From Candidatus Hadarchaeota archaeon (lineage in GTDB: Archaea; Hadarchaeota; Hadarchaeia; Hadarchaeales; Hadarchaeaceae): a DNA stretch of 64,000 nucleotides. Position 1 is the stretch's first letter. The number at the start of each line of letters is the position of its first letter. The position numbers were made by a program, and so were the translations under genes. The notes beneath the pieces were generated by a model. It worked only from the letters and a program-made list of their open reading frames with translations, ran no database searches and had not been told where the DNA came from. Shown here piece by piece: positions 1 to 64,000 of this stretch. The stretch is from positions 13,361 through 77,360 of the forward strand of contig JBFMBF010000002.1 in NCBI GenBank assembly GCA_040755315.1, given 5' to 3'.

Positions 1-437
1 GAAGAGATTGAGGCGGGGTCCGGGGAGTTTGAGAGGCGATTTTGAAAGTGCTATTGTCATCAAAAGAGCCATATGGCCCATAGTCTGATTCATGTGGCAT
101 TTCCGGACCCCATATAATCTTACTTACACTATAGTATAAATAATTTTCTATAAAGTATAAGATAAATTAAACAATGTGCTGTTTTGAGCAGCAAGGCACA
201 AAGCGGCAACAGCGAGTTTTCAAATTTTGCCCGTCGCGTTCGGGTTCGCAATCAAAGCATCTGAAATTTTGCCTTTGCACCCGTTAGCTTTCTATCCGCG
301 AGATGTCTGCAACGGCATCAAAATGCTGGTCTATCACGAACCATCTAGGGCGTTAGGGAGAAAGAATTATGCACCCCCCTATAATATAGTTGAAAATTTT
401 GTGCGGCGTTTGAAGCGCGAACATATCCCCACGACTA

Positions 438-863
438 CTAAAATTGTTCCAGCAGCTTCACGAATTTTAATTTTTCAATTTTTTTGTAAAGTTTTTTGTC
501 TCCGGTGACGAGTTCAAGCCCCATCAGCTCCGAGAGCGCAACGTAGCATCCGTCGTAAATTGTTACTCCAAACTCAAATGCACGCGCAGCGGCTTTTTCA
601 AATATCTCCTCGTTCGGCGGCACCAGGTCCAGATCAATGTCAAAAATGCTTTTTGCGGCCTCTTCGACGTCGGCATGGCCAAAATTGGGGTTGTACCTCA
701 ACGCATTTGACACCTCGTAGACAAGGAGGTCCGGTGAAACGATTGTCAAATGCCCGTTGATGTGTTCGTCTCTTAGCGTGACCGCCAAATCCGTTCCTTC
801 CTCGGTTGAGAACCATTTCACCGCCACCGAGGCGTCCAAAACTACCTCCTTTGGTCTCTCCAT
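438..863 (-). CDS. vapC: PIN-domain ribonuclease toxin (VapC-like)
   Basis: ORF 438..989. The PIN-like sequence begins at internal ATG 863 (MERPKEVVLDASVAVKWF ... TIYDGCYVALSELMG) with acidic residues at the expected positions. It overlaps the upstream small antitoxin-like ORF by 22 nt. Confidence 0.75.
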   Translation of the reverse strand: MERPKEVVLDASVAVKWFSTEEGTDLAVTLRDEHINGHLTIVSPDLLVYEVSNALRYNPNFGHADVEEAAKSIFDIDLDLVPPNEEIFEKAAARAFEFGVTIYDGCYVALSELMGLELVTGDKKLYKKIEKLKFVKLLEQF

Positions 864-1099
864 TTTCTGATTTCCTCGGTGCCAGACCAGCCTTTGGCGC
901 TTTTTTTCCGGAGCGCATCCATGCGTCTTGCGGCGTCGTCCATACATGTTAGGTCGCGCACCCGCCCGTACTTCTTGTGGTTTATCCAAAGGCGGAAAGC
1001 CTCGGCCGTTGCCTCGCCAACCTTGAGCCCGCGCCTGATTGCCTCCGCCTTGAAGTTTCGGAACACCGCTTCATCAAGTTCTTTTATGGTGACGCCCAT
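842..1099 (-). CDS. Putative antitoxin (VapB / ribbon-helix-helix-like) partner of the PIN toxin
   Basis: 85-aa ORF directly upstream of and overlapping the PIN gene. The N-terminus GVTIKELDEAVFRNFKAEAIRRGLKVGEATAEAF looks like strand plus helices of an RHH-type antitoxin. The call rests mainly on context. Confidence 0.55.
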   Translation of the reverse strand: MGVTIKELDEAVFRNFKAEAIRRGLKVGEATAEAFRLWINHKKYGRVRDLTCMDDAARRMDALRKKSAKGWSGTEEIRKWRDQRR

Positions 1100-1151
1100 A
1101 CAATCGCCATTTAGTTATACTTTTCAAACTTTATAAACTTTTCCAACTTAA

Positions 1152-1484
1152 TTGGCGCAGCCTTTTATTAAAGTAGAAAAAGTATACATGGTGGAAAAAG
1201 TGGTAAAAACGATAAAAGTTGACGACCCAATATACGCCCGGCTGCTCAAGTTCAAGGGCCAGATGATGGCGGAGTCGGGCAAACAGGTCAGTCTCAGCGA
1301 GGCCATCGCACGATTGGTTGCCTTGGCGGGCAAGCTCCCGCGTCCAGAGGACATGCAGCGCAGGACGGAGGAGATTTTAATTCTTGGAGAACTTGCTCGC
1401 CGGAGGTGGGAGAAGGCAGTGGAGTCCGGCAAGCTTGAGAAAATAAAAGGCGGCTGGAGGCTCAACCTTGGAACCCGAAGTTAA
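1152..1484 (+). CDS. Putative RHH/CopG-like antitoxin paired with a nucleotidyltransferase
   Basis: 110-aa ORF starting at TTG 1152; alternative ATG 1188 gives MVEKVVKTIKVDDPIYARLLKF. It shows a strand-helix-helix pattern and overlaps the downstream NTase ORF by 17 nt. Confidence 0.5.
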   Translation: MAQPFIKVEKVYMVEKVVKTIKVDDPIYARLLKFKGQMMAESGKQVSLSEAIARLVALAGKLPRPEDMQRRTEEILILGELARRRWEKAVESGKLEKIKGGWRLNLGTRS

Positions 1485-2034
1485 AGACGAGTTTTTGGAT
1501 ATATTGAGGCGGGCTAAAGAACTTGGACACCCAGAGTCGTACATTCTCATAACAGCATTTCTTTCAGAACGGCTGGGTGGGGATTTCATCATTGTTGGCG
1601 GGCTTGCCACCGCCGTTTACTCGCTCGGCGCTTACAGAACCTTGGACGCCGACGTGATTTGCGCCGGCGACTTGCAGAAAGTGAAGAAAGGGCTGGAGTT
1701 GCTAGGCTTCAAGCGCAACAGAGTATGGTGGCATGAAGAAGCAGATTATGCCATAGACATCGTGAGTGGCCATGCTCCAGAAAGGACCGAAATTCTTGAG
1801 GTGAATGGATACAAAGTAAGGGTCGCAAGCCCGGAGGATGTTTTGGCAAACGACCTCGCCGGGTACAAGTTCTGGGGAGAACGTTTAGACTTTGATCGGG
1901 CGCTATTGGTGTTCAAGGCGCAGAAAGATAGGATTGACAAAGAGTATGCAAAAAAACGCGTCCGAGCGAAGGAAGTAGAAGATGTATTTAAAGAGCTGGA
2001 AGACCAAGCAGCGGGACAAATAATCAGGGAATGA
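1468..2034 (+). CDS. Minimal nucleotidyltransferase-fold protein (DUF2204 / AbiEii-like, putative toxin)
   Basis: 188 aa. 'IIVGGLATAVYSLGAYRTLDADVI' fits the NTase G[GS]-x(9-13)-D-x-D signature. Size and pairing with a small RHH-like ORF suggest a TA-like module. The family name is from memory and was not searched. Confidence 0.55.
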   Translation: MEPEVKDEFLDILRRAKELGHPESYILITAFLSERLGGDFIIVGGLATAVYSLGAYRTLDADVICAGDLQKVKKGLELLGFKRNRVWWHEEADYAIDIVSGHAPERTEILEVNGYKVRVASPEDVLANDLAGYKFWGERLDFDRALLVFKAQKDRIDKEYAKKRVRAKEVEDVFKELEDQAAGQIIRE

Positions 2035-3073
2035 CTCCAGTGATTTTCGCCAGCTTTTTGGCCGCCTTCGGCTTCAGCCCCGCCTTCAAAACAGTGTAGC
2101 GGTCCGGCCTTATCTTGTGCGCTATGGTCAGAGCCTTCACGATGTGCTTCGCCGGGATCCCGAGTTCCCTGGCGCTCGTCGGCGCCCCGACTGCCTTCAA
2201 GGCTCCTCGAATGGCCTGCCAGTCCTCGCCGTGAAGGTATGCCATCATTATCGTCCCGACCCCGCACTGCTCCCCGTGAAGCGCGGGTTTTGGTGCTACA
2301 ATGTTCAGGGCGTGGCTGAAGAGGTGCTCCGCCCCGCTCGCCGGCCTGCTGCTCCCGGCTATCGCCATCGCCACGCTGCTGGAGATCAGGGCCTTGACCA
2401 CTTTCCTTACCCCCTCCTCAGTGTGCTTGGCGATGATTCCCGTATTCTCCATGACAATCTGCGTGCTCACCAACGAGAGAGTGCCCGCGAACTCGCTGTA
2501 CGGCTCCCCCTTCACCCGCTGGGCAAGCTGCCAGTCCCTTACGGCCGTGAGATTGGATACAAGATCCCCGCAGCCAGCCGCCAGAAGCCTGTGCGGCGCC
2601 TCCCTGATGACGTCAGTGTCGGCGATTATGGCCATGGGCGCCTGGGTTTCCACCGACGCTGGCCCACGCCCGCCCACGATAGACGCTCTGGAAGAAGCAA
2701 TCCCGTCGTGGGAGGCCGCGGTCGGTATGGAAACGAAGGGCTTTCCCTCCTGGAACGACGCCAGCTTGGCCACATCTATGGCGCGGCCGCCGCCGACACC
2801 GAGGTAAAAACTTGGGCCCCCTCCAAAGGACTTCCTGACGTCTTTCACGGCAGCGGTGTTTGCCTCCTTTATCAGCCTGTGCCCAACCCTGAACCCCGCC
2901 TTTCTCAACTGGTTTTCTATCTTTTTCCCAGTCAGGGCAAAAGTCGTCGGGTCGGCCACTATCGCGGCTTCCCTGCCGGCGCACAGCCTCCCGCAGACGT
3001 CCGCCACCTTTGACATTACTCCCGGCCCTATCCAGACCTCGCGGGGCAGCTCAATCTTCCTTGGTTCCTTCAA
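2024..3073 (-). CDS. egsA: NAD(P)-dependent glycerol-1-phosphate dehydrogenase
   Basis: 349 aa with a TTG start. It has iron-dependent-ADH-fold motifs (LGVGGGRAIDVAKL, PTAASHDGIAS, GAEHLFSH ... HGEQCGVG) typical of archaeal EgsA. Confidence 0.9.
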   Translation of the reverse strand: MKEPRKIELPREVWIGPGVMSKVADVCGRLCAGREAAIVADPTTFALTGKKIENQLRKAGFRVGHRLIKEANTAAVKDVRKSFGGGPSFYLGVGGGRAIDVAKLASFQEGKPFVSIPTAASHDGIASSRASIVGGRGPASVETQAPMAIIADTDVIREAPHRLLAAGCGDLVSNLTAVRDWQLAQRVKGEPYSEFAGTLSLVSTQIVMENTGIIAKHTEEGVRKVVKALISSSVAMAIAGSSRPASGAEHLFSHALNIVAPKPALHGEQCGVGTIMMAYLHGEDWQAIRGALKAVGAPTSARELGIPAKHIVKALTIAHKIRPDRYTVLKAGLKPKAAKKLAKITGVIP

Positions 3074-3102
3074 TTTCTCCCAGCCCTCCTCTGCAGGGAA
3101 AG

Positions 3103-3110
3103 TTTAAATA
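3103..3110. promoter_or_regulatory. TATA-like box TTTAAATA in the egsA/psmB divergent spacer
   Basis: Near-palindromic TTTAAATA preceded by AAAG. It lies about 33 nt from the egsA TTG (3073). It is too close to ATG 3113 to drive that start, so the psmB start is more likely TTG 3170 after GAGGTG (3159..3164). Confidence 0.4.
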
Positions 3111-3112
3111 CG

Positions 3113-3787
3113 ATGGCCAACAGCTCATATTGCTGCTTTCTTCGCAGCATTTTTAAACGAGGTGTGGAATTGAATCCAAAACCAGAAAAGCTCAAAGGAA
3201 CCACGACTGTTGGTCTGGTCTGCGGCGACGGGGTAGTGTTGGCCACAGACAGCAGGGCGACCGCGGGCTACCTTGTGGCCAGCAAGGAGGCCCGGAAGAT
3301 ATACCCCATCACAGACAGGATAGCCTTCACCACGGCCGGCGGGGTGGCCGACACCCAGCGCCTGGTTGACATCCTGAGGGCGGAGGCCGGCTACTACCTC
3401 ATGCACGAAGGAGCCCCGATGGACGTCAGGGCTTGTGCAAGGCTGGTGGCAAACGTCATGAGCTACTCCTTCGGCTCATTAATCGCCAACCTCCTTGTCG
3501 GCGGGGTGGACGAGAACGGCCCCGACCTCTACTTCATCGACATGGACGGGGGCTTGAACAAGGAGGAGATGACGGCGACAGGGTCGGGCTCTCCAGTTGC
3601 GTACGGAGTCCTTGAGAACGAGTTCAGGCCGGGCATGTCCACGAGGGAGGCCATACCCGCGGCGGCGAAGGCCATCAAGACAGCCATGAAGAGGGACATC
3701 GCCACCGGGAACGAGATCATGGTTGCCGAGATAACCAAGAAAGGCTACCGCGAGCTTTCACGGGACGAAATCAGGAGTTTAATCTGA
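3113..3787 (+). CDS. psmB: Proteasome subunit beta
   Basis: 'KG/TTTVGLVCGDGVVLATDSRATAG' is the classic Thr1 processing site and Ntn-hydrolase core. The longest ORF starts at 3113. The probable true start is TTG 3170, giving propeptide MNPKPEKLKG. Confidence 0.9.
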   Translation: MANSSYCCFLRSIFKRGVELNPKPEKLKGTTTVGLVCGDGVVLATDSRATAGYLVASKEARKIYPITDRIAFTTAGGVADTQRLVDILRAEAGYYLMHEGAPMDVRACARLVANVMSYSFGSLIANLLVGGVDENGPDLYFIDMDGGLNKEEMTATGSGSPVAYGVLENEFRPGMSTREAIPAAAKAIKTAMKRDIATGNEIMVAEITKKGYRELSRDEIRSLI

Positions 3788-3811
3788 AAAATATTCCAAA
3801 AAGGTGTTTAG

Positions 3812-5722
3812 ATGGGAGGCGCAGAAGAGCTGCTTAAGGAGATAAAGAGGGTGGTAAAGGAAGAAACCTCCTTCGGCGATTCCGTGTCAGATGTGGATTT
3901 CGAGGGGCCGAGGGTGGTGCTTTACTGCAGCAAACTCGACTTGCTGGCAGAGGACGGGGACGTGATAAAAGAGCTGGCGAAGAAGATCAGAAAACGCATA
4001 ATCCTCCGCCCAGACGAGTCAATCCTCACTGACAAGAAGAAGGCCGAGGAGCAGATCAGGTCCATGGTTTCCCCCGAGGCCGGAATAACAGACATAATTT
4101 TCAACGACGATGTCGGGGAGGTCACAATCGAGGCAGAGAAGCCTGGGGTGGTGATAGGGAAAGAGGGCGCCCTCCTCCGTGAGCTCATGTACAAGATCAA
4201 GTGGACCCCGAAGGTCGTCAGGGCCCCCCCGATAAAGTCGGACCTGGTCAGGAACATAAGGCTCTCCATGATACACGCCGGAGCCGACCGCCGCGGCATC
4301 CTGAAAAAGGTTGGCAAGAGGATTCACCGGGAGAAGACCGCAAAGGGGGACTGGGTGAGGCTGACGACGCTCGGCGGGTCCAGGGAGGTCGGCCGCTCCT
4401 GCTTCCTGCTCCAGACGCCTGAAAGCACTGTGATGGTGGACTGCGGGGTCAACGTGGCCTCGGAGGACAGGGCCTTCCCCCACCTCGAGCTGCCGGAGGT
4501 AAGGCTGGACAAGCTCGACGCCGTCGTCCTGACCCACGCGCACCTTGACCACTGTGGGTTCATCCCCTACCTCTACAAGATGGGCTACGAAGGGCCGGTC
4601 TACTGCACGGCCCCCACCAGGGACCTGGCAGTGCTGCTCCAGGTGGACTATGTGGAGATAGCCGAGAGGGAGGACAAGCTGATGCCCTACGACAAGAGGG
4701 ACATAGGTAGGTTCCTGGCCCACACAATCCCGCTCGACTACGGGGACGTCACAGACATCGCCCCCGACCTCCGGGTGACCCTGCACAACGCAGGCCACAT
4801 CTTGGGGTCGTCAATCGCCCACTTCCACGTGGGCGAGGGCCTGTACAACGTGGTATACACCGGGGACATAAAGTTTGACAGGAGCCGCCTCTTTTCGCCG
4901 GCCGTCTACACCTTCCCGAGGTCCGAGACACTGATAATTGACAGCACATACGGCGGCCCCCAGGATGTGCAGCCTCGCAGGGCTAATGCAGAGGAGGAGT
5001 TCATAGAGATTGTAAGGGAAACTGTAAAGAGGGGGGGAAAGGTGGTGGTCCCGGCATTCGCAGTCGGAAGGGCTCAGGAGATGATGGTCCTCCTCGAAAG
5101 CTACAGAAGGGATGGACTGCTGGACGATGTCCCCGTTTACCTGGATGGGATGATATGGGAGGCCACGGCGGTCCACACCGCATATCCAGAGTTTCTCTCG
5201 CAAGAACTGCGTGAATCAATATTCAAGGAAGACACAAACCCGTTCCTTTCAGACATGTTTGTGAAGGTGTCCGGGCCCGACAAGCGGGCTGAGGTGATCG
5301 AGGGCGGCCCAGGGGTGATAATTTCGACGGCCGGCATGATGACGGGCGGCCCAGTGATGGAGTACTTCAAGAAGCTGGCACCCGACCCCAGCAACACCCT
5401 GGTCTTTGTCGGCTACCAGTCGGAGGGCTCCTTCGGCAGGAGGGTGCAGAAGGGGTGGAGCGAGGTGGCCATCAGGGGGGACAAGGGCAGGCTTGAGGAG
5501 GTCAAGGTGAACATGGAGATAAAGACCGTGGAGGGGTTCAGCGGCCACTCAGACAGGGTGCAGATTTTGAATTACATCAAGAGGCTGGTGCCGAAGCCAG
5601 AGCGGGTGATAAACATTCATGGAGAGGAGAGCAAGTGCCACGATCTCGCCAGCACAATCTACAAGCTCTTCAGGATTGAGACGAGGGCGCCGATGAACAT
5701 GGAGACGATAAGGCTGAGGTAG
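3812..5722 (+). CDS. aCPSF1/FttA-type KH-domain beta-CASP metallo-beta-lactamase ribonuclease
   Basis: 636 aa. It has an N-terminal KH region (VIGKEGALLREL), the MBL motif THAHLDHCG, and beta-CASP/RMMBL C-terminal motifs (GFSGHSD). Confidence 0.9.
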   Translation: MGGAEELLKEIKRVVKEETSFGDSVSDVDFEGPRVVLYCSKLDLLAEDGDVIKELAKKIRKRIILRPDESILTDKKKAEEQIRSMVSPEAGITDIIFNDDVGEVTIEAEKPGVVIGKEGALLRELMYKIKWTPKVVRAPPIKSDLVRNIRLSMIHAGADRRGILKKVGKRIHREKTAKGDWVRLTTLGGSREVGRSCFLLQTPESTVMVDCGVNVASEDRAFPHLELPEVRLDKLDAVVLTHAHLDHCGFIPYLYKMGYEGPVYCTAPTRDLAVLLQVDYVEIAEREDKLMPYDKRDIGRFLAHTIPLDYGDVTDIAPDLRVTLHNAGHILGSSIAHFHVGEGLYNVVYTGDIKFDRSRLFSPAVYTFPRSETLIIDSTYGGPQDVQPRRANAEEEFIEIVRETVKRGGKVVVPAFAVGRAQEMMVLLESYRRDGLLDDVPVYLDGMIWEATAVHTAYPEFLSQELRESIFKEDTNPFLSDMFVKVSGPDKRAEVIEGGPGVIISTAGMMTGGPVMEYFKKLAPDPSNTLVFVGYQSEGSFGRRVQKGWSEVAIRGDKGRLEEVKVNMEIKTVEGFSGHSDRVQILNYIKRLVPKPERVINIHGEESKCHDLASTIYKLFRIETRAPMNMETIRLR

Positions 5723-5723
5723 C

Positions 5724-6272
5724 TCAAAGCCGCGATATTTCCTCTTTTCCGAGCTTCCGCTTTTTCGCCCGGCTGTCGACAATGGCGCTGTGTCCATACG
5801 GGTCGGCGATTATCAGCATGGCTTGGCTTTCCCCTTTCTTTATTTTCCCAAGCTTTTCCAGCTTGGCCACGGCTTGGCTCTTGGCTTCCCCTTTAGCATC
5901 CTTCAGCGATAGCTTTAGTGCGTCTTCCATTCGGTTGAGCACTCCTTCCACGTTTGAGATGTAGCCCTCGCCTCCGGGCCCGGGCCTGACTTTCACTCCA
6001 AGCTCGGGCACATCCACAGTGCCAGTGCTGGACCTGACCACTCGTACCATCATGTCGTCTTCAGAGGTTATGTTGAATTGATACTCGACCGGCTCCCTTT
6101 CCCCTAGGTGCATGACGTCAGTGTGCCTGAATTTGCACCGGTTGCATGACACCACCGTTTCCATTGTTTCTCCAAAGTGGGGAATATCGTGGATCATCCC
6201 CCTGAACTCGCATGTTCCCTGGGCGCCGCAGGCTGGGCAGCGCTCGATGGGAAGCACAAACCCCTTCTTCAT
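5724..6272 (-). CDS. ZPR1-type zinc-finger protein
   Basis: 182 aa. It has CPACG ... CNRCKF zinc-ribbon pairs followed by a beta-rich domain, as in archaeal ZPR1-family (COG1779) proteins. Confidence 0.75.
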   Translation of the reverse strand: MKKGFVLPIERCPACGAQGTCEFRGMIHDIPHFGETMETVVSCNRCKFRHTDVMHLGEREPVEYQFNITSEDDMMVRVVRSSTGTVDVPELGVKVRPGPGGEGYISNVEGVLNRMEDALKLSLKDAKGEAKSQAVAKLEKLGKIKKGESQAMLIIADPYGHSAIVDSRAKKRKLGKEEISRL

Positions 6273-6285
6273 CGGTACACCAAAA

Positions 6286-6654
6286 TCAGGTCTGTTTCTT
6301 GAACTGGAGCTTTACAAGCTTTGGGGTGGCTATTATCTTTGAATCGGTCAGTCTCCCCACATCCCCGCCGATTTTCACGGAAAATGCCTTCAGCTGGTCG
6401 ACGGCATGTTTGGCGTCGGCCGGGTTCTGGTTCAGGAGCAAGCCCAGGTCTATTATGACGATGTTGCCGCGTTGGAGCTCCTCCGTCGCGTCCTGGATGC
6501 TGGTAGGGCCCTGAAGCTCTATGCTTTTCACGTAGACAGGCTCAATATCCCGGGAGAATGAGGCTCTGGAGGACTCTATCTCCATTACTGGAACTTCCTC
6601 TGATATTTCGGGTGATTGTCCCGGCTTTGTAAACAGTTTTTTGATGGTTCTCAA
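6286..6654 (-). CDS. sepF: Cell division protein SepF (DUF552)
   Basis: 122 aa. The C-terminal domain 'VYVKSIELQGPTSIQDATEELQRGNIVIIDLGLL ... AVDQLKAFSVKIGGDVGRLTDSKIIATP' matches the SepF pattern. Confidence 0.7.
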   Translation of the reverse strand: MRTIKKLFTKPGQSPEISEEVPVMEIESSRASFSRDIEPVYVKSIELQGPTSIQDATEELQRGNIVIIDLGLLLNQNPADAKHAVDQLKAFSVKIGGDVGRLTDSKIIATPKLVKLQFKKQT

Positions 6655-6709
6655 AACACCACCGTCAATGCTTGCTCGTTGTTCCGGCTATTTAACTTTA
6701 GCGGGAGGC

Positions 6710-7189
6710 TCAACCTTTCCGGAGTGCTTTCCATATCTTGTCCCCGACGTGGTGGATGTTCTTCACGGCCCGCCCCTTGCCGCCTTTCATCTGTGTCCCG
6801 TCGACCAGCGCCAGCCCCACGGCGATCGGCTTGGCGTGGCGCTCGTCCGAAACCTCCACTATTTCCCCGGCTTTTATTCCGTCGTCCGCAAAAACTATCC
6901 CGGGCGCCATCACATCCGCGCCGTTGGCCAGGTGCGGCACTGCCCCCATGTCAACCACAACCCGCTTGAGCCGGGCCATGTCCAACGCAGTCAGGGTTGG
7001 CACAAACTCCCCTTTTATTTTTGCCAGAGTTTCTTTCCCGCCAGCGAAGATTAATTCAGTCTCCTGGTCCAGCATGACGATCTCCACGTCATTTTGCAGT
7101 ATTCCCAAAAGTGCTGGCAGTTTTTTTCCGACGGCCGCGGAGAGCCCTTTCGCCTCGTCCTTCCTCAGATGGTGCCTTCTCCCCTGCAT
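6710..7189 (-). CDS. PUA-domain RNA-binding protein (Tma20/MCT-1-like)
   Basis: 159 aa. The C-terminal PUA-like segment is 'VVVDMGAVPHLANGADVMAPGIV ... GEIVEVSDERHAKPIAVGLAL'. Confidence 0.75.
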   Translation of the reverse strand: MQGRRHHLRKDEAKGLSAAVGKKLPALLGILQNDVEIVMLDQETELIFAGGKETLAKIKGEFVPTLTALDMARLKRVVVDMGAVPHLANGADVMAPGIVFADDGIKAGEIVEVSDERHAKPIAVGLALVDGTQMKGGKGRAVKNIHHVGDKIWKALRKG

Positions 7190-7304
7190 CGGTGAAATAT
7201 GTTCGCCTGAAGCTTTAACAATATCCCGCCATGGAGCGCGACCGAGGCTTTTTTAACACATACAGTTTACTTTTGTGGGAACATCGTTCAACGTGGTGAT
7301 TTGG

Positions 7305-7781
7305 ATGAAGCCGAAAGTCAAAGTGCTGGTGGAGGGAGGAAAAGCCTCTGCGGGGCCGCCCCTGGGCCCAGCCCTTGGGCCGCTGGGGGCCAACGTCGGC
7401 CAGGTAGTGGCAAAAATCAACGAGAAGACGAGCAAGTTCGCCGGAATGAAGATTCCGGTAACTGTGGTAGTGGATCCGAAGACGCGCCAGTTTGATGTTG
7501 AGGTCGGCTCGCCGCCCGTCTCAGCTCTCATAAAAAAGGAGATAGGTTTGGAGAAGGGCGCCAAGACATCCGGCTCAGAGGTCGTCGGGGACCTTCCGTT
7601 CGCGAAGGCCGTGGAGATAGCCAAGATGAAGACGGCGGGGAGTCTGGCAAAATCTCTCAAGGCGGCCGTCAAGGAGGTGCTGGGGACCTGCGTCAGCATG
7701 GGCGTGACAGTAGACGGAAGGGGCGCCGAGGAAATACAGAAAGAGCTGGACGATGGAAAAAGGGATGAGGAGCTGAAGTAG
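7305..7781 (+). CDS. rpl11: 50S ribosomal protein uL11
   Basis: 'MKPKVKVLVEGGKASAGPPLGPALGPLGANVGQVV' is the canonical uL11 N-terminus. ATG 7305 is preferred over GTG 7275 of the longest ORF. Confidence 0.9.
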   Translation: MKPKVKVLVEGGKASAGPPLGPALGPLGANVGQVVAKINEKTSKFAGMKIPVTVVVDPKTRQFDVEVGSPPVSALIKKEIGLEKGAKTSGSEVVGDLPFAKAVEIAKMKTAGSLAKSLKAAVKEVLGTCVSMGVTVDGRGAEEIQKELDDGKRDEELK

Positions 7782-8435
7782 ATGCCGGTTTCAAAAGAGG
7801 ACTTGATAAAGGCTGTCAAGGAGCTGCGGGACGGGAGCGGAAAGAGAAAATTCGAGCAGGGAGTAGACATCTCGATCACGATAAAAGGGATAGATGTGAA
7901 AAAGCCGGAGGGCAAAGTCACCGAGGACATTGTTTTGCCGCACGGCGCCGGGGAGCCAAAGAGGATCCTTGTCTTCGCTGACGGAGAGATGGCGAGGGTG
8001 GCCAGGGATGCAGGGGCCGACGGAATAATCGGGCGCGCGGAAATAGAGTCCCTGCAGGGAAACAAGAAAAAAATCAAGAGCATCATGAAAAATTATGACT
8101 TCACGGTGGCGCAGGCAGACCTCATGGTCCTCATCGGCAAGGTGTTTGGCCCGGTGCTGGGTCCACGCGGGAAGATGCCGAAGCCGATACCACAGAACGC
8201 GAACCCCGCCCCAGTCATGGAGCGCTTCAGGAAGACGATCAGGTTGGCGAACAAGGCGCAGCTGGCATTCCACGGCAGGATAGGCAAAGAAAGCATGACC
8301 GACGACCAGATAGCTGAAAACACCCGCGCAGTCTTGGATGCAATTGAAAAAAAAGTCTCCGATTCAGGAGGGCAGATAAGGTCGGTCAGCCTGAAGACCA
8401 CAATGGGAAAACCTGCGAAGGTGAAGGTGGGATGA
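7782..8435 (+). CDS. rpl1: 50S ribosomal protein uL1
   Basis: 217 aa with uL1-like sequence (FEQGVDISITIKGIDVKKPE ... LGPRGKMPKPIP). It starts immediately after the uL11 stop. Confidence 0.9.
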   Translation: MPVSKEDLIKAVKELRDGSGKRKFEQGVDISITIKGIDVKKPEGKVTEDIVLPHGAGEPKRILVFADGEMARVARDAGADGIIGRAEIESLQGNKKKIKSIMKNYDFTVAQADLMVLIGKVFGPVLGPRGKMPKPIPQNANPAPVMERFRKTIRLANKAQLAFHGRIGKESMTDDQIAENTRAVLDAIEKKVSDSGGQIRSVSLKTTMGKPAKVKVG

Positions 8436-9343
8436 TGGTGAGCAAAGTGGAAGTTGCACCTTGGAAGCAAGAGGTTGTGGGTGAACTTGGCAGGTTGGCG
8501 CAGGAGTATCCTGTGATTGGGTTGGTGGACATCTCCGAGCTGCCGGCCAAGCAGTTCCAGCAAATCAGGCGAAAGCTCAGAGGCCAAGCAGTCATAATTG
8601 TTTCTAAAAACACGCTTTTGACGCGGGCGCTGGATAAGGCGGCAGAAAAAGACGCAAAGTTTAAGGAGCTGGCGGGCATGATCGGAGGACAGTCCGGACT
8701 GATTTTTTCAAAGATGAATCCTTTCAAGCTGAACAAGTTTCTGCGGGACAGCAGGGTGAACGCCCCCGCCAAGCCCGGGTCAAAATCCCAGAAAGATGTA
8801 ATCATACCTGCGGGGGACACAGATTTGGCACCAGGCCCCGCGGTGGGCGAGTTGCAGAAACTCGGCATAAAAGCCCGCATCCAGGCGGGGAAGGTGGTCA
8901 TCCTTGAGGACTTCCACATACTGAAGGTCGGCGATGTTGTGACAAAAGAAATCTCCGACGCGATCGCGAAGTTTGGGATAATGCCGTTGGAGCTTGGGAT
9001 TAGGCTGAAAGCAGCTTTTGAAGGGGGGACCATCTTTGTCGGGAGCGTCCTGGATGTAGACGAGAAAGTCGTCATATCACAACTTCTGGAATCGAGGGCA
9101 TTTGCCTTCAGCCTAGCCATGAACGCAAGTTACCCCGCGAGGGAGACAATCAGCATTTTGCTTGTGAAGTCGAAGACCTCGGCCATGAACCTAGCTTTGA
9201 ACTCCTCGCTTACGGTTGGCCCGGTCATGCCCGTCCTGCTGGTCAAGGCCAAAGGGCAGATGCTGGCCCTTGCAGCGGTCATAGGCGCGAAGAACCCTAG
9301 CGCGCTCGATGATGAGCTAAAAGCAATGGTTGTTCCTTCCTGA
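8432..9343 (+). CDS. rpl10: 50S ribosomal stalk protein uL10 (P0)
   Basis: 303 aa. 'PWKQEVVGELGRLAQEYPVIGLVDISELPAKQFQQIRRKLRG' is typical of archaeal P0. The ATGA overlaps uL1. The C-terminus lacks the usual acidic/GLGALF tail. Confidence 0.85.
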   Translation: MMVSKVEVAPWKQEVVGELGRLAQEYPVIGLVDISELPAKQFQQIRRKLRGQAVIIVSKNTLLTRALDKAAEKDAKFKELAGMIGGQSGLIFSKMNPFKLNKFLRDSRVNAPAKPGSKSQKDVIIPAGDTDLAPGPAVGELQKLGIKARIQAGKVVILEDFHILKVGDVVTKEISDAIAKFGIMPLELGIRLKAAFEGGTIFVGSVLDVDEKVVISQLLESRAFAFSLAMNASYPARETISILLVKSKTSAMNLALNSSLTVGPVMPVLLVKAKGQMLALAAVIGAKNPSALDDELKAMVVPS

Positions 9344-9387
9344 AATCGGAAAAATTCAAGATTTTTGGGATAAATTTAAAAGCTAAA

Positions 9388-9783
9388 ATGATAGTTTATA
9401 GCGGAGGTGCCAAATTGCCAAGAGGAAAAGAAGCTGCAGCGTCTACAATGAAGTTGATCGGCCCGATAGCCTTCTACGTAGGTTTATTGATTTCATTGGT
9501 TGCGATGTTTATAACTCCTTCAGGGTGGCTTTATGTTGGGCTAGCAGTTCTCGGGATAATTGCTGGCTTGGCCAACGTGACAGCCAAAGAAACGGGCCCA
9601 TACCTGTTCGCGTCGATAGCATTCATTATTACGGCCCTGGGTATGACCTCTTTGATAACACTCAATGGGGTTGTTATCCCAGCTGAGCTGATAAGGTTGG
9701 CCGCGAACATCACTGTATTCGTGGGCGCTGGAGCAGTCTTGATTGCTTTGAAAGCAATATACGGAATAGCCAAGAGTGGTTAA
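9388..9783 (+). CDS. Small multi-pass membrane protein (hypothetical)
   Basis: 131-aa ORF with 3-4 hydrophobic segments. The likely start is TTG 9415 after GGAGGTG (9403..9409), or ATG 9448. Confidence 0.5.
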   Translation: MIVYSGGAKLPRGKEAAASTMKLIGPIAFYVGLLISLVAMFITPSGWLYVGLAVLGIIAGLANVTAKETGPYLFASIAFIITALGMTSLITLNGVVIPAELIRLAANITVFVGAGAVLIALKAIYGIAKSG

Positions 9784-9786
9784 GAA

Positions 9787-9820
9787 CAGGGGCGCCCCTG
9801 GCTCTTTTTTTTAATTTTTT
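9787..9820 (+). terminator. GC palindrome followed by oligo-T tract
   Basis: The perfect palindrome CAGGGGC/GCCCCTG (9787..9800) is followed by T8 (9805..9812) and T6 (9815..9820). It starts 4 nt after the stop at 9781..9783. Confidence 0.5.
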
Positions 9821-9855
9821 AACTTCGGGCAGTGGAAAACAGTTTATCTGTAACG

Positions 9856-11463
9856 CTAAGAGGTCGCGCGTGAAGCCGGCCGCTGGAAGCTCCGCTTCCC
9901 CAGAAGGCCCAAAAACCTCATCACGGGCCTTACAGTTTTTTGGCCGTGTTTCCAACGGAGGTATAGCCAGTAGGCAAAAAATCCGGCAGTTTTAACAATC
10001 CTTTCGCTCTCCTTTTTCCATATTTCGATATTCCGCTCCCAGCCGGTGGATATTACATCCCACTGGAGCTCCGACAAGTGATCAAGCCCAACTGATCTCG
10101 CCTCCTCCCAGAACGTGCCTTTTATCGGTATGAACAGAACAGGCACGTAAAGCAGCTTCTTGTCTTTTATCTTGTCGAATAGCTCCAGAGTCGCCAGAAC
10201 ATCTTCCTCCGTCTCGTCTGGAGATCCAACAAGGAACGTGCAGAGGGGGTACCAGGAGTTGTCGTTCAGTATCCCCAGCCCGGTGTCCACTATTTCGTGC
10301 CATTTGTCCACGCTGAAGGGCAGCGCCTTTCCTTTCATCCCTTTTTTCATCAACCTGACGCTCCCCGTCTCAACACCGATCTCCACGGCCACGTACGGTT
10401 TACCGTTAAAGCGTCGGTGTGTTTTTTCAAGGAGAATGGGGCTGAGTTCCTCGACCATCTTTGGGTCCGCCACCACCGGAGCCATGGCTGCGTGGGAAAT
10501 GTGTATGTCTTCAACTCCGGGGCACGATGCTATTTTTGAGAAAAGTTCAACGATTTTCTTTCTGTTTGGGACAAAGTTGGGCCCGACTTCGTACAGGAAA
10601 ATGTCATCCGAGATGATGAAAATTGACTTCGTGCCGCCGTCCGCGTTTGTTTTCACTTCCTTCATTATGAAGTCCATGGGTAGGGAACATCTCTTCCTTG
10701 TGGTCGGATAGCAGAACTGGCACCCCCTGCCGCATCCGCGGGTTATCTCCACACAACCATAGCTTGAGGGCCTGATTATTGGCGGGGTGTCGTCTTTCTC
10801 CGGATCCACCTGGCCCATCAATACTTCGCTGCCGATTTTTTCGCCCTCCAAAATATTCCTGACTACTTTTGCCAAGTCGCGCTCCGCGTCGCCGTGGGCC
10901 AGGATGTCTATGTCCAAGGCCCCCTGCATTTTCATGTCCTTTATCTGCCAGGCGCCAGGGCCGCCAACCATGAGTTTGGTTTTTTTCTTATCTCGTCCGC
11001 GGATGACTGGGTGATCCAGAAGTTGCTTGAAATAAAAATAATTTACCGAGCCGCCGCCGAAGCCGAGAATCGCATTGTAGGTCCTGCTGACATAGGCCAT
11101 CCCCATCGGGTCGTGGCTTGAGACACCTATCACTTTCGTGTTTTCCCCCACGAACCGGTTCAATGTCTGTGGGTGTGCCACAACGACGTTTTCCTCTCCA
11201 AATTCTCTTGCCAAGAGCGCCTCGACCCTGCGCAGGCCATAAGAAGCAAATGCTGGCCGCCCATCCTCGTCAAGCTGGGGCTCGAAGTATTTGGTCAATA
11301 ACCTGTGCACGATTTTATGCGGGAAGGTGCAGAGAAAGGCCATGAATGGGTCGTTGCCGAAGTTGCTCATGGTCGGAAGGTCGGAGGTCAGAACTATCTT
11401 GTACCCATCTTTGGAGCCTTTGTCCGCCACGGCTTTCGTGGGCTTCTTACCAGAGGATTTCAC
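9856..11463 (-). CDS. Radical SAM enzyme with a B12-binding-like N-terminal domain (subfamily unassigned)
   Basis: 535 aa. The CxxxCxxC cluster motif lies in 'ITRGCGRGCQFCYP'. The N-terminal Rossmann-like region is 'VIGVSSHDPMGMAY'. Confidence 0.8.
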   Translation of the reverse strand: MKSSGKKPTKAVADKGSKDGYKIVLTSDLPTMSNFGNDPFMAFLCTFPHKIVHRLLTKYFEPQLDEDGRPAFASYGLRRVEALLAREFGEENVVVAHPQTLNRFVGENTKVIGVSSHDPMGMAYVSRTYNAILGFGGGSVNYFYFKQLLDHPVIRGRDKKKTKLMVGGPGAWQIKDMKMQGALDIDILAHGDAERDLAKVVRNILEGEKIGSEVLMGQVDPEKDDTPPIIRPSSYGCVEITRGCGRGCQFCYPTTRKRCSLPMDFIMKEVKTNADGGTKSIFIISDDIFLYEVGPNFVPNRKKIVELFSKIASCPGVEDIHISHAAMAPVVADPKMVEELSPILLEKTHRRFNGKPYVAVEIGVETGSVRLMKKGMKGKALPFSVDKWHEIVDTGLGILNDNSWYPLCTFLVGSPDETEEDVLATLELFDKIKDKKLLYVPVLFIPIKGTFWEEARSVGLDHLSELQWDVISTGWERNIEIWKKESERIVKTAGFFAYWLYLRWKHGQKTVRPVMRFLGLLGKRSFQRPASRATS

Positions 11464-11568
11464 AGCAGAAAGCGTATTATTACCTCCTGTTCACTTATAC
11501 TAATAATAAAAAATACATCTTAAATTGCTTTCTTGGGATTGGAATTTTGTCTAACAGCCGCAAAAGCC

Positions 11569-11576
11569 TTAAATAG
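11569..11576 (+). promoter_or_regulatory. TATA box (TTAAATAG) with purine-rich BRE-like AAAAG upstream
   Basis: 'CAAAAGCCTTAAATAG' is centred about 25 nt upstream of ATG 11597. This implies a leaderless or near-leaderless mRNA. Confidence 0.45.
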
Positions 11577-11596
11577 AATCTTTCAGTCCTATATCT

Positions 11597-12331
11597 ATGC
11601 GAGTGTTGATTTTAGGCGAACTTGAGGCATATGCGAGGTACCTGTTAGCAGTTACGAAAAACAGTGGGTTCGATTTCCTTCGTATTGCGCCAGAGAAACT
11701 CAGTGAAACTCCATCGAAGCTTGCGGAGCTGCAGAAATATGACGCAGTGGTAATAAGCGACGGACCTGCCCAGAACATCGGCAACAAAAAAATGGAGCTT
11801 TTGAAAGAGTACGTGGAAGGAGGCAAAGGTCTTGGGATGATCGGAGGGTGGTGGTCTTTCACGGGTTCCAACGGGAATTACCACGGCACACCAGTTGAGG
11901 AAATACTACCTGTGAAGTGTTCCCCCAAGGACGACCGCGTCAACGACCCCAACGGGTTCAAAATAATCAAGAAAAAAGACCACCCGATACTGAAGCGGCT
12001 GCCTTGGAACGACTCCCCGACAGTTTGTGGCTACAACGCGGTGACTGCAAAAGCTGGTGCAGAAGTCCTGCTGAGCATGAGAAGGATAGAGTCGGTAGGC
12101 AAGAACCATGTGGAAGAAGTAAAGCTGGCAAAGCAAGAAGCCCCACTGCTCGTCGTTGGAGAATACGGAGACGGAAGAACCCTCGCCTTTACCACAGACC
12201 TCTCGCCGCACTGGGTGGGGGGGATGGTTGACTGGGGCAAGGACAGAAAAGTGGTTGAAGGGGCAGAGTTGGGTAACCTGTACCTCCAGTTTGGCGGCCA
12301 AATCCTGAAGTGGCTCGCGGGAAAAGCCTGA
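11597..12331 (+). CDS. Class-I glutamine-amidotransferase-like fold protein (DUF1355-like)
   Basis: 244 aa. 'YDAVVISDGPAQNI ... LKEYVEGGKGLGMIGGWWSF' resembles the GATase1-like cytoplasmic protein family. The function is unknown. Confidence 0.55.
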   Translation: MRVLILGELEAYARYLLAVTKNSGFDFLRIAPEKLSETPSKLAELQKYDAVVISDGPAQNIGNKKMELLKEYVEGGKGLGMIGGWWSFTGSNGNYHGTPVEEILPVKCSPKDDRVNDPNGFKIIKKKDHPILKRLPWNDSPTVCGYNAVTAKAGAEVLLSMRRIESVGKNHVEEVKLAKQEAPLLVVGEYGDGRTLAFTTDLSPHWVGGMVDWGKDRKVVEGAELGNLYLQFGGQILKWLAGKA

Positions 12332-12369
12332 AGCATCGTCTAAGTTAGCGCCAATAGCAGGCGAAAGAC

Positions 12370-12378
12370 TTTAAATAG
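12370..12378 (+). promoter_or_regulatory. TATA box (TTTAAATAG)
   Basis: 'GCGAAAGACTTTAAATAG' shares its motif with the 11569 and 3103 boxes. It lies about 45 nt upstream of ATG 12420, which is preceded by GAGGAGGA. Confidence 0.45.
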
Positions 12379-12419
12379 TCGGGAGTAGGTAAAATGGCAA
12401 AAGTTGAGGAGGATGGGGA

Positions 12420-13349
12420 ATGACCGCAAACATAGTGGGCCTGGGCGTATGTTCGATAGACCAGTTTGCGCTGGTGGATGAGTTTTGCAAAGTAGACGAC
12501 AAAATCTGGATTAAGGAATTCGCGAGGATGCCGGGCGGAGTGGTGGCGAACTTTTGCGTCGGGGTGGCAAGGATGGGCGTGAAGTCTGGATTCATGGGGT
12601 CATCTGGAGACGACCCTAACGGCCACGAGATAATGCAGAACTTCAAGAAAGAAGGGATGGACACCGGCCACTTCTTCCTGAGAAAAAACACGAAAACAGC
12701 CGTCAATATAATTGTGGTTGATTCCCACGGGCAGCGCCAAATCCTTCAGGATCCCTACATGGAGAAGAACGTCCTGCTGCCCAAAGACATAATCCCCGAT
12801 TACGTTGCGAAGGCGGACATTTTCCATACGGATGCGGTGAACATAGATTCCGCCAGGAAGTGCATGAAGATAGCAAAAGAGGCGGGGAAGAGGGTGTCGT
12901 TTGACCTGGAAAGGCACGTCGCAGTTTTCGGCTTGAACAAGATAAAAGATTTAATCGAGATGACAGATATCCTTCTGCCTAACCGAAGGGGGGCGCTGGA
13001 GCTCACGAAAGAGACGGACTACAAAAAAGCGGCGAGGAAGCTGCTCGGCATGGGCCCGGAGATTGTGGTCATAACATTGGGGGACGAGGGCTGCTGGGTC
13101 GCGACGGAGGACAAGGAAGAACGCGTGAAGATATACGACCTCCAGCCTGTTGTGGACACTACTGGCGCAGGGGACTGCTTCAACTCAACTTTCGTCAGCT
13201 GCATTTACAAGGGGCTGGACCCGGTTGAGGCGGCGGATTTCGCGACGGCGTCCGCGGCCCTTTCAGTGATGAAGGTCGGCGCCCAGACTATGCCGAAGTG
13301 GAAAGAGGTTGAGAAACTTTTGGCTCACCCGCCAAAGAGAGGAGAATGA
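12420..13349 (+). CDS. PfkB-family carbohydrate/nucleoside kinase
   Basis: 309 aa. It has the ribokinase-fold signature 'DTTGAGDCFNSTFV' and an N-terminal 'GGVVANF' motif. Confidence 0.85.
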   Translation: MTANIVGLGVCSIDQFALVDEFCKVDDKIWIKEFARMPGGVVANFCVGVARMGVKSGFMGSSGDDPNGHEIMQNFKKEGMDTGHFFLRKNTKTAVNIIVVDSHGQRQILQDPYMEKNVLLPKDIIPDYVAKADIFHTDAVNIDSARKCMKIAKEAGKRVSFDLERHVAVFGLNKIKDLIEMTDILLPNRRGALELTKETDYKKAARKLLGMGPEIVVITLGDEGCWVATEDKEERVKIYDLQPVVDTTGAGDCFNSTFVSCIYKGLDPVEAADFATASAALSVMKVGAQTMPKWKEVEKLLAHPPKRGE

Positions 13350-13358
13350 GGTGAAAGA

Positions 13359-15260
13359 ATGGTTCACGGTTACAACGGGAAGATTCTTCGCGTGGATTTG
13401 ACGCACAACAAGGTGACGGTCGAAGAGAAAGACGAGACATTTTACAGGAGATATCTCGGCGGGAGGGCGCTCTCACTTTACTACTTGCTGAACGAGATGG
13501 AGGAAGGAGTTGACCCCCTCGGGCCTGACAACCTTCTGATATTTGCACCCAGCGTAATCACAGGGGCGCCTTTGCAGGGGTTGTCAAGGTTCTCCGTCGC
13601 CAGCAAGTCTCCTCTCACAGGGAGCTATGGCGAAGCAGAGGCTGGCGGTGACTGGGGGCCGTGGCTGAAGTTCTCCGGTTTTGATGCGGTGGTTGTGAAG
13701 GGAAAGGCGAAGAAGCCGGTCTACTTGTGGTTACACGATGGCAAGGCAGAGATTAGAGACGCGAGCAAGGCCTGGGGAAAGACAACGAAAGAGGCCGAAG
13801 AAATCATCCGCGAAGAGATTAAGGATAAAACCGCAAAGGTCGCGCAGATTGGCCCAGCTGGTGAAAAGCTCGTTCGTTTTGCGTGCATCATAAACAAGCT
13901 CAGGGACGTCAACGGCCGCGGAGGGCTGGGAGCAGTCATGGGGTCAAAGAATTTGAAAGCGATAGCCACAAGCGGGAAGCCGGGGACAAACGTGAAGGAC
14001 CCTGAGAAGGTGAAGACCCTTCTGAAATGGTTTGCTGACAATTATTTGAAGTGCGCGAGCGGCGACCCCGCGGGACTCCACAAACTTGGAACTGCCCAGT
14101 ATGTGTTGCAATGCCAGGGCGCGGGGATTCTTCCGACCAGAAACTTCCGCGACGGCGCATTTGAAGGTGCGGAGAAAATAAGCGGAGAGACGATTAAGGA
14201 GACGATTCACTCCGGTCAGACGGCGTGCTGGTCCTGCTCAATAGCGTGCAAGATGAATGTAAAGGTCGACGAGCCAAACATGAAGATAGACGAAGCGTAC
14301 GGCGCCCCGGAGTACGAGGCCATAGGTGCTTTGGGCTCTTGCTGCGGCGTCGATGACTTGAAGGCCGTGTGCAAGGCAAACGAAATATGCAACGCTTACG
14401 GGATGGACGCAATTTCAACCGGGGTTTCGGTAGCTTTTGCCATGGAGTGCTTCGAGAACGGCCTGCTGACGAAGAAAGACACGGGCGGGATTGACCTGAA
14501 GTTTGGAAACGCCGAGGGCATGCTGAAGATGGTGCAGACGATAGCCGACCGCGAGGGCTTGGGTGACATCCTCGCCGAGGGGGTCAAGCGGGCGGCCGAA
14601 AAGATCGGGAAGGGTGCAGAGAAGTATGCCATGCACGTCAAAGGGAAAGAACTTCCTATGCACGAGGGTCGCTTTAAGGCGGGCGTTGGGTTTGGCTATG
14701 GGGTTTCTCCACATGGTGCAGACCACGTCCAGATGGAGCACGACCCTTGTTTTGAAGGAGAGGGTTTCTTCCTCAACAATCTCAAGCCGATAGGAATTCT
14801 GGAACCAGTGAAGAGCATTGACCTGGGCCCGCGCAAGGTCAGGCTGTTCACTTATCTGCAGCACTGGTGGAGCCTTGGCAACAGCTTGGACATATGCCTG
14901 TTCACCACGGCGCCGGCGAGAGTTTGGTCGATACCGCAGGTCGTGGAGATTGTGAATGCAATCACAGGCTGGGACACCACAGCCTGGGAGCTGATGAAGG
15001 TCGGGGAGAGGGGGACCACGATGGCCAGGGCTTTCAATGTCAGGGAGGGGTTAACGAAGGACGACGACTGGGTGCCTGAGAGACTCTTCCAGCCTATCGA
15101 GAACGGGCCGCAGAAGGGGCTGAAGTTCTCGAAGGAGGTCTTCAAGCAGGCGGTCGCCGACTACTACCAGATGATGGGATGGGACGAGGATGGGGCGCCT
15201 ACCCGGGGGAAGCTTGAGGAGCTGGATGTAGGGTGGGTCGCCGAGAAGCTGAAGAAGTAA
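13359..15260 (+). CDS. aor: Tungsten-dependent aldehyde:ferredoxin oxidoreductase family protein
   Basis: 633 aa. 'GKILRVDLTHNKVTVEE ... RRYLGGRALSLYYLL' is a typical AOR N-terminal domain, and AOR C-terminal domain motifs are present. Confidence 0.9.
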   Translation: MVHGYNGKILRVDLTHNKVTVEEKDETFYRRYLGGRALSLYYLLNEMEEGVDPLGPDNLLIFAPSVITGAPLQGLSRFSVASKSPLTGSYGEAEAGGDWGPWLKFSGFDAVVVKGKAKKPVYLWLHDGKAEIRDASKAWGKTTKEAEEIIREEIKDKTAKVAQIGPAGEKLVRFACIINKLRDVNGRGGLGAVMGSKNLKAIATSGKPGTNVKDPEKVKTLLKWFADNYLKCASGDPAGLHKLGTAQYVLQCQGAGILPTRNFRDGAFEGAEKISGETIKETIHSGQTACWSCSIACKMNVKVDEPNMKIDEAYGAPEYEAIGALGSCCGVDDLKAVCKANEICNAYGMDAISTGVSVAFAMECFENGLLTKKDTGGIDLKFGNAEGMLKMVQTIADREGLGDILAEGVKRAAEKIGKGAEKYAMHVKGKELPMHEGRFKAGVGFGYGVSPHGADHVQMEHDPCFEGEGFFLNNLKPIGILEPVKSIDLGPRKVRLFTYLQHWWSLGNSLDICLFTTAPARVWSIPQVVEIVNAITGWDTTAWELMKVGERGTTMARAFNVREGLTKDDDWVPERLFQPIENGPQKGLKFSKEVFKQAVADYYQMMGWDEDGAPTRGKLEELDVGWVAEKLKK

Positions 15261-15338
15261 ATTTTCAGAACCACTGCTCATTTTAAATCTGTCCCTGCTA
15301 TTTTCACATTGCCAGAAGCCACGATGTTTCCTTAATTT

Positions 15339-15794
15339 TTAGCGTTTGCGGAACTCGTCCATGAGCCTGAGCATGTTCGTTCGTCCATGCCGTGCCCTAG
15401 TTATTGCGTGCTTTTTTTCAAGGTTGATCACCAGCTGGCTGAGCTTCGACTTCGAGAAATCCTCGCGAAGCTTTCTCCAGAGGTCATCCTGCCTTGTTTC
15501 CCCTCCCAGCTCCATCACCTTCTGCAGCACCTTCCGCTCCTCGTCGCTCAGCGTCATCATCGCGACCTTCACGGCGCGCTCCGAGGCGTAGCTTCTGAAA
15601 GCCAAGTAAAACACCAGCGTTGCCCCAACCGAAATCAAGATTATAACCGCCAAGGCCACCGCAATCGTCGTGAAACCAACGCTGGGGGCGATTCCGAATA
15701 CTCCGAACAACGCCACCCCCACCGCGACCGAAATTACAAGTGATATGAGGGTGGTGAGCAGCAATTCTGTCGCGTTCGTCCGCATGGATGTCAT
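15339..15794 (-). CDS. Membrane-tethered winged-helix protein (COG2512-like)
   Basis: It has two TM helices followed by 'LSDEERKVLQKVMELGGETRQDDLWRKL ... SKLSQLVINLEKKHAITRARHGRTNMLRL', a wHTH. Start ATG 15794 is preferred over 15860, which removes the overlap with the upstream ORF. Confidence 0.6.
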   Translation of the reverse strand: MTSMRTNATELLLTTLISLVISVAVGVALFGVFGIAPSVGFTTIAVALAVIILISVGATLVFYLAFRSYASERAVKVAMMTLSDEERKVLQKVMELGGETRQDDLWRKLREDFSKSKLSQLVINLEKKHAITRARHGRTNMLRLMDEFRKR

Positions 15795-15822
15795 TCCCTT
15801 ATCCGGTGGATCGGATTTAGCT

Positions 15823-16185
15823 TTACCCTTTTCGACGAAATCTCTTCGCACGCATACCATTCAGGTACTCAATTTGTTGTTTTGGATTCAGCGGCAGAGG
15901 TGATTTGAGGATCGATTTAACTATTGCTGTTTCTATGGCGGATTTTGAGCTCCTGCTTTTAGACACGACGTAGAACAACAGCGCGGCTCCGGCCGAGGTC
16001 AGGGTCATCGCCACCACGGCCATGGCCACCGCCACCGGCTCCAAGTTCGGAGCGGCCCCCACCACACCGAAAAGAACCGCCCCGATGGATATCGATATCA
16101 GGGCCGCAATGCCTATTGTCTCCAGCACTTCGACTAGGTCGACTAGCATCGCCGTTCCTCTGAGCTGTAGGAGGATTTCAACCAC
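15823..16185 (-). CDS. Two-TM membrane protein, paralogous to the TM module of the downstream wHTH protein
   Basis: 'LISISIGAVLFGVVGAAPNLEPVAVAMAVVAMTLTSAGAALLFYVVSKS' aligns with 'LISLVISVAVGVALFGVFGIAPSVGFTTIAVALAVIILISVGATLVFYLAFRS' of ORF 15339..15794. No wHTH is present. Confidence 0.45.
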   Translation of the reverse strand: MVEILLQLRGTAMLVDLVEVLETIGIAALISISIGAVLFGVVGAAPNLEPVAVAMAVVAMTLTSAGAALLFYVVSKSRSSKSAIETAIVKSILKSPLPLNPKQQIEYLNGMRAKRFRRKG

Positions 16186-17254
16186 TTCGCCTGATAACGA
16201 TGTACTTGGTTGCGACTATGCTTAGAAGCGCTGCGAAGATTGCTGCAACAAGCACTGTGAACCAAGGCATCACTTGCGCCAAGCCAGCTCCCGTCGAGCC
16301 GAGGACACCGATCTTGGGGTCGTGGACTATAGACGTTCCGCGCTCGTAAATCAGGTAGATGTCTCTGTCACCTTCTTCCGCGTCTCCCGAGATGTTGGTG
16401 GATTTTACTAGCCTTGAAACACCGTCAACTAGGGCCGTGTCCTTCCAGGAGAAGAACCCACTGTAGTCTCCGAGTTTCACCTTGACTTCATCTTCGTCCT
16501 CTCCCTCAACGTCGCGCTTCTCCTCTTCGACCTCGAACTCGCTGTCGAGCTCCGTCTTCAGGGCCAGCTTGCTGTCGCTGCGGGTGTATGGGTAGTTGTT
16601 TATCTCTATGTCTATTTTGATCTCGTTTGGTTTCACGTTATCGCCGCCGACGATTATCGAGGTCCCGCTCGCGTACACGGTGACCTTGAACACATTGTCT
16701 GCGGTCCGAGCTACGATTTTATGGACGGTAGTCGTGCCGACGTTTTCAGTTGTGCGCTGAATAGGTGAGAACGTGGTATTTTTGAGGTCGTAAGTGTAAA
16801 CCTCTTCACCCTTGTCGTAGAGTCCGTCACCGTCGTTGTCCACAAATTCAACAATCTCCTCGAATTTCACCTCGAACTCTAGCTCTGCCTTAAGGTTCGC
16901 ATTCTCTGTGGTCGCCTGCAGATCATCGTACTCAAGTTTGAATTTAACGCCCTCGTCGATCCTCATCCTGATTGTATGCTGTTCACTATACTCTCCTGCT
17001 CGTGTCTCGTCCGGGTTTCGGGCTTCTATCTCCACCTCGTTCTCGCTTCCCCTGATTTCGGCCGTTCGCTCCTCTTCCCCATGCTCGTCCGTTCCACCTG
17101 TTTTGCCTGCTGGCACGGTTATCTCCGACTGCTCGTTCTTTGAATCTCCGCCTTCGTCTGCCGTCACCACGGACGCCAGCGGGGGGGTCATGATGCTCAG
17201 CACGAGCAGCGCCGTCAACGCCGTCGCCGCACCCTTTTGTCCAAGTTCGCGCAT
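16178..17254 (-). CDS. Secreted acidic surface protein with C-terminal TM anchor
   Basis: 358 aa. It has a signal-like N-terminus (AATALTALLVLSIMTPPLASVVTADE), an Asp/Glu-rich body with a 'DNDGDGLYD' Ca-loop-like motif, and a C-terminal helix plus basic tail (VLVAAIFAALLSIVATKYIVIRRSG). Confidence 0.6.
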   Translation of the reverse strand: MRELGQKGAATALTALLVLSIMTPPLASVVTADEGGDSKNEQSEITVPAGKTGGTDEHGEEERTAEIRGSENEVEIEARNPDETRAGEYSEQHTIRMRIDEGVKFKLEYDDLQATTENANLKAELEFEVKFEEIVEFVDNDGDGLYDKGEEVYTYDLKNTTFSPIQRTTENVGTTTVHKIVARTADNVFKVTVYASGTSIIVGGDNVKPNEIKIDIEINNYPYTRSDSKLALKTELDSEFEVEEEKRDVEGEDEDEVKVKLGDYSGFFSWKDTALVDGVSRLVKSTNISGDAEEGDRDIYLIYERGTSIVHDPKIGVLGSTGAGLAQVMPWFTVLVAAIFAALLSIVATKYIVIRRSG

Positions 17255-17544
17255 TTCGTTTCACTCCTTTCAGTTCGGGCTAAGCTCCCACCGCAGCCCC
17301 TATCGCTCGCGGGTTCATAGATTTCTGTGTTACCCTTTGAAACAGCGGGTATTTTACAAATCTCCAAAGAATTTCCAAATTGTTCCAAACAAGGCGAAAT
17401 TTACGTTCATTTTTTGAGAAATGCTTCTATATCTATTCAGGACCTTACACGGGTTGTTATCCCGCTTTTGGCAGCCATTCTCAGGTTTAAAAGAGGGTTT
17501 TCGCAATTCGTTGGCCACCTAGAAACAGCCTCATTCTTGAGGTG

Positions 17545-18924
17545 TCAGACCACGACCAGGCACGCCACATCCATAACATTAGTCCCTGTTGGCCCGGTCA
17601 TCACGAGGTCCCCAAGTTTCTTGAAGAATGGGTAGGGCGCGTTTTCCTTCAGGTAGTCCTTAGGATGCAGCTTCAGGCTTTCAGCCCTTTTGAGAGTGTA
17701 GCCGTCAGCAATTGCACCGGCGGCATCCGTCGGGCCGTCTATACCGTCCGTGCCGAAGGCCACCATAGCAACATTTTTCAGACCCGCCAGCCCCGCCACG
17801 GCTCCAAGCACGAGCTCTTGGCTGCGTCCGCCCGGCCCCTTGCCCACAACATTCACAGTCGTCTCGCCTCCAGAAACAAAGAGCGCCGGCCTTGCCACAG
17901 GCTTGCCCGACTGAATCACGCGCTTCGCAAGAGCGGCAAAGTTCGCGCCGACCTCTCTCGCCTCCCCCTGCATTTTAGTCGTGAGTATCGAGACATTGAA
18001 GCCGAGCGATCTCCCCACCTCTGCGGCCGCCCCCACAGCCTGAGTGTTGCTGGCCATTATTTCATGAAACACTTTCTTGAAGCATTTGTCTCGCGGCTTT
18101 GGAGTGTCCGGAATTTTTTTCCTTGCCCCAGCCTGCAGACGCCCTAGGACACTCTTCGGCAACTTCCCGGCAAGCTTGTACTTCTTGATCACCGCCATCG
18201 CGTCCGCAAAGCTCGTCGAGTCAGGGTAAGTCGGCCCGCTGGCGATTGTGTCCAGCCTGTCTCCAATCACGTCGGAGATCACCAGAGTGACAACCTTGGC
18301 AGGATATGCCGCCCTTGCCAGTTGCCCGCCAGCAATCCCAGAGAGGTGCTTCCTGACGGAGTTTGTCTCGTGGATGTCCGCCCCGCACTTGAGGAAAAGC
18401 TTGGTCGTCTCCTGCAGCTCGTCAAGGGAAATCCCATCGGCAGGTAGCGGGATGAGCGCCGAGCCGCCGCCGCTCAAGAGGCAGATGACAAGGTCGTTGG
18501 GCCCGAGGCCGCTGACCAACTCAATCATCTTCTTTGCGCCCCCCACGCCAGCCTCTGTCGGCAGGGGGTGGGTGGCTTCATGGAGTTTGATTTTTTCCAC
18601 GCGATATTTCGACGCCTGCCCCTTGGGGACGTTGACCACCCCCGCGGTGATGAAGTTTCCGACCATCCCCTCGAGGGCCTCCGCCATTGCCCCGCTCGCC
18701 TTCCCGCCGCCAACCACGATGACCTTCTCGGCTTTTGATAGGTCAAATTCTTTTTTACCAACATTCAGGCGCTTCCCCTCCAGCCTCAACCGGCGGCGCA
18801 TAGCTGAAGACGGGTCGGCGGAATCAATCGCCCTTTTCACGACTTCGATGAGCACTTCTCTCGCCCGCCGGAGCTCAGGCGTCTCAGCGTTGTCGAGCAG
18901 TTGCTTTTCATTTTTGATTGCCAT
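17545..18924 (-). CDS. Glycerate 2-kinase (DUF4147 + MOFRL family)
   Basis: 459 aa. 'VIVVGGGKASGAMAEALE' and a C-terminal MOFRL-like region 'FGTDGIDGPTDAAGAIADG' are present. Confidence 0.8.
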   Translation of the reverse strand: MAIKNEKQLLDNAETPELRRAREVLIEVVKRAIDSADPSSAMRRRLRLEGKRLNVGKKEFDLSKAEKVIVVGGGKASGAMAEALEGMVGNFITAGVVNVPKGQASKYRVEKIKLHEATHPLPTEAGVGGAKKMIELVSGLGPNDLVICLLSGGGSALIPLPADGISLDELQETTKLFLKCGADIHETNSVRKHLSGIAGGQLARAAYPAKVVTLVISDVIGDRLDTIASGPTYPDSTSFADAMAVIKKYKLAGKLPKSVLGRLQAGARKKIPDTPKPRDKCFKKVFHEIMASNTQAVGAAAEVGRSLGFNVSILTTKMQGEAREVGANFAALAKRVIQSGKPVARPALFVSGGETTVNVVGKGPGGRSQELVLGAVAGLAGLKNVAMVAFGTDGIDGPTDAAGAIADGYTLKRAESLKLHPKDYLKENAPYPFFKKLGDLVMTGPTGTNVMDVACLVVV

Positions 18925-19015
18925 CCTCCCACGTTTTGTAATCTCCTTTTGGTTAAATTAAGCCGACGGGGCCAAACTTCCTGCGGCGGCACAGCAGCCA
19001 GCCACACCCAAAAGG

Positions 19016-19024
19016 TTTTTATAG
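19016..19024 (+). promoter_or_regulatory. TATA-like box (TTTTTATAG)
   Basis: It lies about 35-45 nt upstream of the candidate GTG starts 19057 and 19066 of the small wHTH-like ORF. Confidence 0.3.
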
Positions 19025-19056
19025 TTCTGAGTGTCATTCAGAACTACAGAAAAAAG

Positions 19057-19347
19057 GTGAAACTCGTGAGGCGGGCGTGCGAGAGAACGTGGAGAAACAT
19101 CTTGGAGTGGGCATGGGACAACAAGATACAAGAGTTTACCCACCAGGATCTCCTTCAGAACGGCGTCGTCAGCTACAAAGGAAACGAGCGGGCCAAAATA
19201 AGGTCTGCATCATCATCCTTGTACAGGATGTGGCGGGCCGGGCTGCTCACCCGTTTGGCTGTTGGCAAGGGTCGCCGCGCCAGCCTGTACACCACAATCT
19301 CACGCGAAGAATACAAGCGAACGCTCGAGCGGCTCGTCTTCGTTTGA
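19057..19347 (+). CDS. Small winged-helix-like protein (hypothetical)
   Basis: This is the 3' part of ORF 18901..19347; the 5' part overlaps the glycerate kinase gene. 'FTHQDLLQNG ... IRSASSSLYRMWRAGLLTRLAVGKGRRASLYT' resembles a recognition helix plus wing. A GTG start is assumed. Confidence 0.4.
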   Translation: MKLVRRACERTWRNILEWAWDNKIQEFTHQDLLQNGVVSYKGNERAKIRSASSSLYRMWRAGLLTRLAVGKGRRASLYTTISREEYKRTLERLVFV

Positions 19348-19383
19348 ACTGTGCCAGAGAAAGCAGAAAATTTTCCAACGGGA

Positions 19384-20937
19384 TTAGTCCAGCCTGAGCC
19401 CCAGCTTCTCCTTCCTAAATATCTTCTCGTCCATCAGCTTGAGCTTGCTTGAGACGGTCGGGGAGAACTCCATCTGCGCGAGGACATCCTTCTCCAGGTC
19501 TACCCCGGGCGCAATCTCCTCCAGCACAAGCCCGTCCTTGCCCAGCCTGAAGACCGCCCTCTCCGTGACATACATGACCTCCTGCCCCTTCTTCCTCGCA
19601 TACTCCCCGCTGAAAGTGATCTGCTCCACATTCTTCACAAATTTCTTGATCAATCCCTCTTTCAAAATCTTCAGCCTCCCCTCCCCGACCTCCACCTCAA
19701 GGCCCTTGGTGGTCATCGTCCCGCAGAAGACGACCTTCTTTGCATTCTGCGCGATGTCTATGAACCCGCCGCAGCCCGCGAACCTCCCCCCAAACTTGCT
19801 CACGTTCTCGTTCCCCTTCTCATCGACCTGCGCCAGACCCAAAAATCCCAAATCCAGACCGCCCCCCTGGTAAAAATCAAATTGATAGGGCTGGTCAATG
19901 ACCGCCTCGTAGTTTACCGCGACCCCGAAATCGCAGCCAGACAGGGGAACCCCGCCTATGACGCCCGACTCCACCGTCAGCGTGATCTTGTCGTAAATGT
20001 TCTCCTCCATGGCGACATTGGCGACCTCCGTGGCCATCCCGATACCAAGGTTCACGACCGCCCCTTGCTTCAGCTCCATGGCTGCCCTCCTCCCGACGAC
20101 CTTCCTCTCGTCAAGCGGCCTAGGCTCGACCGCGGCCGGAGGGACCCTAACTTCCCCGCTTATCGCCGGGTTGTAAGCTATCTGAGAAGTCTGCCAACTG
20201 TACTCTGGTTTAGTGGCCTTCACGACGTAATCCACCAAGATGCCCGGGATCACGACGCTCTTGCTCGGCAAGAGGTCATCGGCGATCCTTTCAACCTGAA
20301 CGGTTGTGATTCCACCAGAATTCCTCGTCGCCTGCGCCATGGCCAAATTTTCAAGGGTAACCCCCTCTTTTTCCATCGATATGTTGCCCTTCCTGTCTGC
20401 AGTCGTTCCCCGGATCATGGAAAAATCCATCGGGAAGGCTTTGTAAAGCAGGTACTCTTTCCCGTCGTACTCGACCAACTTTACCATGTCTTCCGCTTTC
20501 TTTGTGATCTCGTTTATTTTGCCGCCTTCCACTCGAGGGTCCACGAAGGTCCACAAGCCAGTGTGGCTCATCAGGTACTGTCTTTTGGCGGCGATTGTCC
20601 TGAACATTTGCGAAATTATGCCTTGTGGAAAACAATAACAGAGAACTTTGTTGTTCAAAATCAAGTCGCTTATTTGCGGGGCCTTCCCGGAGTGCGTCAT
20701 TATCAGCTTTCCGGCCAGGCCCTCGACACCAAGAACATCGAACCCCACATTTTTCCCACCAGATTGACCCGCGGGGCCGACGAAAGTCAGGTTTCTCGGT
20801 TTTCCGGTTTTATCAAATCTTTCCCTTAAAGCATGAAAAAGTTCCCGCGGGAGGTTGGTCGTTGTGAAGCCGCCTGTCGCGACGGTGTCTCCATCTTTTA
20901 TGTAGCTAATGGCCTCCTCTGCGGTCACCACTTTCAT
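19384..20937 (-). CDS. Family I acyl-CoA:acetate/3-ketoacid CoA-transferase (fused alpha-beta, YdiF-like)
   Basis: 517 aa. 'AISYIKDGDTVATGGF' is a typical N-terminus, and the catalytic-Glu context is 'LTVESGVIGGVP'. Confidence 0.8.
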   Translation of the reverse strand: MKVVTAEEAISYIKDGDTVATGGFTTTNLPRELFHALRERFDKTGKPRNLTFVGPAGQSGGKNVGFDVLGVEGLAGKLIMTHSGKAPQISDLILNNKVLCYCFPQGIISQMFRTIAAKRQYLMSHTGLWTFVDPRVEGGKINEITKKAEDMVKLVEYDGKEYLLYKAFPMDFSMIRGTTADRKGNISMEKEGVTLENLAMAQATRNSGGITTVQVERIADDLLPSKSVVIPGILVDYVVKATKPEYSWQTSQIAYNPAISGEVRVPPAAVEPRPLDERKVVGRRAAMELKQGAVVNLGIGMATEVANVAMEENIYDKITLTVESGVIGGVPLSGCDFGVAVNYEAVIDQPYQFDFYQGGGLDLGFLGLAQVDEKGNENVSKFGGRFAGCGGFIDIAQNAKKVVFCGTMTTKGLEVEVGEGRLKILKEGLIKKFVKNVEQITFSGEYARKKGQEVMYVTERAVFRLGKDGLVLEEIAPGVDLEKDVLAQMEFSPTVSSKLKLMDEKIFRKEKLGLRLD

Positions 20938-20970
20938 CTTCTAACCTAAAAACTTCATTTTCAAGTGTTT

Positions 20971-21939
20971 TTAAATGTATTCCCCGGCGCTGATGTTTAT
21001 CAGCTGCCCGGTCATGTACGTCCCCTCGGTCACAAGGAACGCCACCAGCTTCGCGACTTCCTCAGGCTCCCCCTTTCTTCCGAGCGGGATTTTTGACACC
21101 CTCTCGCGGGCCAGGCCAGAAGGCATAGCGTCAGTCATCCTGGTCCTTATGAACCCGGGCAATATCGCGTTGCAGATTATGTTGTACTGGGCATACTCCA
21201 TCGCGACCACCTTCGTGAGCGCGTTCACCCCTCCCTTCGCCGCCGCATAGTTCGCCTGCCCCGTGGCCCCGTCTATTGCGCTCATGGAACTAACGTTGAC
21301 TATGTTCCCCCCGCCCTGCTTGATCATGTACGGCAACGCCGCCCGGATGCAGTTGTATGTCCCGGTAAGATCCACATCGATGACCCTCTGCCACTGGTCC
21401 GGGGCCATGTTAACGAGAAGCTTGTCTACGTTCAGCCCGGCATTGTTCACCAGAACGTCCACCCTGCCCATCTTCTCCACGGTTTCCTTCACCATTTTTT
21501 CGGCTTCCTCATATTTCGAGACATCGCCCCTGATGAAGAGCACGTCTCTGCCTGCTTTTTTGATCTCTTCCATGGCTCTCACTCCTTCCTCAGGCGGGTC
21601 GTGGAAAGCGTTCATCACGATGTTGAATCCCCTCTTGCCCAGCTCCACGGCTATCGCCTTGCCTATCCCCCTGCTGGCCCCCGTGATCACCGCGACCTTG
21701 GCAACCTCCTTTTTCTCCAGCTTGGGGGTGAAGATGATGAATTCCCCAAAGTCTGTTACCTTCTTGTCAACAGTCCCCTCCATCCCTTTCTTCAAAAGAG
21801 GGTAGTTCTCGTCTTCTATCCTAACTAAGTAGCGTTTCCCCGTCTCGTCCTCAACTATCCCGGACTTTGTCGTCTTTTTGTAAGGAGGCGGTGGAACGGT
21901 CACTTCCGTGAAACAGAGTAATTTCGCCTTCATCTTCAC
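20971..21939 (-). CDS. Fusion protein: N-terminal DUF35-type OB fold + FabG-like 3-oxoacyl reductase (SDR)
   Basis: Residues about 80-322 form a classical SDR (TGASRGIGKAIA, NNAG, S...YAAAKGG). Residues 1 to about 75, 'AKLLCFTEVTVPPPPYKKTTKSGIVEDETGKRYLVRIEDENYPLLKKGMEGTV', resemble the acyl-CoA-associated OB fold (DUF35 C-terminal domain) without its Zn ribbon. The ATGA overlaps the thiolase stop. Confidence 0.8.
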   Translation of the reverse strand: MKMKAKLLCFTEVTVPPPPYKKTTKSGIVEDETGKRYLVRIEDENYPLLKKGMEGTVDKKVTDFGEFIIFTPKLEKKEVAKVAVITGASRGIGKAIAVELGKRGFNIVMNAFHDPPEEGVRAMEEIKKAGRDVLFIRGDVSKYEEAEKMVKETVEKMGRVDVLVNNAGLNVDKLLVNMAPDQWQRVIDVDLTGTYNCIRAALPYMIKQGGGNIVNVSSMSAIDGATGQANYAAAKGGVNALTKVVAMEYAQYNIICNAILPGFIRTRMTDAMPSGLARERVSKIPLGRKGEPEEVAKLVAFLVTEGTYMTGQLINISAGEYI

Positions 21940-23081
21940 ATCTCCAATATAGTAACTATCCCAACGGAGCCGGTCCCGCCGTGTCCCTCGACCATGGCGG
22001 TTTTTCTGTTGGGGACCTGTCGCTCGCCGGCTTCCCCTCTAAGTTGCAAGTACATCTCAATCAAAGTCCCAATGTGGGTAGCGCCTATGGGGTGGCCTTT
22101 GGCCTTGAGTCCGCCGCTCACGTTCACAGGGAGAGAACCGTCAAACATAACTGTCCTGTCCCTGACCAGCTTTGCGCCCTCCCCCTGCTTGGCGAACCCC
22201 AGCGCTTCGTAAGCCATGGGCTCGACGGGGGTGAAAGCATCATGGACTTCCACGATATCAATATCTTTTGGACTCTTCCCCGCCTGTTTGTAGGCTTGGT
22301 CCGCCGCTTTCTTCGAGCAGAGCAGAAATGTTGGGTCAGGTCTGTCGGCCACCGCCAAGGTGTCGTGGGCCACGCCCATCCCCTTGATGTAAACCGGCGA
22401 GTCCGTGTACTTCTTCGGGTTGGCGCTCAACAAGACTGCGGCGGCGCCGTCGGTAATCAGCGAGCAGTGGAACAGCCTGATGGGGTCTGCTATCATCCTT
22501 GAACCCATTATCATCTCCTTCGTGACGTCCTTGCGCATGTGCGCCCACGGGTTTTTCAGCGCGTTTTTGTGGTTCTTGAGCGAAATCTCCGCCCAGTCAT
22601 CTTCCGTGACATCGTACTTCTGAGCGTACAGTTGGACCATCAATGAGTATGCGCCAGGTGCGGTTACGCCGTACTTGCGCTCTTCCGGAGCAGACCCGTG
22701 AGTTATAATCTCAGTAATTCTGTCGACCCCGAACTTATTCATCTTCTCGAACCCAACGACAAGGACATTCTCAGCCAGCCCACCCTCAATCATCTTCTTG
22801 CCCTGAAGCACCGCCATGCTCCCGCTTATGCAGGCCGATTCGACGTGGAAACCGTAAGCGTCGGGGTTCCCAAGATACTCCCACGCCAAGGTCCCGGTCT
22901 GATGCTGTTCTGAAAAGGAGTTGTCGACACAGCTCACGATGATGCACGGTATCTCTTTGGGGGAAATGCCCTTCTCAACATTTTTCAAGCAACCGTCCAT
23001 CGCCGCCTTGATGAGGTCTGGAGTATCCATGTCCAACACGCCGTACTTTGTGTGCCCATATGATACAATTCCAACCGTCAT
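21936..23081 (-). CDS. Archaeal-type thiolase (acetyl-CoA C-acetyltransferase, SCP-x-like)
   Basis: 381 aa. The active-site Cys context is 'HVESACISGSMAV', and a C-terminal 'GGLKAKGHPIGATH' is present. Confidence 0.85.
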   Translation of the reverse strand: MTVGIVSYGHTKYGVLDMDTPDLIKAAMDGCLKNVEKGISPKEIPCIIVSCVDNSFSEQHQTGTLAWEYLGNPDAYGFHVESACISGSMAVLQGKKMIEGGLAENVLVVGFEKMNKFGVDRITEIITHGSAPEERKYGVTAPGAYSLMVQLYAQKYDVTEDDWAEISLKNHKNALKNPWAHMRKDVTKEMIMGSRMIADPIRLFHCSLITDGAAAVLLSANPKKYTDSPVYIKGMGVAHDTLAVADRPDPTFLLCSKKAADQAYKQAGKSPKDIDIVEVHDAFTPVEPMAYEALGFAKQGEGAKLVRDRTVMFDGSLPVNVSGGLKAKGHPIGATHIGTLIEMYLQLRGEAGERQVPNRKTAMVEGHGGTGSVGIVTILEM

Positions 23082-23110
23082 TTTGTCACCTTAATTCCCT
23101 GTAAATTCCT

Positions 23111-23119
23111 TTTTAAATA
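23111..23119 (-). promoter_or_regulatory. TATA box for the thiolase operon (TATTTAAAA on the minus strand)
   Basis: It lies about 34 nt upstream of ATG 23081, which is preceded by GGTGA. The IS target duplication begins only 7 nt further out. Confidence 0.4.
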
Positions 23120-23125
23120 GTTATC

Positions 23126-23134
23126 CCCGACAAT
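23126..23134. repeat. Left copy of the 9-bp target-site duplication CCCGACAAT
   Basis: It is identical to 24159..24167 and lies immediately outside the left inverted repeat. Confidence 0.65.
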
Positions 23135-24158
23135 GGGCTTGTCGAATAGTTCGTGATTTATAAATTGCCAGACAACAACACAATCTGAAGAGGCAGGCTG
23201 TGCTGAGGAGGTGGTTTGTAGGACGCACTAGCATGCACCCCGGATACCACGCGGCCCGGCACAGCGCCAAGATTTATGATGTCAACGCAGTTTATAAAAC
23301 CGCCATCAGCCTGGTAGCGAGGCTTCCCCCGCCCTGGGAAAAATCCAAGAGAGGCAGGCGCCCCAAGCTGTCTTCACGTCAATATCTGGCGGTGTGCGTC
23401 GTGTACGTGTGCCTGGACCTCACGTATCGCGAGATCGAGGGGCTCGGCCCGTCTTTTCTGAAGAAGACAGTGGACCACTCCACCGTGGGAAAGGCGTTCA
23501 AGCGGCTGAAGCCGAGTTACGTGAAGCTGGTGCTCGGCCTGCTCAGGAAGAGGCTCAAGGGGCACGCCGAGTTCGACTTCTACTTCATCGACTCGACGGG
23601 CATCTCCACCCCTCGACTGAAAACCCGCGTAAGGGCCCTCAAAAAGGTACGAGAACGCGAAAATCTCAAGCTGCACGTGCTCGCTGGTTATTCCAGCAAG
23701 GCCAGCGCGCTTGTAATTGTCGCGGCGAGGGTCACGAAGCACAATGTCACGGACGGCAGCCAGGTCGGATACCTGACCAGGGGCATCGACGGCGGGGGCA
23801 AGCGCCTCTTGGGGGACTCGGCATACGACTGGAGGCGCAATATCGAGCTCGCGCTGAAGCGCGGGTTCAAACCGTTGTTCAAGCCGAGAGATCTCGAGTA
23901 CCACGGGATGTTCAGGAAGATTGTGCTCCGCGACTTCAAGCGGAACCGCAAGCTCTACAAGCAGAGGGGCATCGGGGAGGCCATATTCGGCGGCATCGAG
24001 AACCGCTACGGTGCCCATACGAGATGCAAGAGGGTGAGGACGAAGGTCCTGAGTATGCTGCTCATGCTCGTGGCCCACAACCTGCGCACCTACATGCGCG
24101 TCCGCGCCGCGGAAAAAAGGGGGTTTTTATTTGTTATATGGATTTATTTGACAAGCCC
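23135..24158 (+). mobile_element. IS5-family insertion sequence (about 1,024 bp)
   Basis: The terminal inverted repeats are GGGCTTGTCGAATA (23135..) and TATTTGACAAGCCC (..24158), matching at 13 of 14 positions. They are flanked by the perfect 9-bp direct repeat CCCGACAAT. A single DDE transposase ORF fills the element. Confidence 0.75.
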
Positions 24159-24204
24159 CCCGACAATTCGTGTAGTATCCACGGCAACTCGCAAAAGGGA
24201 TTAA
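23200..24204 (+). CDS. IS5/IS4-superfamily DDE transposase
   Basis: 334 aa. The N-terminal HTH is 'RGRRPKLSSRQYLAVCVVYVCLDLTYREIEG'. The DDE candidates are 'FYFIDSTGI', 'LLGDSAYD' and 'GEAIFGGIENRYG'. The ORF reads through the right IR and stops 46 nt outside the element. Confidence 0.85.
   Translation: MLRRWFVGRTSMHPGYHAARHSAKIYDVNAVYKTAISLVARLPPPWEKSKRGRRPKLSSRQYLAVCVVYVCLDLTYREIEGLGPSFLKKTVDHSTVGKAFKRLKPSYVKLVLGLLRKRLKGHAEFDFYFIDSTGISTPRLKTRVRALKKVRERENLKLHVLAGYSSKASALVIVAARVTKHNVTDGSQVGYLTRGIDGGGKRLLGDSAYDWRRNIELALKRGFKPLFKPRDLEYHGMFRKIVLRDFKRNRKLYKQRGIGEAIFGGIENRYGAHTRCKRVRTKVLSMLLMLVAHNLRTYMRVRAAEKRGFLFVIWIYLTSPPTIRVVSTATRKRD
24159..24167. repeat. Right copy of the 9-bp target-site duplication CCCGACAAT
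   Basis: It is identical to 23126..23134 and lies immediately outside the right inverted repeat. Confidence 0.65.
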
Positions 24205-24223
24205 TACCCCCTAAAAAAGATAT

Positions 24224-26209
24224 TTGGCGGCAGAAAAGCCGAAATTTCAAGGTGGTTTCACGCAGAAATGGGTCGTGGAAGACAAGAAAGAGAAAAACGT
24301 TTGGTGGCCTTCGGAGGAGATGAAGCGTCGGGCCTGGGTTAACGACCCCTCTATTTACGAGACGGCAGCAAAGGATCCGGTGGCCTTCTGGGGGAAACTC
24401 GCGGCCGAGGGGCTCGAGTGGTTCAAAAAGTGGGACAAAACATACGAGGAAAACCTTCCTTATTACACGTGGTTCGTTGGGGGGAAGCTCAACGTCTGCT
24501 ACAATGCCGTTGACCGCCACATCAAGGCCGGCAAAGGCGACAAGGTCGCGATACTTTGGGTTCCAGAGCCAGTTGAAGAAAGCGCGAGAAAAATCACTTA
24601 CAATGATCTCTATGAGCAGGTCAACCGCTTCGCAAATGTTCTGAAGGGTCTGGGCGTGAAGAAGGGCGACAGGGTCGGCATCTACCTACCTCTAATCCCG
24701 GAGGGCCAGATTGCGATGCTTGCATGCGCCCGGATTGGCGCGGTGCACAGCGTCGTGTTTTCAGCCTTCAGCAGCGACTCCCTCCGCGTGAGGCTGGAGG
24801 ACGCGGGGGCGAAGGTTCTCGTCACATGTGATGGGTATTACCGCCGCGGAAAGATGGTGGACCTCAAAGCCAGCGCCGACGAGGGTATCAAGGGTACGAG
24901 TGTCGAGAAGGTTGTTGTGGTAAAGCGCGCGGGCAACAACGTCAAGATGACCGATGGGCGCGACCTCTGGTGGCACGGTCTATTGAATAAGGCAGGGCCG
25001 ACATGTGAGCCTGAGGTGATGGACGCCGAGGACATGCTTTTCTTGTTATACACGTCCGGCACCACAGGAAGGCCAAAGGGTGTCATCCACACCACCGGCG
25101 GTTACGCAACTCAAGTCTACTGGACGGCAAAATGGGTCTTTGATCTGCACGACGACGACCTCTTCTGGTGCACATCCGACATAGGGTGGGTCACCGGGCA
25201 CTCCTACGCTTGTTACGGGCCTCTTCTCAACGGCGTCAGCATGCTTCTTTTCGAGGGCTCCCCCGACTACCCGGCGCCAGACAGGTGGTGGGAGATAATC
25301 GAGAAATACAAAGTCACGATTTTATACACGGCGCCGACCGCCATCAGAATGTTCGTCCAATTGGGAGTTGAGTGGCCGAAGAAGCACGACCTCAGCGCGC
25401 TTCGACTACTCGGGACCGTGGGAGAGCCAATAGATCTGGAGGCCTGGCTGTGGTATTTCAACAACATCGGTGGCGGAAGATGCCTGATAACTGACACATG
25501 GTGGCAGACCGAGACGGGAGGCACGCTGATGATGAGCTTACCAGGAATAGGGCCTTTCATGCCATCGGTCTCTGGCAGGAGTTTCCCAGGCACAAAGGCC
25601 GAAGTTGTGGACGAGGATGGAAACCCTGCTCCAGCGGGTTATCTCGTCCAGGTTCCGCCAGTCGCTCCGGGAATGCTCAGGGGGCTCTACAAGGCCGATG
25701 ACAAATACCGCCAGACCTACTGGGACAAGTACAACAACAGGTTCTACTTCACGGGAGACGGCGCGAGGAGAGTTCCACATGGGTGCATAAGGGTCACTGG
25801 AAGGGTCGACGATGTCATGAAGGTGGCCGGGCACAGGCTGTCCACAGCGGAGATGGAGGATGCAATGAACAGGCACGAGGCAGTCTCCGAGAGCGCCGTG
25901 ATACCGAAGCCACACCCGATAAAGGGAGAGACGCCGGTGGCTTACGTCATCCTGAAGAAGGGTTACTCTCCTTCGGACGCCCTTGCGAAGGAGCTCCTGG
26001 TCCATGTCGGCAAGGTAATGGGGCCGATTGCTAGGCCTGAACAAGTCTTTATAGTTGATGCGCTCCCGAAGACTAGGAGCGGGAAGATAATGAGAAGAAT
26101 CTTGAAGGCTCTCCTGACGAACGACCCAGTCGGGGACACCACAACCCTGCTGAATCCGGAGTCCGTTGAGGCTTTAAAGAAAAAGGTCGGCTACAAGGGG
26201 CCGGGTTAG
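24224..26209 (+). CDS. acs: Acetyl-CoA synthetase (AMP-forming)
   Basis: 661 aa with a TTG start. It has 'YTSGTTGRPKGV', 'WWQTETGG', 'YFTGDGARR' and 'LPKTRSGKIMRR' motifs. Confidence 0.9.
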   Translation: MAAEKPKFQGGFTQKWVVEDKKEKNVWWPSEEMKRRAWVNDPSIYETAAKDPVAFWGKLAAEGLEWFKKWDKTYEENLPYYTWFVGGKLNVCYNAVDRHIKAGKGDKVAILWVPEPVEESARKITYNDLYEQVNRFANVLKGLGVKKGDRVGIYLPLIPEGQIAMLACARIGAVHSVVFSAFSSDSLRVRLEDAGAKVLVTCDGYYRRGKMVDLKASADEGIKGTSVEKVVVVKRAGNNVKMTDGRDLWWHGLLNKAGPTCEPEVMDAEDMLFLLYTSGTTGRPKGVIHTTGGYATQVYWTAKWVFDLHDDDLFWCTSDIGWVTGHSYACYGPLLNGVSMLLFEGSPDYPAPDRWWEIIEKYKVTILYTAPTAIRMFVQLGVEWPKKHDLSALRLLGTVGEPIDLEAWLWYFNNIGGGRCLITDTWWQTETGGTLMMSLPGIGPFMPSVSGRSFPGTKAEVVDEDGNPAPAGYLVQVPPVAPGMLRGLYKADDKYRQTYWDKYNNRFYFTGDGARRVPHGCIRVTGRVDDVMKVAGHRLSTAEMEDAMNRHEAVSESAVIPKPHPIKGETPVAYVILKKGYSPSDALAKELLVHVGKVMGPIARPEQVFIVDALPKTRSGKIMRRILKALLTNDPVGDTTTLLNPESVEALKKKVGYKGPG

Positions 26210-26457
26210 CCTTTGGAAGTTTTTTTGCGTCTTTGCATTTGTCCAACAAAAGAATGCAAATTGTCGGCGCATGCTTTCACGCGCCTCGTGTGCTGGCCGA
26301 GCTCGTCGATGAGATATCCTATCTTTTCTTCCATTTTGTCCAATTCCTTGATATGCTTGTTCAGTTTGCGGTAGTGGGTCAAAAGCAGAAAAGCTATTCC
26401 AATCTCTCCAAACAGCAAGACCATATCCAATATGAATGTGAGCGTTTGAGGGTCCAT
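26206..26457 (-). CDS. Small TM + coiled-coil protein (hypothetical)
   Basis: 83 aa. It has one N-terminal hydrophobic helix followed by a heptad-like charged region, and sits directly downstream of the aminopeptidase gene. Confidence 0.4.
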   Translation of the reverse strand: MDPQTLTFILDMVLLFGEIGIAFLLLTHYRKLNKHIKELDKMEEKIGYLIDELGQHTRRVKACADNLHSFVGQMQRRKKTSKG

Positions 26458-26458
26458 C

Positions 26459-27601
26459 CTACCACTTTTTTGGGTTTCCTCGATTCATTACAAGTCTTCC
26501 ATCAACGAGAATTTTTCCCTTCTTCATATCCTTGATCATGTCGAGGTGGCTTGAGGCCCTGTTTTTGCCGTGGTAAGCGCCCCTGTTGTTTCCAATCGCG
26601 ATGTGGATAGTGCCAAATATCTTTTCGTCGACTATTATGCTGCCGCCAGTGTACTCGGCCCCTTTGTTTGTACCTATCCCAAACTCTGCTATCCTGTCTT
26701 TATCACCAGTATTTGCCTTCAGAAAATCCGCCAAGTTTTTCTCGCCGCTCTCGGCGCTGTATTCCTGCAATCTTCCGTTTTTGAACACTAGCCCAAGTCC
26801 TTCGAGCTTGCCGAAGCCCGGGATGGAAACCTTATCAAACTTGATTGCGCCATTCGCCGAAGTTTCTATGGGCGCCAAGAAGACCTCCCCCGCAGGGATG
26901 TTGAGTCCAACGTCCCCCCTTCTAATGTCCTTTTCGGAAATCACTCCATCGTCTTTCAATATTGGCCGCCCACCAATCCTGAAGCTCAGGTCAGTGCCGT
27001 CATCCGCAACTATCCTCACTGCGTCCCCGCCCTTCAAGACCCTAGAGTAGACTCCGCAAAGTCTGGAGAGCTCGGGGCGGAAGGTCTGGTGTATACTGTT
27101 GAAAAATATCCGTCTGAAGCGCCCGACCGAGATCCCGTAGGCCTTGGATGCTCCAGGCACGGGCCACCCAAACAAAGCCCACCTTGTTTTTCTTCGGTCC
27201 ATTATATCCCGGATTTTCAGCCGGACAGATGCTCCAAGCCTGATTTTTGAAGCCAGTCCCTTGGCCCAGTTGGGGTCGTCCTCCTCCCCAATGAAAATGG
27301 ATACATCCGCCCGCCTGGCGACAGCTTCAGCAAATGGCCCCATCTCCTTCAGCGAGGCGTCGGGCTTCAGCAGGTAGCTCATCCGCTGTCTTTCAGAGGA
27401 ATAGCCCAAGAACAGAGTGTGTGCGCCAACCTTCCAGCATTCCTCCTCGACTTTCTGGGCAAACCTCTCGCAGCTGGGATCCGTCTTGTTGTAGACTATC
27501 CTGACGGCCTCGTAGCGATTCATTTTTTTGCCTATCTTCATCGAGTGTCTGACAAATTTCGTCGCAATATTTTTCATCTCATTCTTGGACAGTTCTGGCA
27601 T
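26459..27601 (-). CDS. M29-family aminopeptidase (AmpS/PepS-like)
   Basis: 380 aa. The C-terminal 'GTNKGAEYTGGSIIVDEKIFGTIHIAIGNN ... SSHLDMI' is typical of thermophilic M29 aminopeptidases. Confidence 0.8.
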   Translation of the reverse strand: MPELSKNEMKNIATKFVRHSMKIGKKMNRYEAVRIVYNKTDPSCERFAQKVEEECWKVGAHTLFLGYSSERQRMSYLLKPDASLKEMGPFAEAVARRADVSIFIGEEDDPNWAKGLASKIRLGASVRLKIRDIMDRRKTRWALFGWPVPGASKAYGISVGRFRRIFFNSIHQTFRPELSRLCGVYSRVLKGGDAVRIVADDGTDLSFRIGGRPILKDDGVISEKDIRRGDVGLNIPAGEVFLAPIETSANGAIKFDKVSIPGFGKLEGLGLVFKNGRLQEYSAESGEKNLADFLKANTGDKDRIAEFGIGTNKGAEYTGGSIIVDEKIFGTIHIAIGNNRGAYHGKNRASSHLDMIKDMKKGKILVDGRLVMNRGNPKKW

Positions 27602-27704
27602 CCCGACACAATTTTTCTTCCTAGTGCTGCTTTTTGAGACTTCTGGTATAAAGCCACAGCCCTAGGTTTTCGCAACAGCTTTTTGCCCAGCCTTCCACCA
27701 AAAT

Positions 27705-28504
27705 TTGATGAAAAGAGTCTGCCTGGCGCTATGTGTGTCCCTGCCCCTAACTACCACAAAGGGCGCCCAAGCCTGGAACGGAAAGACCCACCAGGACATT
27801 GCTGAGGCCGCCCACCAAAAGCTTCCGGATAACCTCCGGCTTCTTTTGAGTTATACTACGGTTCGGGATGGGGCGGTTTGGCTGGACAGGTACCGCACGA
27901 CGCCAGACCCATACGGCCGGACATTCCCAAGTTCTGGTCACATCCAGCTGGCATCAAGGGCCCAAGCCGAAAACTGGCTTGGACAAGTTGAGAACCGCTA
28001 CTTGGAAAATGACTTGATAACGCCGCCCTCGCTCTGGGCATAGCCGCCCACTACATCTCAGATTCCGTCGTGCTGGTGCACAACATAGAATGGACAAACC
28101 TGCACGAGGTGTATGAGACGCAAGGGGAGCAGTTCTACCCGGCGGAACCCTGGGGGGTTGCGGGCTTCAATCTTGAACAAAAACTGGCTGACTACTACAG
28201 CGGGGCATCAGCCAAGTGGCAGAGCTGGCAGAGTACCCGCGACCCAAAAATAGTTAGTGAAGGCGTGGATTTGGCGGCATCTTACACGTACAATGCATGG
28301 GGTCAAGCTCTCGGCGTTAGTCTCCCTGTGCAACCAGCACAAGAGATCCAACCGGGACAGTTGGGTCAGCCGATAAATTTGGAGCTGGCGGCGGCCGCAG
28401 CCATTATCATTTTAATTGTAACAGCCGCCTTCGGCTTCAAACATTACCGCTCTGGCAAAGCTAGCGGATGTAGCTCAGTTCCTCTTCAACATCAGGTGCC
28501 CTGA
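27705..28504 (+). pseudogene. Zn-dependent phospholipase C / P1-nuclease-fold protein, disrupted by one frameshift
   Basis: A signal peptide is followed by a mature-like N-terminus 'AWNGKTHQDIAEAA' in frame 0, which stops at 28041. The conserved 'LALGIAAHYISDSVVLVHN' motif continues in another frame that is open from 28013. The shift falls at about 28010-28020. The C-terminus has a TM anchor. Confidence 0.6.
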
Positions 28505-29195
28505 TTTCCGGAGGTTTCATTTTAGAGGCCACCGCAGCGTGCATTTCCAGGTCGCTGGTATCCACCTTGAAGTCAAATATGGACGCCATCGCCTGCACCA
28601 CTTCTGCAGAAGCTTTTGGGTCGACAATCCCACCGTCAGTTACACTCAAAAGACAAAAACCGTCCATCCCCCGCAAGGCTGCAAAGCCGGGAAGCATCCC
28701 GTTCATCCCCACGATCATCCCATTTGTCAGGATTTCGACTCCTTTTTTTCTCAAAAGTTCAACTATCTTTTGGTTTGATGCAGCGCCCAGAACAGACTTT
28801 TTTCTTGTTTCTTCGGGTGAGATGACATAAGCAGCCATTGTTGCAACCGTTTTTATCCCATGCTCCTCAGCCAGCCCAAGAATTTCTTCCGTGAGCATGT
28901 ACTGGCCTTTAGGAGTGGCAGCTTGGGCGTCAGCGGTCATTATGACAAGGTCATTTTTCGTCCCCTCCGGTCTTGTGTGGAAAAACTCCATTTTCATAGC
29001 CCTGATTCCCCCCTTGTCTGGAAGCGCCCACTCGGGGAAGTGCTCGGATGTCAGTTCCAAGAATTTCTGCGCCCCCAAGTCATGGATGAGGAACTCTGCA
29101 GCCACCTTCCCAACGTTGGCTATCCCCGGAAGGCCCGCCACCATTGCCGGGTTTTTAAGTTTCGGCTTGCCCAAATAGTTCAGGTTTATCGGCAT
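28461..29195 (-). CDS. PAC2-family proteasome assembly chaperone-like protein (COG1938)
   Basis: 244 aa. 'LKNPAMVAGLPGIANVGKVAAEFLI' and the overall pattern match archaeal PAC2/PbaA-B-type proteins. Confidence 0.7.
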   Translation of the reverse strand: MPINLNYLGKPKLKNPAMVAGLPGIANVGKVAAEFLIHDLGAQKFLELTSEHFPEWALPDKGGIRAMKMEFFHTRPEGTKNDLVIMTADAQAATPKGQYMLTEEILGLAEEHGIKTVATMAAYVISPEETRKKSVLGAASNQKIVELLRKKGVEILTNGMIVGMNGMLPGFAALRGMDGFCLLSVTDGGIVDPKASAEVVQAMASIFDFKVDTSDLEMHAAVASKMKPPEIRAPDVEEELSYIR

Positions 29196-29251
29196 CGTTT
29201 AGGAGTGGATTCGCCTGAATTTAAGGGTGCGCGAGAAGTGTTTTTGGTAAG

Positions 29252-30262
29252 ATGGAGGCAGTTCCGGTAGGAGGCGGGGAGATCAGGGTCATGCCACTGG
29301 CGTTCGAGAGCTTCGGCGCAAGGAGCATGGCTACCTTTGTCGAGACGGACGATGTAAACATACTTGTGGACCCCGGGGCAGCTCTTGGCCAGAGGTTCAG
29401 CCTAGCCCCACACCCAAAGGAATACCTTGCCTTGGTCAGGGCGAAGCAGAGAATACAGGAAGCTGGGCGCAGGGCGGATGTTATCACGGTGAGCCACTAT
29501 CACTTTGACCACTACACGCCAAACTTTGAGGATTGGGGGCTGATATGGAGCTCTCCAGAGATGGCCGAAAGGTTGTACAGGGGGAAGATGATCCTCGCGA
29601 AGGACAACTCTTCAAGAATAAATCCGAGCCAGAGAAAGAGAGGCTACATGTTTTGGAAGCTGAACTCTGAGATCGCAGACATAAAATCCGCGGACGGGCA
29701 AAAATTCGAGTTCGGGCGGACAAGGTTGGAGTTCTCCAGGCCAGTTTCACACGGCCCGGAAGGCGCCGAAATAGGTTATGTATTGATGTTGACCGTGAAA
29801 ATGGGCGGTGTGACATTTGTCCACACCTCGGATGTACAAGGTCCCATAGAGAGGGAGACTTTGCAGCTGATTTTGAATGAGAATCCCAACGCCGTCATCA
29901 TAGGCGGCCCCCCTCTGTATTTGCAAGGGTTCAGGGTTGAGCTTGGAGACATGGTCAGGGCGCTTGAAAACATAAAAGAACTCGTAAAGCGGGTTCAGCT
30001 CGTGGTAATTGATCATCATCTCTTGAGGTCTCTAGACTATCTGGATTTCCTGAAGCCAGCGGCAGCGGAAGCTGAGAAAAAAGGGCACAAAATCATCACA
30101 GCATCAGAGCTGGTCGGCCAGGAACCGCAGTTACTTGAGGCTCGCCGGAGAGAGTTGCACTCCAAGGAACCGGTCGAGCGCGGCTGGTACAGCCGTTTGG
30201 AAAAAGGGGAGTTCAAAGACGGGCTTCAGCTCACATCCGCTCAGGGGCGACCATCCCCATGA
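29252..30262 (+). CDS. Metallo-beta-lactamase-fold hydrolase (UPF0282-like)
   Basis: 336 aa. It has the 'VSHYHFDHY' metal motif and a later 'HTSD'. A conserved archaeal family of unknown function is suspected. Confidence 0.7.
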   Translation: MEAVPVGGGEIRVMPLAFESFGARSMATFVETDDVNILVDPGAALGQRFSLAPHPKEYLALVRAKQRIQEAGRRADVITVSHYHFDHYTPNFEDWGLIWSSPEMAERLYRGKMILAKDNSSRINPSQRKRGYMFWKLNSEIADIKSADGQKFEFGRTRLEFSRPVSHGPEGAEIGYVLMLTVKMGGVTFVHTSDVQGPIERETLQLILNENPNAVIIGGPPLYLQGFRVELGDMVRALENIKELVKRVQLVVIDHHLLRSLDYLDFLKPAAAEAEKKGHKIITASELVGQEPQLLEARRRELHSKEPVERGWYSRLEKGEFKDGLQLTSAQGRPSP

Positions 30263-32102
30263 TTTCAAGGGCGTTGCGCAAAACCTGCCGGACGCAGTTC
30301 ACCAGCCTTAGCCTCGCAGCCTTCAACTCAGGTGTTTCCGCCTCAATCACCGGGGCAGCCTCGTAAAACGTGTTGAACGCGAGCGCCAGCTCCGAGGCGT
30401 AAAGAGCGAGCAAGTGCGGTTGAAGGCCATCCCCGGCATTTTTTACAACTTCCGGGAACCTTGAAAGGAGCTTGAGCAACCGCTGCTCCTGCGGCAGCTT
30501 GAATATTTCGTCCGGGTGCTTCCCCCCCTTCTTCTTTGACTTTCGAAGTATGCTGCATGCCCTGGCGTGCGAGTATTGTATTGCCGGCCCGCTGTTCCGG
30601 TCGAAGTTCAAGGCATCCTCCCACTTGAAGACTATTTTCTTCTCAGGGGAGGTGCTCAGCATGGAGTACCTCACGGCCCCCACCCCAACAAACTCAGCCG
30701 CCTTTTTCCAGAAATCCGCCCCCTCCTTTGGCGCGTGTTCCTTCACGACTACCATGGCCCTGGCCACGGCTTCCTCCAGCACATCGTCGACAGAGAATCC
30801 GACCCAAGTTCCTTTCCTTCCAGAGAACCTGCCGCTCGGGAGCCATACATGCTCGTAGGCGAGATGGTGCGAGTTCTTTTGTGCCTCCTCAAGACCGAGG
30901 GCCCTGAGGGCAGCGAACACAACCTTTTGAGGAAACCTCTGCTCCGCCCCGACAACATTCACTACAATATCCGCGCGGCCAAAGTCGATTGCAGTTCCTC
31001 CCCTATGAGTGGTTGCGTAAGTTTTGCGGCCATCTGCCCGACGCGAGTGAAGTTTGAATTTAAGCCCTTTTCCAGCCTTCCCGAGCTTCCAGAGCTGATA
31101 AGCTATGTCTCGGGCAGTGTAAACCGCGGTGCCGTCAGAACGGACAAGGACTTTGTCTTCCACACCGAAGTCGTCCAGCTTCAGGACGAGCGTCCCGGCC
31201 CTTTCATCGGTTCCTTCCACCAGCCGCCCGGCTTTTTTTAACTTCTCAAGAGCCTCTTCTAGAACCCCCGCTCGCACGATGTCGCTTTCCCATGCGAGAA
31301 GGTCGTAGGTTATTCCCAGCCTGTCAGTGGTCTCGAGGTTGGCTTTCACGCAGCGCTCAGCCAGATTTTTGGCCGTCATAACATCCTTCCCCTTTCCCTG
31401 CTCCAGCTCTGCCAGAATCTTCTTCACTTTTTTATCGAGCGCAGGCTCTGTTTCCAAACGCCTGTGCATCTCAGCGTAGATTAAGCCAAGCATGTGGTCA
31501 AACTTGGCCTTGGGTTTCCGCTTTGCAAGTCTGTGTGCGAGCAGGGCCTCCGCGACCTGCCTACCCATGTCATCGATGTAGTTATGAGTTTCCACCCTGT
31601 GTCCGGTTGCCTGCAGAATTCTGGCCATGGTGTCGCCGAGAACAGCGTTTCTGCCGTGGCCTATGTGGAGCGGCTTTGTGGGGTTGATGCTAGTGTGCTC
31701 GACCACGACTTTTTTATCTTTGGTTTTTACATGTCCGTAGTCTTCCTCCGCCTGTTCGATTGACTGCAGCGTTAGTTTCGTCAGTTTGGGCATGTCAACA
31801 AAAAAGTTCAAGTAGTGCCCGGTTACTTCCACCCTTGAAATCAAGCCAGTTGGTTTTATCACCTTGGAGATTTCTGTGGCTATCCAGAGCGGCGACTTGT
31901 GCAGCGATTTCGCCAGCTCAAAACAAATTGTAGACGCGAGGTCTCCAAGCTTTTGGTCAGGCGGTTCTTCAACAGTAGTCTGCACGGGCACAGGTGACTT
32001 CCACTTTATTTCTGAGATGGCCAGCTCCAGGGACCTGCACACGTCTTCCTTGAAGATCCACCATGGATCAGTAGACATTTGCATCAATCCTCCCTTGAAC
32101 AT
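30231..32102 (-). CDS. argS: Arginine--tRNA ligase
   Basis: 623 aa. It has the class I 'PLHIGHGRN' motif, an anticodon-binding DALR-type C-terminus, and the typical terminal '...APERM'. Confidence 0.9.
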   Translation of the reverse strand: MFKGGLMQMSTDPWWIFKEDVCRSLELAISEIKWKSPVPVQTTVEEPPDQKLGDLASTICFELAKSLHKSPLWIATEISKVIKPTGLISRVEVTGHYLNFFVDMPKLTKLTLQSIEQAEEDYGHVKTKDKKVVVEHTSINPTKPLHIGHGRNAVLGDTMARILQATGHRVETHNYIDDMGRQVAEALLAHRLAKRKPKAKFDHMLGLIYAEMHRRLETEPALDKKVKKILAELEQGKGKDVMTAKNLAERCVKANLETTDRLGITYDLLAWESDIVRAGVLEEALEKLKKAGRLVEGTDERAGTLVLKLDDFGVEDKVLVRSDGTAVYTARDIAYQLWKLGKAGKGLKFKLHSRRADGRKTYATTHRGGTAIDFGRADIVVNVVGAEQRFPQKVVFAALRALGLEEAQKNSHHLAYEHVWLPSGRFSGRKGTWVGFSVDDVLEEAVARAMVVVKEHAPKEGADFWKKAAEFVGVGAVRYSMLSTSPEKKIVFKWEDALNFDRNSGPAIQYSHARACSILRKSKKKGGKHPDEIFKLPQEQRLLKLLSRFPEVVKNAGDGLQPHLLALYASELALAFNTFYEAAPVIEAETPELKAARLRLVNCVRQVLRNALEIMGMVAPERM

Positions 32103-32150
32103 CTCCCAATAAGGGTTTCACTGTTTTGGCGATGCTAGATTCTGGCGCAA

Positions 32151-33272
32151 CTAAGCGCGTCTACGAATTACAAAAGCGGCCGAAGCCACAATCGCCACGG
32201 CGACAACGGCAACAATAACCAACGGGAGTATGCTGGTCCCACTTGTACCAAGCCCAGATATCGCGCTGGTCGCAGCCTCTCTGCTCATCGGCGAAGCCGT
32301 GAAAAGCGTCTGATCGCTTTGCGCGCTTGAAAGCCCGTAGGTGTAGCCTGATGACCCTGTTGACGCCTTTGAAAGCCCGCCCATGGCGTCAGTGAACGAA
32401 AGCTCTTGGGAGACCACAAAGCGCTTGTCCGGAGAGTAGTACATAACCCCAGCAGGCAGGAATATGTTTGAGCCGGAAAAATCAGCCCCCGTGTAAACTA
32501 TTTTGTACGCGGTTGTGGAGCTACCGTCCGCCAGCGCGATGTTGCTGGTGTTTGGGCAGCTTGCAGATATTGACAGGTTCACGGTTGAATCCAGATTTTG
32601 GTTTATAGGAATTTCTCCAAATCCAGGCATGCTCACCTTGCCGCTGATTGCCCCTGTTATTGTAGCTGTGGAGTTTATGGCCCAGTTGTCCCCAACTGAA
32701 ATCGGGAAGTCAAATAGATCCAACGCCGGGGAGAACGTCACGCTAATGTTTCCAGAAACGTCCATTGTCATGTTCAAGTTCCCAAGCGTGCCAGCGTTTC
32801 CAGACATCGTCATGTTCAAGTCCATAGTTCCGTCATACTTTGAAAGTCGCATATCGTCCTTTGTGAAGTACATCATCCCGTTCATCTTCAGCGTCATCAC
32901 CAAGTGCACTGTAGCGGCCATCTGTTGTCCGGAGTACGCGCCGCTGATGGTAACATCAGAAGTCATCTCGACCCCCTGGTTTGCCGCGAGGTTGTAGAAT
33001 TGGCTGTCTTGCCCCGTGACCTCAAACATCTCGTAGAAGCTCATTTCTCCCGTCATGTTCAGTGTCATGCCGGACAAATACTGTTGCATGTTTTCCACCA
33101 AAGCGTCCATTATCGACGTCAAGTCGATGTCTGCGGCGCCCATTGCCCAGCTGTCCCCCACGCTCCATGTCGGCACCCCCGCCTGAGGCGCGACCACCTG
33201 AGCGGCGGCCGTCATTAAAAAGGCAGCACAGGCCAAGCTCAGAATAGCCTTGCAGTTCAAGTTTTGCCCCAA
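32151..33272 (-). CDS. Secreted Met/Ser/Thr-rich protein with C-terminal TM anchor (hypothetical)
   Basis: 373 aa. It has a signal-like N-terminus (AILSLACAAFLMTAAAQVVAP), repeated VGD[SN]W motifs, and a C-terminal 'LPLVIVAVVAVAIVASAAFVIRRRA'. Confidence 0.55.
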   Translation of the reverse strand: MGQNLNCKAILSLACAAFLMTAAAQVVAPQAGVPTWSVGDSWAMGAADIDLTSIMDALVENMQQYLSGMTLNMTGEMSFYEMFEVTGQDSQFYNLAANQGVEMTSDVTISGAYSGQQMAATVHLVMTLKMNGMMYFTKDDMRLSKYDGTMDLNMTMSGNAGTLGNLNMTMDVSGNISVTFSPALDLFDFPISVGDNWAINSTATITGAISGKVSMPGFGEIPINQNLDSTVNLSISASCPNTSNIALADGSSTTAYKIVYTGADFSGSNIFLPAGVMYYSPDKRFVVSQELSFTDAMGGLSKASTGSSGYTYGLSSAQSDQTLFTASPMSREAATSAISGLGTSGTSILPLVIVAVVAVAIVASAAFVIRRRA

Positions 33273-33337
33273 TTTTATTATGACAGTATAGCTTAAAAGT
33301 TGACACCTGACAACCTGAAGCTGGAGTTGTCTGCCGA

Positions 33338-33814
33338 TTATCCGCCAGGAATTTGATCGATAGAGTTTATGACAACTTCTCCGTCGTAAAGAAGCCCCGC
33401 CCGCACGCTTGTTATCCTCACCTGCAGGATGCTTCCAATGGCAAGGTCTCCCTCTCGAAGCTGAACCTCGGCGTACGCCCAGTCGCTCTGTCTGAACCTC
33501 TCCGGGTTCTCAAAGGTCCAGCCGTAAAACTCGTTCTCTATCAACCTAGTCGGATGAGAGGCCCACCCCCTGATCTCATCGGTTGTTGGTTTGGTCAAGT
33601 CAAATCTTATAGTCTCCCCTCCAACATGCTGGATGTGAAATCTTGCTATGTTTTCAGTTATCAGCCCCGCGTATACTGCTATCTCGACATATCTGGGTCT
33701 GAAAGGGGAGTAATATCCGCTCAACCAGGTGGCAACTGGTACAGCAGCTGCGACGGTGATTGCGACGAGGAGAACAGTAGCTATAATCGGAGATATCCCT
33801 CGCCTTTCCATCAT
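33338..33814 (-). CDS. Archaeal type IV pilin-like protein (class III signal peptide, Pilin_N/DUF1628-like)
   Basis: 'MMERRG/ISPIIATVLLVAITVAAAV' is a canonical prepilin-peptidase-type N-terminus. The protein is 158 aa, and its ATGA overlaps the upstream KaiC-like gene. Confidence 0.65.
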   Translation of the reverse strand: MMERRGISPIIATVLLVAITVAAAVPVATWLSGYYSPFRPRYVEIAVYAGLITENIARFHIQHVGGETIRFDLTKPTTDEIRGWASHPTRLIENEFYGWTFENPERFRQSDWAYAEVQLREGDLAIGSILQVRITSVRAGLLYDGEVVINSIDQIPGG

Positions 33815-34710
33815 CTCAACCCCTCAATTAGCTCCGCGCGCGCGACCTCGAAACCGGCAGTTGGGGTTATGGTTACTTCAAACTTCACCACGGCTGCGCC
33901 GTCAAGCCTCGGAAGCAAGCCACGGAACTTCTCGAAATACATTATCCTGCGCCTTCTGGTGGGCCCGGCGGCTTCCCACTTGAAGGTGACGGAGCCGTCC
34001 ACACAGGCGGAGATTTCCTCTTCCCTGCGCTCTTCCAGGAGTTTTGCAGTCATGGGGAGGTAGATGATGCCGTCCCACCTTTTGGCCGCCCTCTGGAGCC
34101 CCCTGAGAAACAGCGTGAAATCGTACCACCTAGTCTCGGAGTCAGAATACAGCCTCGCCAAGTCACTAAGGGTGTAAAGCACTATGGCGTTGTTTGGGGC
34201 ATTAACCGTCAGAAATTCCGCAAGAGACTCAAGCATTGTTTTGGGCTTTATCGCCGGTGCAGCCGCCGTGCGGTGGAGGGTTGCGAAGGCATGTGTCAGC
34301 CCGTGCAGCTTCTCTTTTTCTACTTCCTCTTTTGCCTTGCCCGACACCCATTCGCTGGGAATAGGGGAAGTCCTGAAGTAGTCCTCCGAGAAGTCTCTGA
34401 ACTTGACGTTGTCTCTGAAAAGGGAGTAAAGGTCCTGTTCAAAGCTCATCATGACTTCTTGCCGAATGTCATCTGGCGCACGGGTGAACGTCGTCCACCA
34501 GACATCCCCAGCAGCTGTCGTTGTCGGCTCAGCCGCCTTTATCATCCCCTTTTTCATCGCGTAGGTCATTATGGAAGAGGTCATCAAAAACTCCTTGTGG
34601 CCGGCACCTATCTCAGACTTCAGCAGAACAAGGGATCCTGCCGGAAATCCGCCGCCTATGAGGGAATCCAGAGATAGGACTCCAGTTGGGATTGTCTTCA
34701 TTGAGTACAA
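33811..34710 (-). CDS. KaiC/RecA-superfamily protein with a degenerate P-loop
   Basis: 'IPTGVLSLDSLIGGGFPAGSLVLLKSEIGAGHKEFL' aligns with the KaiC/FlaH-type N-terminus, but Walker A reads GAGHKE rather than GxGK[ST]. The C-terminal 'IMYFEKFRG ... FEVTITPTAGFEV' is KaiC-like. Confidence 0.6.
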   Translation of the reverse strand: MYSMKTIPTGVLSLDSLIGGGFPAGSLVLLKSEIGAGHKEFLMTSSIMTYAMKKGMIKAAEPTTTAAGDVWWTTFTRAPDDIRQEVMMSFEQDLYSLFRDNVKFRDFSEDYFRTSPIPSEWVSGKAKEEVEKEKLHGLTHAFATLHRTAAAPAIKPKTMLESLAEFLTVNAPNNAIVLYTLSDLARLYSDSETRWYDFTLFLRGLQRAAKRWDGIIYLPMTAKLLEERREEEISACVDGSVTFKWEAAGPTRRRRIMYFEKFRGLLPRLDGAAVVKFEVTITPTAGFEVARAELIEGLR

Positions 34711-34737
34711 AAAATAATCTGGCTGGGACTATTAATC

Positions 34738-35460
34738 TTATGCGCCAAGCCTTTCCGCCAAGCTGCGGATGGACCTGGTGACGGGGCTTTTTGGTTTGTA
34801 AAATATCGCCGGCCGCCCCACGGTGGCAGCCTCCATCACGGACACATCTTCAGGTATCCCCACAAGTATTTTCGACTTGAGCCGCGCCTGGATGTGGGCC
34901 CGGCCCATCAGCTTGAGCTTTTTGAAGAATGTCGGCTTCCGCACACGGTTTACCGCAACCCCCAGTATTTTCAGCCCCATCGCTTGTCCCACCTCCTCCA
35001 GTTTTGCCGCAGCTTCAACGGCGGAGGGGTCCTGTGTCGTGACGGAGATTATGTCATCAGCCAGCTTAAGTGGGGTGAGGCTGTATTTGTTCAAGCCGGG
35101 GGGAGTATCCATAATAACATAGTCAAAACTGGGCTTCAGCCCCAATATGATGTCAGGCAGCTTCGCAGGGTTTGCTCGGACAAAACTCCCGACGGCGTGG
35201 CCTGACGGAAGAACCCAAACACCGTAGGCTTCGTAAATGCTTTTTTCTGGATCCCCCCTGCCAGACATCAGGTCATGCAGGTTGGGGTCGCGGTCTGTCA
35301 TCCCGAGGAGGGTGCTCAAGCCAGCCATGGCGATATCGGCGTCCACAATCAGAACCTTCCGTCCAAGCCTGCCCAGCATTATGCCTAGATTTTCCGCTAT
35401 GGTGGTCTTGCCGACACCACCCTTGATCGAGGCTATCGTGACCACTCGTCCCATAATCAC
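34738..35460 (-). CDS. minD: MinD/ParA-family P-loop ATPase
   Basis: 240 aa with the deviant Walker A 'SIKGGVGKTTIAENL' and 'LIVDADIAMAGL'. Confidence 0.85.
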   Translation of the reverse strand: MIMGRVVTIASIKGGVGKTTIAENLGIMLGRLGRKVLIVDADIAMAGLSTLLGMTDRDPNLHDLMSGRGDPEKSIYEAYGVWVLPSGHAVGSFVRANPAKLPDIILGLKPSFDYVIMDTPPGLNKYSLTPLKLADDIISVTTQDPSAVEAAAKLEEVGQAMGLKILGVAVNRVRKPTFFKKLKLMGRAHIQARLKSKILVGIPEDVSVMEAATVGRPAIFYKPKSPVTRSIRSLAERLGA

Positions 35461-35492
35461 ACCCGACTGACATTTAGGCTGGGGTTCTGAGG

Positions 35493-35500
35493 CTATATAA
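35493..35500 (+). promoter_or_regulatory. TATA box (CTATATAA)
   Basis: It lies about 26 nt upstream of position 35522. It is followed by GGAGGT (35525..35530) and ATG 35538. Confidence 0.45.
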
Positions 35501-35537
35501 CTGTAGCGCGGCGAGGAATGTTTTGGAGGTTGAAATA

Positions 35538-36926
35538 ATGGAAGCCGTCCTGAAAGAGGTGTTGCGACGGGTTAAACCCCGCGGCAGTGACGCAGCAAAG
35601 CTGTCAAAAGTGGTGGGGGAGTTGCTTGAGATGGTGGAGAGTACATGCAAGAAGCTCGGCGTCAATGCCCGTGCCGCGCTTGTCGGGTCTGCCGCTAGGG
35701 CAACCTGGCTGAGGACAGAGAAGGACATAGACATTTTCATCCTTTTTCCGGAAACCGTCTCCAGAGAGGAGCTTGAACGACAGGGGCTGGCTGTAGCGCG
35801 TGGGGTGGCTGGAAAAAAGGGTGAGGAAAGGTTCGCTGAGCACCCCTATGTAACAATAGATTACAAAGGGTTCCAAGTGGATCTTGTTCCGGCCTACGAT
35901 GTTTCTGACCCCAACATGATAAAAAGCGCCGTTGACAGGACCCCACATCACCAGGCATACGTCAAAAAAAGACTCACGCCCGAGCTCGCAGAGCAGGTTT
36001 TGCTTGTAAAACAGTTCATGCAGGGGGTCGGGGTTTATGGTTCGGAATACAGGACTAGGGGTTTTTCGGGTTACCTGTGTGAGCTCTTGGTTCTTTATCA
36101 TGGCTCGTTAAAGGGGCTTGTGGAGGCAGCGGCAGGTTGGGCGCTAGGAGCGGTCATTGACATCGAAAAGTTTTACCCGAGCGATTTGGAGCCAAGGACA
36201 ATATTCACGGGGGAAGTCCTAATAGTAGTTGACCCTGTCGACCCCAAAAGAAACGTCGCGTCGGCGGTTTCTCTCAAAAGTCTTGCAGAGTTCATCCTCG
36301 CATGTCAGGATTTCGTCAGGGAGCCAAAGCTTGGGTTTTTCTTCCCAAGGCTCGTGAAGCCGATTGCGCCAGGCGACTTGAAGAAGCAGTTAAAGAGGCG
36401 TGGGACGAGGCTCTTCTGCGTGGCGTTCAGGCCACCGGACGTTGTTGAGGATGTGCTTTTCCCTCAGCTACGCAGGACTGAGAGGGCCATCCGGGGGAGG
36501 ATGGCGCAGTCGGGGTTTCAGGTCTTCAGAAGCGACGTTTGGTCGGAAGGAGATTTGGCGGTGATTCTCATAGAGCTTGCAATCTCAAAGCTGCCGAAAG
36601 CACAGGCCAGGTTGGGCCCGCCAGTCACCCTAGGGTCTGAGAAATTCATAGACGAACACATTAGCTCAAAAGCCAAGCTTGCCGGACCGTTGGTTGACGA
36701 AGGTGGCAGGGTATTTTTCGAGCTTGAGAGAAAGGAGACAGACGCCCGCCAATCTTTGTCGCGCTTTCTGGCGGAAGGAATCGGATTTGGAAAAGATGTC
36801 TTCAACGCTGTCAGAAGAAATCACCAGCTTCTCGAAGGGGTCGAGGTCGCAAGGCTCTTCCGCAACAGGGGGTTCAAGGAGTTCATATCTGATTATCTGC
36901 CCCGTAGTCTTCCTTGGTACAGGTGA
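35538..36926 (+). CDS. cca: CCA-adding tRNA nucleotidyltransferase (archaeal class I)
   Basis: 'LVGSAARATWLRTEKDIDIFILFP' is the class I NTase motif, and 'VDLVPAY' and 'RTPHH' motifs are present. ATG 35538 with an SD is preferred over TTG 35523. Confidence 0.85.
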   Translation: MEAVLKEVLRRVKPRGSDAAKLSKVVGELLEMVESTCKKLGVNARAALVGSAARATWLRTEKDIDIFILFPETVSREELERQGLAVARGVAGKKGEERFAEHPYVTIDYKGFQVDLVPAYDVSDPNMIKSAVDRTPHHQAYVKKRLTPELAEQVLLVKQFMQGVGVYGSEYRTRGFSGYLCELLVLYHGSLKGLVEAAAGWALGAVIDIEKFYPSDLEPRTIFTGEVLIVVDPVDPKRNVASAVSLKSLAEFILACQDFVREPKLGFFFPRLVKPIAPGDLKKQLKRRGTRLFCVAFRPPDVVEDVLFPQLRRTERAIRGRMAQSGFQVFRSDVWSEGDLAVILIELAISKLPKAQARLGPPVTLGSEKFIDEHISSKAKLAGPLVDEGGRVFFELERKETDARQSLSRFLAEGIGFGKDVFNAVRRNHQLLEGVEVARLFRNRGFKEFISDYLPRSLPWYR

Positions 36927-36962
36927 ATGTTTTGCGCGCCCGAGGAGGCTCACAGCTAATCC

Positions 36963-36970
36963 TTAAATAT
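36963..36970 (+). promoter_or_regulatory. TATA box (TTAAATAT)
   Basis: 'AATCCTTAAATATG' is centred about 31 nt upstream of the Sm gene ATG at 36997. Confidence 0.45.
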
Positions 36971-36996
36971 GCACCAGAAGAAGGGTTGATGATTTA

Positions 36997-37221
36997 ATGG
37001 GACTTAGACCACTGGACGTCTTAAACCGTGCACTCGGTTCATCAGTGCTGGTGGGGCTCAAGGGAGGCCGGGAATTCCGCGGGAAGCTATCAGGCTTTGA
37101 CATCCACGTCAACCTGGTGCTTGAGGAAGCAGAGGAAATCAAGGGAACAGAGGTCCTCAAGGGCTACGGGACACTGGTGATCCGGGGAGACAGCGTCGTC
37201 TACATCTCCCCTGCAGGGTGA
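36997..37221 (+). CDS. Sm-like archaeal protein (LSm/SmAP)
   Basis: 74 aa. The Sm1/Sm2 motifs are '[26 protein letters not shown] ... [11 protein letters not shown]'. Confidence 0.85.
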
Positions 37222-37412
37222 GGTCAATGACGAAAGGCACCCATTCGATGGGAAAGCGCCACAAGGTTGCCCACATAAAGTGCCGGAGGTGTGGAAGGAG
37301 GGCATACCATGTTCAGAAAAAAGTTTGCGCGGCGTGCGGTTACGGCAGGACGCGTCGCATTTACAGGTACAATTGGAAGGTGAAGACCGTACAGGGAATC
37401 AGGCTCCGATGA
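37218..37412 (+). CDS. rpl37e: 50S ribosomal protein eL37
   Basis: '[32 protein letters not shown]' is a zinc ribbon. The ATGA overlaps the Sm gene; this Sm/eL37 pairing is conserved in archaea. Confidence 0.9.
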
Positions 37413-37512
37413 TCAATCAGGTGAGTTGTTTATGAAGAGTGAAAGGTGTGAAATTCCGCCCGGCCTTGGCTGGAGGATCGCAGTCTCATAGTTGTTGGGG
37501 TAGGTTGGCTGA

Positions 37513-37520
37513 TTTTTTTT
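37513..37520 (+). terminator. Oligo-T tract (T8) downstream of the Sm-eL37 operon
   Basis: TTTTTTTT lies about 100 nt after the eL37 stop. Archaeal termination commonly uses oligo-T, but no strong hairpin is seen. Confidence 0.3.
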
Positions 37521-37697
37521 AGTCTGGTTTCTGTTCTTCTATGCCCAGAACTTCACAATCTACCAGAACCTAGCAATCGTTATCATGCCCGTTTTGATAG
37601 TGGGTGCGATACTCGTGTCTATGTGGGCCCACTGGGGGATTAAGACAGCGCGGGCCTGGGAAAAGAAGAGCGTCAGAAAAAGAAAGAGATAACTACC

Positions 37698-40559
37698 CTA
37701 GCCGCTCCATTTGAATTTCCTGAAAACCGATTCTCGTTCTTTTCTAACTACAAGCTCGAAAAACCTGTTTGTGAGCCTTGGCTCAAGCGCGAGAATTTGT
37801 TCTGCAGCAGTGTGCCCCACGCCTCGCCCAACCAACGCTACAACAGCGGGCTTCCCGTATCGCGAGATAAGCTTTGAGTTTTCCACAATCTGCTTCCAGA
37901 TGGGCGTGATTTTCCCTCGCCCGGCCAGCTCAGCACCCCACCTGACATCGTCCACCCGCTCCTCAGCCATTCCAAGCCTGCCCGAGCCGCAAACTGGGCA
38001 CTTTGGTTCTTCATCCAACTTGTTGACTTGGATTTCCTCGAAGTACTTTCTGCACTCAACGCACGCGAACGCCCTGACCTCAGAGAGAAGGCGGGCCTTT
38101 GCGGAAGCCATCACCAGGATTTTCATCCTGCCGGGGGCGGTCGGCTCCAACACCAGGTAACGCTGGCGCCAGGCCAGTTCGGAAACAGGCGTGGGGCTTT
38201 TCCTCACCCCGAAGGAGACCACCTCTATTTCGCCATTTGCCATCTTTCCCAGAAGCTCCAGCGTCAAGCCCAAATCCAAATCCTTTCGCGCAACCTCCTC
38301 GAATGCTTCTTCAAAAGCTGGCGTCCCCTTCAGAGACCTCGTGAGCTTGTCAAGGATGGTGCTTGTTAGCTCTACATCTTTTCGCAGTATTCCCATCTTG
38401 CGGGCTACCTGGGCCAGCCGCCATCTAAAAAACCTACTTTCTTCTATAACCTGACGCAGGTCACGCCGGAAGTCCCCGCCCAGCTTCCCAGTCAGGATTT
38501 CCAGTACTTTGTCTGGTTCCAGGTCACTAGATCGCAGCAGTACCCTGTATGGGTCGACAGATGTGGCAACAGAAAACCCCAGCTCGGCCGATGCCTTGTG
38601 TGAAATGAGCCTTGCAATGGCCCGGTTGGCAAGTGTCCCAAAACAGCAGTTCACCACGCAGACATCTTTCACTTTCTCCACGGTCACGCGCCTGTTGGTG
38701 GGAAGAAGAAGCCCGTCCTCCGATTGTTTTCTGGCTTCCTTGAGCGCCGCCGTCAGTGTTTCTCGGCTGGCTTCCAGTTTTTTGGAAAGAACCGCCACCA
38801 CATCTTCAAACTTTGTCCCGCCTTTCATCCCTTCTTCAACGGTTCCCCTAATCAGCCCTACCTCCTGCGCCACGGAGAGTGGAACCGGGATTTCCTCTCC
38901 TATCCAAGTCGGTATAGCGCCCAGAGGATCCCTCTCGTTTTTCACGTAAACTTTGTCTTTAAAGACTTGGATTACTCTCCAGAGTTCACCCCCCATGACA
39001 AATTTTACCCCCGGCTCGCCGTACTCTGCTATGAAAGACTCATCAAGAATCCCGACGGGTTTCCCTCCCTCATCGTCAACAACCATGTATTGCTTGAACT
39101 CAGGGATCATAGACAGGTTCCCAAAATAATACTCAAAAACCCTCTGGCTCGGCCCCGACCTCTCGAATGTTTTTCCGTCCACCGACACCTTAACCAGCCT
39201 CTGTTCCAAGCTTTGCGCGAACGACAAGGCCCGGACAACTTCGTCTCTGGAGAGATTCCTGAAAGGATAGGCCCGCTTGAAAACCTCAAGAACTTTCCCA
39301 ACATTTTCTCCCCTCCCCGCCACAATGTAGGAAACAAGCGAGTGCAGCAGGACGTCCAGCGGCTTCTCAGGAATGGAGACGGGTTCAAGCTCCTTCTGGC
39401 GGGACCTTGAGGCGATAACCAGTGATTCAAGGGCGTCGTCCGAGTCCTGAACCACTATGACCCCTTTTGATACTTCCCCTATCCTGTGCCCGCTTCTCCC
39501 CACCCTCTGGAGCAGTCTAGTCACTTGGCGGGGAGAGTTGTGCTGGATAACCAAGTCAACGGCGCCTATGTCAAGACCCAGTTCCATGGACGATGTGCAG
39601 ACGATGGCTCTAAGTTCGCCCGCCTTGAGCATCCGCTCAGCCCTCTCTCTGGTAAAGCTTGAGAGAGACCCATGGTGGACCGTGATCGGGAAGTTGATAT
39701 CCCAAAGGCGGAATCGGCTGCCCAAGACCTCTGCAGTTGGCCGGGTATTTGTGAATATCAGGGTCGAGCGGTGTTTTTCAACCAGCTCCCTCATTTTTCT
39801 CAACCTTGCGGCCACCTGTGGGAAAGTGTAAATCTGGGTGGCCAGCCTCTCGTCGGCTTTCGATGGTTGGGGGTAAACCACGTCTATCTTTATCTCTCGA
39901 GCGACACTCACGTCTACAACCTTGCAATGTCTGCCCACACCGGCTAGGAACTTCGCCACCTCTTCGGGAGAGCCTATGGTCGCCGAAAGCCCGATGAGCT
40001 GGAAGTCGCCACCTTTCAGCTCCCTGAGCCTTTCGAGGGACAGCGATAGCTGGGCCCCGCGCTCGTTGTCAGAGAGCTCATGTACCTCGTCAACCACCAC
40101 CCACCGGATGCTGCGCAGATAGCCGCTAAGCCTGCGCCCGAGCAGAAGTATCTGAAGAGTCTCGGGTGTGGTTATCATCACGTCCGGGGGGACTAGGGCC
40201 TGCGTTCGCCTTTCCCTTTCAGCTGTGTCCCCATGTCTGACTGAAACCCGCAGGTCAAGAGAGCCGCACCACCACTGGAGGCGCTCCAGCATGTCTCGGT
40301 TGAGCGCCCGGAGGGGAGTTATGTAAATCACCTTAATCCCAGGCTCCCGGGCCCCCGACACTAGAAGCTGATGCAGGACTGGCAGAAAAGCCGCTTCTGT
40401 TTTTCCAGTACCGGCGGGCGCTATTAGTAATACATTTTTTCCATCCAATATTTCTGGGATGGCTTTCTCCTGCGGGAGTGTAGGCTTTGTGAATCCCTTC
40501 TCCAGAAGTATTTTCTGAATGGGTTTTGCGAGCAGCCCATAGGCGCCTTTTTCGTCCAT
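37698..40559 (-). CDS. lhr: Lhr-type large superfamily-2 helicase
   Basis: 953 aa. It has 'APAGTGKTEAAFLP', 'DEVHEL', 'SSMELGLDIG' and 'QRVGRSGH' motifs plus a C-terminal Zn ribbon (CVECRKY ... CPVCGS). Confidence 0.85.
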   Translation of the reverse strand: MDEKGAYGLLAKPIQKILLEKGFTKPTLPQEKAIPEILDGKNVLLIAPAGTGKTEAAFLPVLHQLLVSGAREPGIKVIYITPLRALNRDMLERLQWWCGSLDLRVSVRHGDTAERERRTQALVPPDVMITTPETLQILLLGRRLSGYLRSIRWVVVDEVHELSDNERGAQLSLSLERLRELKGGDFQLIGLSATIGSPEEVAKFLAGVGRHCKVVDVSVAREIKIDVVYPQPSKADERLATQIYTFPQVAARLRKMRELVEKHRSTLIFTNTRPTAEVLGSRFRLWDINFPITVHHGSLSSFTRERAERMLKAGELRAIVCTSSMELGLDIGAVDLVIQHNSPRQVTRLLQRVGRSGHRIGEVSKGVIVVQDSDDALESLVIASRSRQKELEPVSIPEKPLDVLLHSLVSYIVAGRGENVGKVLEVFKRAYPFRNLSRDEVVRALSFAQSLEQRLVKVSVDGKTFERSGPSQRVFEYYFGNLSMIPEFKQYMVVDDEGGKPVGILDESFIAEYGEPGVKFVMGGELWRVIQVFKDKVYVKNERDPLGAIPTWIGEEIPVPLSVAQEVGLIRGTVEEGMKGGTKFEDVVAVLSKKLEASRETLTAALKEARKQSEDGLLLPTNRRVTVEKVKDVCVVNCCFGTLANRAIARLISHKASAELGFSVATSVDPYRVLLRSSDLEPDKVLEILTGKLGGDFRRDLRQVIEESRFFRWRLAQVARKMGILRKDVELTSTILDKLTRSLKGTPAFEEAFEEVARKDLDLGLTLELLGKMANGEIEVVSFGVRKSPTPVSELAWRQRYLVLEPTAPGRMKILVMASAKARLLSEVRAFACVECRKYFEEIQVNKLDEEPKCPVCGSGRLGMAEERVDDVRWGAELAGRGKITPIWKQIVENSKLISRYGKPAVVALVGRGVGHTAAEQILALEPRLTNRFFELVVRKERESVFRKFKWSG

Positions 40560-40613
40560 TTCATCAGAGAAAATTTGTTTACCTGTCTATAACCCCGCAG
40601 GTTGAAGACTTGA

Positions 40614-40913
40614 TTACACAGGCGCGGTGCCGCCTTCGGCAACGTGCGGAGACATAGTGATTTCATCCTTGTGTTTCAGCTTGGCGTGGATTCCTCCCAT
40701 CCTTTCCACTCGCCTGCCGTTCACTAGGATGTCAAACTCCTCCTTAAGTTCGCCTGTGGTGGGATCCAGTATCATCTCGATTAGCTTTGGGTATCGGCGG
40801 CTGATTTTCATCAGCAATGTGTCCAACGTTTCATTGTCGTTTATTGACACCCGAATCGTATCTGTGCCAATATTTTCCTTAAAAACGGCGTGTAGCCTTA
40901 TCGTTACTTCCAT
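40614..40913 (-). CDS. MoaD/ThiS-fold ubiquitin-like protein (SAMP-like) with a Gly-Gly + 4-residue tail
   Basis: 'MEVTIRLHAVFKENIG ... ILVNGRRV ... HKDEITMSPHVAEGG-TAPV' follows the MoaD pattern (...DGDEVAIFPPVSGG). The Gly-Gly codons lie at 40629..40634. ATG 40913 is preferred over 40946. Confidence 0.65.
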   Translation of the reverse strand: MEVTIRLHAVFKENIGTDTIRVSINDNETLDTLLMKISRRYPKLIEMILDPTTGELKEEFDILVNGRRVERMGGIHAKLKHKDEITMSPHVAEGGTAPV

Positions 40914-40995
40914 CCAATCACAGCTTGATTCACCCTTTTGAGTCACCCATCACAAATGGTTTGGGCTGGCTTAAAAAAAGGTTTTTGGGCATCAT

Positions 40996-41391
40996 CTAGC
41001 GTTTTCTCCACCCTTCTTTGGCTTCTTCCACACCAACCACTATCAGCCCGAGCCCCGCGAGCAGGAAGCCTATTCCGTAAGCTGCGGTCTGCCAGTTTTG
41101 GGATAAGCTGCCGCCACTTGAAAGCAGCAGAAATATACCTAGGATGAAAAGGCCGAGGTTCCCCAAGGGGTTGTGTGGCAATATTTTGCTCGCGCCGGCA
41201 AACGCTAGGCCGACACCCGCCACTAGAAGACTGAACCCCGTCAGAAGTTGAATTGATGATGCTATTGAGTTGGCCCCGATGTTTATCAGGGCCACCCCGA
41301 CAGCTATGATCACGATTCCCAAAACCAGCGGTACAAATGGCCTCTGTCCGGAGGGTTGTGGGGAGGGTGGCGCAGGCGCCTCATCCGACAT
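40996..41391 (-). CDS. Gly/Leu-rich multi-pass membrane protein (hypothetical)
   Basis: 131 aa with a Pro-rich N-terminus followed by 4 hydrophobic segments. It overlaps the upstream ORF by 11 nt. Confidence 0.5.
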   Translation of the reverse strand: MSDEAPAPPSPQPSGQRPFVPLVLGIVIIAVGVALINIGANSIASSIQLLTGFSLLVAGVGLAFAGASKILPHNPLGNLGLFILGIFLLLSSGGSLSQNWQTAAYGIGFLLAGLGLIVVGVEEAKEGWRKR

Positions 41392-41821
41392 AGCTCGGTC
41401 GCTCCTTGTCGGGCTTTGGAGGAGGTGCTTGCTGAATGGAAGGAAGAGGGATTGGCGGTATTATGTTGATTGTCCTAGACACAACAGTGGCCTCAATCAA
41501 GGAAGTGTTCGTTATGGCCTGGAGGAGTACCTGTGGCGGGCCCCTCTTGTTTTCGTAATCACTCTTTATCTTTTCCAGCTCGCCAGCTTCGCCAGAGATT
41601 ACTGCCTGTCCCTTGATGTTTATTTGTGCTATTGATGGCGTGTAAGTTATGGTCGCGACGAACGGAACGGAAAGATCGTCTCCCTTTTTCCCGAACCCAA
41701 CTATGTTGATGTTTGTGGAGACGTTGACTCCGCCGGGAGCAGGCTGGTCGTGCTCCCAGAACCGCTCAGCCGCGATGTAGCTTACTTTTATCTGGATCTG
41801 CAAGCAATCACTCATTAACAC
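41381..41821 (-). CDS. Hypothetical protein, possible SecB-like chaperone fold
   Basis: 146 aa. The alternating beta-strand pattern (QIQIKVSYIAAERF / VNVSTNINIVGF / LSVPFVATITYT / AQINIKGQAVISG) followed by a helix '...LLQAITNTSLIEATVVSRTINIIPPIPLPSI' is collinear with E. coli SecB as I recall it. The similarity is weak. Confidence 0.4.
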   Translation of the reverse strand: MLMSDCLQIQIKVSYIAAERFWEHDQPAPGGVNVSTNINIVGFGKKGDDLSVPFVATITYTPSIAQINIKGQAVISGEAGELEKIKSDYENKRGPPQVLLQAITNTSLIEATVVSRTINIIPPIPLPSIQQAPPPKPDKERPSYVG

Positions 41822-41846
41822 TTTGGCAGCGGCTTTAAAACTTCCG

Positions 41847-43148
41847 TTAGAACTCGCGCGGCGGGAACTTTACTTGGAGGCTTCTAACAAGAGGCCGGGC
41901 CAAGTGCCGTCTGGCTCGGGGTGGGACTTCAAAGGCACCCTCTTTAATTTTTCGCTTCCACAATGTTTTTTTGGGGGAGTCAGGTGGAGCTTTTGCCCTG
42001 CAGCGTTTGCATGAGTAACCCTTGCCCCGCCCCTCAGACTTCATGTGTTTGCCGCAGCTTGGACAGATGGGGTTTTCTAACTTGAATTGGGGGGCCAGCT
42101 CAAGCACCTCTATCTTCTCAAGGTTGATTGTTAGCGGGAGTTCCGGTTTTTCTTTTATTCCTCCGCAAGCCCTCACCTTGTCTCCTACAATCAATTCTTT
42201 CACAACTTCTCTGAACTGGCGGGTCGGTTCATATGCTGCGCAGTCAATTTCTCCGTCATTATCACTCAGCCTGAAAATGACATGGCCTCCTAGGATGATT
42301 TTTGGCGCCTTGCAGACGACCCCGTCCACGATTACCGAAAGGTAAGGCCGCGCTTCAGTAATCTTCGCCGAGACAAGGTGTTCATCAGTGCCTTGGTTGG
42401 TTCTGTAGATTATGAAGCGCTCGATCGGCTCGGAAGCCTTGATCATCTTGTGAGCTCTCTTAACCGCCGCGGGGTTTTCGCCCCTGATTCCATAGAGAAT
42501 CGGACATGGTGTGTGAGGTGTTATCCTGATTTCCCCGCTGGCGGGGTCAAGGTTGTCAAAAGTTTCTGGGCTAGTTTTTGCGTCCATCTCAACTACTGAA
42601 GCTGGGGCAACCCGCCTTTTTTTTCCTCTGTGTTCTGGGGTTCTGTATGTCACAAGCTCGAATGTCCAGTCCTGCTCCAAAGTATTGCCAATAGCAGCCA
42701 AAGCCCCGATTATCCCTCGCCCAAGCTTGAACTTGTGGATTTCCGCCCCGATGTCGTGTGCCATGGACTCGGCGTCGCTTAACTCGACGACATCTTGGAC
42801 TACTTTTTTTGAAAAATCCCGTAGCTTTGTCGGCACTTCCTCGCCGTTCAGAAAAACCACGCCGGGGTTGGTGGTCTCCACATCTAGCTCAGCCAGCTCT
42901 TTCACAGTATCCAAAACGGTCTTTTTTACCTCAGGCACGATTGAATCCGGCGCCTTAACCGCAAACGCCACGGCGCAGTTTCCGCGGGTTTTAAGTTTCC
43001 AATTAGGGTTTAGCCGGATTAGTTTAGGGTGTTCTAGAATCTTGACTCCAAGCGTTTTGAGGCGGTCGATGGCCACGGCGCCCACATAGGTGGTGCACAT
43101 GCCCTTCTTTGAGTCGGTGTCGTCAATTCCCACTTGGACAATCTGCAT
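41847..43148 (-). CDS. tiaS: tRNA(Ile2) 2-agmatinylcytidine synthetase
   Basis: 'MQIVQVGIDDTDSKKGMCTTYVG' is a typical TiaS N-terminus. An OB fold and a C-terminal Zn ribbon (CPSCGKHM ... CKRC) are present. ATG 43148 is preferred over TTG 43157. Confidence 0.8.
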   Translation of the reverse strand: MQIVQVGIDDTDSKKGMCTTYVGAVAIDRLKTLGVKILEHPKLIRLNPNWKLKTRGNCAVAFAVKAPDSIVPEVKKTVLDTVKELAELDVETTNPGVVFLNGEEVPTKLRDFSKKVVQDVVELSDAESMAHDIGAEIHKFKLGRGIIGALAAIGNTLEQDWTFELVTYRTPEHRGKKRRVAPASVVEMDAKTSPETFDNLDPASGEIRITPHTPCPILYGIRGENPAAVKRAHKMIKASEPIERFIIYRTNQGTDEHLVSAKITEARPYLSVIVDGVVCKAPKIILGGHVIFRLSDNDGEIDCAAYEPTRQFREVVKELIVGDKVRACGGIKEKPELPLTINLEKIEVLELAPQFKLENPICPSCGKHMKSEGRGKGYSCKRCRAKAPPDSPKKTLWKRKIKEGAFEVPPRARRHLARPLVRSLQVKFPPREF

Positions 43149-43226
43149 ACATAACAACTTGAACTGGTATCCTTAAGTGCATAAGCAAACATTTTTCTTG
43201 AGCCAAAATAACACCAAGAGGGTGGC

Positions 43227-44507
43227 ATGAAAACACTTCTACTCATCTGCGACGGGATGGCGGACAGGCCGGTGCAGAAGCTGGCTAACAGGACTCCTTT
43301 GGAGATAGCCAAAAAGCCTAACATGGACTGGCTGGCCAAACATGGGATTAACGGCATAATGGACACAATTGCCCCGGGAGTTGTCCCCGGCAGTGACACG
43401 GCCCATCTAGCCCTGCTTGGTTACAATCCATTTGAGGTCTACACCGGGCGCGGACCATTCGAGGCAGCGGGGGCCGGCATAGACCTGAAGCCCGGGGATG
43501 TTGCATTCAGAGTGAATTTCGCCACAGTAGACAGCTCCATGAGGGTCATCGATAGGAGGGCCGGGCGAGTCCATGAAACCGGGCCATTGGCCGAGGCCAT
43601 TCAGAAGATAAGCGTGAAGGGCGCCAAGATAATCTTCAAAAGCACCGTCGGGCACAGAGCAACTCTTGTTCTCAGGGGGGAAGGGCTGACCCACGAGGTC
43701 TCGGACACAGATCCACACGATGTCGGCAAAAAACCGCTAAAGGTGGAGCCGTTGCTTCAAGATGAGTCCAGGGCGCTTCCAGCGTATCCAATCTTCGCTG
43801 GCGGGATTCGCAAATTTGTGGTGCGCCGCGGTAGAGCGGTCAAAACAGCGAAAATCTTGAACGAATTTTTGGAGAAGGCATACAAGGTTCTAAAATCCCA
43901 CCCCATGAACAAAGACCGCGTGAAAAAAGGCCTGCCCCCAGCAAACTGCCTCCTTATCAGGGGTGGGGGGGTGGTGCCTCACTTGGAGCCGCTGCAGGAG
44001 AGGCTCGGCATGAAAGGGGCATGTGTGGCGGCCGCCGCCCTTGTGAAGGGCGTCTGCAGGTTGGCGGGGCTGAGAGTTTACGATGTCCCTGGTGCTACCG
44101 GAAGCGTTAACACAGACCTGAACGCCAAGGCCAAGGTGGCGTTACAGGCTCTGGAGGACCACGAGCTCGTCATTTTGCATGTAAAAGGGTTCGACGAGGC
44201 TGGGCACGACGGAAACGCCAGAGGCAAGATAGACCTAATAGAAAGGACGGACGCCATCCTAAGCAAGTTCATAGATGTGCCGGATTTCATAGTCATCACC
44301 TGTGATCATACAACTCCCGCAAGCGCAAAGAACCACTCGGCCGACCCCGTCCCGCTCCTGATTTATGGCCCCGGGGTTCGCAGCGACGATGTAAAAACAT
44401 TCGGCGAGCGTGCAGCTGCGAGCGGCGGGCTTGGCAGGATTTCAGGAAAAGACCTTTTACCAATAGTGGCCGACCTCATGGGAAAAAGCAAAAAGTTTGG
44501 AGCTTAA
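43227..44507 (+). CDS. apgM: 2,3-bisphosphoglycerate-independent phosphoglycerate mutase (archaeal ApgM type)
   Basis: 426 aa. 'LLLICDGMADRP ... PLEIAKKPNMDWLA' and 'GSDTAHLALLGY' are present. Confidence 0.85.
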   Translation: MKTLLLICDGMADRPVQKLANRTPLEIAKKPNMDWLAKHGINGIMDTIAPGVVPGSDTAHLALLGYNPFEVYTGRGPFEAAGAGIDLKPGDVAFRVNFATVDSSMRVIDRRAGRVHETGPLAEAIQKISVKGAKIIFKSTVGHRATLVLRGEGLTHEVSDTDPHDVGKKPLKVEPLLQDESRALPAYPIFAGGIRKFVVRRGRAVKTAKILNEFLEKAYKVLKSHPMNKDRVKKGLPPANCLLIRGGGVVPHLEPLQERLGMKGACVAAAALVKGVCRLAGLRVYDVPGATGSVNTDLNAKAKVALQALEDHELVILHVKGFDEAGHDGNARGKIDLIERTDAILSKFIDVPDFIVITCDHTTPASAKNHSADPVPLLIYGPGVRSDDVKTFGERAAASGGLGRISGKDLLPIVADLMGKSKKFGA

Positions 44508-44535
44508 CCCCCTGTCCATTTGCACGGACGCGGAG

Positions 44536-44547
44536 TTTAATTATAAG
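44536..44547 (+). promoter_or_regulatory. TATA-like box (TTTAATTATAAG)
   Basis: It is centred about 32 nt upstream of TTG 44573, the start of the ABC transporter operon. Confidence 0.35.
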
Positions 44548-44572
44548 CTGCAGCGAAATTAGTTTTGGTCGA

Positions 44573-45502
44573 TTGAAAGAAGTAATAGTTGCGGAAGGGC
44601 TGGTAAAAAAGTTCGGCAAGGTGGTGGCTCTCAATGACATCAGCCTGAAAATCAGTTCGGGTAATTGCGTAGGACTCCTTGGGCCAAACGGGGCAGGTAA
44701 ATCAACTTTCATAAAAATATTATGTGGCCTCCTCCGCCCAAATAGCGGTCATGCCTACGTCAACGGTTTTGACCCATTTTACAACAGGAAGGAGGCGCTT
44801 GAAGGTGTCGGATGCCTCGTGGAAGAGCCGAGTCTTTATGGCCCATTGGATCCGGTCACATATCTGAGGTACCTTGGCGAGGTTCGTGGAATGGAAGGTC
44901 CTGAGCTTGAGCTGAGAATCCGTGAAGTATTGGAACTCACGGACCTCATGAAATGGTCCAAGACAAAGCTCGGGCGGTTTTCAAGGGGGATGCGTCAGAA
45001 GATGGTGTTTGCCCAGGCAATTCTTCACGACCCGCCGATTCTCATTTTCGACGAGCCCGGCTTGGGACTGGATCCCCGCGCGGTTTTTAAGATAAGGGAT
45101 TACATCAACCAAGCGAGGAGGGCTGGCAAGACGATATTCCTTTCCTCCCACATGCTTCTAGAGGTTCAGGAGACATGCAACAAGGTGGCGCTCATCAGCA
45201 AGGGGCACCTGTTGAAAATAGACGATGCCAGAGTTTTAGAAAAAATGTTTACTCCTAGGGTGCTTGAAGTGGAGGTGCTTAAGAATCCGAGTCAAAAACA
45301 AATCAGAAAAATAAAAGACCTTGGCGCGGTAGAGTCGCTTTCTTTGGACAAGGGCAATTTGAAGATAGGTTTCAAGGGTGGAAAGAGCGAACGTGCAAGG
45401 CTGCTCGAGGAGCTTATAAACAACGTGGGGCTGAAAGTGGTTTCCTACAAGACTCCCACGCTGCCTCTCGAGGATGTCTACCTCCAGCTAGTAGGTGAGT
45501 GA
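44573..45502 (+). CDS. ABC transporter ATP-binding protein (ABC-2 type)
   Basis: It has Walker A 'GLLGPNGAGKST', signature 'FSRGMRQK' and Walker B 'ILIFDEP'. Confidence 0.85.
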   Translation: MKEVIVAEGLVKKFGKVVALNDISLKISSGNCVGLLGPNGAGKSTFIKILCGLLRPNSGHAYVNGFDPFYNRKEALEGVGCLVEEPSLYGPLDPVTYLRYLGEVRGMEGPELELRIREVLELTDLMKWSKTKLGRFSRGMRQKMVFAQAILHDPPILIFDEPGLGLDPRAVFKIRDYINQARRAGKTIFLSSHMLLEVQETCNKVALISKGHLLKIDDARVLEKMFTPRVLEVEVLKNPSQKQIRKIKDLGAVESLSLDKGNLKIGFKGGKSERARLLEELINNVGLKVVSYKTPTLPLEDVYLQLVGE

Positions 45503-46301
45503 CATGAGACAAAAAATCAGCAGCAATTTCCAGCAGATGCTCACTGTTATGAAATATGAGGTTCTGAGGCACCGCAGGAGCCGGAGGGTGCTCGCCACTG
45601 TCGTACTCATCGTACCAATCTCCATTTTAGGGATTTACTTGATCACATTCGCCGGCCCCCTGCCGCTTATGGACTTCACGGAAGATTATTTCCTGACGCT
45701 CACCCTCATGTCTGCGATGCTTGGGATATTCTTCGGCAGCGACGCAATATCCTCTGAGTACACCCAAAAGACAGGTTATGTGACTCTAACGGCGCCTGTC
45801 GGCCGCAGCTGGCTGGCGATGGGAAAGTTCCTGGCCGCCGCGATACTTGTTGCGGTCGGTGTTGCGATGACCTTCGCCATTGGGTTGATTTACATGGTGT
45901 TCACTTATGGTGCCGTACCCAGCGGCGCGCTGGCTTCTTACATACTTCTTCTCCTGTACGGTTTTGCCACTCTTGCATCATCATTTTTGATAAGCACGGT
46001 AATCCCAGGCGATATATTGCCTGTGATATTCACATTTTTCATCTTCATCATAATAATGCCCCTCGTGGAAGCTTTGCTGGTAAATATTTCCATTGAGCCG
46101 TGGGTCCTGTTGACTTTTCCCAGAAAACTGGTCCCGCTAGCATCCATAACTCCTCCCCCGCCCAGGGTGACTTTAACAACTGGGGGGAGGACAATATACT
46201 CTTACCCGACCATGGAAGGTGGTACAGCGGTGATGCTAGGATATTTGATAATCACGCTTCTGCTGACTTTGTACTTTTTCAGGCGCAGGCAAATGCGTTG
46301 A
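45495..46301 (+). CDS. ABC-2-type transporter permease
   Basis: 268 aa with about 6 TM segments. It overlaps the ATPase gene by 8 nt. Confidence 0.65.
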   Translation: MSDMRQKISSNFQQMLTVMKYEVLRHRRSRRVLATVVLIVPISILGIYLITFAGPLPLMDFTEDYFLTLTLMSAMLGIFFGSDAISSEYTQKTGYVTLTAPVGRSWLAMGKFLAAAILVAVGVAMTFAIGLIYMVFTYGAVPSGALASYILLLLYGFATLASSFLISTVIPGDILPVIFTFFIFIIIMPLVEALLVNISIEPWVLLTFPRKLVPLASITPPPPRVTLTTGGRTIYSYPTMEGGTAVMLGYLIITLLLTLYFFRRRQMR

Positions 46302-46364
46302 AGTTGGATTTGTGGGTGCCCCCTGGCATGTTTTAAGCTGGTTCGTAGGAATTGTTGTGGGAAC

Positions 46365-46586
46365 ATGAGAGAAAAGGTGGAAGCCGCGATTGAAAGAATA
46401 AGGCCGGCTCTGCAGGCAGATGGGGGGGACATAGAGCTTGTTGACATCACCAAAGATGGAGTGGTTTTGGTGAAGTTGAGAGGCGCCTGTGCGGGGTGCC
46501 CGATGTCTTCGATGACTATGGGGATGGTTGTGGAAAGGGAAATAAAACGCGCCGCCCCGGAAATCAAACGCGTTCAGCTTTTATGA
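46365..46586 (+). CDS. NifU-like (Nfu C-terminal domain) Fe-S cluster protein
   Basis: 73 aa. 'IRPALQADGGDIELVDI ... VKLRGACAGCPMSSMT' is the Nfu CxxC motif. Confidence 0.8.
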   Translation: MREKVEAAIERIRPALQADGGDIELVDITKDGVVLVKLRGACAGCPMSSMTMGMVVEREIKRAAPEIKRVQLL

Positions 46587-47600
46587 TTTTATCTTCGACT
46601 TCAGTTGGTCAGGCTTGAAGACACCTTGCTCAGTTATTATGGCAGTTATTAAGCGGGCAGGGGTGACATCAAAGGCAGGGTTTAGAGCATTTACACCACT
46701 CGGGGCAATTCTTCTGCCCCCCACGCTCGTGACCTCTTCTGGCGATCGGTATTCTATGGGAATGTCTTTACCCCTTCGGATTTTCATGTCGATGGTGCTG
46801 GTAGGCGCCGCCACGTAGAACGGGATGTGGTGTTCTCGAGCCAGAACAGCGATATTGTACGTCCCAATCTTGTTGGCCGCGTCCCCGTTTGCAGCGATTC
46901 TGTCTGCACCAACAATCGCAGCGTTTATTCCCCCCCTGTCCATGAAGTGCCCGACGGAACTGTCCACGATTACCGTGACCGGGATACCCTCCCTTTTCAA
47001 CTCCCAGGCAGTCAGTCTAGCGCCCTGGTGAAGCGGGCGAGTTTCTGTAGCCATGACCTTGAGTTTTTTTCCAGCTCTCTTTGCCGCTCTGATCACTCCA
47101 AGGGCCGTCCCGAAGTCTACCGTGGCGAGAGCCCCAGCATTGCAGTGGGTCAAGACTGTGGCGCCGCTTTTGAGAAGCTTGGCGCCGTTTTCGCCGAGTT
47201 TTTTGTTTGTTTTAATATCCTCTTCAGCTATGAGGTTAGCCTCCTTGACCACCGCCTTTTTCATGCTTTCTACATCGGAATATTTTCTGGCCGCCGAAAG
47301 GGCCCTCCTGATTCCAACGAAGAGGTTTACGGCAGTTGGCCTAGTCTTTCCAATTCTCTTCGCCGCCAGTTCCAGCTCAGACATCAGCGCGGGCTTTGTT
47401 TTTGCTCTGCTCCTTAGCGCCGTCACGGCAATCCCCATGGCGGCAGCAGCGGCCAAAGCCGGAGCCCCCCGCACCTGAAGTTTTTCTATTGCCTGCGCCA
47501 CACCTTCAGCATTGGTGCACCTGATGAATTTCAGCTTGTGAGGGAGGAGAGTCTGATCGACAAGGATTACATCTGCACCTTTCAGTTCAATCGTGCGCAC
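46581..47600 (-). CDS. mtnA: S-methyl-5-thioribose-1-phosphate isomerase / eIF-2B-related family
   Basis: 'LVDQTLLPHKLKFIRC ... AIEKLQVRGAPALAAAAAMGIA' matches the MtnA-type N-terminus. GTG 47600 is preferred over TTG 47666, which removes the overlap with the upstream small ORF. Confidence 0.75.
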   Translation of the reverse strand: MRTIELKGADVILVDQTLLPHKLKFIRCTNAEGVAQAIEKLQVRGAPALAAAAAMGIAVTALRSRAKTKPALMSELELAAKRIGKTRPTAVNLFVGIRRALSAARKYSDVESMKKAVVKEANLIAEEDIKTNKKLGENGAKLLKSGATVLTHCNAGALATVDFGTALGVIRAAKRAGKKLKVMATETRPLHQGARLTAWELKREGIPVTVIVDSSVGHFMDRGGINAAIVGADRIAANGDAANKIGTYNIAVLAREHHIPFYVAAPTSTIDMKIRRGKDIPIEYRSPEEVTSVGGRRIAPSGVNALNPAFDVTPARLITAIITEQGVFKPDQLKSKIKS

Positions 47601-47604
47601 AATT

Positions 47605-47787
47605 TCACCTCTTTTTCCTGTGCGTCGAGTGCCACCATAAGTCATGGGCAAAAAGTGCAGTGCCAACTAATAACCCTCCCCCGGCCAGCAGTGGGTTGTA
47701 CTCGCCAATCAAAAAAGCTCTGAAAAAAATGGCCGCGATGCTCCAGATCATCAGGAACAGTCCCATGTAAGCATGGTGAATGTGCAT
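47605..47787 (-). CDS. Small two-TM membrane protein (hypothetical)
   Basis: 60 aa with two hydrophobic helices and a basic C-terminus. It ends 4 nt before the proposed mtnA start. No other support. Confidence 0.35.
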   Translation of the reverse strand: MHIHHAYMGLFLMIWSIAAIFFRAFLIGEYNPLLAGGGLLVGTALFAHDLWWHSTHRKKR

Positions 47788-49245
47788 GCTACCGTAAGAT
47801 TTAACAACACTCCCGTTAAAATCTTTACTACTGGTGATTTAGTGAAGACCACCGTCTGCCGAGCCGCTGAACTGATAAAAAAACACAGAAATGATTCCAT
47901 CCAGGTAATTTCTCACATGGATGCCGACGGCGTCTGTGCTGCCGCCATAATGTCCAACTCTCTTGACAGGTGCGGGATAACCCATGACGTGAAGTTCGTC
48001 CGCATGCTTTACCGAGAGGTTGTTGATGGACTTGAACCAGCCGATCTCACCATTTTCACGGACTTGGGCAGCTCCCAGATCCAGAATTTGCGTGAAAGGT
48101 TCACCGGGCGCGATGTAATAATTTCTGACCATCACGAGCCAGAAAATGCCGAGGGTTGGCCAGAACTTGTCCACTTCAACGCCCACAGATACAGCATGAA
48201 CGGGGTGCAGGAAATATGCGGCAGCGGCATGACTTACTTGATATCTAAAGAACTCGACGAAAAAAATAAGGACTTGGCGGCGCTGGCGGTGGTGGGCGCC
48301 ATCGGCGACGTTCAAAATGCGTGGGGAAAACTGGTTGGCCACAACAGGGAGATAGCAAAGGACGCCATAGCCGCTGGTGTGATAGAGAGATCAACTGATG
48401 TGATGTTTTACGGAAGACACTCTAGGCCCATCTTCAAGGCGCTAGAGTCTTTCACAGACCCCCCCATCCCAGGGGTCAGCAACTCCCCAGCCGGTTGTCT
48501 GGGTCTGCTGAAAAAGCTTGGTATCCCTCTAAAAGCCGGGAGCGATTGGCGCAGGCCAGCCGACCTGACCCATTTGGAAAAACAGAAACTGGCATCAGAG
48601 CTCATAACAATAGCTTACACGAGTGTCCCATCGGAATTTGTGCAGTATGTCCCCGGCCTAATCATAGGAGAGACGTACTCTCTGCCCAAGGAAAAAGAGG
48701 GGTCAATGCTGATGGACGCCGAGGAGTTCTCCACATGCATGAACTCCACAGCTAGACATGAGCAGCCGCTTCTTGGTTTTGAGGTCGCCAAGGGCAACCG
48801 CGGGACATACTACAGGGCCATGCTGAACCTGATAAAGTACCATAGGCGATGTATTGCCGAAGGCATGGATTTCATCGAAGATAACGGGCTGAGGCAGGGA
48901 CCCAAAGGTTATCTGCAGTACTTCGACGGCACCGGTTCAATAAAGGAGACTTTCATAGGGACAATAGCGAACATGTTGATGGGGCACAAATATTGCGATC
49001 CCTACAAACCTGTCATTGGCATGGTGAAGGCGGACGGCGTGGCAAAGGTCTCCGCCCGCTGTTCAAAGCTTCTCTTTCTCAAGGGGCTGGACATGGCCAA
49101 GGCCATCAGGAACGCGGCCAGGGCCGTGGGAGGAGAGGGCGGTGGTCACGCTGTTGCCTGCGGCGCCCAGGTTAAGGAAGAGGCATCAAAAGAGTTCATC
49201 GCGAAGTTTGAGGAGCAGCTTGTTCATCAACTGTCGAACGCCTAG
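47773..49245 (+). CDS. DHH-family RecJ/GAN-like phosphoesterase
   Basis: 490 aa. It has 'HMDADGVCAA', 'IISDHHEP' (DHH) and 'GGGHAVACG' (DHHA1) motifs. Confidence 0.75.
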   Translation: MVNVHATVRFNNTPVKIFTTGDLVKTTVCRAAELIKKHRNDSIQVISHMDADGVCAAAIMSNSLDRCGITHDVKFVRMLYREVVDGLEPADLTIFTDLGSSQIQNLRERFTGRDVIISDHHEPENAEGWPELVHFNAHRYSMNGVQEICGSGMTYLISKELDEKNKDLAALAVVGAIGDVQNAWGKLVGHNREIAKDAIAAGVIERSTDVMFYGRHSRPIFKALESFTDPPIPGVSNSPAGCLGLLKKLGIPLKAGSDWRRPADLTHLEKQKLASELITIAYTSVPSEFVQYVPGLIIGETYSLPKEKEGSMLMDAEEFSTCMNSTARHEQPLLGFEVAKGNRGTYYRAMLNLIKYHRRCIAEGMDFIEDNGLRQGPKGYLQYFDGTGSIKETFIGTIANMLMGHKYCDPYKPVIGMVKADGVAKVSARCSKLLFLKGLDMAKAIRNAARAVGGEGGGHAVACGAQVKEEASKEFIAKFEEQLVHQLSNA

Positions 49246-50963
49246 ATTTTGCCTTTCCCCTTGGCTTTCCTTTCTTCCTGGCGTTTGTACATATCCGCAA
49301 TTTCTCGGACAGTGGAGACATCTTCCGGCTTTTTGTCCTCTCTAATTCGGATGAAGCGGGGAAACCTGAGGCCGTAGCCAGAAGTGTGCTTCTCGGAAGG
49401 GCTGCGCTGTATCTCCTCATAGGCTATTTCGAAAACAATCCTTGGTTCAAAATAGGCGTCGCACTCTATTTCTATGTCAACATCTTGGCGCGGGTTTTTT
49501 ACTTGCATGCCCTTAAAGAGCGCCGTTAGCTCATCCAGATCCTCGTCGGTGTAACCGGAGCCGCATTTTGTCACTGTCTTGAACCGGTCGTTGTCTTCAT
49601 CTCTCGCAGCCAGCACATAACTTCCAAAACTCCCCGCGCGCCTGCCTCTTCCGTATAAAGCGCCAACGACTGCCAAGTCAAGCGTTTCTAGCGTAGGCTT
49701 CAGCTTCAGCCACAGGAACTCCCGTCGGCCAGCCCTGTAGGTAGAGTTGAGGTCTTTTGAGAGCAGGCCCTCATGTCCCATCTTCACGGCGGAATCGGCG
49801 AATTTTTTGATTTCTTCCAAATCTTTCAGAACTTTTTGCTCCACCACCATGACCTTGGCTTCTTTTTGCACCATCTGCTCGAGCCGCGCCCTTCTCTTTG
49901 TGTATGGTTCGTCCATAAGAACCTTGTCTTCCGCAAGCAGCACGTCAAAAAGATAAATTTGGACGGGGATTTGTTTTGCTGCTTCACTTATCTCATACTT
50001 CCGGCGGCGCTTCAGCACTTCTTGAAAAGGCATCGGCTTCCCGGTTTTTCTGTCGATTGCCACGAGCTCGCCGTCAACAATCGCGCGTCTGGATGACAGA
50101 GACTTTTTCAAGGCATCGAGGATGTCAGGGAACATGTTTGTATAATCCTCCATCCGCCGAGTGAACAGTCGGACGCTTCCGCCTTCCTTGTGAATTTGGA
50201 TTCTTATCCCGTCGAGTTTTATCTCGAAAGCCGCTTTGCCACCCATCCTTTTCAAAATCTCCTCAGCATTTTCGGCCCTTTGCGCGAGCATTGGGCTCAC
50301 AGGGTGGCCCACCGAGACACCCAATTTTTTCAGGCCCCTTTTCCCGCCTTTCGCGGCGGCCTTTGCCACAAGGGAGTAGTCCGTCGTAAGCATGTAGGCA
50401 TGTTCTACATCATCAGGGTCAATGCCGAACGCTGCGGCTATGGCATCCCTGAGCCTGCCCTCTGCCACTCCTATCCTCAGGTCCCCCAGCACCGTCCTCA
50501 CGATGAACCTTGCCTCGGTTGGGGCGGCGTCGGCGAGGAGCTTGGATATTAAGCTTATCTTCCTGTCGACAGAGCCTTCACCTGTTATCTCCGGTAGCTT
50601 CCTCAGGCTTTCAAAGACATTTTCAACAGTCAGCTGCTCGTGGAAAAGCGAGGCCTGACGTCTTTTGGAAATTAGCTGCTGAGCCACTTCTCCAAAATCG
50701 CCTGTTTCCTTCAGCCTTTTGTCTATTTCTGCAGTTGGATAACCTGAAGCGACAGAGATCGCCTTCTTCAGCTGCTGTGGCCCGACTCCAGTTTCTTTCG
50801 AGACGTAAGTTGGCCATGGCCTCCCAAGAAGAAGGAGAACAACCCGCTCTATCTCTTCGGTCGGGGCCTCCTTTAGCAGGTTCACGATGGTGGAGTTCTT
50901 CTCAAGGTAGGACGCAGTCTTCTCCAGCTTTTCAAAGGCTTCCGCAAGCGTAGAGTACTTCAT
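49242..50963 (-). CDS. lig: ATP-dependent DNA ligase
   Basis: 573 aa. The adenylation motif is 'AFEIKLDGIRIQIH' (KxDG), and further ligase motifs and an OB domain are present. Confidence 0.9.
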   Translation of the reverse strand: MKYSTLAEAFEKLEKTASYLEKNSTIVNLLKEAPTEEIERVVLLLLGRPWPTYVSKETGVGPQQLKKAISVASGYPTAEIDKRLKETGDFGEVAQQLISKRRQASLFHEQLTVENVFESLRKLPEITGEGSVDRKISLISKLLADAAPTEARFIVRTVLGDLRIGVAEGRLRDAIAAAFGIDPDDVEHAYMLTTDYSLVAKAAAKGGKRGLKKLGVSVGHPVSPMLAQRAENAEEILKRMGGKAAFEIKLDGIRIQIHKEGGSVRLFTRRMEDYTNMFPDILDALKKSLSSRRAIVDGELVAIDRKTGKPMPFQEVLKRRRKYEISEAAKQIPVQIYLFDVLLAEDKVLMDEPYTKRRARLEQMVQKEAKVMVVEQKVLKDLEEIKKFADSAVKMGHEGLLSKDLNSTYRAGRREFLWLKLKPTLETLDLAVVGALYGRGRRAGSFGSYVLAARDEDNDRFKTVTKCGSGYTDEDLDELTALFKGMQVKNPRQDVDIEIECDAYFEPRIVFEIAYEEIQRSPSEKHTSGYGLRFPRFIRIREDKKPEDVSTVREIADMYKRQEERKAKGKGKI

Positions 50964-51005
50964 ATTTCTCCAAAGCTACTTCTGCGCCAGCTCTAAAACA
51001 ATTGC

Positions 51006-51878
51006 TCAAACTGCATCTTGGGTGTATTCTATTATCCTGTTATTCGTGTTGATTTTGGCGATTATCCTGCCTTTCCTGAATATCCTGACCATCCCGTCCT
51101 CCCCAGAGACTGTTACCCCTGTTGTGTTGGCGGCGGCGGTCATGTTCGCGACGGAGAGGTGCCTCGTTCCCAGTCCTTTGGGGATTTCCACCTTCCTGTC
51201 GGCGTTTAGGTACCGGCAGGCGGCCACAGCCCTGCCGCTCTCGTCGATTATGAAAGCGCCGTCAAAAGAAAGAGCGTATTTTTTCAGGAGATCCCACTGC
51301 CCCTGGTCGGATATCAACACCTCGTAGTTTTCAAATGGGTTGAAATGGTAAAGCTGGTAGGAGAACCTCAAAACATCCTTTGATGCCCCTACCATAAACG
51401 CTGCCCCGATTGGCTTCTGCCCCGGCCCGGCTTTTGAAAGCTCTATTGAAAGGTCCACCACATTTGCCAAGACTGGGTTAGACTCGAATAGCTCCACGGC
51501 TTTTTCCTCACCCGTGACGTTGACCACAAAGAGCGAGCTCGGGAAGCTTGACACGCCGTCGTTCACCAGGCATACCAAGCTCTGGTTTTTTGAGACGAGT
51601 TTCTCCCGCATGCAGACTGAGATGGCTTGACTGATTCTTCCCATACCCTCGTGCCAGGCCTGGATTCTTATCGGCTTGATTTCCGGCTTTTGGCTCAGTT
51701 TTTCAAAGCACTGCTGGTTGGAGGTCACCACTATCGTCGGTCTCTTGTTGCCGTTAGGGGTTGAATTCACCGCTGGCTGAATGTAACCGTCGTTTTCAGT
51801 CAAAATCATCACGGCATTTGCACTAATGTCTGAGGCAAGTTTCAAAGCCGCATCGGCCAAGGCGCGTGGGACTTCCAT
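51006..51878 (-). CDS. dacZ: Diadenylate cyclase, DacZ type
   Basis: 290 aa. The C-terminal DAC domain carries 'DGAFIIDESG' (DGA) and 'GLGTRHLSVANMT' (RHR-type) motifs. The N-terminal domain resembles the pyruvate-kinase C-terminal-like module of DacZ. Confidence 0.75.
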   Translation of the reverse strand: MEVPRALADAALKLASDISANAVMILTENDGYIQPAVNSTPNGNKRPTIVVTSNQQCFEKLSQKPEIKPIRIQAWHEGMGRISQAISVCMREKLVSKNQSLVCLVNDGVSSFPSSLFVVNVTGEEKAVELFESNPVLANVVDLSIELSKAGPGQKPIGAAFMVGASKDVLRFSYQLYHFNPFENYEVLISDQGQWDLLKKYALSFDGAFIIDESGRAVAACRYLNADRKVEIPKGLGTRHLSVANMTAAANTTGVTVSGEDGMVRIFRKGRIIAKINTNNRIIEYTQDAV

Positions 51879-51928
51879 TGATCTACATCTCCGTTCCCAC
51901 CGCCTCTACCCAGCAATAATTTTTTGTT

Positions 51929-52300
51929 TCAGGGGGTTATTATGTCTTTCGAAGGCGAAATTTTCTGTCCAATTTTGATTTTGGCTCCGTTGATTGTCCC
52001 CGCCGGTAGCTCCACAAGGTAACTGGCCTTGTTTTTTGGCCTGTAAAGCCGCCAAGGTTTAATTTTTTCCTTCAGCTCCACCACCCTGAAGCCGGAGTCG
52101 AGATAGACCAGGTCGATTGGGAATCTCATGAAAAACATGTGGATGCCGTAGCGCCCTGGATTGTTGAATTTGAATAGCATACCCTCTCCCTCCGGAAGCT
52201 TTTGCCTCATCATCAGGCCGCGGAATCTTTTCCAGAAAGTGTCTGCTACCTCGATTTTACGTGCCACGGCTTTTCCAGTGGTTTGGTTAAGCAGCTGCAT
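51929..52300 (-). CDS. DUF192 domain protein
   Basis: 'RFRGLMMRQKLPEGEGMLFKF ... HMFFMRFPIDLVYLDSGFRVV ... YLVELPAGT' matches the DUF192 pattern. ATG 52300 is preferred over 52360. Confidence 0.65.
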   Translation of the reverse strand: MQLLNQTTGKAVARKIEVADTFWKRFRGLMMRQKLPEGEGMLFKFNNPGRYGIHMFFMRFPIDLVYLDSGFRVVELKEKIKPWRLYRPKNKASYLVELPAGTINGAKIKIGQKISPSKDIITP

Positions 52301-52362
52301 CAACCAGATTTTGGGACATAGCATAAATCCCTGCGGGCAGTGGCCATCCGCCGCTCCCAAAT

Positions 52363-52374
52363 GTTATTTTAACC
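52363..52374 (+). promoter_or_regulatory. TATA-like box (GTTATTTTAACC)
   Basis: It is centred about 31 nt upstream of the fumarase alpha ATG at 52400. Confidence 0.35.
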
Positions 52375-52399
52375 AAGGCCCCCAGTTTAATGGATTCAG

Positions 52400-53263
52400 A
52401 TGGTGAGCAAAGCCGGGTTTATTGAAGCCGCGACTGAAATGATTCGCCGCGCCGAGACAAGATTGCCAGCGGACGTAACGCAAGCTTTGGAGGCTTGTTT
52501 GGTGCGTGAGCGGATGCCGGTCGCCAAGCTTCAGCTTAAGCTGGCGCTGAAAAACCTCCAGCTCGCGAAAAGGTCGGTCGCGCCCGTCTGCCAAGATACT
52601 GGGATATTCTCGTTTTTTGTGAAGGGTGGGGCCAACTTGGATTTCGATGTCGCCGCCGCTATCCGAAAATCAGTAGAGATTGCGACCAGCGAAGTTCCTC
52701 TCAGGGTCAACGCGGTGGATCCACTCACGCGAAAGCCTTACCCTACCAACACTGGGCCTTTTCAGCCAGCGGTCCACATCGAGCCCACGGATGGCCATGG
52801 ACTTGAAATAAACCTGCTTGTGAAGGGGGCCGGGACGGAAAACTACAGCAGGCTCTTCATGCTCAAGCCGACCGCTGGTGCCAAAGCCATACATCAGGCC
52901 CTTTCCATGGTGCTCACAGAGGCTGGCGGCAAGATATGTCCCCCTGTGGTGGCTGGGTTGGGTGTGGGTGGTAGCGCGGAAGTTGCCCCGATGCTTGCAA
53001 AAAAAGCCCTTTTAAGGTCAATCACCAAACGCAACCCCGACAGGAAGCTGGCGCGACTAGAGCGGGAGCTTGAGAAGTCGGCGAACCGGTTGGGAGTTGG
53101 TCCCATGGGGCTGGGCGGTCGATGTACTGTTTTGCGCGTGTTCGTCGAGCGCGCCGCCTGCCATACCGCGACACTTCCAGTGGCGATGGCGTTTCAGTGC
53201 TGGCCGGCCCGAAGGGCGAGGGCGCAGCTTGTGCGTGGGAAGCTGAAGGTGGTGGAGCCTTGA
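52400..53263 (+). CDS. Class I (Fe-S) fumarate hydratase / tartrate dehydratase family, alpha subunit
   Basis: 287 aa. 'PVCQDTGIFSFFV' and the overall pattern match the Fe-S hydro-lyase alpha subunit. Confidence 0.8.
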   Translation: MVSKAGFIEAATEMIRRAETRLPADVTQALEACLVRERMPVAKLQLKLALKNLQLAKRSVAPVCQDTGIFSFFVKGGANLDFDVAAAIRKSVEIATSEVPLRVNAVDPLTRKPYPTNTGPFQPAVHIEPTDGHGLEINLLVKGAGTENYSRLFMLKPTAGAKAIHQALSMVLTEAGGKICPPVVAGLGVGGSAEVAPMLAKKALLRSITKRNPDRKLARLERELEKSANRLGVGPMGLGGRCTVLRVFVERAACHTATLPVAMAFQCWPARRARAQLVRGKLKVVEP

Positions 53264-53796
53264 AGGTCCTCAGGCCCCCCCTGACTGACGATGTCGTAAG
53301 GGGGTTAAGGGCAGGAGATTTTGTGTTCATTTCAGGCAGGATCGTCACAGCTAGGGACAAAGTCTACTCAGCAGCGACCTCCGGTAAAAAGCCCCCGATT
53401 GACATGAATGGAGGAGTGATTTATCACTGCGGCCCCCTTGCGAAAAAAACAAAAAGGGGGTGGAAGATCATCTCGGCCGGCCCCACGACGAGCGCCCGCA
53501 TGGACAGCTTGCAAGAGGATTTCGTGAGAATTACCGGGGCGAAGGCGCTGGTCGGCAAAGGAGGGGTGGGGGAAGATGTGGCCAGGGGGATTTCTCGCTT
53601 GGGCTGCGTTTACTTGGCGTTTACTGGAGGTGCCGGGGTGCTCGCCGCCAGCATGATCAAAAAGGTAGAGAAGGTCGTCTGGCCGGAGCTTGGCGCCGCC
53701 GAGGCCATGTGGGTGTTACGGGTCGAAAAATTCGGGCCGCTGGTCGTCGCCATTGACACCCACGGGAAAAACTTGTACCTTCGCGGAAAAACCTGA
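53260..53796 (+). CDS. Class I fumarate hydratase family, beta subunit
   Basis: TTG 53260 overlaps the alpha stop (TTGA). 'LRAGDFVFISGRIVTARDKVY ... IYHCGP ... GPTTSARMD ... LVGKGG' is typical of the beta subunit. Confidence 0.8.
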   Translation: MKVLRPPLTDDVVRGLRAGDFVFISGRIVTARDKVYSAATSGKKPPIDMNGGVIYHCGPLAKKTKRGWKIISAGPTTSARMDSLQEDFVRITGAKALVGKGGVGEDVARGISRLGCVYLAFTGGAGVLAASMIKKVEKVVWPELGAAEAMWVLRVEKFGPLVVAIDTHGKNLYLRGKT

Positions 53797-56700
53797 TTAC
53801 CACTCTTCTTCTTTCGGTGCTTTTGGCATTTTTGGAGCACTTGGACCACTTGGGGCTTTTGGCATTTTTGGAATACCCATTTCAGGTTTTCTAAACTTCT
53901 TGAACGCTACCACAGCCACAACCGCAAACACTCCAACAGCTGCCCCGGCACCGATAATCACAATATCTGGTGCTCCCGTTGTCCCTCCACTAGGTGGTGG
54001 CGGAGATGAGCCTGGCAGAGTTGAGCTTGTTGAAATGTAGATGCTCAAGCTTTGAGTGTCTGTCTGTGAATTCGCATCCATAACTTTCACCGTGAAGTCG
54101 AATGTTTCTTGAGCGGATGGTATTCCTGAAATCGTTCCCCCTGTGGACAAGTTCAATCCAGCTGGGAGCGACCCGCTGTGTAAAGACCATGTATACGGAG
54201 GAGTCCCTCCGGTGGCAGATAGGTTCTGACTGTAAAGTGTGCCCACCGTCCCATTTGGAAGAGTTAGTGTCGTTATATTCGGTGATGAAGATGATGGTGC
54301 AGCGGTAACAGTCAGCGAGAAGACTTGAGATGACTGCGCACCGCCACCGCTTGCAGTTATGGTTATCTGGCAAGAGGAAGCTCCCGTCGCGGTGGTTATC
54401 CTCAACTTTGTTGTAAACGGAGGGGCACCGGAGGATGATCCCACCCATGACGCCGAAATATTGGATGGCAGCGCGTCGTACGACAAGGATGCAGAGGAAA
54501 CCCCGCTTGCTGTAACGCCCACATTCACATCTACGGACTCTCCAGCCACGACAGTAGCGCTGCTTGGAGAGATTGAAACGCTGATGGAGGCACTGCTTCC
54601 AGGCGACCCGGGCTGCTCAGGCGGCGGCGGAGGGGGTGGAGGAGGCGATGATTCTTGAACTGTCACAGATGCAGAGTTTTCCTGAGATACATTGGTGGCA
54701 TTGTCCCAAACCCTAACCTTGATGGTGTGGCCGCCAACACCAAGCCCTGAAACGGTGAAGTTAGCCGAAACATTTTCCCAGTTGCCGCTGTCCACCATTC
54801 GTTCGATGTTTTTCACCCCGCTCATGGCATCCGTCGCGGTCACGATGAAAGAGGCGTCTGCTCCAGAATTAATAGTTTGAGACAACGGGCTCAGGGCCGC
54901 ATGCGGGTTTGTTGCATCGACGCCGAACCATCTGCTCTCTGACCAAGGACCTTGGTTGCCAGCGTTGTCTATGCCGCGGACTCTTCGGTAGTAGTTGTTA
55001 TCGGGAAGCTCGGTTGGAATGGTGAAGATTACCGTATTGTCGCAAACGGCGTTGTCGTAAATCCACGCATTGTCGTAAATCATGTTTTCATGCGAGTTGT
55101 CGGTTGAAATCTGCAGCTGGTACCTCCATAGTTTTTTGTTGTCTGTGTCGTATATCTCTCCCCACATGAAAGTTGGGGCGTTGTCTTTGTGCCAGGTGTT
55201 TTCCAGCCACTGCGGGGGCTGGGCAGGCGCCGTGACATCAATGACAAAGCTCCAGACAAGTTCTGTGTAGTGCGGCCCGCCAGCGCCAGCCGAAATATTG
55301 TCGTACACCTGCAACTTCAAATAGTATGTATTTTCAGCAAGCTCGACTTGCATGAAGTTGTCGGTCCTGATCCTGATGCGTGTCCCGTCCCGGTTTTCAA
55401 GGTAACTATTTTCCGATTGGATAAGCATCGCCCCGGAAAATGTATTTTCGTTGTCAAGCCAAAGCCTGAAGTTCTCCAGGATGCCAGCGCCTTGGTCTGT
55501 GATCAATAACCACAACCGCGGGGTGTTGTCGCGTATGAATCCAATGTTTTCCAATGTCACGTAATTGTTTTCGCGTTTGTTCTCGTTTTCCTCGAATAGG
55601 GTGATTTGCAGCCTGTAGTTCTCAACTTTCGGCGGCTGCGTGTCAATAATCAGTGTCCTGTTTTCAGACCACTGTCCGATGTTGCCAGCGCCTTCTTCCG
55701 CCCTTACCCTCCAGTAATAAAGTCCATCCAGTAGCTCGGCGCCAAGCTGCAGGCTTGAGCTGTTAAGTCCCCCAGAATCATAAATTGCGCTGGAGAAGTC
55801 GTTGTCGTTGTCAACTACGGTCCAGTAGGTCACGCCGCTTTCGTTTGCGACCCCCAGCCAGTCGAAAAGTGGAGTATTGTCATCTTTTAGGAAGTTTACC
55901 GGAGATTCCAAAGTCGGCGCCGCTGGCGGGATTGTGTCTATTAACAACCACCTTGATGAGGAAATAGACGAGTTCCCAGAGTTGTCTGTGGCAACCACCC
56001 TCCAGTAAAGTATCCCGTTCGGCAGCTCGCTTACAGCGGTGTGTGAGTTGTCAAGGATGTTCTCATTGTCGTATACATACGGGAGTGTAAAGTCCGCGTC
56101 ATAGTCCAATTGGATCCGGTATTTAACTCCTGAAAAGTCATAAACGGCTGACCAAGTGAACGATGGAGTGTTGTCGTTTGTAAGGAGCCCATTTTGTGGT
56201 GAACTGAGGGATGGTGCCGGCGGGGCCTGCACGTCTACTTTGAAGCTTCTAGCAGATGTGAACCCACTCGCGTTGCCTGCATTGTCCCCTGATTGCACGG
56301 CCCAGTAGTATAGGTTGTCTGTTAGAGCTTCAATTTCTGAAAGCATGTACAGGTTTTCTTTAATGTTGGACTTTCTGCGGACGACAAGAGCGAGGGCGTT
56401 GTCTTGGGATATGACAAGCTCGTAGTTATCTGCATTTTCAACCGTTGACCACCTGAAAGTCGGTTTTGAGGTGTTTTCCGCGCTCCCTTCGGCAGGCGAC
56501 ACTAATGTCGTGCACGCCGGTTTTTGGGTATCTATTATTAACTTTCTGTTGTCGCTCCAGTTTTCATTGCCAACAATGTCAGAGACTTTGACTCCCCAGA
56601 TGTATGTATTGTCTGGTAGCGCATCCCCGTCCGGAATTGTTTGTTCAGAAATACTCAAACCGCTGTACTGTCTGGCGACAGTGTTGTCAAGTCTCCACAC

Positions 56701-59700
56701 AAAAACGCCGTACTGGACTTCACTGATGTCCACCACCGCTTGCCAGTCGAAGCGTGGGGTGTTGTCGTTTGTGAACGAGTTGTTCTCAGGCGATAGTGGA
56801 GTTGGTTTCAGAACTTTCGTGTCAATGTTGAACCAACTATTGCTTGACGAGTTTTCATTTCCAGCGGTATCTCTAACAAATACCCTCCAGTACCAGAGGC
56901 CGTCGGCCAGGGAGTTCTCCGTGTGTGTGTCGAAGTTGTCGCGGTTTTCCGTCAGCTCGGAGTTGTCGTAGATCGGCGAGGAGAAATCATTGTCATTGTC
57001 TACCTGCAGCCTGTAGTTTTCATTGTTTTCCGACTTCGTCCAGCGGAAGACAGGGGTGCTGTCAGTGACGGTCTCATTAAGCGAGGGTTGTAGGAGCGTG
57101 GGGGCGGCGAGAACCGTATCGAGTCTGAACCGGCCCGCAGCCAGACCCCCGCTGTTCCCCGCTCCATCAATTGTTTTAACCCTCCAGTACCACACATTGT
57201 CATAAGTTAAGGAGTTTTCCATGGTGTGCTCGCTCGGGGCGATGTTTTGTTTGTTGTAGATAGGTGAGCTGAAGTCGTTATTGTCGTCTACTTGGAGAGT
57301 GTACGTGACGCCAGAGGTGTCACCGACGCTGCTCCAGTTGAAAAACGGTGTTGGATCGTTGATGTTTTCTCCGTTTTCTGGTTTTTCAAGTGTCGGGGTG
57401 CCTGGGGGGGCGATGTCAATAATAATCCGCCAGTTATCGGACCACTGCCCAAAGTTCTTGGCATTGTCCATGGCCCTCACCCGCCAGTAGTAAATTCCGG
57501 TGGCTGGGAAGTTGTAGGTGAAGTTGTTGTCATTATTCTCATTTTCGTAAGGCGAGGCGAAACTTGGGTCATCGTCAATCTGGATGGCGTAGTTTTCAAA
57601 CCCTGGGGCCCATTCATCGACATTTTCCACCCATGTGAATGTTTGCGCCGCGCGGTTGTCGGCGGTGTTGTTAGGAGGGGACATTAGTGTTGGTTTTCCT
57701 GGAGCCTTGGTGTCAATGACAAGCCTGTAATAATTGGACCAGCCGCTGAAGTTCCTCGCTCGGTCGTACATGCAGACGCGCCAGTAGTAAACGCCGTCGG
57801 CCAAGCCAGCAGCCAGTGTGTTCTCGTTGTCCAAGATGTTTGCGATTGTCACTGGTGATGAGAAGTCGTTGTCGTTGTCTATCTGTAAAGAGTAGTTCTC
57901 AGGTGTTTCTGGCTGTGTCCACTTGAAAGTTGGGGTGTTGTCATTCTCAAACTTGTTGTTGTCCGGCGAAACGGGCGAGGGTGTGCTCGGCGCAGCGTTG
58001 TCGAGATTGAATGTCCAGTTGTCAGACCACCGCACATTGCCTGCGCGGTCCTGGGAGCCGACCCGCCAGTACCAGGTACCTGTCGCGTTCAGCTCATTTT
58101 CCTGTGGCAACTGGAGTGAGGTGCCGGAGATGTTGTCGTTGTCGTAGCGTGGCGAGGCGTAGTTGGAGTCGTCGTCAACTTGCAGCCTGTAAGCCACGAA
58201 GTTAGTGTCACTTCCACCCATCCACCTGAAGCTCGGGCGGTTGTCATTTTCATAGTTTCCTGTTGTTGGCGAGAGCAGGTAAACAGGCGATGGAAAGGCC
58301 GTGTCCACCGTGAATCGATTTTCTCTCCATGATCCGACGTTACCATTGTCGTCCTGCTCGCGTACCCTCCAGTACCACAGGCCTTCGGGCAATGCGTCCG
58401 CGGGGTGGGTGTCAAAGTTGTCGCGGTTTTCATTTATGCTCAAATCATTGTAGTATGGAGAGGAGAAGTCCTCGTCGTTGTCCACCTGCAGGTGGTATGT
58501 GATTGTTGCCGCGCCGGCCCCTGGGAAGGCCGTCGTCCAGCTGAAATATGGCGTGTTGTCAGAGATAAAATAATTGTTCTCAGGGGTGAGAAGAGGCGAA
58601 GGCCCGCCAGTAAAGGCAGTGTTGACGGTGAACTGCCAGGTGTTTTCGGCCTTGTTTTCGTTTTCTGTGCCGGCGCTGTCCATGCTCCACACGCTCCAGT
58701 AGTAAGTCCCGTCCGGATAACCTGGAGAGGGCTTCGTCCACTTGTTGTCCCCCACCACAACCACATTATCTATCGGTGAGGACAAGTCGTTGTCGTTGTC
58801 GACCATTATCCTGTGCTTGGAAGCGTTTGTCCCGTTCTCCCACTGGAACTGTGGCGTGTTGTCCCTGATAGGTACATTGTTCTCCGGGTAAAACAGGGCG
58901 GGCTTCCCAACATAGCTGTAGGTGAACTTCCAGTTGTCCGACCAGTTTTCTGGGTTTATGCCGTCCCTTGCCGAGACCCGCCAGTACCAGGTACCTGTCG
59001 CGTTCAGCTCATTTTCCTGTGGCAACCGGAGTGAGGTGCCGGAGATGTTATTGTTGTCGTAGCGAGGCAAGGAGAAGTCGTTGTCGTTGTCCACCTGTAG
59101 GTGGTATGTGACGCCATTCGGGTCGTTGACAGTGAGCCATGTGAACATTGGGCGGTTGTCCGCCACTACCGAGCTGTTTTTGGGGGAGTATAAAGTCGGG
59201 GCGCGGACGTAGCTCCATATCACATAAACGGGAGACCACGGGCTCGTGTTTCCAGCCCTGTCAATTGCCATGACTCTCCAATAATAGTTGTCTTCCGGAA
59301 GAACGTTCTCGGGGTGCAGATCAAAGTTGTCAAAGTTGTCTTTGAGGATGTTGTCGTAGATCGGCGAGGAGAAGTCGTTCTCGTTGTCTATGACCAATCT
59401 GTACCTCTCATACCTTGAGCTGCTGAGCAAGAAATCGACTGTAACTGCTTGGTTTTCTGTAACGGTGACGCCGGACACGTTGTCACGGTAGCCGTATGCG
59501 CTAGCTCTCAAAGTGTAGTTGCCCGGTGAACTCGACATGGTATAAAATCCATTTTCGTCAGTGATTCCAGTCACGCTTTTTTCAACAATCGTCACAGTCG
59601 CCCCCCGTATCCCGGCCAGTGTTGAAACGTCCCGCACGTAGCCTTTTATTACAGTTCCTCCCCAGGTTTGTGCCATTGTGACTGCGTCGTACGCGTCGAT

Positions 59701-62700
59701 CCGGCCGTACCCGTACCGATCATCTTTGCCAGCTGTGCCTAGGTCAACCGCTGTCCCCTGCAAAATTTGATAAACATCGCTGACCGTCAATGATGGGTTT
59801 GCTTTCAACATCAAAGCCACTGTGCCAGCAACGTGCGGCGTCGCCATGGATGTTCCGCTATATGACGCCCAAGAGCCGCCAGGAATGGAAGAGTAAACAG
59901 ACACGCCGGGTGCGCTGAAGTCAGGCTTTATGTAGCTGTTCGGCCAGTCGCTTGGTGGGGAAGACCACCAGGCTTTGTATACAGTTTCCCCGCTGCTGAA
60001 CGAGGCGATCACGTCACTTGAGTCGGTTGCGCCAATGCCAAAAGCGTCGTAGACGTTGCCAGGTGAACTAGACGATCCATAGTAGTCGTTCCCAATGGCG
60101 GCAACGGGCACCACACCATTTGCCGCCATATTTCTAATTGGTTCTATCAGTGTGTCGTAGTAACCGTACGCACCAAAAGACATGCTTACAACATGGGCCT
60201 TCTGACCGGCAGGGTTGCCATATTGGTTCACCGGGCTTACCGCCCACTGCATCCCGGCTATGACCTGACTGAAACTCCCGCTACCGTAAGGCAGAACCAG
60301 GGCATGCATGAGTTTTGCGCCTGGTGCGACGCCAATCGCAGTCCCACTCGTGTTATCTCCGAGGACTGTGCCCGACGTGTGGGTGCCGTGGTCATCTGTA
60401 TCATGCGGTGTGGAACTCAAGACTCTGCTGCCTAAATCATCAAACTCTATCCAGCCACCGGGATAGGTGGGATCCTCAGCGTTGTCCGTCAACATCTTGC
60501 CTGTGAGGTCCGGGTGCGAGATGCTGACTCCAGTATCTAGAACTGCCACTCTGATCCCGTCCCCGTTGTCCCCCATCGCCCAAACCTGCGGCGCTCTTAT
60601 TTTATCCAGACCCCAAGCGTTTGTTTGAAGTGTCCCGATGTTTTCAGATTCTGGTTTCGGTGCTTGAATAATGAAATCTTCATGGACTTGTTCCACTTCT
60701 TCTAGAGATACGAGTTCGTTCAGGGTGTCAACATTTACCTCGGCAACTACGGCGTTTGCCAGCCAGAACTGGTTCAAAATTCTGGCGCCCTGCCTGCGTA
60801 GAACATTAGTGGCGTTGGCCTGCAAGTTTTGTGCGTGGTTTTTCATCACTTCGGCAGCTTTGTCGGAGCTAACACCACTCAAATCAGCTGACTTAAGCCT
60901 GACAACTATTTTAATTGTTTCGCCTGGTCGAGCCGATTCAAGCTTACGCGCCAGTCCAGGGGCCAGTTTCTCGCGTGCAGACTTCTTTTGCTGTTTTTCA
61001 CCTGCTCCTGCGGTGTCTGCAGACTGAAATGCCGTAATGCCGTTATTGGCACCAAATGATATTGTGGTGCCAGATGTGCTCCCGCTGCTTGAAAAGCCCG
61101 TAAAACTTGATGATGACAAAACTTCGCTCGAGACCCAGTTATCTATGTTTTCGTTCCATCCGAAGTAGGGGGTATTGTCGTCAAAGCCGGAACCGTTTTC
61201 AGGAGAGATCAAAACAGGTGCGCCAGGCGGAATCGTGTCAATGACGAACCACCTAGTTTCTGACCAGCTACCGGTGTTCCCAGCGGAATCGTATGCGCGC
61301 ACTCGCCAGTAGTAGCGGTTGTCCTGGAGGGCCTCCCCGCCCGGAATGTAGTACTCAGATACAGTTATGCCTGAATATGTGCGTGGGGTGCTGAAGTTAG
61401 GCATGTTGTCGATCTGGAGAGTGTAGTTGGGCCCTGTGGAATCTGAAACTGGTCCCCAGTCAAAGAAGGGGGTGTTGTCATTCTGATGGTTGTCGTTCTC
61501 TGGGGAAACAAGCGCCGGGATCCCTGGGGACGTGGAGTCACTACCACAGCTGGCATCAGCTATTCCCGGGGCCGTTTCGGCGTTGTTGGCGCGATCCTTG
61601 GATGTGGTGTAAAACTGATAGAAACCGTCCCCGTTTGGTGGGGTGAAAGTCCACGACCACGGGCTTGCCAGATCGTTGTCGTTTTCCGTCCAATTACTCC
61701 ACCAAACGTTGTCTGTGGAATAACGGTACCAGAGCGTCGCGCGCTCAACCCCGCTTGGCGCGTCGCTCGCGGTGGCCGTGATTGTGAAAGATGGGGAGTT
61801 TTGCCAGTAGGGGATGATTTGGTTCACACTTGAACTTGGAGGAGTTACATCTACTGTTATCATCCTGTATGCAGACCAGTTCTCGTTGTTCAAGTTGTCC
61901 CTGGCCATAACTCGCCAGTAGTAAACATTGTCTGGGAGTTGATTTTCAATCTCAACACTTACTCCGGTTACATTGCCATTATCGTAAATGATGCTTGTGA
62001 ATGCCGAGTTGCGTGATATTTGAAGCCTGTAAACAACTGGACTTGATGGGTCCGCCACAGCGGCCCAGCTGAAGGTCGGGGCATTGTCGTTCTCGTACTT
62101 CCCATCAGTAGGTGATGACAGGGTTGGTGCAGTGACAGTGTTATCCACCCTCAGCCACCAAGTGTCCGACCAGTTTATGCCAACGTTGCCCGCGTTGTCA
62201 ACGGCGCGAACCCGCCAGTAGTAGATGTTGTCAACCAGAGGAATGCCCGACGTGTAGCTTACAGCTGTCGTGTTTTCCCGGATTTCCGGTGAGGAAAAGC
62301 TCAGGTCGTTGTCAACCCATATTTCATATCTTGCCGCGCCAGCCACGGCCGACCACTGGAAGCTTGGAGTGTTGTCCCTCGTGTTTTCACCCGGCGCCGG
62401 CGAGATGAGCAGTGGGGCGTCTGTGGGGGGTTGGGTATCCACAGAAAACTTGTAGATAGATGACCAGCTTCCGACATACCCCCAACTGTCGCTGGCGCGA
62501 ACCCGCCAGTAGTATGAGTTTTCCCCAAGCGCATTTCCAGCAGGCAGAGTGATGGTGTTGTCAGTCATCCCGGAGTTTTCGTAAAATGGAGATCCGCACC
62601 CAGGGTCATTGTCAAGCTGGAAGTCGTAGGTTACACCGGAAAAGTCAAGTGGCCTGGACCACGTGAATGTAGGGGTGTTGTCGTTTGTGAACGAGTTGTT

Positions 62701-63999
62701 TTCAGGAGTTGCGAGAGTTGGCGGTGATGGGGCGCTAGTGTCAATTGTTATCCGCCTGTTTTCAATCGACCAACCGAAGTTGCCAAAGTTGTCCACCGCC
62801 GCCGCCCTCCAGTACCAGATGCCGTCGGGGATACTGTTTTCGGGTGTGTGCTGGTTGTCCGTTATGCCTACTTTGTAGTAAATATATGGCGCGGTGAAGT
62901 TCGGTTCATTGTCTATCTGGGCGGCGTAAGTTACCGGACTTGAGATGTCTGTGACCTGGGTCCAGCCGAAGGTCGGTGTGTTGTCGTTAGTTAGGATACT
63001 GTCCAATGGAAAAAGTAGCGATGGGGGAGAGACTCGCGTGTCTGTTTTGAATCTTCTCGTTTCGGACCATGCGCCCCAATTCCATGCATCGTCCCTCGCT
63101 TTGGCCCTCCAGAACCAGATGTTGTCCGAAATTTCAGGGACAGTAAGGAAATTGTCGGTCGTTCTGCCCAAGTTCAGGTTTTGTGTGAAACCTTCGTCCG
63201 TGGAGTAGTCTATTTCATACCCCGCGGCCCCGGGAACATTTACCCAGCTGAAGGTGGGCGTGTTGTCGGCCAAGTTTTCGTTGTCTGCGGGAGATAATAG
63301 GGTGGGAGCCACCGCTGGCGGGGAGGTGTCAATGTTTATTTGTCGGGGTTGAGTCCAAGACCCAGCATTTCCAACGTTGTCAACGGCCCTGACTTTCCAA
63401 TACAAAGTGCCATCTGGCAAAGAAATATTCTCGGCCAGAGTGTAATTGATGTATTGGGTAACGTCGGTCAGCCACTGATACCATTCGCCCTCTTTCCAGT
63501 AGCTCCAATACGCAACTCGGGTGTCCGGGATGTTTTGGACTTTTGCCTGCACTGGCTCGGAAAAGTTCACATCGTTGTCTATCCAGATCTCATAAGTCAC
63601 CGGTGGGCTTTGGAGATCCGTCGTGTAAATCCAAGTAAAAATTGGAGTTGAATCATTTATGGTTTGGTCATTGTCTGGTTTGGTTAGGGACGGCGTGCCA
63701 GGCGGAGTGGCGTCTATGATGAAGCTACCTTCGTTGCCCCACGCAAAGTTTGGCACTCCGTCGGCGACCAAAACCTTCCAGTAATAGGTTCCGTCTGACA
63801 GTTCAACAGTTGATGTATAGTTTGAAACTAGCGTCCCATTCTCATTTTCGATTATTGGACCGGAGTAGCTTCCTCCATATACTGTCCACAAAGACCCCCC
63901 GACGTTAACTGTGACGTATTGGGACGGGCCTGAAACAAACGGATTGTCGTCCACGTACAGATAGTATCTGATTGGCCCAACTTGGTCCGTCACGTCTGA
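53797..63999 (-). CDS. Giant membrane-anchored surface protein: FN3-like repeat array with an embedded S8 subtilase (5' end outside the window)
   Basis: A single ORF of more than 3,398 codons is still open at the window edge; the codons upstream of GTG 63993 are sense. It has about 23 repeats of about 100 aa, an internal I9 + S8 + CarboxypepD_reg cassette, a Pro9 hinge, Ig-like/He_PIG-like domains, one C-terminal TM helix and a 34-aa tail. Confidence 0.85.
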   Translation of the reverse strand, partial: SDVTDQVGPIRYYLYVDDNPFVSGPSQYVTVNVGGSLWTVYGGSYSGPIIENENGTLVSNYTSTVELSDGTYYWKVLVADGVPNFAWGNEGSFIIDATPPGTPSLTKPDNDQTINDSTPIFTWIYTTDLQSPPVTYEIWIDNDVNFSEPVQAKVQNIPDTRVAYWSYWKEGEWYQWLTDVTQYINYTLAENISLPDGTLYWKVRAVDNVGNAGSWTQPRQINIDTSPPAVAPTLLSPADNENLADNTPTFSWVNVPGAAGYEIDYSTDEGFTQNLNLGRTTDNFLTVPEISDNIWFWRAKARDDAWNWGAWSETRRFKTDTRVSPPSLLFPLDSILTNDNTPTFGWTQVTDISSPVTYAAQIDNEPNFTAPYIYYKVGITDNQHTPENSIPDGIWYWRAAAVDNFGNFGWSIENRRITIDTSAPSPPTLATPENNSFTNDNTPTFTWSRPLDFSGVTYDFQLDNDPGCGSPFYENSGMTDNTITLPAGNALGENSYYWRVRASDSWGYVGSWSSIYKFSVDTQPPTDAPLLISPAPGENTRDNTPSFQWSAVAGAARYEIWVDNDLSFSSPEIRENTTAVSYTSGIPLVDNIYYWRVRAVDNAGNVGINWSDTWWLRVDNTVTAPTLSSPTDGKYENDNAPTFSWAAVADPSSPVVYRLQISRNSAFTSIIYDNGNVTGVSVEIENQLPDNVYYWRVMARDNLNNENWSAYRMITVDVTPPSSSVNQIIPYWQNSPSFTITATASDAPSGVERATLWYRYSTDNVWWSNWTENDNDLASPWSWTFTPPNGDGFYQFYTTSKDRANNAETAPGIADASCGSDSTSPGIPALVSPENDNHQNDNTPFFDWGPVSDSTGPNYTLQIDNMPNFSTPRTYSGITVSEYYIPGGEALQDNRYYWRVRAYDSAGNTGSWSETRWFVIDTIPPGAPVLISPENGSGFDDNTPYFGWNENIDNWVSSEVLSSSSFTGFSSSGSTSGTTISFGANNGITAFQSADTAGAGEKQQKKSAREKLAPGLARKLESARPGETIKIVVRLKSADLSGVSSDKAAEVMKNHAQNLQANATNVLRRQGARILNQFWLANAVVAEVNVDTLNELVSLEEVEQVHEDFIIQAPKPESENIGTLQTNAWGLDKIRAPQVWAMGDNGDGIRVAVLDTGVSISHPDLTGKMLTDNAEDPTYPGGWIEFDDLGSRVLSSTPHDTDDHGTHTSGTVLGDNTSGTAIGVAPGAKLMHALVLPYGSGSFSQVIAGMQWAVSPVNQYGNPAGQKAHVVSMSFGAYGYYDTLIEPIRNMAANGVVPVAAIGNDYYGSSSSPGNVYDAFGIGATDSSDVIASFSSGETVYKAWWSSPPSDWPNSYIKPDFSAPGVSVYSSIPGGSWASYSGTSMATPHVAGTVALMLKANPSLTVSDVYQILQGTAVDLGTAGKDDRYGYGRIDAYDAVTMAQTWGGTVIKGYVRDVSTLAGIRGATVTIVEKSVTGITDENGFYTMSSSPGNYTLRASAYGYRDNVSGVTVTENQAVTVDFLLSSSRYERYRLVIDNENDFSSPIYDNILKDNFDNFDLHPENVLPEDNYYWRVMAIDRAGNTSPWSPVYVIWSYVRAPTLYSPKNSSVVADNRPMFTWLTVNDPNGVTYHLQVDNDNDFSLPRYDNNNISGTSLRLPQENELNATGTWYWRVSARDGINPENWSDNWKFTYSYVGKPALFYPENNVPIRDNTPQFQWENGTNASKHRIMVDNDNDLSSPIDNVVVVGDNKWTKPSPGYPDGTYYWSVWSMDSAGTENENKAENTWQFTVNTAFTGGPSPLLTPENNYFISDNTPYFSWTTAFPGAGAATITYHLQVDNDEDFSSPYYNDLSINENRDNFDTHPADALPEGLWYWRVREQDDNGNVGSWRENRFTVDTAFPSPVYLLSPTTGNYENDNRPSFRWMGGSDTNFVAYRLQVDDDSNYASPRYDNDNISGTSLQLPQENELNATGTWYWRVGSQDRAGNVRWSDNWTFNLDNAAPSTPSPVSPDNNKFENDNTPTFKWTQPETPENYSLQIDNDNDFSSPVTIANILDNENTLAAGLADGVYYWRVCMYDRARNFSGWSNYYRLVIDTKAPGKPTLMSPPNNTADNRAAQTFTWVENVDEWAPGFENYAIQIDDDPSFASPYENENNDNNFTYNFPATGIYYWRVRAMDNAKNFGQWSDNWRIIIDIAPPGTPTLEKPENGENINDPTPFFNWSSVGDTSGVTYTLQVDDNNDFSSPIYNKQNIAPSEHTMENSLTYDNVWYWRVKTIDGAGNSGGLAAGRFRLDTVLAAPTLLQPSLNETVTDSTPVFRWTKSENNENYRLQVDNDNDFSSPIYDNSELTENRDNFDTHTENSLADGLWYWRVFVRDTAGNENSSSNSWFNIDTKVLKPTPLSPENNSFTNDNTPRFDWQAVVDISEVQYGVFVWRLDNTVARQYSGLSISEQTIPDGDALPDNTYIWGVKVSDIVGNENWSDNRKLIIDTQKPACTTLVSPAEGSAENTSKPTFRWSTVENADNYELVISQDNALALVVRRKSNIKENLYMLSEIEALTDNLYYWAVQSGDNAGNASGFTSARSFKVDVQAPPAPSLSSPQNGLLTNDNTPSFTWSAVYDFSGVKYRIQLDYDADFTLPYVYDNENILDNSHTAVSELPNGILYWRVVATDNSGNSSISSSRWLLIDTIPPAAPTLESPVNFLKDDNTPLFDWLGVANESGVTYWTVVDNDNDFSSAIYDSGGLNSSSLQLGAELLDGLYYWRVRAEEGAGNIGQWSENRTLIIDTQPPKVENYRLQITLFEENENKRENNYVTLENIGFIRDNTPRLWLLITDQGAGILENFRLWLDNENTFSGAMLIQSENSYLENRDGTRIRIRTDNFMQVELAENTYYLKLQVYDNISAGAGGPHYTELVWSFVIDVTAPAQPPQWLENTWHKDNAPTFMWGEIYDTDNKKLWRYQLQISTDNSHENMIYDNAWIYDNAVCDNTVIFTIPTELPDNNYYRRVRGIDNAGNQGPWSESRWFGVDATNPHAALSPLSQTINSGADASFIVTATDAMSGVKNIERMVDSGNWENVSANFTVSGLGVGGHTIKVRVWDNATNVSQENSASVTVQESSPPPPPPPPPEQPGSPGSSASISVSISPSSATVVAGESVDVNVGVTASGVSSASLSYDALPSNISASWVGSSSGAPPFTTKLRITTATGASSCQITITASGGGAQSSQVFSLTVTAAPSSSSPNITTLTLPNGTVGTLYSQNLSATGGTPPYTWSLHSGSLPAGLNLSTGGTISGIPSAQETFDFTVKVMDANSQTDTQSLSIYISTSSTLPGSSPPPPSGGTTGAPDIVIIGAGAAVGVFAVVAVVAFKKFRKPEMGIPKMPKAPSGPSAPKMPKAPKEEEW
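53902..53964 (-). other. C-terminal transmembrane anchor of the giant protein
   Basis: The hydrophobic helix 'IVIIGAGAAVGVFAVVAVVAF' is followed by KKFRK. Confidence 0.8.
54035..54283 (-). other. He_PIG-like 'putative Ig' domain inside the giant ORF
   Basis: 'LPNGTVGTLYSQNLSATGGTPPYTWSLHSGSLPAGLNLSTGGTISGIPSAQETFDFTVKVMDANSQTDTQSLSI' is the classic L-P-x-G-x-x-G-x-x-Y ... GG-x-x-P-Y-x-[WF] ... LP-x-GL-x-L ... G-x-[IL]-S-G-x-P pattern. Confidence 0.75.
54619..54645 (-). other. Pro9 hinge inside the giant ORF
   Basis: Nine consecutive proline codons ('SSPPPPPPPPPEQPGSPG') separate the repeat region from the C-terminal Ig-like domains. Confidence 0.9.
58060..58149 (-). repeat. 90-nt tract, copy 1, 87/90 identical to 58975..59064
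   Basis: GACCCGCCAGTACCAGGTACCTGTCGCGTTCAGCTCATTTTCCTGTGGCAAC... encodes 'RYDNDNISGTSLQLPQENELNATGTWYWRV'. The first 51 nt are identical between the two copies. Confidence 0.85.
58975..59064 (-). repeat. 90-nt tract, copy 2, 87/90 identical to 58060..58149
   Basis: It encodes 'RYDNNNISGTSLRLPQENELNATGTWYWRV' and lies exactly 915 nt (three repeat units) from copy 1. The flanks are diverged. Confidence 0.85.
59425..59660 (-). other. Carboxypeptidase-regulatory-like beta-sandwich domain inside the giant ORF
   Basis: 'GTVIKGYVRDVSTLAGIRGATVTIVEKSVTGITDENGFYTMSSSPGNYTLRASAYGYRDNVSGVTVTENQAVTVDFLL' matches the CarboxypepD_reg pattern. Confidence 0.7.
59690..60620 (-). other. S8 subtilisin-like serine protease catalytic domain inside the giant ORF
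   Basis: The catalytic triad contexts are D in 'IRVAVLDTGV' (60535..60537), H in 'DDHGTHTSGT' (60388..60390) and S in 'SGTSMATPHVAG' (59848..59850). Confidence 0.9.
60665..60915 (-). other. Peptidase inhibitor I9-like propeptide region inside the giant ORF
   Basis: The stretch 'TIKIVVRLKSADLSG ... ARILNQFWLANAVVAEVNVDTLNELVSLEEVEQVHEDFIIQA' has an alpha/beta pattern typical of subtilase propeptides. Confidence 0.6.
61135..63999 (-). repeat. N-terminal block of about 8.5 FN3-like repeats (period about 290-315 nt)
   Basis: The recurrent consensus is 'P.L.SP.....DNTPTF.W ... Y.LQ[IV]DND.[DN]FSSP ... L.DG.YYWRVRA.D.AGN...WS....F.IDT..P'. The units are diverged at the DNA level. One SGV-type Ig-like domain is intercalated. 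Confidence 0.8.
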
Positions 64000-64000
64000 C

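Follow-up and report, generated by a model that had tools for sequence, protein, structure and literature searches.

A conserved MinD, KaiC-like pseudo-ATPase and pilin gene module in Hadarchaeales, possibly the detached half of a split type IV pilus system

Results

Three adjacent minus-strand genes of a Hadarchaeota contig, encoding a MinD-type ATPase, a KaiC-like pseudo-ATPase (KaiCL) and an archaeal type IV pilin-like protein, make up a conserved accessory module. Arrangements of this kind have been described in archaea before, and the present one is a variant specific to its lineage. A fourth co-directional gene, encoding a 373-aa secreted protein (P373), is a neighbor outside the module. 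The preliminary description of this DNA had placed all four genes in one operon. Most of what it reported agrees with our analyses: the four minus-strand ORFs and their positions, the flanking ArgRS and CCA-enzyme genes (recovered by Pfam scan), the nature of each product, including a degenerate KaiC-like protein and a pilin sharing an ATGA overlap with it, and the lack of pilus ATPase and platform genes nearby. The single four-gene operon, on the other hand, does not stand.

Throughout the window, i.e., the whole 64-kb stretch of DNA analyzed, a single PilB query and a single TadC query gave no match in tblastn, and Pfam scans found no pilus-machinery domain in 37 of the larger ORFs. Peptidase_A24 (prepilin peptidase) was likewise absent among the larger ORFs scanned. 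A complete archaeal type IV pilus locus was rejected, given these 64 kb with neither PilB nor TadC and the adjacency of PilB in 0/8 Hadarchaeales loci. A TATA-box-like element, TTATATA (35494..35500, minus strand), can be read ~35–40 nt 5′ of the MinD start, inside the 62-nt divergent spacer common to MinD and the CCA-enzyme gene, and may be the MinD promoter.

The MinD/FleN-type ATPase (34738..35460, minus strand) scores essentially at the threshold of TIGR01969 minD_arch (201.0 bits, cut-off 201.75, residues 5–238) and has several Pfam matches, namely ParA, AAA_31 and CbiA. Its deviant Walker A, KGGVGKT, is intact and agrees with the KGGxxGK[ST] pattern of the ParA/MinD superfamily; SIKGGVGKTT (residues 11–20) is kept in all Hadarchaeales orthologs. 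Counted from GTG the protein has 240 aa; the true start is probably ATG 35454, which matches a 238-aa ortholog. No C-terminal amphipathic membrane-targeting helix is evident by eye: the chain (...KPKSPVTRSIRSLAERLGA) does not extend beyond the core fold, and more distant orthologs in loci L001 and L008 carry Lys-rich tails at that end. Membership in the membrane-binding MinD type (E. coli MinD, MinD4, CpaE) was rejected on the absence of such a helix.

KaiCL (33811..34710, minus strand) is 299 aa long from TTG and probably starts instead at ATG 34701 (MKTIPTG), giving 296 aa as in its orthologs. It stays below the cut-offs of KaiC PF06745 (16.5 bits against 26.6, with only the N-terminal 32 residues covered), DUF7125 PF23442 (15.0 bits against 29.1) and ArlH/FlaH NF052589 (26.9 bits against 215). 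Relatives of KaiCL give just “faint” DUF7125 matches, and a proper match is found in the KaiC2 partner of Methanomicrobia. The profile and fold comparisons suggested in the preliminary description nevertheless recovered a KaiC/RecA fold. In the PDB, the KaiCL family profile matched KaiC (E = 4.5e-11), as well as SSO2452, PH0186, RadA and FlaH. A Methanoperedens member of the family matched the C-terminal half of FlaH/ArlH (1e-10 to 1e-11). The AF2 model (pLDDT 85.7, pTM 0.83) retrieved KaiC-CI and PH0186 in Foldseek (E ~1e-12, target-normalized TM 0.75–0.77). We are confident in predicting a RecA-like alpha/beta core resembling KaiC-CI, which carries a helical insertion of ~50 aa at residues 112–160.

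Both ATPase motifs have been lost from this predicted fold. In the family alignment, the consensus at Walker A is GE[IM]G[AS]GxxEF and no Lys is conserved anywhere in the family; the window protein has GAGHKEF, aligned to GTGKTVF of KaiC, in place of GxGK[ST]. In place of Walker B (hhhhD) it has IVLYT, where Methanomicrobia members have IIIDS. The change of the Walker B Asp to Tyr is specific to the clade of the window and comes on top of the family-wide loss of the Walker A Lys. The possibility of an active KaiC/RecA ATPase was rejected because GxxxxGK[ST] and hhhhD are both gone.

The pilin-like protein (33338..33814, minus strand; 158 aa) scores above both relevant cut-offs, Pilin_N PF07790 (29.3 bits, cut-off 25.2) and TIGR02537 (48.4 bits, cut-off 20). 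Its class III signal peptide, MMERRG/ISPIIATVLLVAITV, has the [KR]G/hydrophobic helix layout of archaeal type IV pilins; the RRG/ISPIIATVLLVAITV motif is kept in 8 orthologs, and a C-terminal DQIPGG is conserved in the ortholog alignment. Its start overlaps the KaiCL stop by 4 nt (ATGA). No other protein of the window has a convincing class III signal peptide.

Neighborhoods are strongly conserved within Hadarchaeales. MinD lies directly 5′ of KaiCL in 9/9 species loci, i.e., every locus with enough flank, and in 0/68 loci outside the order. The class III signal-peptide pilin is found just 3′ of KaiCL in the closer clade (6/9 species loci), where the 4-nt ATGA overlap recurs in L006, L009, L011 and L015. 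Further pilin-like genes can follow the first one: a second Pilin_N gene is present in L006, L013, L014 and L015, the last of which has an extended pilin cluster behind the module. The other three loci, the more distant group, have no pilin at the immediate downstream position. Two of them (genome loci L016 and L018) have pilin-like/DUF7289 genes a few kb off on the opposite strand, as do two related loci from metagenomes (L001 and L008); L017 has none on its 9.8-kb contig. The conserved unit is three genes (MinD, KaiCL and pilin), not four; the conservation of gene order that the preliminary description had proposed to examine thus holds for the MinD–KaiCL pair and, in the closer clade, for the pilin, but not for the fourth gene.

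Two relatives indicate where the motor genes may be found. In L016, a pilin–TadC–PilB cluster lies ~6 kb from MinD–KaiCL. L006 has the CCA–MinD–KaiCL–pilin order of the window; its 188-kb contig also carries, at a distance of ~50 kb, a bare pair of PilB3-type ATPase and TadC genes with no pilins or KaiC beside it. This ATPase reaches 380 bits against an ArlI cut-off of 550 and so is of the pilus rather than the archaellum type.

Outside Hadarchaeales, the comparison set comprised 70 other archaeal species loci of the Methanomicrobia type, with denominators that vary per neighbor. KaiCL is head-to-head (divergent) with a PilB3-type ATPase gene in 62/63 of these loci, with TadC beyond PilB in 45/55, and is followed by an intact KaiC paralog (KaiC_arch_3, TIGR03880; 276.6 bits, cut-off 249.45) in 65/66. 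In a Methanoperedens example (L003), the ATPase has PilB3_N and T2SSE domains. The window KaiCL is 33–41% identical to the first gene of this KaiC pair beside PilB–TadC.

P373 (32151..33272, minus strand; 369 aa if counted from the second TTG) is an all-beta protein of an uncharacterized family: no Pfam or NCBIfam family matched, and its AF2 model (pLDDT 84.2) gave no significant fold match in the PDB. It is probably secreted, anchored at the C-terminus and N-glycosylated, judging from its N-terminal hydrophobic signal, seven N-X-S/T sequons and, at the C-terminus, a TM helix with RRRA after it; with 6.4% Met, it is also as Met-rich as previously noted. The 65-nt spacer between the pilin stop and P373 contains a TATA-like TTTTAAGCTATA and a T-run. 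In three relatives, P373 homologs (45–52% identity) are located directly 5′ of ArgRS, without MinD, KaiCL or pilin and with unrelated upstream neighbors (a V-ATPase operon or TiaS). The genomic partner of P373 in relatives is ArgRS, not the module, and trio-bearing relatives have a second pilin or an unrelated gene at its position, never the P373 family. We place P373 outside the module because of its own TATA-like spacer element and these ArgRS-linked homologs. The same observations, and the consistent absence of the family from loci that keep the trio, make it very improbable that all four genes are one operon with P373 as a pilus-associated adhesin or anchor, in spite of its co-direction, the short distance to the pilin stop, the identical four-gene order in a 97%-identical MAG (L009) and the adhesins and S-layer-like proteins noted in pilus loci (Makarova 2016, PMC4858521).

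Discussion

The adjacency of PilB to the KaiCL family in other orders, together with the distant PilB–TadC pair of L006, leads us to favor, with some reserve, the interpretation that an archaeal type IV pilus system is split here and that the locus is its detached half with the cytoplasmic regulators and the pilin. The preliminary description had suggested an accessory module acting on a pilin-like surface structure, with no ATPase or platform gene nearby; the pairing of MinD with KaiCL in all nine loci, the 62/63 adjacency to PilB and the L006 PilB–TadC pair support this suggestion. Gene content, folds, motif loss and conserved neighborhoods are results of the analysis; the physical interactions, the pilus itself and the regulatory logic we infer as follows. 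The pilin would be cleaved at RRG/I by a prepilin peptidase and assembled by a PilB3-type ATPase and a TadC platform encoded elsewhere in the genome. KaiCL would act as a catalytically dead RecA-fold adaptor docking on the PilB ATPase, comparable to ArlH/FlaH on ArlI/FlaI. The MinD-type ATPase could be the nucleotide-dependent switch for where or when the motor is active, in the manner of FlhG/FleN in flagella, of MinD4 at the archaellum of Haloferax and of CpaE/TadZ, which forms a ring around CpaF in bacterial Tad pili. The partner of the adaptor would be an intact single-domain KaiC in Methanomicrobia, a place that MinD may have taken over in Hadarchaeales. Several points count against this interpretation: PilB and TadC are missing from the 64 kb, 3/9 Hadarchaeales loci lack the pilin immediately 3′ of KaiCL, the membrane tethering of the window MinD is not explained by any evident amphipathic helix at its C-terminus, and archaeal MinD paralogs also serve non-pilus cargo.

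In an alternative, MinD and KaiCL are a general pair for cargo positioning or cell organization (division, shape, chromosome, protein clusters) and the pilin is a passenger with no functional tie. We find this unlikely. The window MinD is indeed essentially at the cut-off of the archaeal “cell division ATPase MinD” model, Haloferax MinD paralogs reportedly affect cell shape and CetZ1 besides motility (PMC11588486, PMC11621097), and the pilin is not immediately adjacent in 3/9 Hadarchaeales loci. However, a passenger pilin accords poorly with a KaiCL that adjoins PilB in nearly every locus of other orders, with stop/start overlaps between KaiCL and pilin in several species, with pilin-like/DUF7289 genes a few kb off in most of the distant Hadarchaeales loci and with PilB–TadC 6 kb off in L016.

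A comparably low probability is given to the idea that the protein with the class III signal peptide is displayed on the surface or is of the pseudopilus type (bindosome-like or a minor “pilin”) and is no filament subunit, so that the module would control surface-protein display or a short periplasmic-type structure instead of an extended pilus. Its 158-aa body, which includes a strongly conserved globular domain and the C-terminal DQIPGG, is bigger and more conserved than many major pilins, and the pilin models match only its N-terminal ~35–70 residues. The TadC and PilB relatives do score weakly on the bindosome BasE/BasF models, but far under the cut-offs (217 vs 1000; 53 vs 1300), and the associated ATPase has PilB3_N and PilB3_C domains, named for the Haloferax adhesion-pilus ATPase. 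Moreover, the Pfam scan found no substrate-binding-protein domain in the pilin.

Beyond the split pilus system that we prefer, it is conceivable, and we offer it only tentatively, that KaiCL is a dedicated, catalytically dead adaptor ring for PilB3-type pilus ATPases that can be driven by interchangeable nucleotide switches, with Methanomicrobia using an intact KaiC and Hadarchaeales a MinD dimer. If true, this would reveal that the motor of archaeal type IV pili has a previously unrecognized checkpoint layer, joining ArlH–ArlI logic with CpaE–CpaF logic, and a clear non-orthologous displacement of the switch component. The leads provided by the locus are a widespread RecA-fold pseudo-ATPase nearly always beside a PilB3-type ATPase gene (~70 relatives), whose partner varies with the lineage between an active KaiC and a MinD-type ATPase, and a Hadarchaeota pilus system that appears to be split, its motor being encoded apart from the site of the regulators and pilins. 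Automated pilus finders requiring co-located ATPase and platform genes would overlook such systems in uncultivated subsurface archaea.

Little is known about the regulation of archaeal type IV pilus assembly and disassembly; KaiC-family and FleN/MinD ATPases have already been listed as predicted pilus-associated regulators, and both stand-alone pilin genes and ATPase/TadC modules apart from pilin sets have been described (Makarova et al. 2016, PMC4858521). To see no described kind of system here is therefore too strong; only the exact Hadarchaeales operon of MinD, pseudo-KaiC and pilin was not found in the literature searched. The new elements are the exchange of KaiC for MinD as the partner and the recognition of KaiCL as a pseudo-ATPase. 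In Methanomicrobia, a pair of KaiC-family ATPases, arCOG01172/arCOG01173, adjoins the VirB11(PilB)/TadC operon (Makarova, Koonin & Albers 2016, PMC4858521), and we take the KaiCL-containing pair to be this one. The degenerate P-loop of the first gene and the tie to a PilB3-type pilus ATPase are shared; Hadarchaeales differ in having a MinD-type ATPase upstream instead of the intact KaiC partner (TIGR03880), PilB and TadC that are not adjacent and a translationally coupled pilin gene downstream.

The nucleotide-dependent interaction between FlaH and FlaI is reportedly essential for the archaellum motor (PMC5019145). Like ArlH/FlaH, to which its weak sequence similarity is detectable, KaiCL is a single-domain protein of predicted KaiC/RecA fold genomically linked to a hexameric ATPase of the FlaI/PilB family. 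ArlH retains a nucleotide-binding Walker A and binds ATP, whereas KaiCL lacks the Walker A Lys and, in the clade of the window, the Walker B Asp as well; in addition, the ATPase linked to KaiCL is of the pilus type and not of the archaellum type.

As to MinD, CpaE/TadZ of bacterial Tad pili and FlhG/FleN of flagella likewise belong to the ParA/MinD-family ATPases, have a deviant Walker A and share their loci with type IV filament genes. In Caulobacter, modelled CpaE dimers ring the CpaF motor, and CpaE is needed for localization (PMC13170226). CpaE/TadZ begin with a receiver-like domain and end in an amphipathic helix, both lacking in the single-domain 240-aa MinD of the window, and a CpaE/TadZ assignment was rejected on the missing receiver-like domain and on TIGR03815 (40.5 bits against a cut-off of 154). 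Haloferax volcanii MinD4, which positions the archaellum, is also an archaeal MinD-family protein and controls a type IV filament-related machine rather than cell division (10.1101/2020.04.03.021790). It differs in its long C-terminal extension with a membrane-targeting sequence and in its targets, the archaellum and chemosensory arrays; no KaiC-like neighbor is mentioned for it (“KaiC” occurs 0 times in 10.1101/2020.04.03.021790). Similar to the split arrangement is arCOG00589 with arCOG05040 in A. fulgidus (PMC4858521 supplement), where a MinD/FleN-type ATPase is also found off the core pilus locus, beside a small secreted protein that has a class III signal peptide; the window differs in the RecA-fold pseudo-ATPase located between MinD and pilin.

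Gene content of the locus

The preliminary description had listed four co-directional open reading frames on the minus strand, and all of them were found at exactly those coordinates; the flanking genes that it had named, ArgRS and the CCA-adding enzyme, were confirmed as well. The first gene (34738–35460, −) encodes a MinD ATPase with 201.0 bits against TIGR01969 (cut-off 201.75), additional matches to ParA, AAA_31 and CbiA, and an intact deviant Walker A motif, KGGVGKT. It is followed by a KaiC-like gene, hereafter KaiCL (33811–34710, −), whose N-terminal matches to KaiC, DUF7125 and ArlH are all sub-threshold. The third gene (33338–33814, −) encodes a pilin, recognized by Pilin_N (29.3 bits, cut-off 25.2) and TIGR02537 (48.4 bits, cut-off 20), and this is the only protein in the window with a convincing class III signal peptide. 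The fourth gene (32151–33272, −) has no Pfam or NCBIfam family. Scanning the window for tRNAs and Rfam families gave no matches.

Two start codons probably differ from those listed. Orthologs of KaiCL, the best of which is 97% identical and comes from a Candidatus Hadarchaeota MAG, are 296 aa long and begin with MK(T/I)IPTG, so translation of KaiCL probably starts at the ATG at 34701; MinD probably starts at the ATG at 35454, since a MinD ortholog begins with MGRVV. A TTATATA element precedes the MinD start by approximately 35–40 nt, only a short spacer (27 nt as listed, 36 nt with the start at 34701) separates MinD from KaiCL, and the pilin ATG overlaps the KaiCL stop as ATGA. These features fit a single MinD-KaiCL-pilin transcript.

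At the C-terminus, members of the pilin family share a strongly conserved (D/G)QIPGG, present in 8/9 aligned sequences, the window protein included. The window MinD shows no obvious membrane-targeting helix. Its orthologs in a more distant Hadarchaeales-type clade (locus L001, 7062–7961; locus L008, 6948–7955) are 299–335 aa long and carry long Lys/Pro-rich C-terminal tails (e.g., ...KKPKKEKKVSKPVKKKKRVSRPGKKK); the window MinD is tailless.

Neighbourhood conservation

A single scan of a species-representative genome collection with the KaiCL family profile yielded 80 loci, from 10 Hadarchaeales species and 70 other archaea. ORFs were called in these loci and classed by phmmer against reference proteins; loci whose flanking sequence was too short for a given feature are left out of its denominator below. 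The other archaea comprise Methanoperedens, ANME-2 and other Methanosarcinales, Methanocellales, Methanoculleus, Methanolinea, Methanoregula and Methanospirillum.

MinD lies directly upstream of KaiCL on the same strand in 9/9 Hadarchaeales loci and in 0/68 of the others, and a pilin ortholog directly downstream in 6/9 and 0/66, respectively. The other archaea have a divergent PilB adjacent to KaiCL (62/63, against 0/8 in Hadarchaeales), TadC beyond PilB (45/55 against 0/8) and a second KaiC downstream (65/66 against 0/9). In a Methanoperedens example (L003), the ATPase adjoining KaiCL has PilB3_N and T2SSE domains. Walker A is intact (GSPGTGKST) in the downstream KaiC paralog, which scores as a full TIGR03880 (KaiC_arch_3) member (276.6 bits, cut-off 249.45). 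Metagenome contigs agree with this picture from species genomes.

The 4-nt overlap of KaiCL and pilin recurs in four Hadarchaeales loci (L006, L009, L011 and L015). A 66%-identical relative, L006, has the order CCA-adding enzyme, MinD, KaiCL, pilin and second pilin, and three more distant Hadarchaeales-type loci (L001, L008 and L018) keep MinD-KaiCL, with convergent DUF7289-type pilin-like genes, some of them very large, a few kb away. MinD-KaiCL-pilin is a real, conserved three-gene module.

Some relatives show further peculiarities. On a 250-kb contig of a Hadesarchaea archaeon, an extended cluster (L015, 10888–19548) lies downstream of MinD-KaiCL-pilin. It comprises two further pilins (229 aa and 168 aa), two class III signal-peptide proteins (555 aa and 660 aa) and an additional, divergent paralog of MinD (280 aa) that matches the window MinD at E = 1e-15. 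The contig L053, labelled Candidatus Fermentibacteria bacterium, is probably mis-binned because its order, PilB, KaiCL and second KaiC, is typical of Methanosarcinales. L018 is labelled Candidatus Hodarchaeaceae (Asgard) and carries a Hadarchaeales-type MinD-KaiCL pair, which points either to lateral transfer or to faulty labelling or binning.

The fourth gene

The fourth protein has a 100% identical counterpart, AB1476_00720, in a Hadarchaeota MAG, and together with the KaiCL match this identifies the window as part of a Hadarchaeota genome. The protein contains 6.4% Met and seven N-X-S/T sequons; a hydrophobic signal lies at its N-terminus, and a C-terminal TM helix precedes RRRA. It was rejected as a pilin, its signal being Sec-type and not class III. 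At E ≤ 1e-3 its family counts 120 representatives; the 22 members searched are likewise without a Pfam family. The AF2 model is confident (pLDDT 84.2) and shows a long-stranded antiparallel beta-meander or barrel-like body. Foldseek returned no significant PDB match; the best, to outer-membrane beta-barrels (E = 0.02, TM below 0.4), is unreliable, and assignment to a known fold was discarded.

The preliminary description had treated all four genes as one unit, and in this it went too far: what is conserved is the three-gene module, and in relatives the fourth gene is linked to ArgRS. The four-gene order was found again only in L009, a 97% relative. Three homologs of the fourth protein (45–52% identity; Hadarchaeales-type L092, L093 and L094) are each encoded directly upstream of ArgRS, with unrelated upstream neighbours (a V-ATPase operon or TiaS) and with no MinD, KaiCL or pilin nearby. 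An operon shared with the module was rejected on this synteny. The 65-nt spacer upstream of the fourth gene contains a T-run and TTTTAAGCTATA. We conclude that the fourth gene goes with ArgRS and is no more than a neighbour of the module.

KaiCL as a predicted pseudo-ATPase

A profile built from an alignment of 22 KaiCL family members matches KaiC at E = 4.5e-11, and also the archaeal single-domain KaiC-like proteins SSO2452 and PH0186, RadA/Rad51 and FlaH. The AlphaFold2 model of KaiCL is confident (pLDDT 85.7, pTM 0.83), and Foldseek places it closest to KaiC-CI and PH0186 (E ~1e-12, target-normalised TM 0.75–0.77). Relative to these domains of ~225 aa, KaiCL has an extra helical insertion at residues ~112–160, which is longer in Hadarchaeales.

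The catalytic motifs are degenerate. Family-wide, the P-loop reads GE[IM]G[AS]Gxx-E-F and the conserved lysine is absent; in the window protein, GAGHKEF aligns with GTGKTVF of KaiC. The Walker B aspartate, present in Methanomicrobia members (IIIDS), is replaced by Tyr, His or Asn in the clade of the window (IVLYT in the window itself), and the position of the KaiC catalytic Glu pair reads TFTR in an alignment inspected by eye. KaiCL is therefore a predicted RecA-fold pseudo-ATPase. Identity with ArlH was ruled out by the model score (26.9 bits vs. 215) together with the loss of catalytic motifs, and a phospho-signalling or clock-type KaiC was dismissed on model scores and the same loss.

Location of the motor genes

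No match to PilB or TadC was found in the 64-kb window by tblastn with one query for each, nor did tblastn find a second KaiC, and Pfam scans of 37 of the larger ORFs, mostly housekeeping genes, revealed no pilus-machinery domains.

Such genes do exist in relatives. In L016, pilin, TadC and PilB lie ~6 kb downstream of MinD-KaiCL, and this PilB, used as a query, matched many Hadarchaeales PilB3-type ATPases. One of these, P0154, shares a 188,360-bp contig with L006: PilB and TadC are located at ~88.9–92.6 kb of the record and the MinD module within 24.0–40.9 kb, and no pilin or KaiC adjoins the PilB-TadC pair. P0154 is predicted to be a pilus-type ATPase because its ArlI score (380 bits) is below the cut-off of 550 and both PilB3_N and PilB3_C are present. 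Since the PilB-TadC pair stands elsewhere on the L006 contig, with neither pilin nor KaiC beside it, the absence of motor genes near the window module, noted in the preliminary description, is best explained by a split system.

Several PilB3-type ATPases of Hadarchaeales type (P0124, P0125, P0132 and P0203) are 650–1,280 aa long and contain intein and/or LAGLIDADG homing-endonuclease Pfam domains (PF14890, PF14528); such lengths and domains suggest that some of these pilus ATPase genes are intein-interrupted.

Discussion

The locus fits within the framework of Makarova, Koonin and Albers (2016; PMC4858521), in which KaiC-family ATPases are tied to archaeal pilus loci, some KaiC families being co-transcribed with VirB11/TadC in Methanomicrobia. 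In the same work, FleN/MinD (arCOG00589) is a predicted pilus regulator that usually occurs alone or shares small operons with genes for secreted or membrane proteins; major pilins, too, are often encoded on their own, and ATPase/TadC modules evolve apart from pilin sets. The earlier suggestion of an undescribed system was therefore overstated. In the portion of the supplementary text of that article that was available, arCOG01172 and arCOG01173 do not occur, and a literature search on Hadesarchaea pili gave nothing specific. Within the searchable literature, we found neither the Hadarchaeales MinD-KaiCL-pilin operon, nor the replacement of a KaiC partner by MinD, nor explicit recognition of the PilB-linked KaiCL family as catalytically dead, as predicted here.

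On the best reading, the module contributes one half, the regulators and the pilin, to a type IV pilus system that is split. We hypothesize that KaiCL most likely acts as a non-catalytic adaptor on the PilB hexamer, because it is almost always beside a FlaI/PilB-family ATPase and is remotely similar to ArlH/FlaH of the archaellum, whose nucleotide-dependent interaction with FlaI is reported to be essential for the motor (PMC5019145). Its constant companion, whether the active KaiC of Methanomicrobia or the MinD of Hadarchaeales, would serve as a nucleotide switch. MinD·ATP may recruit or license the KaiCL-PilB assembly, whose substrate would be the co-translated pilin. This proposal draws on MinD-family ATPases that control where, or in what number, related machines occur in other systems: MinD4 of Haloferax acts on the archaellum (10.1101/2020.04.03.021790), and in models of Tad pili CpaE dimers surround the CpaF motor (PMC13170226).

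Other features of the window

A 358-aa ORF (16178–17254, −) matches no Pfam family; its product has a hydrophobic signal at the N-terminus, MRELGQKGAATALTALLVLSIMTPPLASVV, and is predicted to be another uncharacterised secreted protein. A DDE_Tnp_1 transposase ORF (23200–24204, +), flanked by a thiolase/short-chain dehydrogenase/CoA-transferase cluster and an acetyl-CoA synthetase gene, is likely an insertion sequence. Finally, a giant ORF (53797–63993, −), which spans at least 3,398 aa, runs into the window end; it contains a Peptidase_S8 subtilase domain (residues 1144–1430), several Big_13 and Rha78A-type Ig domains and CarboxypepD_reg, and probably encodes a very large surface protease or adhesin.

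Follow-up and report, generated by a model that had tools for sequence, protein, structure and literature searches.

Autoproteolysis by SEA and GAIN domains operates in mucins and adhesion receptors. Giant proteins of Omnitrophota, in which adhesion repeats are combined with hydrolase domains, are linked to attachment and cell-wall degradation, and it has been speculated that giant proteins are cut into pieces by the S8 domains they contain (bioRxiv 10.1101/2023.11.21.568195). The locus described here lies in a stretch of 64,000 nucleotides (the window) from a Candidatus Hadarchaeota archaeon and encodes a giant protein in which a complete pro-subtilase is nested in a surface loop of one FN3-like module, termed type A. 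This nested split-repeat topology and the lineage-specific nature of the cassette are absent from an earlier note on the same DNA and are new here.

The frame is open from the window edge to its stop codon with no internal stop on translation (63999 to 53797, minus strand), and at 52% GC the chance of an open frame of 10.2 kb is (61/64)^3400, about e^-163 by our own arithmetic, so it is not explicable by chance. A GTG at 63993 was rejected as the true start, being merely the first start-like codon of the open frame. The window translation is an exact substring, residues 730-4129, of the 4,129-aa GenBank protein MEW6221857.1 (P0268) from a Candidatus Hadarchaeota MAG. The proposal in the earlier note of one giant uninterrupted ORF continuing beyond the edge is thereby confirmed, and neither a missed stop nor a frameshift was found in it. 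The window ORF is the C-terminal 82% of the protein (456 kDa, pI 4.3), whose record bears only the generic, machine-given name "Ig-like domain-containing protein"; it is uncharacterised and no characterised orthologue was found. Its annotated N-terminus (MSFYFVSSIGAGVWPSAP...) has no convincing signal peptide. The gene neighbours in the window have housekeeping roles of archaeal type (TiaS, the archaeal CCA-adding enzyme, an ATP-dependent DNA ligase and a DHH-CID-domain protein), and no peptide transporter or secretion genes adjoin the giant gene there. Numbered by residue of the window ORF, and from its N-terminal side, the features are:

53797..63999, minus: giant ORF, 3,400 sense codons and stop (53797-53799) (translation)
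61843..63999, minus: N-side type-A array, aa 1-719, one unit truncated at the window edge, six intact (own repeat HMM), the latter at aa 95-226, 222-322, 323-422, 419-524, 520-621 and 622-719 (alignment)
61540..61842, minus: type-B Ig-like domain, aa 720-820 (weak Big_7 and Big_13 matches)
61243..61539, minus: intact type-A unit just upstream of the split unit, aa 821-919/923 (HMM E 3e-41)
61141..61248, minus: split type-A unit, N-terminal part, aa 918-953, repeat-model positions 2-35, strands A, A' and B (HMM, partial match aa 920-953)
60973..61140, minus: Ser/Gly/Thr-rich linker of 56 aa, start of the cassette, aa 954-1009 (sequence)
60595..60972, minus: subtilase propeptide, an I9-like intramolecular chaperone region, aa 1010-1135 (alignment)
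59665..60594, minus: Peptidase S8 catalytic domain, aa 1136-1445 (PF00082 162.5 bits, cut-off 21.8; Pfam match aa 1146-1432)
59425..59649, minus: CarboxypepD_reg beta-sandwich, last domain of the cassette, aa 1451-1525 (PF13620 50.6 bits, cut-off 32.3)
59194..59418, minus: split type-A unit, C-terminal part, aa 1528-1602, repeat-model positions 38-98 (HMM)
54913..59217, minus: C-side array, aa 1595-3029, 12 intact and two degenerate type-A units, the latter at aa 2790-2923 and 2924-3029 (repeat HMM)
54646..54912, minus: OmpL47-type / Big_7-like Ig domain, aa 3030-3118 (NCBIfam NF047446 59.3 bits, cut-off 40; Big_7 E 7e-4)
54619..54645, minus: Pro9 hinge, aa 3119-3127 (sequence)
54277..54618, minus: Ser-rich segment, possibly Ig-like, aa 3128-3241 (weak Pfam matches only, E > 0.01, no family match being significant)
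54040..54276, minus: He_PIG putative Ig domain, aa 3242-3320 (PF05345 E 1.4e-12, 48.3 bits, cut-off 24)
53965..54033, minus: Pro/Ser/Gly stalk, aa 3323-3345 (sequence)
53902..53964, minus: C-terminal transmembrane helix, aa 3346-3366 (Kyte-Doolittle)
53800..53901, minus: basic Pro/Lys-rich tail of 34 aa, predicted cytoplasmic and ending KEEEW, aa 3367-3400 (sequence)

The full ectodomain holds about 30 diverged type-A modules of about 100 aa each and a few other Ig-like modules. That the repeats are FN3-like, as had been read from the letters, is upheld by an AF2 model of the type-A repeat (pLDDT 94), an FN3-like beta-sandwich whose best Foldseek matches are FN3 domains, the FN3-like N-domain of a rhamnosidase, the N-domain of an alginate lyase, and SiiE. 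The repeat profile also matches the N-domain of Atu3025 (E 6e-7); single units have no clean counterpart among described families, most of them scoring under the Big_13 and Ig_Rha78A_N cut-offs of Pfam. Domains resembling type A serve also as accessory modules of polysaccharide-active enzymes. Units of the N-side array were recognized by our own repeat HMM at E 1e-12 to 4e-44 each, that at aa 95-226 having a small Trp-rich insertion inside, and the degenerate C-side pair is also kept in the homologues P0123, P0126 and L003. A D-N-D-N-D-F-S-S-P loop, previously said to be present in most repeats, is so only loosely: a relaxed form occurs in about 13-17 of the 22 type-A units, and the strict motif D[ND][DNE]x[DNS][FLY][STA]SP in only nine of those in the window. 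This Asp/Asn loop is a putative Ca-binding site. With the textbook FN3 module length of about 4 nm, the ectodomain fibre would exceed 100 nm.

The two half repeats counted earlier on either side of the protease belong together: they form one unit that the cassette interrupts, its C-terminal share being the 0.65-unit remainder between the cassette and the intact units of the C-side array. When joined (918-953 plus 1528-1602), the halves behave much like an intact unit, reaching 100 bits (E 1e-30) with a leave-one-out repeat HMM built without the split unit, compared with 106-142 bits for intact units. The insertion loop, between the B and C strands, varies in length among type-A units. An AF2 model of aa 915-1604 gives the N-terminal part a pLDDT of 83-95 and the C-terminal part 89-97, and a strand pattern like that of an intact unit, as read from pLDDT and secondary structure and keeping in mind that the alignment supplied was of intact repeats, which biases the support for re-assembly; the cassette in the same model has pLDDT < 50.

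The cassette (aa 954-1527) consists of linker, I9-like propeptide, S8 domain and CarboxypepD_reg. The propeptide has no Inhibitor_I9 match in Pfam; its sequence can be aligned to those of the pro-subtilisin E (3WHI) and pro-Tk-subtilisin (2E1P) propeptides, and it is homologous to the pro-regions behind the signal peptide in the free-standing relatives P0001-P0006. The protease assignment made earlier stands, the S8 domain scoring 162.5 bits with an intact triad, Asp1155, His1204 and Ser1384, and with oxyanion Asn1304, the motifs aligning with those of subtilisin E. At 53-54% identity, the nearest relatives of the cassette belong to the ordinary secreted proteases, built of signal peptide, propeptide, S8 domain and CarboxypepD_reg in that order.

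The order of domains given by the earlier note is correct, including the C-terminal Ig-like, He_PIG, stalk, transmembrane and 34-aa tail organisation, though its list lacks the separate type-B domain at aa 720-820. The pattern of this domain is 'IPYW..TATASD..SGV..LWYRYS..PWSW.F..G.G.YQFY'; present in 41 of 288 retrieved proteins, it is widespread as a repeat in other giant archaeal proteins and is arrayed in P0121, P0122, P0125, P0131-P0133 and others. The transmembrane helix is the sole 19-residue window in the 4,129 aa with a Kyte-Doolittle mean > 1.5 (peak 2.82) and is followed by KKFRK; the tail end, '...GIP...K-E-E/K-W', is common to P0123 and P0126. From the single C-terminal helix and basic tail, a type I protein with about 4,070 extracellular residues is predicted, and the protease is then some 2,000 residues from the membrane anchor, about half-way along the fibre.

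In colinear giant homologues, which come from other archaeal MAGs, the equivalent of the split unit is either intact or holds a different module. Global alignment with L003, from an uncultured archaeon MAG, leaves one query-only segment of 571 aa (aa 959-1529), across which L003 is uninterrupted, and the linker at aa 954-1009 has no counterpart there. A MAFFT alignment of aa 818-1700 gives 61.5% identity for the Hadarchaeales fragment P0269 and 59.5% for L003 over about 305 aligned positions, the cassette being absent from both. P0123 matches colinearly at 49% identity on one side of the site and 42% on the other, with an unrelated 343-aa module between. The nested protease is absent from close relatives; the cassette is lineage-specific. 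In a distant protein from another archaeal MAG, P0158, one type-A unit likewise carries an S8 module in this loop, its joined halves scoring 59.0 bits versus 40.9 for the C-terminal part alone.

The best explanation overall, and one we regard as reasonably probable, is that the protein works outside the cell as a tethered protease and adhesin, with the protease nested in a giant FN3-like fibre. The propeptide would fold the enzyme and then be cleaved off, and the repeat array would be both spacer and adhesin. The split sandwich would fold despite its insert, so that the protease would hang from the side of a continuous fibre. It may supply peptides to a heterotrophic archaeon; most Hadarchaeota MAGs are interpreted as sugar and amino-acid heterotrophs (PMC10811742).

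The position of the propeptide N-terminal to the catalytic domain within the chain means that canonical maturation must break the backbone. Its cleavage would nick the chain, after which only the complementing strands of the split module would hold the distal half. Perhaps, then, the nested subtilase mainly cuts its own fibre, feeding not being the main role, with the distal half of about 1,650 residues released by the nick itself, by force or by further cleavage. Such a shedding device, likened to SEA/GAIN-domain autoproteolysis and here read from sequence topology, gains from the flexible 56-aa linker ahead of the propeptide and from the published speculation on S8 domains cited above. It is nevertheless unlikely, as the closest relatives of the cassette are ordinary multi-domain secreted proteases, and homologous fibres manage without any protease, so that the scaffold does not inherently depend on self-processing.

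The distance of the protease from the anchor, the Omnitrophota precedent and the kinship of type A with accessory modules of polysaccharide-active enzymes would also suit a contact-dependent weapon or partner fibre. Its adhesin would reach neighbouring cells or particles, and its protease would degrade their surface proteins, such as S-layers, in predation, competition or symbiosis. This is improbable: the window has no toxin, immunity or secretion-system genes, and sequence alone does not separate a weapon from nutritional proteolysis.

Equally improbable is a structural envelope or adhesin protein with the protease a latent or inactive passenger, for instance one under permanent inhibition by the propeptide tethered to it. 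The protease is missing from most family members (P0123, P0126, L003, P0134/P0269), and by codon usage the cassette resembles a late addition; yet no defect is seen in the triad, the oxyanion Asn or the motifs around them, the in-frame cassette retains propeptide and CarboxypepD_reg, and near-identical population variants show only conservative or scattered substitutions (two in 443 aa).

Relative synonymous codon usage (RSCU) in the cassette correlates with that of housekeeping genes at 0.27, against 0.61-0.80 for equal-sized repeat windows and 0.59-0.85 for housekeeping chunks, which fits lineage-specific acquisition. Chimeric assembly would likewise predict deviant codon usage. Taken with the topology, the split module and the empty-site homologues, the codon usage indicates that in this lineage an older adhesin-like scaffold probably received a segment of a secreted-protease gene, an acquisition 'recent' only in a relative sense because the nearest cassette relatives are just 54% identical. 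In favour of the assembler having spliced a foreign protease gene into a repeat gene, codon usage in the cassette is unlike that of the rest of the gene and its neighbours, and a second assembly is fragmented here, its contig P0267 stopping exactly at the 3' junction, which no independent contig spans. Such a chimera is nevertheless very improbable: the reading frame is kept at both junctions, the two flanks complement each other exactly as halves of a single repeat unit, the unrelated P0158 has its insertion in the same loop, the independent contig P0124 (two substitutions) runs from repeats through the N-terminal part into 41 linker residues, and the repeats are too diverged in DNA to mislead an assembler.

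The repeats are indeed old and diverged, as the earlier note held, rather than a product of assembly collapse. Pairwise identity among type-A units is 32-46%, at the DNA level the repeats are short, with 60-86% identity and a longest pair of 186 nt at 80%, and no period-300 tandem repeat was detected in the array DNA. Colinear homologues at 42-49% identity over >1,500 aa place the origin of the array before the divergence of these lineages.

The minus-strand frame at 53797-63999 translates into 3,400 sense codons with its sole stop at 53797-53799, is open at the window edge and cannot, at this length, be an open frame by chance; the GTG at 63993 is merely its first start-like codon in the ORF listing. 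GC across the region, 0.505-0.536, is similar to that of the remaining window, nor does the window contain any tRNA gene or Rfam family. Searched without a profile, 1.84 billion representative proteins yielded P0124, a 473-aa fragment that differs little from the query, and one member of the 90% cluster that this fragment represents is MEW6221857.1 (P0268), a 4,129-aa protein titled ‘MAG: Ig-like domain-containing protein [Candidatus Hadarchaeota archaeon]’ whose gene is on a contig of 87,983 bp. The window ORF corresponds exactly to residues 730-4129 of that protein, so the gene runs 729 codons beyond the window, and the public record has it in full. It is already deposited, though uncharacterised, under a generic machine name. 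Because the cluster is represented by a 473-aa fragment, its 4,129-aa member is hidden from representative-only searches, and for the same reason a search with the protease segment gave no self-match. The full protein (456 kDa, pI 4.3, 8.7% Asn and 7.8% Asp) has 66 N-X-S/T sequons and just seven Cys. Its annotated N-terminus, MSFYFVSSIGAGVWPSAPDL..., is unconvincing as a signal peptide, and the start codon may have been mis-called. Residue numbers below (aa) are those of the window ORF, whose aa 1 is residue 730 of the deposited protein.

The repeating module, termed type A here, is an FN3-like unit of ~100 aa delimited with a repeat HMM built from the protein itself, and its consensus is P.L.SP.N....DNTP.F.W..V.D...V.Y.LQVDND.DFSSP.Y......(variable)...L.DG.YYWRV.A.D.AGN.G.WS....F.IDT..P. 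(dots are variable positions). AF2 models a single unit (pLDDT 94, pTM 0.86) as an eight-strand sandwich of FN3-like fold, for which the best Foldseek matches, at TM 0.55-0.70, are the N-domain of alpha-L-rhamnosidase (3W5N), classical FN3, the N-domain of alginate lyase Atu3025 and SiiE. The last two are also matched by sequence, the repeat profile reaching E 6e-7 for the Atu3025 N-domain and E 0.003 for SiiE. Summed over the many units of the whole protein, Big_13 scores 193.8 bits against a cut-off of 27 and Ig_Rha78A_N 150.1 bits against 27.4. When six units are taken one by one, Big_13 is reported in five (16.3-33.1 bits, a single unit reaching 27 or more), Ig_Rha78A_N gives 14.4-29.7 bits, again with one at or above its cut-off of 27.4, and SusE and DUF4962 reach scores like these. 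The earlier note had suggested testing whether the repeat belongs to FN3 or to a new family; there is no clean family match for a single repeat, most units falling below the Big_13 and Ig_Rha78A_N cut-offs, and on these profile scores the type-A units are divergent members of the Big_13 / Ig_Rha78A_N clan and not clean members of one family. An Asp/Asn-rich loop after strand C, a putative Ca2+ site, is present in 13-17 of 22 units. Amino acid identity among units is 32-46%, DNA-level repeats in the array are short stretches only (60-86% identical) and no period-300 tandem repeat was detected in it, which together exclude recent tandem amplification or assembly collapse and uphold the view that the array is old.

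The N-side type-A array is broken at aa 720-820 by a different Ig-like domain, type B, that is the repeating unit of other giant archaeal proteins. One type-A unit, aa 95-226 (63322-63717), has a small internal Trp/Tyr-rich insertion, ‘AYWSYWKEGEWYQWLTDVTQYINYT’, because of which the repeat HMM matches it in two pieces, and in L003, a homologous locus from an uncultured archaeon, units at other positions are split by inserts of ~35-150 aa. Loop insertion into type-A units seems, on such sequence comparisons, to be a recurring theme.

The protease, with its associated domains, starts at residue 1683 of the 4,129, inside a repeat unit, and is referred to here as the cassette:

59419-61140, minus strand (aa 954-1527): protease cassette, between complementary halves of one type-A unit

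Its order is a Ser/Gly-rich linker, a putative propeptide, an S8 domain and CarboxypepD_reg. The S8 domain, aa 1146-1432, matches PF00082 over the full profile (1-288) with 162.5 bits against a cut-off of 21.8, and its catalytic motifs VAVLDTG (Asp1155), HGTHTSG (His1204) and GTSMATPH (Ser1384), together with the oxyanion Asn1304 in AAIGND, align with the corresponding motifs of subtilisin E. Pfam reports no Inhibitor_I9 in the protein; alignment reaches into the propeptides of pro-subtilisin E (3WHI) and pro-Tk-subtilisin (2E1P), and the putative propeptide region is homologous to the pro-regions of free-standing relatives. For a PA domain there was no Pfam match at E up to 0.01. Directly before the linker is a 35-residue partial repeat, the N-part, which covers model positions 2-35, and directly after CarboxypepD_reg comes the rest of the repeat, the C-part, at model positions 38-98. 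With a repeat HMM built without the split unit, the two joined score 100 bits (E 1e-30), intact units scoring 106-142 bits. As the halves complement each other and their joined score is near that of intact units, the cassette lies in the loop from the strand ending ‘F.W’ to the strand starting ‘Y.LQVD’, a loop that varies in length among type-A units. AF2 was applied to aa 915-1604 with an input alignment in which intact repeats carried a gap over the insert and the cassette had no depth; only zero or one homologue in the alignment gave the correct split, and so the final model is without cassette information. In it both halves have pLDDT 83-97 and the strand pattern of an intact unit, which lends limited support to folding of the split unit, since the alignment favours that outcome and the model was read at the level of pLDDT and secondary structure. 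A subtilase with intact catalytic residues and a putative propeptide is nested in module ~17 of ~30.

The same scaffold is found in giant colinear homologues from uncultured archaea, P0123, P0126, L003 and P0134/P0269 (P0134 represents the 90% cluster of P0269), with a scaffold identity of 42-61%, a type-B domain in the corresponding place and matching degenerate units at the end of the array; none of them has the S8 cassette. L003 (CALJER010000046.1, a GTDB species representative) encodes >3,756 aa of this scaffold with 29-31 type-A matches, type B at the same relative place and no S8, and its global alignment with aa 818-1700 leaves a single 571-aa segment, aa 959-1529, exclusive to the window protein. 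At the empty site L003 reads ‘...RWDERADEWAPS’ followed directly by ‘FERYIIQIAAD...’, whereas the window protein reads ‘...GWNENIDNWVSS’, then the 571 aa, then ‘YERYRLVIDNEND...’. The Candidatus Hadarchaeales fragment P0269, with 61.5% identity over 304 aligned positions in a MAFFT alignment of aa 818-1700, is also without the cassette, and in both L003 and P0269 the unit homologous to the split unit is intact.

P0123 is complete (3,729 aa), its N-terminus resembles a signal peptide, and it aligns colinearly with the whole 4,129-aa protein, at 49% identity over 1,568 aa on the N-terminal side of the cassette region and 42% over 1,671 aa on the C-terminal side. At the cassette position, its aa 1615-1957 (locus L001) form an unrelated, Pfam-negative 343-aa module that begins with Trp-rich short repeats. 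P0126 likewise has an unrelated Pfam-negative module in place of the cassette, and the comparison suggests that modules are exchanged at this point of the scaffold. The window protein and its homologues have different C-terminal stalk domains, that of P0123 being Flg_new-type. Orthology with P0123 on the basis of synteny was rejected, as its locus has none with the window and the neighbouring genes differ; P0123 may, by its genomic context, be a paralogue or in a rearranged locus. A further group, P0127/P0128 (and P0275, P0277), comprises giant proteins, 5,200-7,800 aa long and derived from JGI metagenomes and MAGs of Hadesarchaea type, with ~30 type-A units and a TM helix, then a cytoplasmic P-loop domain (one cluster member is named ‘DUF87 domain-containing’). 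By this layout they would be a surface fibre fused to a HerA/FtsK-like ATPase, and their long runs of ‘VESWSGTV’-type Trp repeats resemble the start of the P0123 central module.

Among the 288 retrieved proteins and 56 fetched loci, S8 inside a long type-A array is confined to the window protein, and there is no further mid-array S8 insertion apart from the P0158 family. P0158, of 2,129 aa from the archaeal MAG GCA_964475145.1, has an S8 pro-protease module in the same type-A loop as the cassette (joined halves 59.0 bits versus 40.9 for the C-part alone). Unlike the window protein it has a single type-A unit, no long array and a second S8 at its N-terminus, and its insert, with a cassette identity of 44%, is larger at ~800 aa with two CarboxypepD_reg and an extra domain. 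Type-A arrays are present in Chloroflexota and Lindowbacteria too, and a JGI protein, P0145, pairs an N-terminal S8 with 22 type-A units following it, so the combination of parts is not new. Giant proteins of Omnitrophota have already been described with S8 domains at their N-termini (bioRxiv 10.1101/2023.11.21.568195). Taken singly, subtilases anchored at the cell surface and giant adhesins of Ig-like repeats are familiar; the manner of combining them is new, namely a nested mid-array placement with demonstrable empty-site homologues, of which no description was found in the literature consulted.

The closest relatives of the cassette, with 53-54% identity at 89-96% coverage, are free-standing secreted S8 proteases (P0001-P0006 and P0144) whose hosts include Bathyarchaeia, Desulfurococcales, Ignisphaera, Chloroflexota and others. 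They have the propeptide-S8-CarboxypepD_reg (x1-3) order present inside the cassette; in contrast to it they begin with a signal peptide and have no surrounding repeat array, and most of them have further C-terminal domains which the cassette is without. In synonymous codon usage the correlation of the cassette with the housekeeping genes of the window is 0.27, versus 0.61-0.80 for equal-sized windows of the repeat array and 0.59-0.85 for housekeeping chunks. By codon usage and homology the cassette looks acquired. That the protease segment was instead joined to the repeat gene by the assembler is unlikely: the reading frame is kept across both cassette junctions, the two flanking pieces complement each other exactly to make one unit, a separately assembled contig of a different bin (P0124, two substitutions) continues from the repeats across the N-part and 41 residues into the linker, and the unrelated P0158 has an S8 module in the identical loop. 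What an assembly chimera has in its favour is that the 3′ junction is without independent support, because a second fragment, P0267, ends exactly there. A protein homologue search with the CarboxypepD_reg/C-part junction gave no match, nor did a scan of aa 700-1150 against genome and metagenome contigs, and exact look-ups of P0268 and of the neighbouring fumarase beta and DNA ligase genes yielded no contig. The MAG under which P0124 and P0267 were deposited is named ‘Candidatus Zixiibacteriota bacterium’; being at least 99.5% identical to the Hadarchaeota gene, the two are probably mis-binned short contigs.

At the C-terminus an OmpL47/Big_7-like domain is followed by Pro9, a Ser-rich segment, He_PIG (E 1.4e-12), a Pro/Ser/Gly stalk, one TM helix and a Pro/Lys-rich tail of 34 aa that ends KEEEW. 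This bears out the layout in the earlier note, whose anchored repeat-array protease is real and was essentially rightly interpreted, the ORF being open at the edge with one terminal stop and the C-terminal order being confirmed. The chain is anchored by a single TM helix at its C-terminus, the tail behind it conforms to the positive-inside rule, and the ectodomain is acidic, very long and made of beta-sandwich modules. LPXTG is absent from the C-terminus, the stalk, helix and tail being there instead. PGF-CTERM/archaeosortase anchoring was rejected: the PGF (or PEF / VPXXXP) motif is absent, ...GGTTGAPD precedes the helix, the tail is 34 aa and no archaeosortase-type NCBIfam model (PGF-CTERM and relatives) matches the giant protein. 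An RTX/type I adhesin was also rejected, Pfam having found no RTX-type families in the protein and its C-terminus being a TM anchor. P0123 and P0126 have the TM helix and a ‘...GIP...KEEW/KEKW’ end in common with the window protein, whose tail is at 53800-53901 and has ‘PKMPKAP’ duplicated. The ‘...GIP...K-E-E/K-W’ ending of these three is present in 0 of the 285 other retrieved proteins and, as a shared sequence feature, could be a conserved docking or sorting motif.

Tetrabrachion of Staphylothermus marinus is a membrane-anchored coiled-coil stalk to which a separate protease, STABLE, is non-covalently bound. The window protein is like it in being an archaeal membrane-anchored stalk with a subtilisin-like protease part-way along, and unlike it in that the stalk consists of beta-sandwich modules and the protease is in the same chain. 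Salmonella SiiE, a giant Ig-repeat adhesin which the window protein resembles in fold and size, is exported by type I secretion and also has long arrays of ~100-aa beta-sandwich modules, but no protease, whereas the window protein has one and ends in a TM anchor. Foldseek relates the modules of the two at E ~1e-3 and TM ~0.6 (PDB 2YN3/2YN5), and the binding of Ca2+ by SiiE, stated in the PDB entry title, is a model for the calcium site proposed in the earlier note, which in the window protein is putative. With the cell-envelope proteinases lactocepin PrtP and the C5a peptidases ScpA/ScpB (architecture summarised in part in PMC10410607) it has in common a subtilase with a propeptide, putative in the window protein, fibronectin-type domains and a C-terminal anchor; these enzymes are displayed at the cell surface and cut external proteins, both of which are predicted for the window protein. 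Their protease is N-terminal, right behind the signal peptide, while that of the window protein is mid-protein, inside an FN3-like domain. The PA domain that is one of their defining features is absent from it, the anchor is a TM helix as against LPXTG/sortase, modules number ~30 as against 3-5, and the host is an archaeon and not a Gram-positive bacterium. By analogy, then, it would resemble cell-envelope proteinases functionally, yet it lacks their N-terminal protease, PA domain and LPXTG anchor.

On the likeliest reading the split module folds and the protease would project sideways from a continuous fibre >100 nm long, an estimate based on ~4 nm per FN3-like module. The repeat array would serve as spacer and adhesin, the propeptide would act as folding chaperone and then be cleaved off, and the enzyme, tethered to the cell, would degrade external proteins. 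Such tethered proteolysis would suit the amino-acid heterotrophy which PMC10811742 infers for most Hadarchaeota MAGs, and the protein might be a concrete candidate for peptide acquisition by these uncultured subsurface archaea. It follows from the topology that maturation, if it took its canonical course, would leave the chain nicked and the distal half held by just the three N-part strands of the split sandwich.

One rival is a role of the nested protease in self-processing or shedding. It is conceivable, though we consider it rather improbable, that the nested pro-subtilase makes one FN3-like module an autoproteolytic breakpoint, maturation cutting the fibre and leaving the distal adhesive half of ~1,650 residues held only by three complementing beta-strands. 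If so, the fibre would offer an archaeal counterpart, driven by a protease, to SEA/GAIN-domain cleavage, with force- or signal-dependent shedding of the distal half and the active protease staying tethered. A contact-dependent role against other cells and a latent passenger protease are the other rivals to tethered degradation of external proteins. The finding itself, a whole pro-protease with a foreign codon signature set into a loop of a single FN3-like module midway along an archaeal fibre of >4,000 residues, is a clean natural example of giant surface proteins gaining enzymatic functions by domain insertion. It identifies a loop of the type-A family as tolerating very large inserts, and raises the question of what becomes of a fibre that has to be cut for its internal protease to mature.

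The neighbours of the giant ORF are genes for TiaS, an archaeal CCA-adding enzyme, an ATP-dependent DNA ligase, a DHH-CID-domain protein, an IF-2B-family protein, a PhosphMutase/Metalloenzyme-type phosphoglycerate mutase and a split class-I fumarase, and by their annotation an archaeal origin of the giant gene fits. The Fumerase_C-matching ORF at 53122-53796 (+) is convergent with the giant ORF (−), and their stop codons abut at 53794-53799 with 0 intergenic bases, so that there is no space for separate terminators. Two minus-strand ORFs of 373 and 299 aa, at 32151-33272 and 33811-34710, are Pfam-negative at E up to 1e-4 and adjoin a gene for a MinD/ParA-type ATPase (34738-35460). At 51006-51878 (−), adjoining a DUF192 gene (51929-52360), is encoded a 290-aa protein with a pyruvate-kinase-C-like domain and a diadenylate cyclase (DAC) domain, which we take to resemble the archaeal c-di-AMP synthase DacZ.

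What the first reader, a model, noticed from the sequence alone, without database searches (positions are those of the whole stretch)
59413..61134. Subtilase zymogen cassette (I9 propeptide, S8 domain, CarboxypepD_reg) nested inside a single FN3-like repeat
The repeat beginning 'VLISPENGSGFDDNTPYFGWNENIDNW' (W at 61135..61137) stops after its first conserved strand.

The sequence resumes 574 codons later with 'YERYRLVIDNENDFSSPIYDN ... EDNYYWRVMAIDRAGNTSPWSPVYVIW' (from 59412). That is exactly the missing remainder of the repeat consensus. For comparison, an intact unit reads '...QTFTWVENVDEWAPGFENYAIQIDDDPSFASP ... YYWRVRAMDNAKNFGQWS'.

The intervening segment holds a Ser/Gly-rich linker, an I9-like propeptide, a complete S8 catalytic domain with its D/H/S triad, and a CarboxypepD_reg-like sandwich.

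My inference is a domain-in-loop insertion rather than a beads-on-a-string arrangement. I9 propeptides are normally removed autocatalytically. Maturation would therefore cut the polypeptide inside a folded domain. The >1,000-residue N-terminal repeat block would then be held only by non-covalent complementation of the split sandwich, a logic similar to SEA/GAIN autoproteolysis. I know of no description of such an arrangement in an archaeal surface protease.
Basis: partly seen in the sequence, partly recalled or inferred. Interest (0 to 1): 0.8.

Follow-up and report, generated by a model that had tools for sequence, protein, structure and literature searches.

The report
Subtilase zymogen nested inside Ig-like repeat
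A 4,129-residue surface protein of a Hadarchaeota archaeon carries a complete protease precursor inserted into a loop of one of its 30 Ig-like repeats; the normal self-activating cut of that protease would sever the protein chain, an arrangement I found nowhere else.

Summary
A profile of the protein's own repeats matches residues 927-954 to profile positions 1-28 and residues 1531-1591 to positions 31-88. With the 574 residues between them removed, the two pieces give one ungapped full-length repeat (85 bits). That repeat is as well conserved as intact repeats.

The insert is a Ser/Gly-rich linker, an I9-like propeptide, an S8 domain with an intact D/H/S triad and oxyanion Asn, and a CarboxypepD_reg domain. 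In more than 100 relatives this same module sits at the N-terminus, directly behind a signal peptide. Here the signal peptide is replaced by the linker.

The gene is NCBI MEW6221857.1 (Candidatus Hadarchaeota MAG). A second assembly independently covers the 5' junction.

No other protein I could fetch has the cassette inside a repeat, but my searches were partly blind to giant proteins.

The one usable structure prediction did not place the N-terminal half-repeat. That stretch had no alignment rows and the catalytic domain was also poorly modelled, so fold-level pairing is untested.

The rest is inference: that autoprocessing nicks the chain, and that the split sandwich then holds or releases the distal 1,650 residues.

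Verdict: real domain-in-loop insertion, a new variant of known kinds, moderately interesting.

The parts
53797..63999 (-). Window part (3,400 aa plus stop) of a 4,129-aa surface protein. It corresponds to residues 730-4129 of NCBI MEW6221857.1, 'Ig-like domain-containing protein [Candidatus Hadarchaeota archaeon]'.
   Evidence: Continuous ORF. Identical over all 3,400 residues to P0476. P0476 has 29 repeat hits plus one split repeat. Pfam Big_13 and Ig_Rha78A_N.
61135..61221 (-). N-terminal piece of the split repeat (aa 927-955, 'APVLISPENGSGFDDNTPYFGWNENIDNW'). By analogy with intact repeats it holds the first two strands.
   Evidence: Repeat HMM positions 1-28, E 6e-8. Matches 8 of 9 family-consensus positions. 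AlphaFold pLDDT about 30, with no alignment rows here.
61009..61134 (-). Ser/Gly/Thr-rich linker (aa 956-997). It occupies the place of the signal peptide found in relatives.
   Evidence: Sequence. Maximum hydropathy over aa 956-1010 is 0.51, against a hydrophobic segment in 141 of 166 relatives. pLDDT 25-30.
60664..61008 (-). I9-like propeptide (aa 998-1112).
   Evidence: Pfam Inhibitor_I9 at 17.9 bits, below the 21.2 cut-off. phmmer alignment runs into the propeptides of pro-subtilisin E (from residue 24) and pro-Tk-subtilisin (from residue 25). Modelled at pLDDT 87-94 with the order beta-alpha-beta-beta-alpha-beta. Best Foldseek matches are pro-forms: ProN-Tk-SP, fervidolysin, pro-subtilisin E.
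60565..60663 (-). Junction between propeptide and catalytic domain (aa 1113-1145, 'PKPESENIGTLQTNAWGLDKIRAPQVWAMGDN'). This is the region where autoprocessing is expected.
   Evidence: Position inferred from the alignment to pro-subtilisin E, whose propeptide ends just before 'AQSVPYGISQIKAP' (the cleavage site of subtilisin E is from general knowledge). Cleavage was not tested.
59704..60564 (-). Peptidase S8 catalytic domain (aa 1146-1432). D1155 is at 60535-60537, H1204 at 60388-60390, N1304 at 60088-60090 and S1384 at 59848-59850.
   Evidence: PF00082 at 162-166 bits against a cut-off of 21.8. Motif positions. 30-35% identical to subtilisins and Tk-subtilisin in the PDB, E 3e-35.
59425..59649 (-). 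CarboxypepD_reg (transthyretin-like) beta-sandwich (aa 1451-1525).
   Evidence: PF13620 at 54.9 bits against a cut-off of 32.3. pLDDT about 90. Foldseek match to the transthyretin-like domain of human carboxypeptidase D, 5aq0, rmsd 1.1 A over 77 columns.
59413..59424 (-). Four-residue connector 'SSSR' (aa 1526-1529) between CarboxypepD_reg and the rest of the repeat.
   Evidence: Sequence. The last CarboxypepD_reg strand ends at aa 1525 and the first repeat strand starts at aa 1532 in the model.
59203..59412 (-). C-terminal piece of the split repeat (aa 1530-1599, 'YERYRLVIDNENDFSSPIYDN...YYWRVMAIDRAGNTSPWSPVYVIWSYVR').
   Evidence: Repeat HMM positions 31-88, E 3e-16. Pfam Ig_Rha78A_N profile positions 36-96 of 105. 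Matches 18 of 22 family-consensus positions. Four strands modelled, block-mean pLDDT mostly 73-93 with one dip to 53.
53902..53964 (-). C-terminal transmembrane anchor (aa 3346-3366), followed by a Lys-rich tail ending in KEEEW.
   Evidence: Sequence. The same TM-plus-'KEEW' ending occurs in the related giant protein P0165.

Best explanation
The gene encodes a roughly 4,100-residue stalk of about 30 Ig-like (Big_13 / Rha78A-N type) repeats, anchored in the membrane at its C-terminus, from a Hadarchaeota archaeon. A complete secreted-subtilase precursor was inserted into the variable loop after the second strand of repeat 16. The precursor consists of propeptide, S8 domain and CarboxypepD_reg domain. 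Its own signal peptide is replaced by a flexible linker of about 40 residues.

Shown:
- The insertion splits one repeat exactly.
- Both halves keep the family signature.
- The cassette has every catalytic residue.
- The cassette has no export signal or start of its own, so it can only be made and exported as part of the giant protein.

Inferred: the repeat still folds, with strands A-B supplied from before the insert and the remaining strands from after it, so the protease hangs off the stalk as a side branch. The long linker on one side and the 4-residue connector on the other close the loop geometrically. The propeptide acts as folding chaperone and temporary inhibitor, as in other subtilases. 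Its autocatalytic cleavage, somewhere in aa 1113-1135, would nick the chain. This yields a distal chain (about 1,650 residues of repeats, strands A-B, linker and propeptide) and a proximal membrane-anchored chain (protease, CarboxypepD_reg, the remaining strands, 13 repeats, anchor).

My best guess is that the two chains stay together through the split sandwich, giving a surface-tethered protease for extracellular protein breakdown. Release of the distal block is the main alternative outcome.
For: - Split-repeat geometry: complementary HMM coordinates, and a single 85-bit hit for the spliced unit.
- Conservation: 26 of the 32 most conserved family columns are kept. The columns were defined on 255 repeats from other organisms. 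This is the 75th percentile of intact repeats.
- Loop site: the interrupted segment varies from 6 to 15 residues in the family.
- Tolerance of inserts: other members carry inserts of about 145 residues in another loop (P0407, P0436). A repeat in this protein carries a 26-residue insert.
- Cassette identity and origin: Pfam, PDB and Foldseek matches. In relatives the cassette starts 20-100 residues from the N-terminus, and 141 of 166 have a hydrophobic signal-like segment just before it. The window linker has none.
- Propeptide fold modelled confidently.
- Not an assembly artefact: an independent NCBI contig (JBFMFF010000821.1, 99.8% nucleotide identity, 3 mismatches) spans the 5' junction. A second contig carries the cassette up to one residue before the 3' junction.
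- Theme in the lineage: related Hadarchaeales repeat proteins carry S8 or C25 peptidase domains at one end.
- Composition of the insert is close to the rest of the gene: GC 0.525 against 0.52, GC3 0.54 against 0.60-0.65. There is no sign of very recent foreign origin.
Against: - The AlphaFold model of aa 924-1600 left the N-terminal half-repeat unstructured (pLDDT about 30). It folded the C-terminal half without it. The run had no alignment rows over that half and also failed on the S8 core, so this is weak evidence.
- The arrangement is known from one lineage only (two near-identical populations). Conservation across species cannot be used to argue that the split domain is functional.
- If the insertion is recent, the good conservation of the halves proves nothing.
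- Cleavage of the propeptide is assumed. Some subtilases keep the cleaved prodomain bound (CspB, PMC3567191).
- The annotated N-terminus of the full protein ('MSFYFVSSIGAGVWPS') is not a convincing signal peptide. Export is therefore inferred from the C-terminal anchor and from family resemblance.
Confidence: 0.6

Rival explanations
1. The cassette did land inside a repeat, but the repeat was destroyed. The 29-residue N-piece is now just part of a linker. The C-piece is a relic, or packs on the CarboxypepD_reg domain. Functionally the protein is beads on a string, and propeptide cleavage simply releases the distal 1,650 residues or leaves them held only by propeptide binding.
For: AlphaFold did not dock the N-piece and still gave strands with block-mean pLDDT mostly 73-93 for the C-piece alone. 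No second lineage shows the arrangement being maintained. Foldseek found two-sandwich proteins (DUF3823 family, 4fxt and 4yok) aligning over about 200 columns. This may correspond to CarboxypepD_reg plus the C-piece, but I did not check which query residues they cover.
Against: Both pieces keep the family signature at the level of intact repeats: 8 of 9 and 18 of 22 consensus positions, 85 bits when spliced. An Ig-like sandwich lacking its first two strands would expose its core. The model run was uninformative for the N-piece by design, since it had no rows there.
Confidence: 0.27
2. The nested insertion and the fold are as described, but the propeptide is never cut. Alternatively it is cut and stays bound permanently, as in CspB or PCSK9. 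The chain or complex then stays intact, and the protease is latent or regulated by displacement of the propeptide.
For: Prodomain retention after autoprocessing is documented for CspB and noted for PCSK9 (PMC3567191). Internal pro-S8 modules occur in other giant proteins. P0126 has two, and P0123 has three with a propeptide region plus a weaker fourth match. A mid-chain propeptide is therefore not lethal to function.
Against: The catalytic apparatus is complete. The propeptide-catalytic junction resembles that of autoprocessing subtilisins. Most characterised subtilases cleave and then degrade the propeptide (general knowledge).
Confidence: 0.1
3. Assembly or gene-calling artefact: two genes, a repeat protein and a secreted protease, were joined by mis-assembly across repeats.
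For: Repeat-rich genes are prone to mis-assembly. The second assembly breaks exactly at the 3' junction.
Against: The 5' junction is present in an independent contig with 3 SNPs. The reading frame is continuous for 3,400 codons. The two repeat pieces resume in exact register, which a random join would not give. The cassette lacks the signal peptide that free-standing relatives have.
Confidence: 0.03

Closest known systems
Secreted or cell-envelope subtilases with an N-terminal propeptide and C-terminal beta-sandwich domains. Examples are fervidolysin (1r6v), Tk-SP (3afg), Tk-subtilisin, and the widespread S8 + CarboxypepD_reg family found in actinomycetes, Chloroflexota, Bathyarchaeia, Desulfurococcales and haloarchaea.
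   Same: Same module order: propeptide, S8, beta-sandwich. The closest relatives are 44-56% identical over the whole cassette. Pro-forms are the best structural matches.
   Different: In those proteins the module is at the N-terminus, directly behind a signal peptide. Removing the propeptide therefore costs nothing but the propeptide. Here the module is internal, lacks a signal peptide, and sits inside another domain.
Nested-domain surface adhesins, for example the pneumococcal pilus tip adhesin RrgA and related Gram-positive pilus adhesins, in which a functional domain is inserted into an Ig-like stalk domain (from memory, not checked here).
   Same: A stalk of Ig-like sandwiches in which one sandwich is interrupted in a loop by a functional module that projects sideways.
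   Different: The inserted modules there are vWA or thioester domains that are not cleaved. Here the insert is a protease zymogen whose maturation would break the chain. The host is an archaeon.
Domain insertions within subtilases: the PA domain in C5a peptidase, lactocepin and plant subtilases (from memory), and the jellyroll insertion in CspB (PMC3567191).
   Same: Subtilases readily take part in nested architectures.
   Different: The nesting is the other way round. There the extra domain sits in a loop of the S8 domain; here the whole S8 precursor sits in a loop of another domain.
SEA, GAIN and Notch-HD type proteins: chains that are cut within a folded module and stay together non-covalently (from memory).
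   Same: If the inference holds, a single chain becomes two chains held by shared beta-sheet structure, with possible regulated release of the distal part.
   Different: SEA and GAIN cut themselves at a strained motif inside the sandwich. Here the cut would be made by a subtilase at its own propeptide junction, hundreds of residues from the sandwich. No SEA or GAIN sequence features are present, and nothing of this was tested.
Giant proteins with internal pro-S8 modules (P0126 with two, P0123 with three or four), and the clostridial CspBA fusion (PMC3567191).
   Same: A propeptide-bearing S8 module in the middle of a long chain.
   Different: In P0126 and P0123 the modules appear to follow one another along the chain. 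I did not test their flanks for half-domains. None of the 474 search-derived proteins has the cassette between the two halves of a repeat.

Membership tests
Peptidase S8 (subtilase) | Sequence match to the S8 catalytic domain above the curated threshold | tested here: met
   PF00082 at 162-166 bits against a cut-off of 21.8, full profile 1-288. PDB subtilisins at E 3e-35.
Peptidase S8 (subtilase) | Catalytic triad in the order Asp-His-Ser with the family motifs, plus the oxyanion-hole Asn | tested here: met
   D1155 (DTG), H1204 (HGTH) and S1384 (GTSMATPH). N1304 aligns with the Asn of 'AAAGNEG' in subtilisin E.
Peptidase S8 (subtilase) | Proteolytic activity | not testable with these tools
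   Needs expression and assay.
Inhibitor I9 propeptide | Sequence match above the Pfam threshold | tested here: not met
   PF05922 at 17.6-17.9 bits against a cut-off of 21.2, E 0.005.
Inhibitor I9 propeptide | Beta-alpha-beta-beta-alpha-beta fold directly upstream of the S8 domain, homologous to known subtilisin propeptides | tested here: met
   phmmer alignments extend into the propeptides of pro-subtilisin E and pro-Tk-subtilisin. The model has that element order at pLDDT 87-94. Pro-form structures are the top Foldseek hits, though with low TM-scores because the S8 core was poorly modelled.
Inhibitor I9 propeptide | Autocatalytic cleavage from the catalytic domain | not testable with these tools
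   Inferred from family behaviour only.
CarboxypepD_reg (transthyretin-like) domain | Sequence match above threshold and a matching fold | tested here: met
   PF13620 at 54.9 bits against a cut-off of 32.3. Matches 5aq0 at rmsd 1.1 A, TM 0.88 normalised to the target.
Big_13 / Ig_Rha78A_N Ig-like repeat (the split unit) | The two flanks together cover one repeat profile, in order and without overlap | tested here: met
   Own HMM positions 1-28 and 31-88. The spliced unit covers 1-88 in one hit at 85 bits. Pfam Ig_Rha78A_N covers positions 36-96 of 105 on the C-piece, below its cut-off when taken alone.
Domain-in-loop (nested) insertion | The insertion point falls in a loop, not in a strand | tested here: met
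   It lies in the only strongly length-variable segment of the N-terminal half, 6-15 residues long in 255 repeats. The first strand after the insert starts 2-3 residues downstream in the model. The strand assignment for the N-piece rests on alignment only.
Domain-in-loop (nested) insertion | The two flanks fold into one domain in three dimensions | tested here: inconclusive
   The single-sequence model of the spliced unit had pLDDT 39. The nested-segment model left aa 924-956 at pLDDT about 30, with no alignment rows there and a poor S8 core.
SEA / GAIN-type autoproteolytic two-chain modules | Self-cleavage at a conserved motif inside the folded module, with the chains remaining associated | not tested
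   No such motif was expected or looked for. The predicted cut is in the inserted protease module. This is a resemblance of outcome only, not membership.

The most novel reading that the evidence does not exclude
Propeptide autoprocessing turns the single 4,129-residue chain into two chains whose only lasting link is an Ig-like sandwich built from strands of both. Activation of the protease would then be mechanically coupled to retention or shedding of a 1,650-residue distal stalk. This would be a protease-gated tether switch with no described counterpart in archaeal or bacterial surface proteins.
Probability: 0.2. Interest if true: 0.8.

Novelty: new variant of a known kind. Interest (0 to 1): 0.55.

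Why it matters
Nested domains and stalk-mounted proteases are both known. What is new is a zymogen whose obligatory maturation cut lies topologically inside another folded domain.

If the halves do complement each other, this is a natural split-domain system made by an ordinary protease rather than by a specialised self-cleaving motif. It would give a simple model for how two-chain surface assemblies and shedding switches can arise by a single insertion event.

It also shows how an uncultured archaeal lineage (Hadarchaeota) mounts proteases on giant surface proteins. That bears on their proposed protein-scavenging lifestyle.

Practically, the public annotation ('Ig-like domain-containing protein') hides the protease. 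Pieces of the gene are also filed under a bacterial MAG.

Tried and rejected
1. AlphaFold on the spliced repeat as a single sequence gave pLDDT 39, which is uninformative.

Without those rows MAFFT would not place whole repeats or N-halves correctly. The last job therefore ran with cassette rows and C-half rows only.

3. Search for the same insertion elsewhere:
- The cassette query, the spliced-flank query, the 1,183-aa query and the representative search yielded 474 proteins. None has the cassette between repeat halves.
- The genome contigs and metagenome-contig scans found only cassette relatives of at most 48% identity.
- Caveats: the search for homologous proteins returned only hits about 0.63-1.75 times the query length. 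The whole-protein query timed out. The representative library hid even this protein inside a 50% cluster. Giant nested homologues could therefore have been missed.

4. Exact look-ups of neighbouring genes and of P0476 found nothing on record.

5. Recent horizontal origin of the insert: composition and codon usage differ only slightly from the rest of the gene. This cannot date the event.

6. tRNA and Rfam scans of the window found nothing.

7. Literature searches for a protease precursor nested in an Ig-like or FN3 domain found no precedent. The searched library is limited.

Full report
**What is there**

The minus strand of the window carries one uninterrupted reading frame from 53797 to beyond 63999, 3,400 codons in the window. 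Other genes in the window are archaeal: aCPSF1, archaeal RecJ, ATP-dependent DNA ligase.

A cluster look-up on a fragment found later shows that the whole protein is public. It is NCBI MEW6221857.1, 4,129 aa, 'Ig-like domain-containing protein [Candidatus Hadarchaeota archaeon]', on an 88-kb contig. It is identical to the window translation over all 3,400 residues, and window residue 1 is its residue 730.

Most of the protein is a repeat of about 95 residues that matches Pfam Big_13 and Ig_Rha78A_N. The C-terminus holds a transmembrane segment and a Lys-rich tail ending in KEEEW.

**Checking the observation**

I built a 94-position HMM from 17 intact repeats of this protein.
- Residues 927-954 match positions 1-28 (E 6e-8).
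- Residues 1531-1591 match positions 31-88 (E 3e-16).
- Apart from the window edge and two degenerate C-terminal units, every other hit is full length.

With the insert removed, the two pieces give a single ungapped hit over positions 1-88 at 85.2 bits. Two intact repeats that were also outside the training set score lower, at 61.6 and 63.7 bits.

I defined the 32 most conserved family columns on 255 repeats from other organisms. The split repeat matches 26 of them. Intact repeats average 24.7 with SD 2.4, which puts the split repeat at the 75th percentile. The N-piece matches 8 of 9 columns and the C-piece 18 of 22.

The interrupted segment lies between the conserved W of 'TPxFxW' and the next strand. 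It is the length-variable part of the N-terminal half, 6-15 residues long in the family. A sub-type of repeat with a longer loop here resembles the split one. It reads 'VENVDEW-APGF-ENY' in this protein and 'VVDNW-APGY-ENY' in P0380.

**The insert**

In order, the insert contains:
- A Ser/Gly/Thr-rich stretch with no hydrophobic segment (aa 956-997).
- A propeptide (aa ~998-1112).
- The S8 catalytic domain. PF00082 covers aa 1146-1432 at E 2e-48. D1155, H1204 and S1384 are in the canonical motifs, and N1304 aligns with the oxyanion Asn.
- A CarboxypepD_reg sandwich (aa 1451-1525, E 1e-14).
- Four residues, 'SSSR', before the repeat resumes.

The Pfam I9 match is below threshold, at 17.9 bits against 21.2. 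However, phmmer alignments to pro-subtilisin E and pro-Tk-subtilisin run into their propeptides. The AlphaFold model gives this stretch pLDDT 87-94 with the beta-alpha-beta-beta-alpha-beta order typical of subtilisin propeptides. The best Foldseek matches are pro-forms: ProN-Tk-SP, fervidolysin and pro-subtilisin E. Their TM-scores are low because the S8 core was modelled badly. The CarboxypepD_reg part superimposes on the transthyretin-like domain of carboxypeptidase D at 1.1 A.

**Where the cassette comes from**

The same propeptide-S8-CarboxypepD_reg module is common in bacteria and archaea. The best relatives are 52-56% identical. In them the module starts 20-100 residues from the N-terminus. 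In 141 of 166 complete relatives a hydrophobic, signal-like segment lies directly before it. The window protein has the non-hydrophobic linker in that place.

The cassette therefore looks like a free-standing secreted protease precursor that lost its signal peptide on insertion. It can now be made and exported only as part of the giant protein.

Composition gives no sign of very recent foreign origin. GC is 0.525 against 0.52 for the repeats, and GC3 is somewhat lower.

**Is it real?**

A 1,421-nt contig of another NCBI assembly (GCA_040752175.1, binned as Zixiibacteriota) is 99.8% identical to window 61017-62437. It crosses the 5' junction.

A second fragment from that assembly covers aa 1086-1528 with two substitutions. 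It ends one residue before the 3' junction, so the 3' junction is not independently confirmed.

The exact resumption of the repeat register, the continuous frame and the missing signal peptide all argue against a chimeric join.

**Relatives and other architectures**

None of the 474 proteins fetched by the searches has the cassette between repeat halves. What I did find:
- S8 at the N-terminus followed by intact repeats of this family (P0428, P0462, P0125).
- A C25 peptidase domain followed by the same repeats in Hadarchaeales (P0420; P0407 is a related fragment with the same Pfam set).
- Chains with several pro-S8 modules in tandem. P0126 has two. P0123 has three with a propeptide region plus a weaker fourth match.
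- A related 3,729-aa giant protein, P0165. It has the same non-repeat domain, the same C-terminal ending and no protease. A 349-residue module sits between intact repeats at roughly the corresponding place.

The repeat family does tolerate loop insertions. P0407 and P0436 have inserts of about 145 residues at profile positions 47-57. One repeat of this protein has a 26-residue insert there.

These negatives are weaker than they look, for four reasons.
- The word-indexed search returned only hits 0.63-1.75 times the query length.
- The whole-protein query timed out.
- The representative library hid this very protein inside a 50% cluster.
- The two contig scans use exact peptide words.

**Structure**

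A single-sequence prediction of the spliced repeat was useless, at pLDDT 39.

The last job used the nested segment aa 924-1600 with six trimmed cassette relatives and 44 C-terminal half-repeats. It had no rows over the N-terminal half.

Result, mean pLDDT 59:

| Region | pLDDT |
|---|---|
| Propeptide | 87-94 |
| CarboxypepD_reg | about 90 |
| C-terminal half-repeat (four strands) | block means mostly 73-93, one block at 53 |
| S8 core | 25-68 |
| N-terminal half-repeat | about 30, no strands |

Because the model failed even on the subtilisin fold and had no information on the N-piece, I read this as inconclusive. It is still the only structural result, and it does not support pairing.

**Mechanism**

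Shown: one repeat is split exactly in a loop, by a complete and apparently functional zymogen that has no export signal of its own.

Inferred:
- The sandwich still forms from both pieces. The linker of about 40 residues on one side and the 4-residue connector on the other make loop closure easy.
- The protease projects from the stalk.
- The propeptide is cleaved, as in most subtilases. This nicks the chain at about aa 1113-1135.

After that there are three outcomes: the chains stay together through the sandwich, the distal 1,650 residues are shed, or the cleaved propeptide stays bound as in CspB (PMC3567191). I favour the first, but only weakly.

The SEA/GAIN comparison is an analogy of outcome, not a family relationship.

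**Verdict**

The finding is real. The domain-in-loop reading is well supported at the sequence level. The consequences for maturation are plausible but untested.

It is a new variant of known kinds: nested domains, and proteases mounted on Ig-like stalks. It is known so far from a single Hadarchaeota lineage.

Noticed in passing
Full-length protein P0476 (MEW6221857.1) residues 1-16, upstream of the window end at 64000: The annotated N-terminus, 'MSFYFVSSIGAGVWPS', runs straight into the first repeat and is not a convincing signal peptide. Yet the C-terminal anchor with its Lys-rich tail implies that the bulk of the protein is exported. The start codon may be mis-called. The related P0165 has a clear hydrophobic segment near its N-terminus.
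   Followed up: partly
window 53800-53901 (-), aa 3367-3400; also the C-terminus of P0165: After the transmembrane segment both giant proteins end in a Lys/Pro-rich tail finishing with 'KEEEW' or 'KEEW'. This may be a conserved C-terminal sorting or anchoring motif.
   Followed up: no
window 63418-63495 (-), aa ~169-194 of the window protein: One otherwise normal repeat carries a 26-residue Trp/Tyr-rich insertion ('RVAYWSYWKEGEWYQWLTDVTQYINY'). It sits at the same loop (profile positions ~47-57) where P0407 (aa 961-1107) and P0436 (aa 419-562) carry inserts of about 145 residues of unknown type. This loop looks like a second hot spot for nested insertions in the family.
   Followed up: partly
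P0165 aa 1613-1961; P0350 and P0361 (fragments from GCA_040752175.1): Related giant proteins contain a module made of short Trp-rich tandem units ('W..VE.W.G.V...'). In P0165 it lies between intact repeats, at roughly the position where this protein has the protease. The function of the module is unknown.
   Followed up: no
L036 (JBFMFF010000821.1), P0259 and P0475: Fragments of this archaeal gene are deposited in a MAG labelled Candidatus Zixiibacteriota. They are 99.8% identical at the nucleotide level and about 99.5% at the protein level. This is probably mis-binning of short contigs from the same study.
   Followed up: partly
P0420 and P0407 (Candidatus Hadarchaeales); P0428 and P0462: Other Hadarchaeales-type repeat proteins carry a C25 (gingipain-like) cysteine peptidase domain, or an S8 domain, ahead of a run of the same repeats. 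Proteases on Ig-like stalks appear to be a recurring theme in this lineage.
   Followed up: partly
P0123 (5,373 aa) and P0126 (2,129 aa): These proteins have several complete pro-S8 cassettes in one chain. In P0123 they lie at 1122-1557, 1897-2311 and 2643-3069, with a weaker match at 226-623. Each of the three strong matches extends into the propeptide region. How such internal propeptides are processed is an open question. I did not test whether any of them is nested in another domain.
   Followed up: partly
window 53122-53796 (+) against 53797 (-): A 224-codon plus-strand ORF ends at the base immediately before the stop codon of the giant minus-strand gene. If that ORF is a real gene, the two are convergent with no intergenic space.
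   Followed up: no
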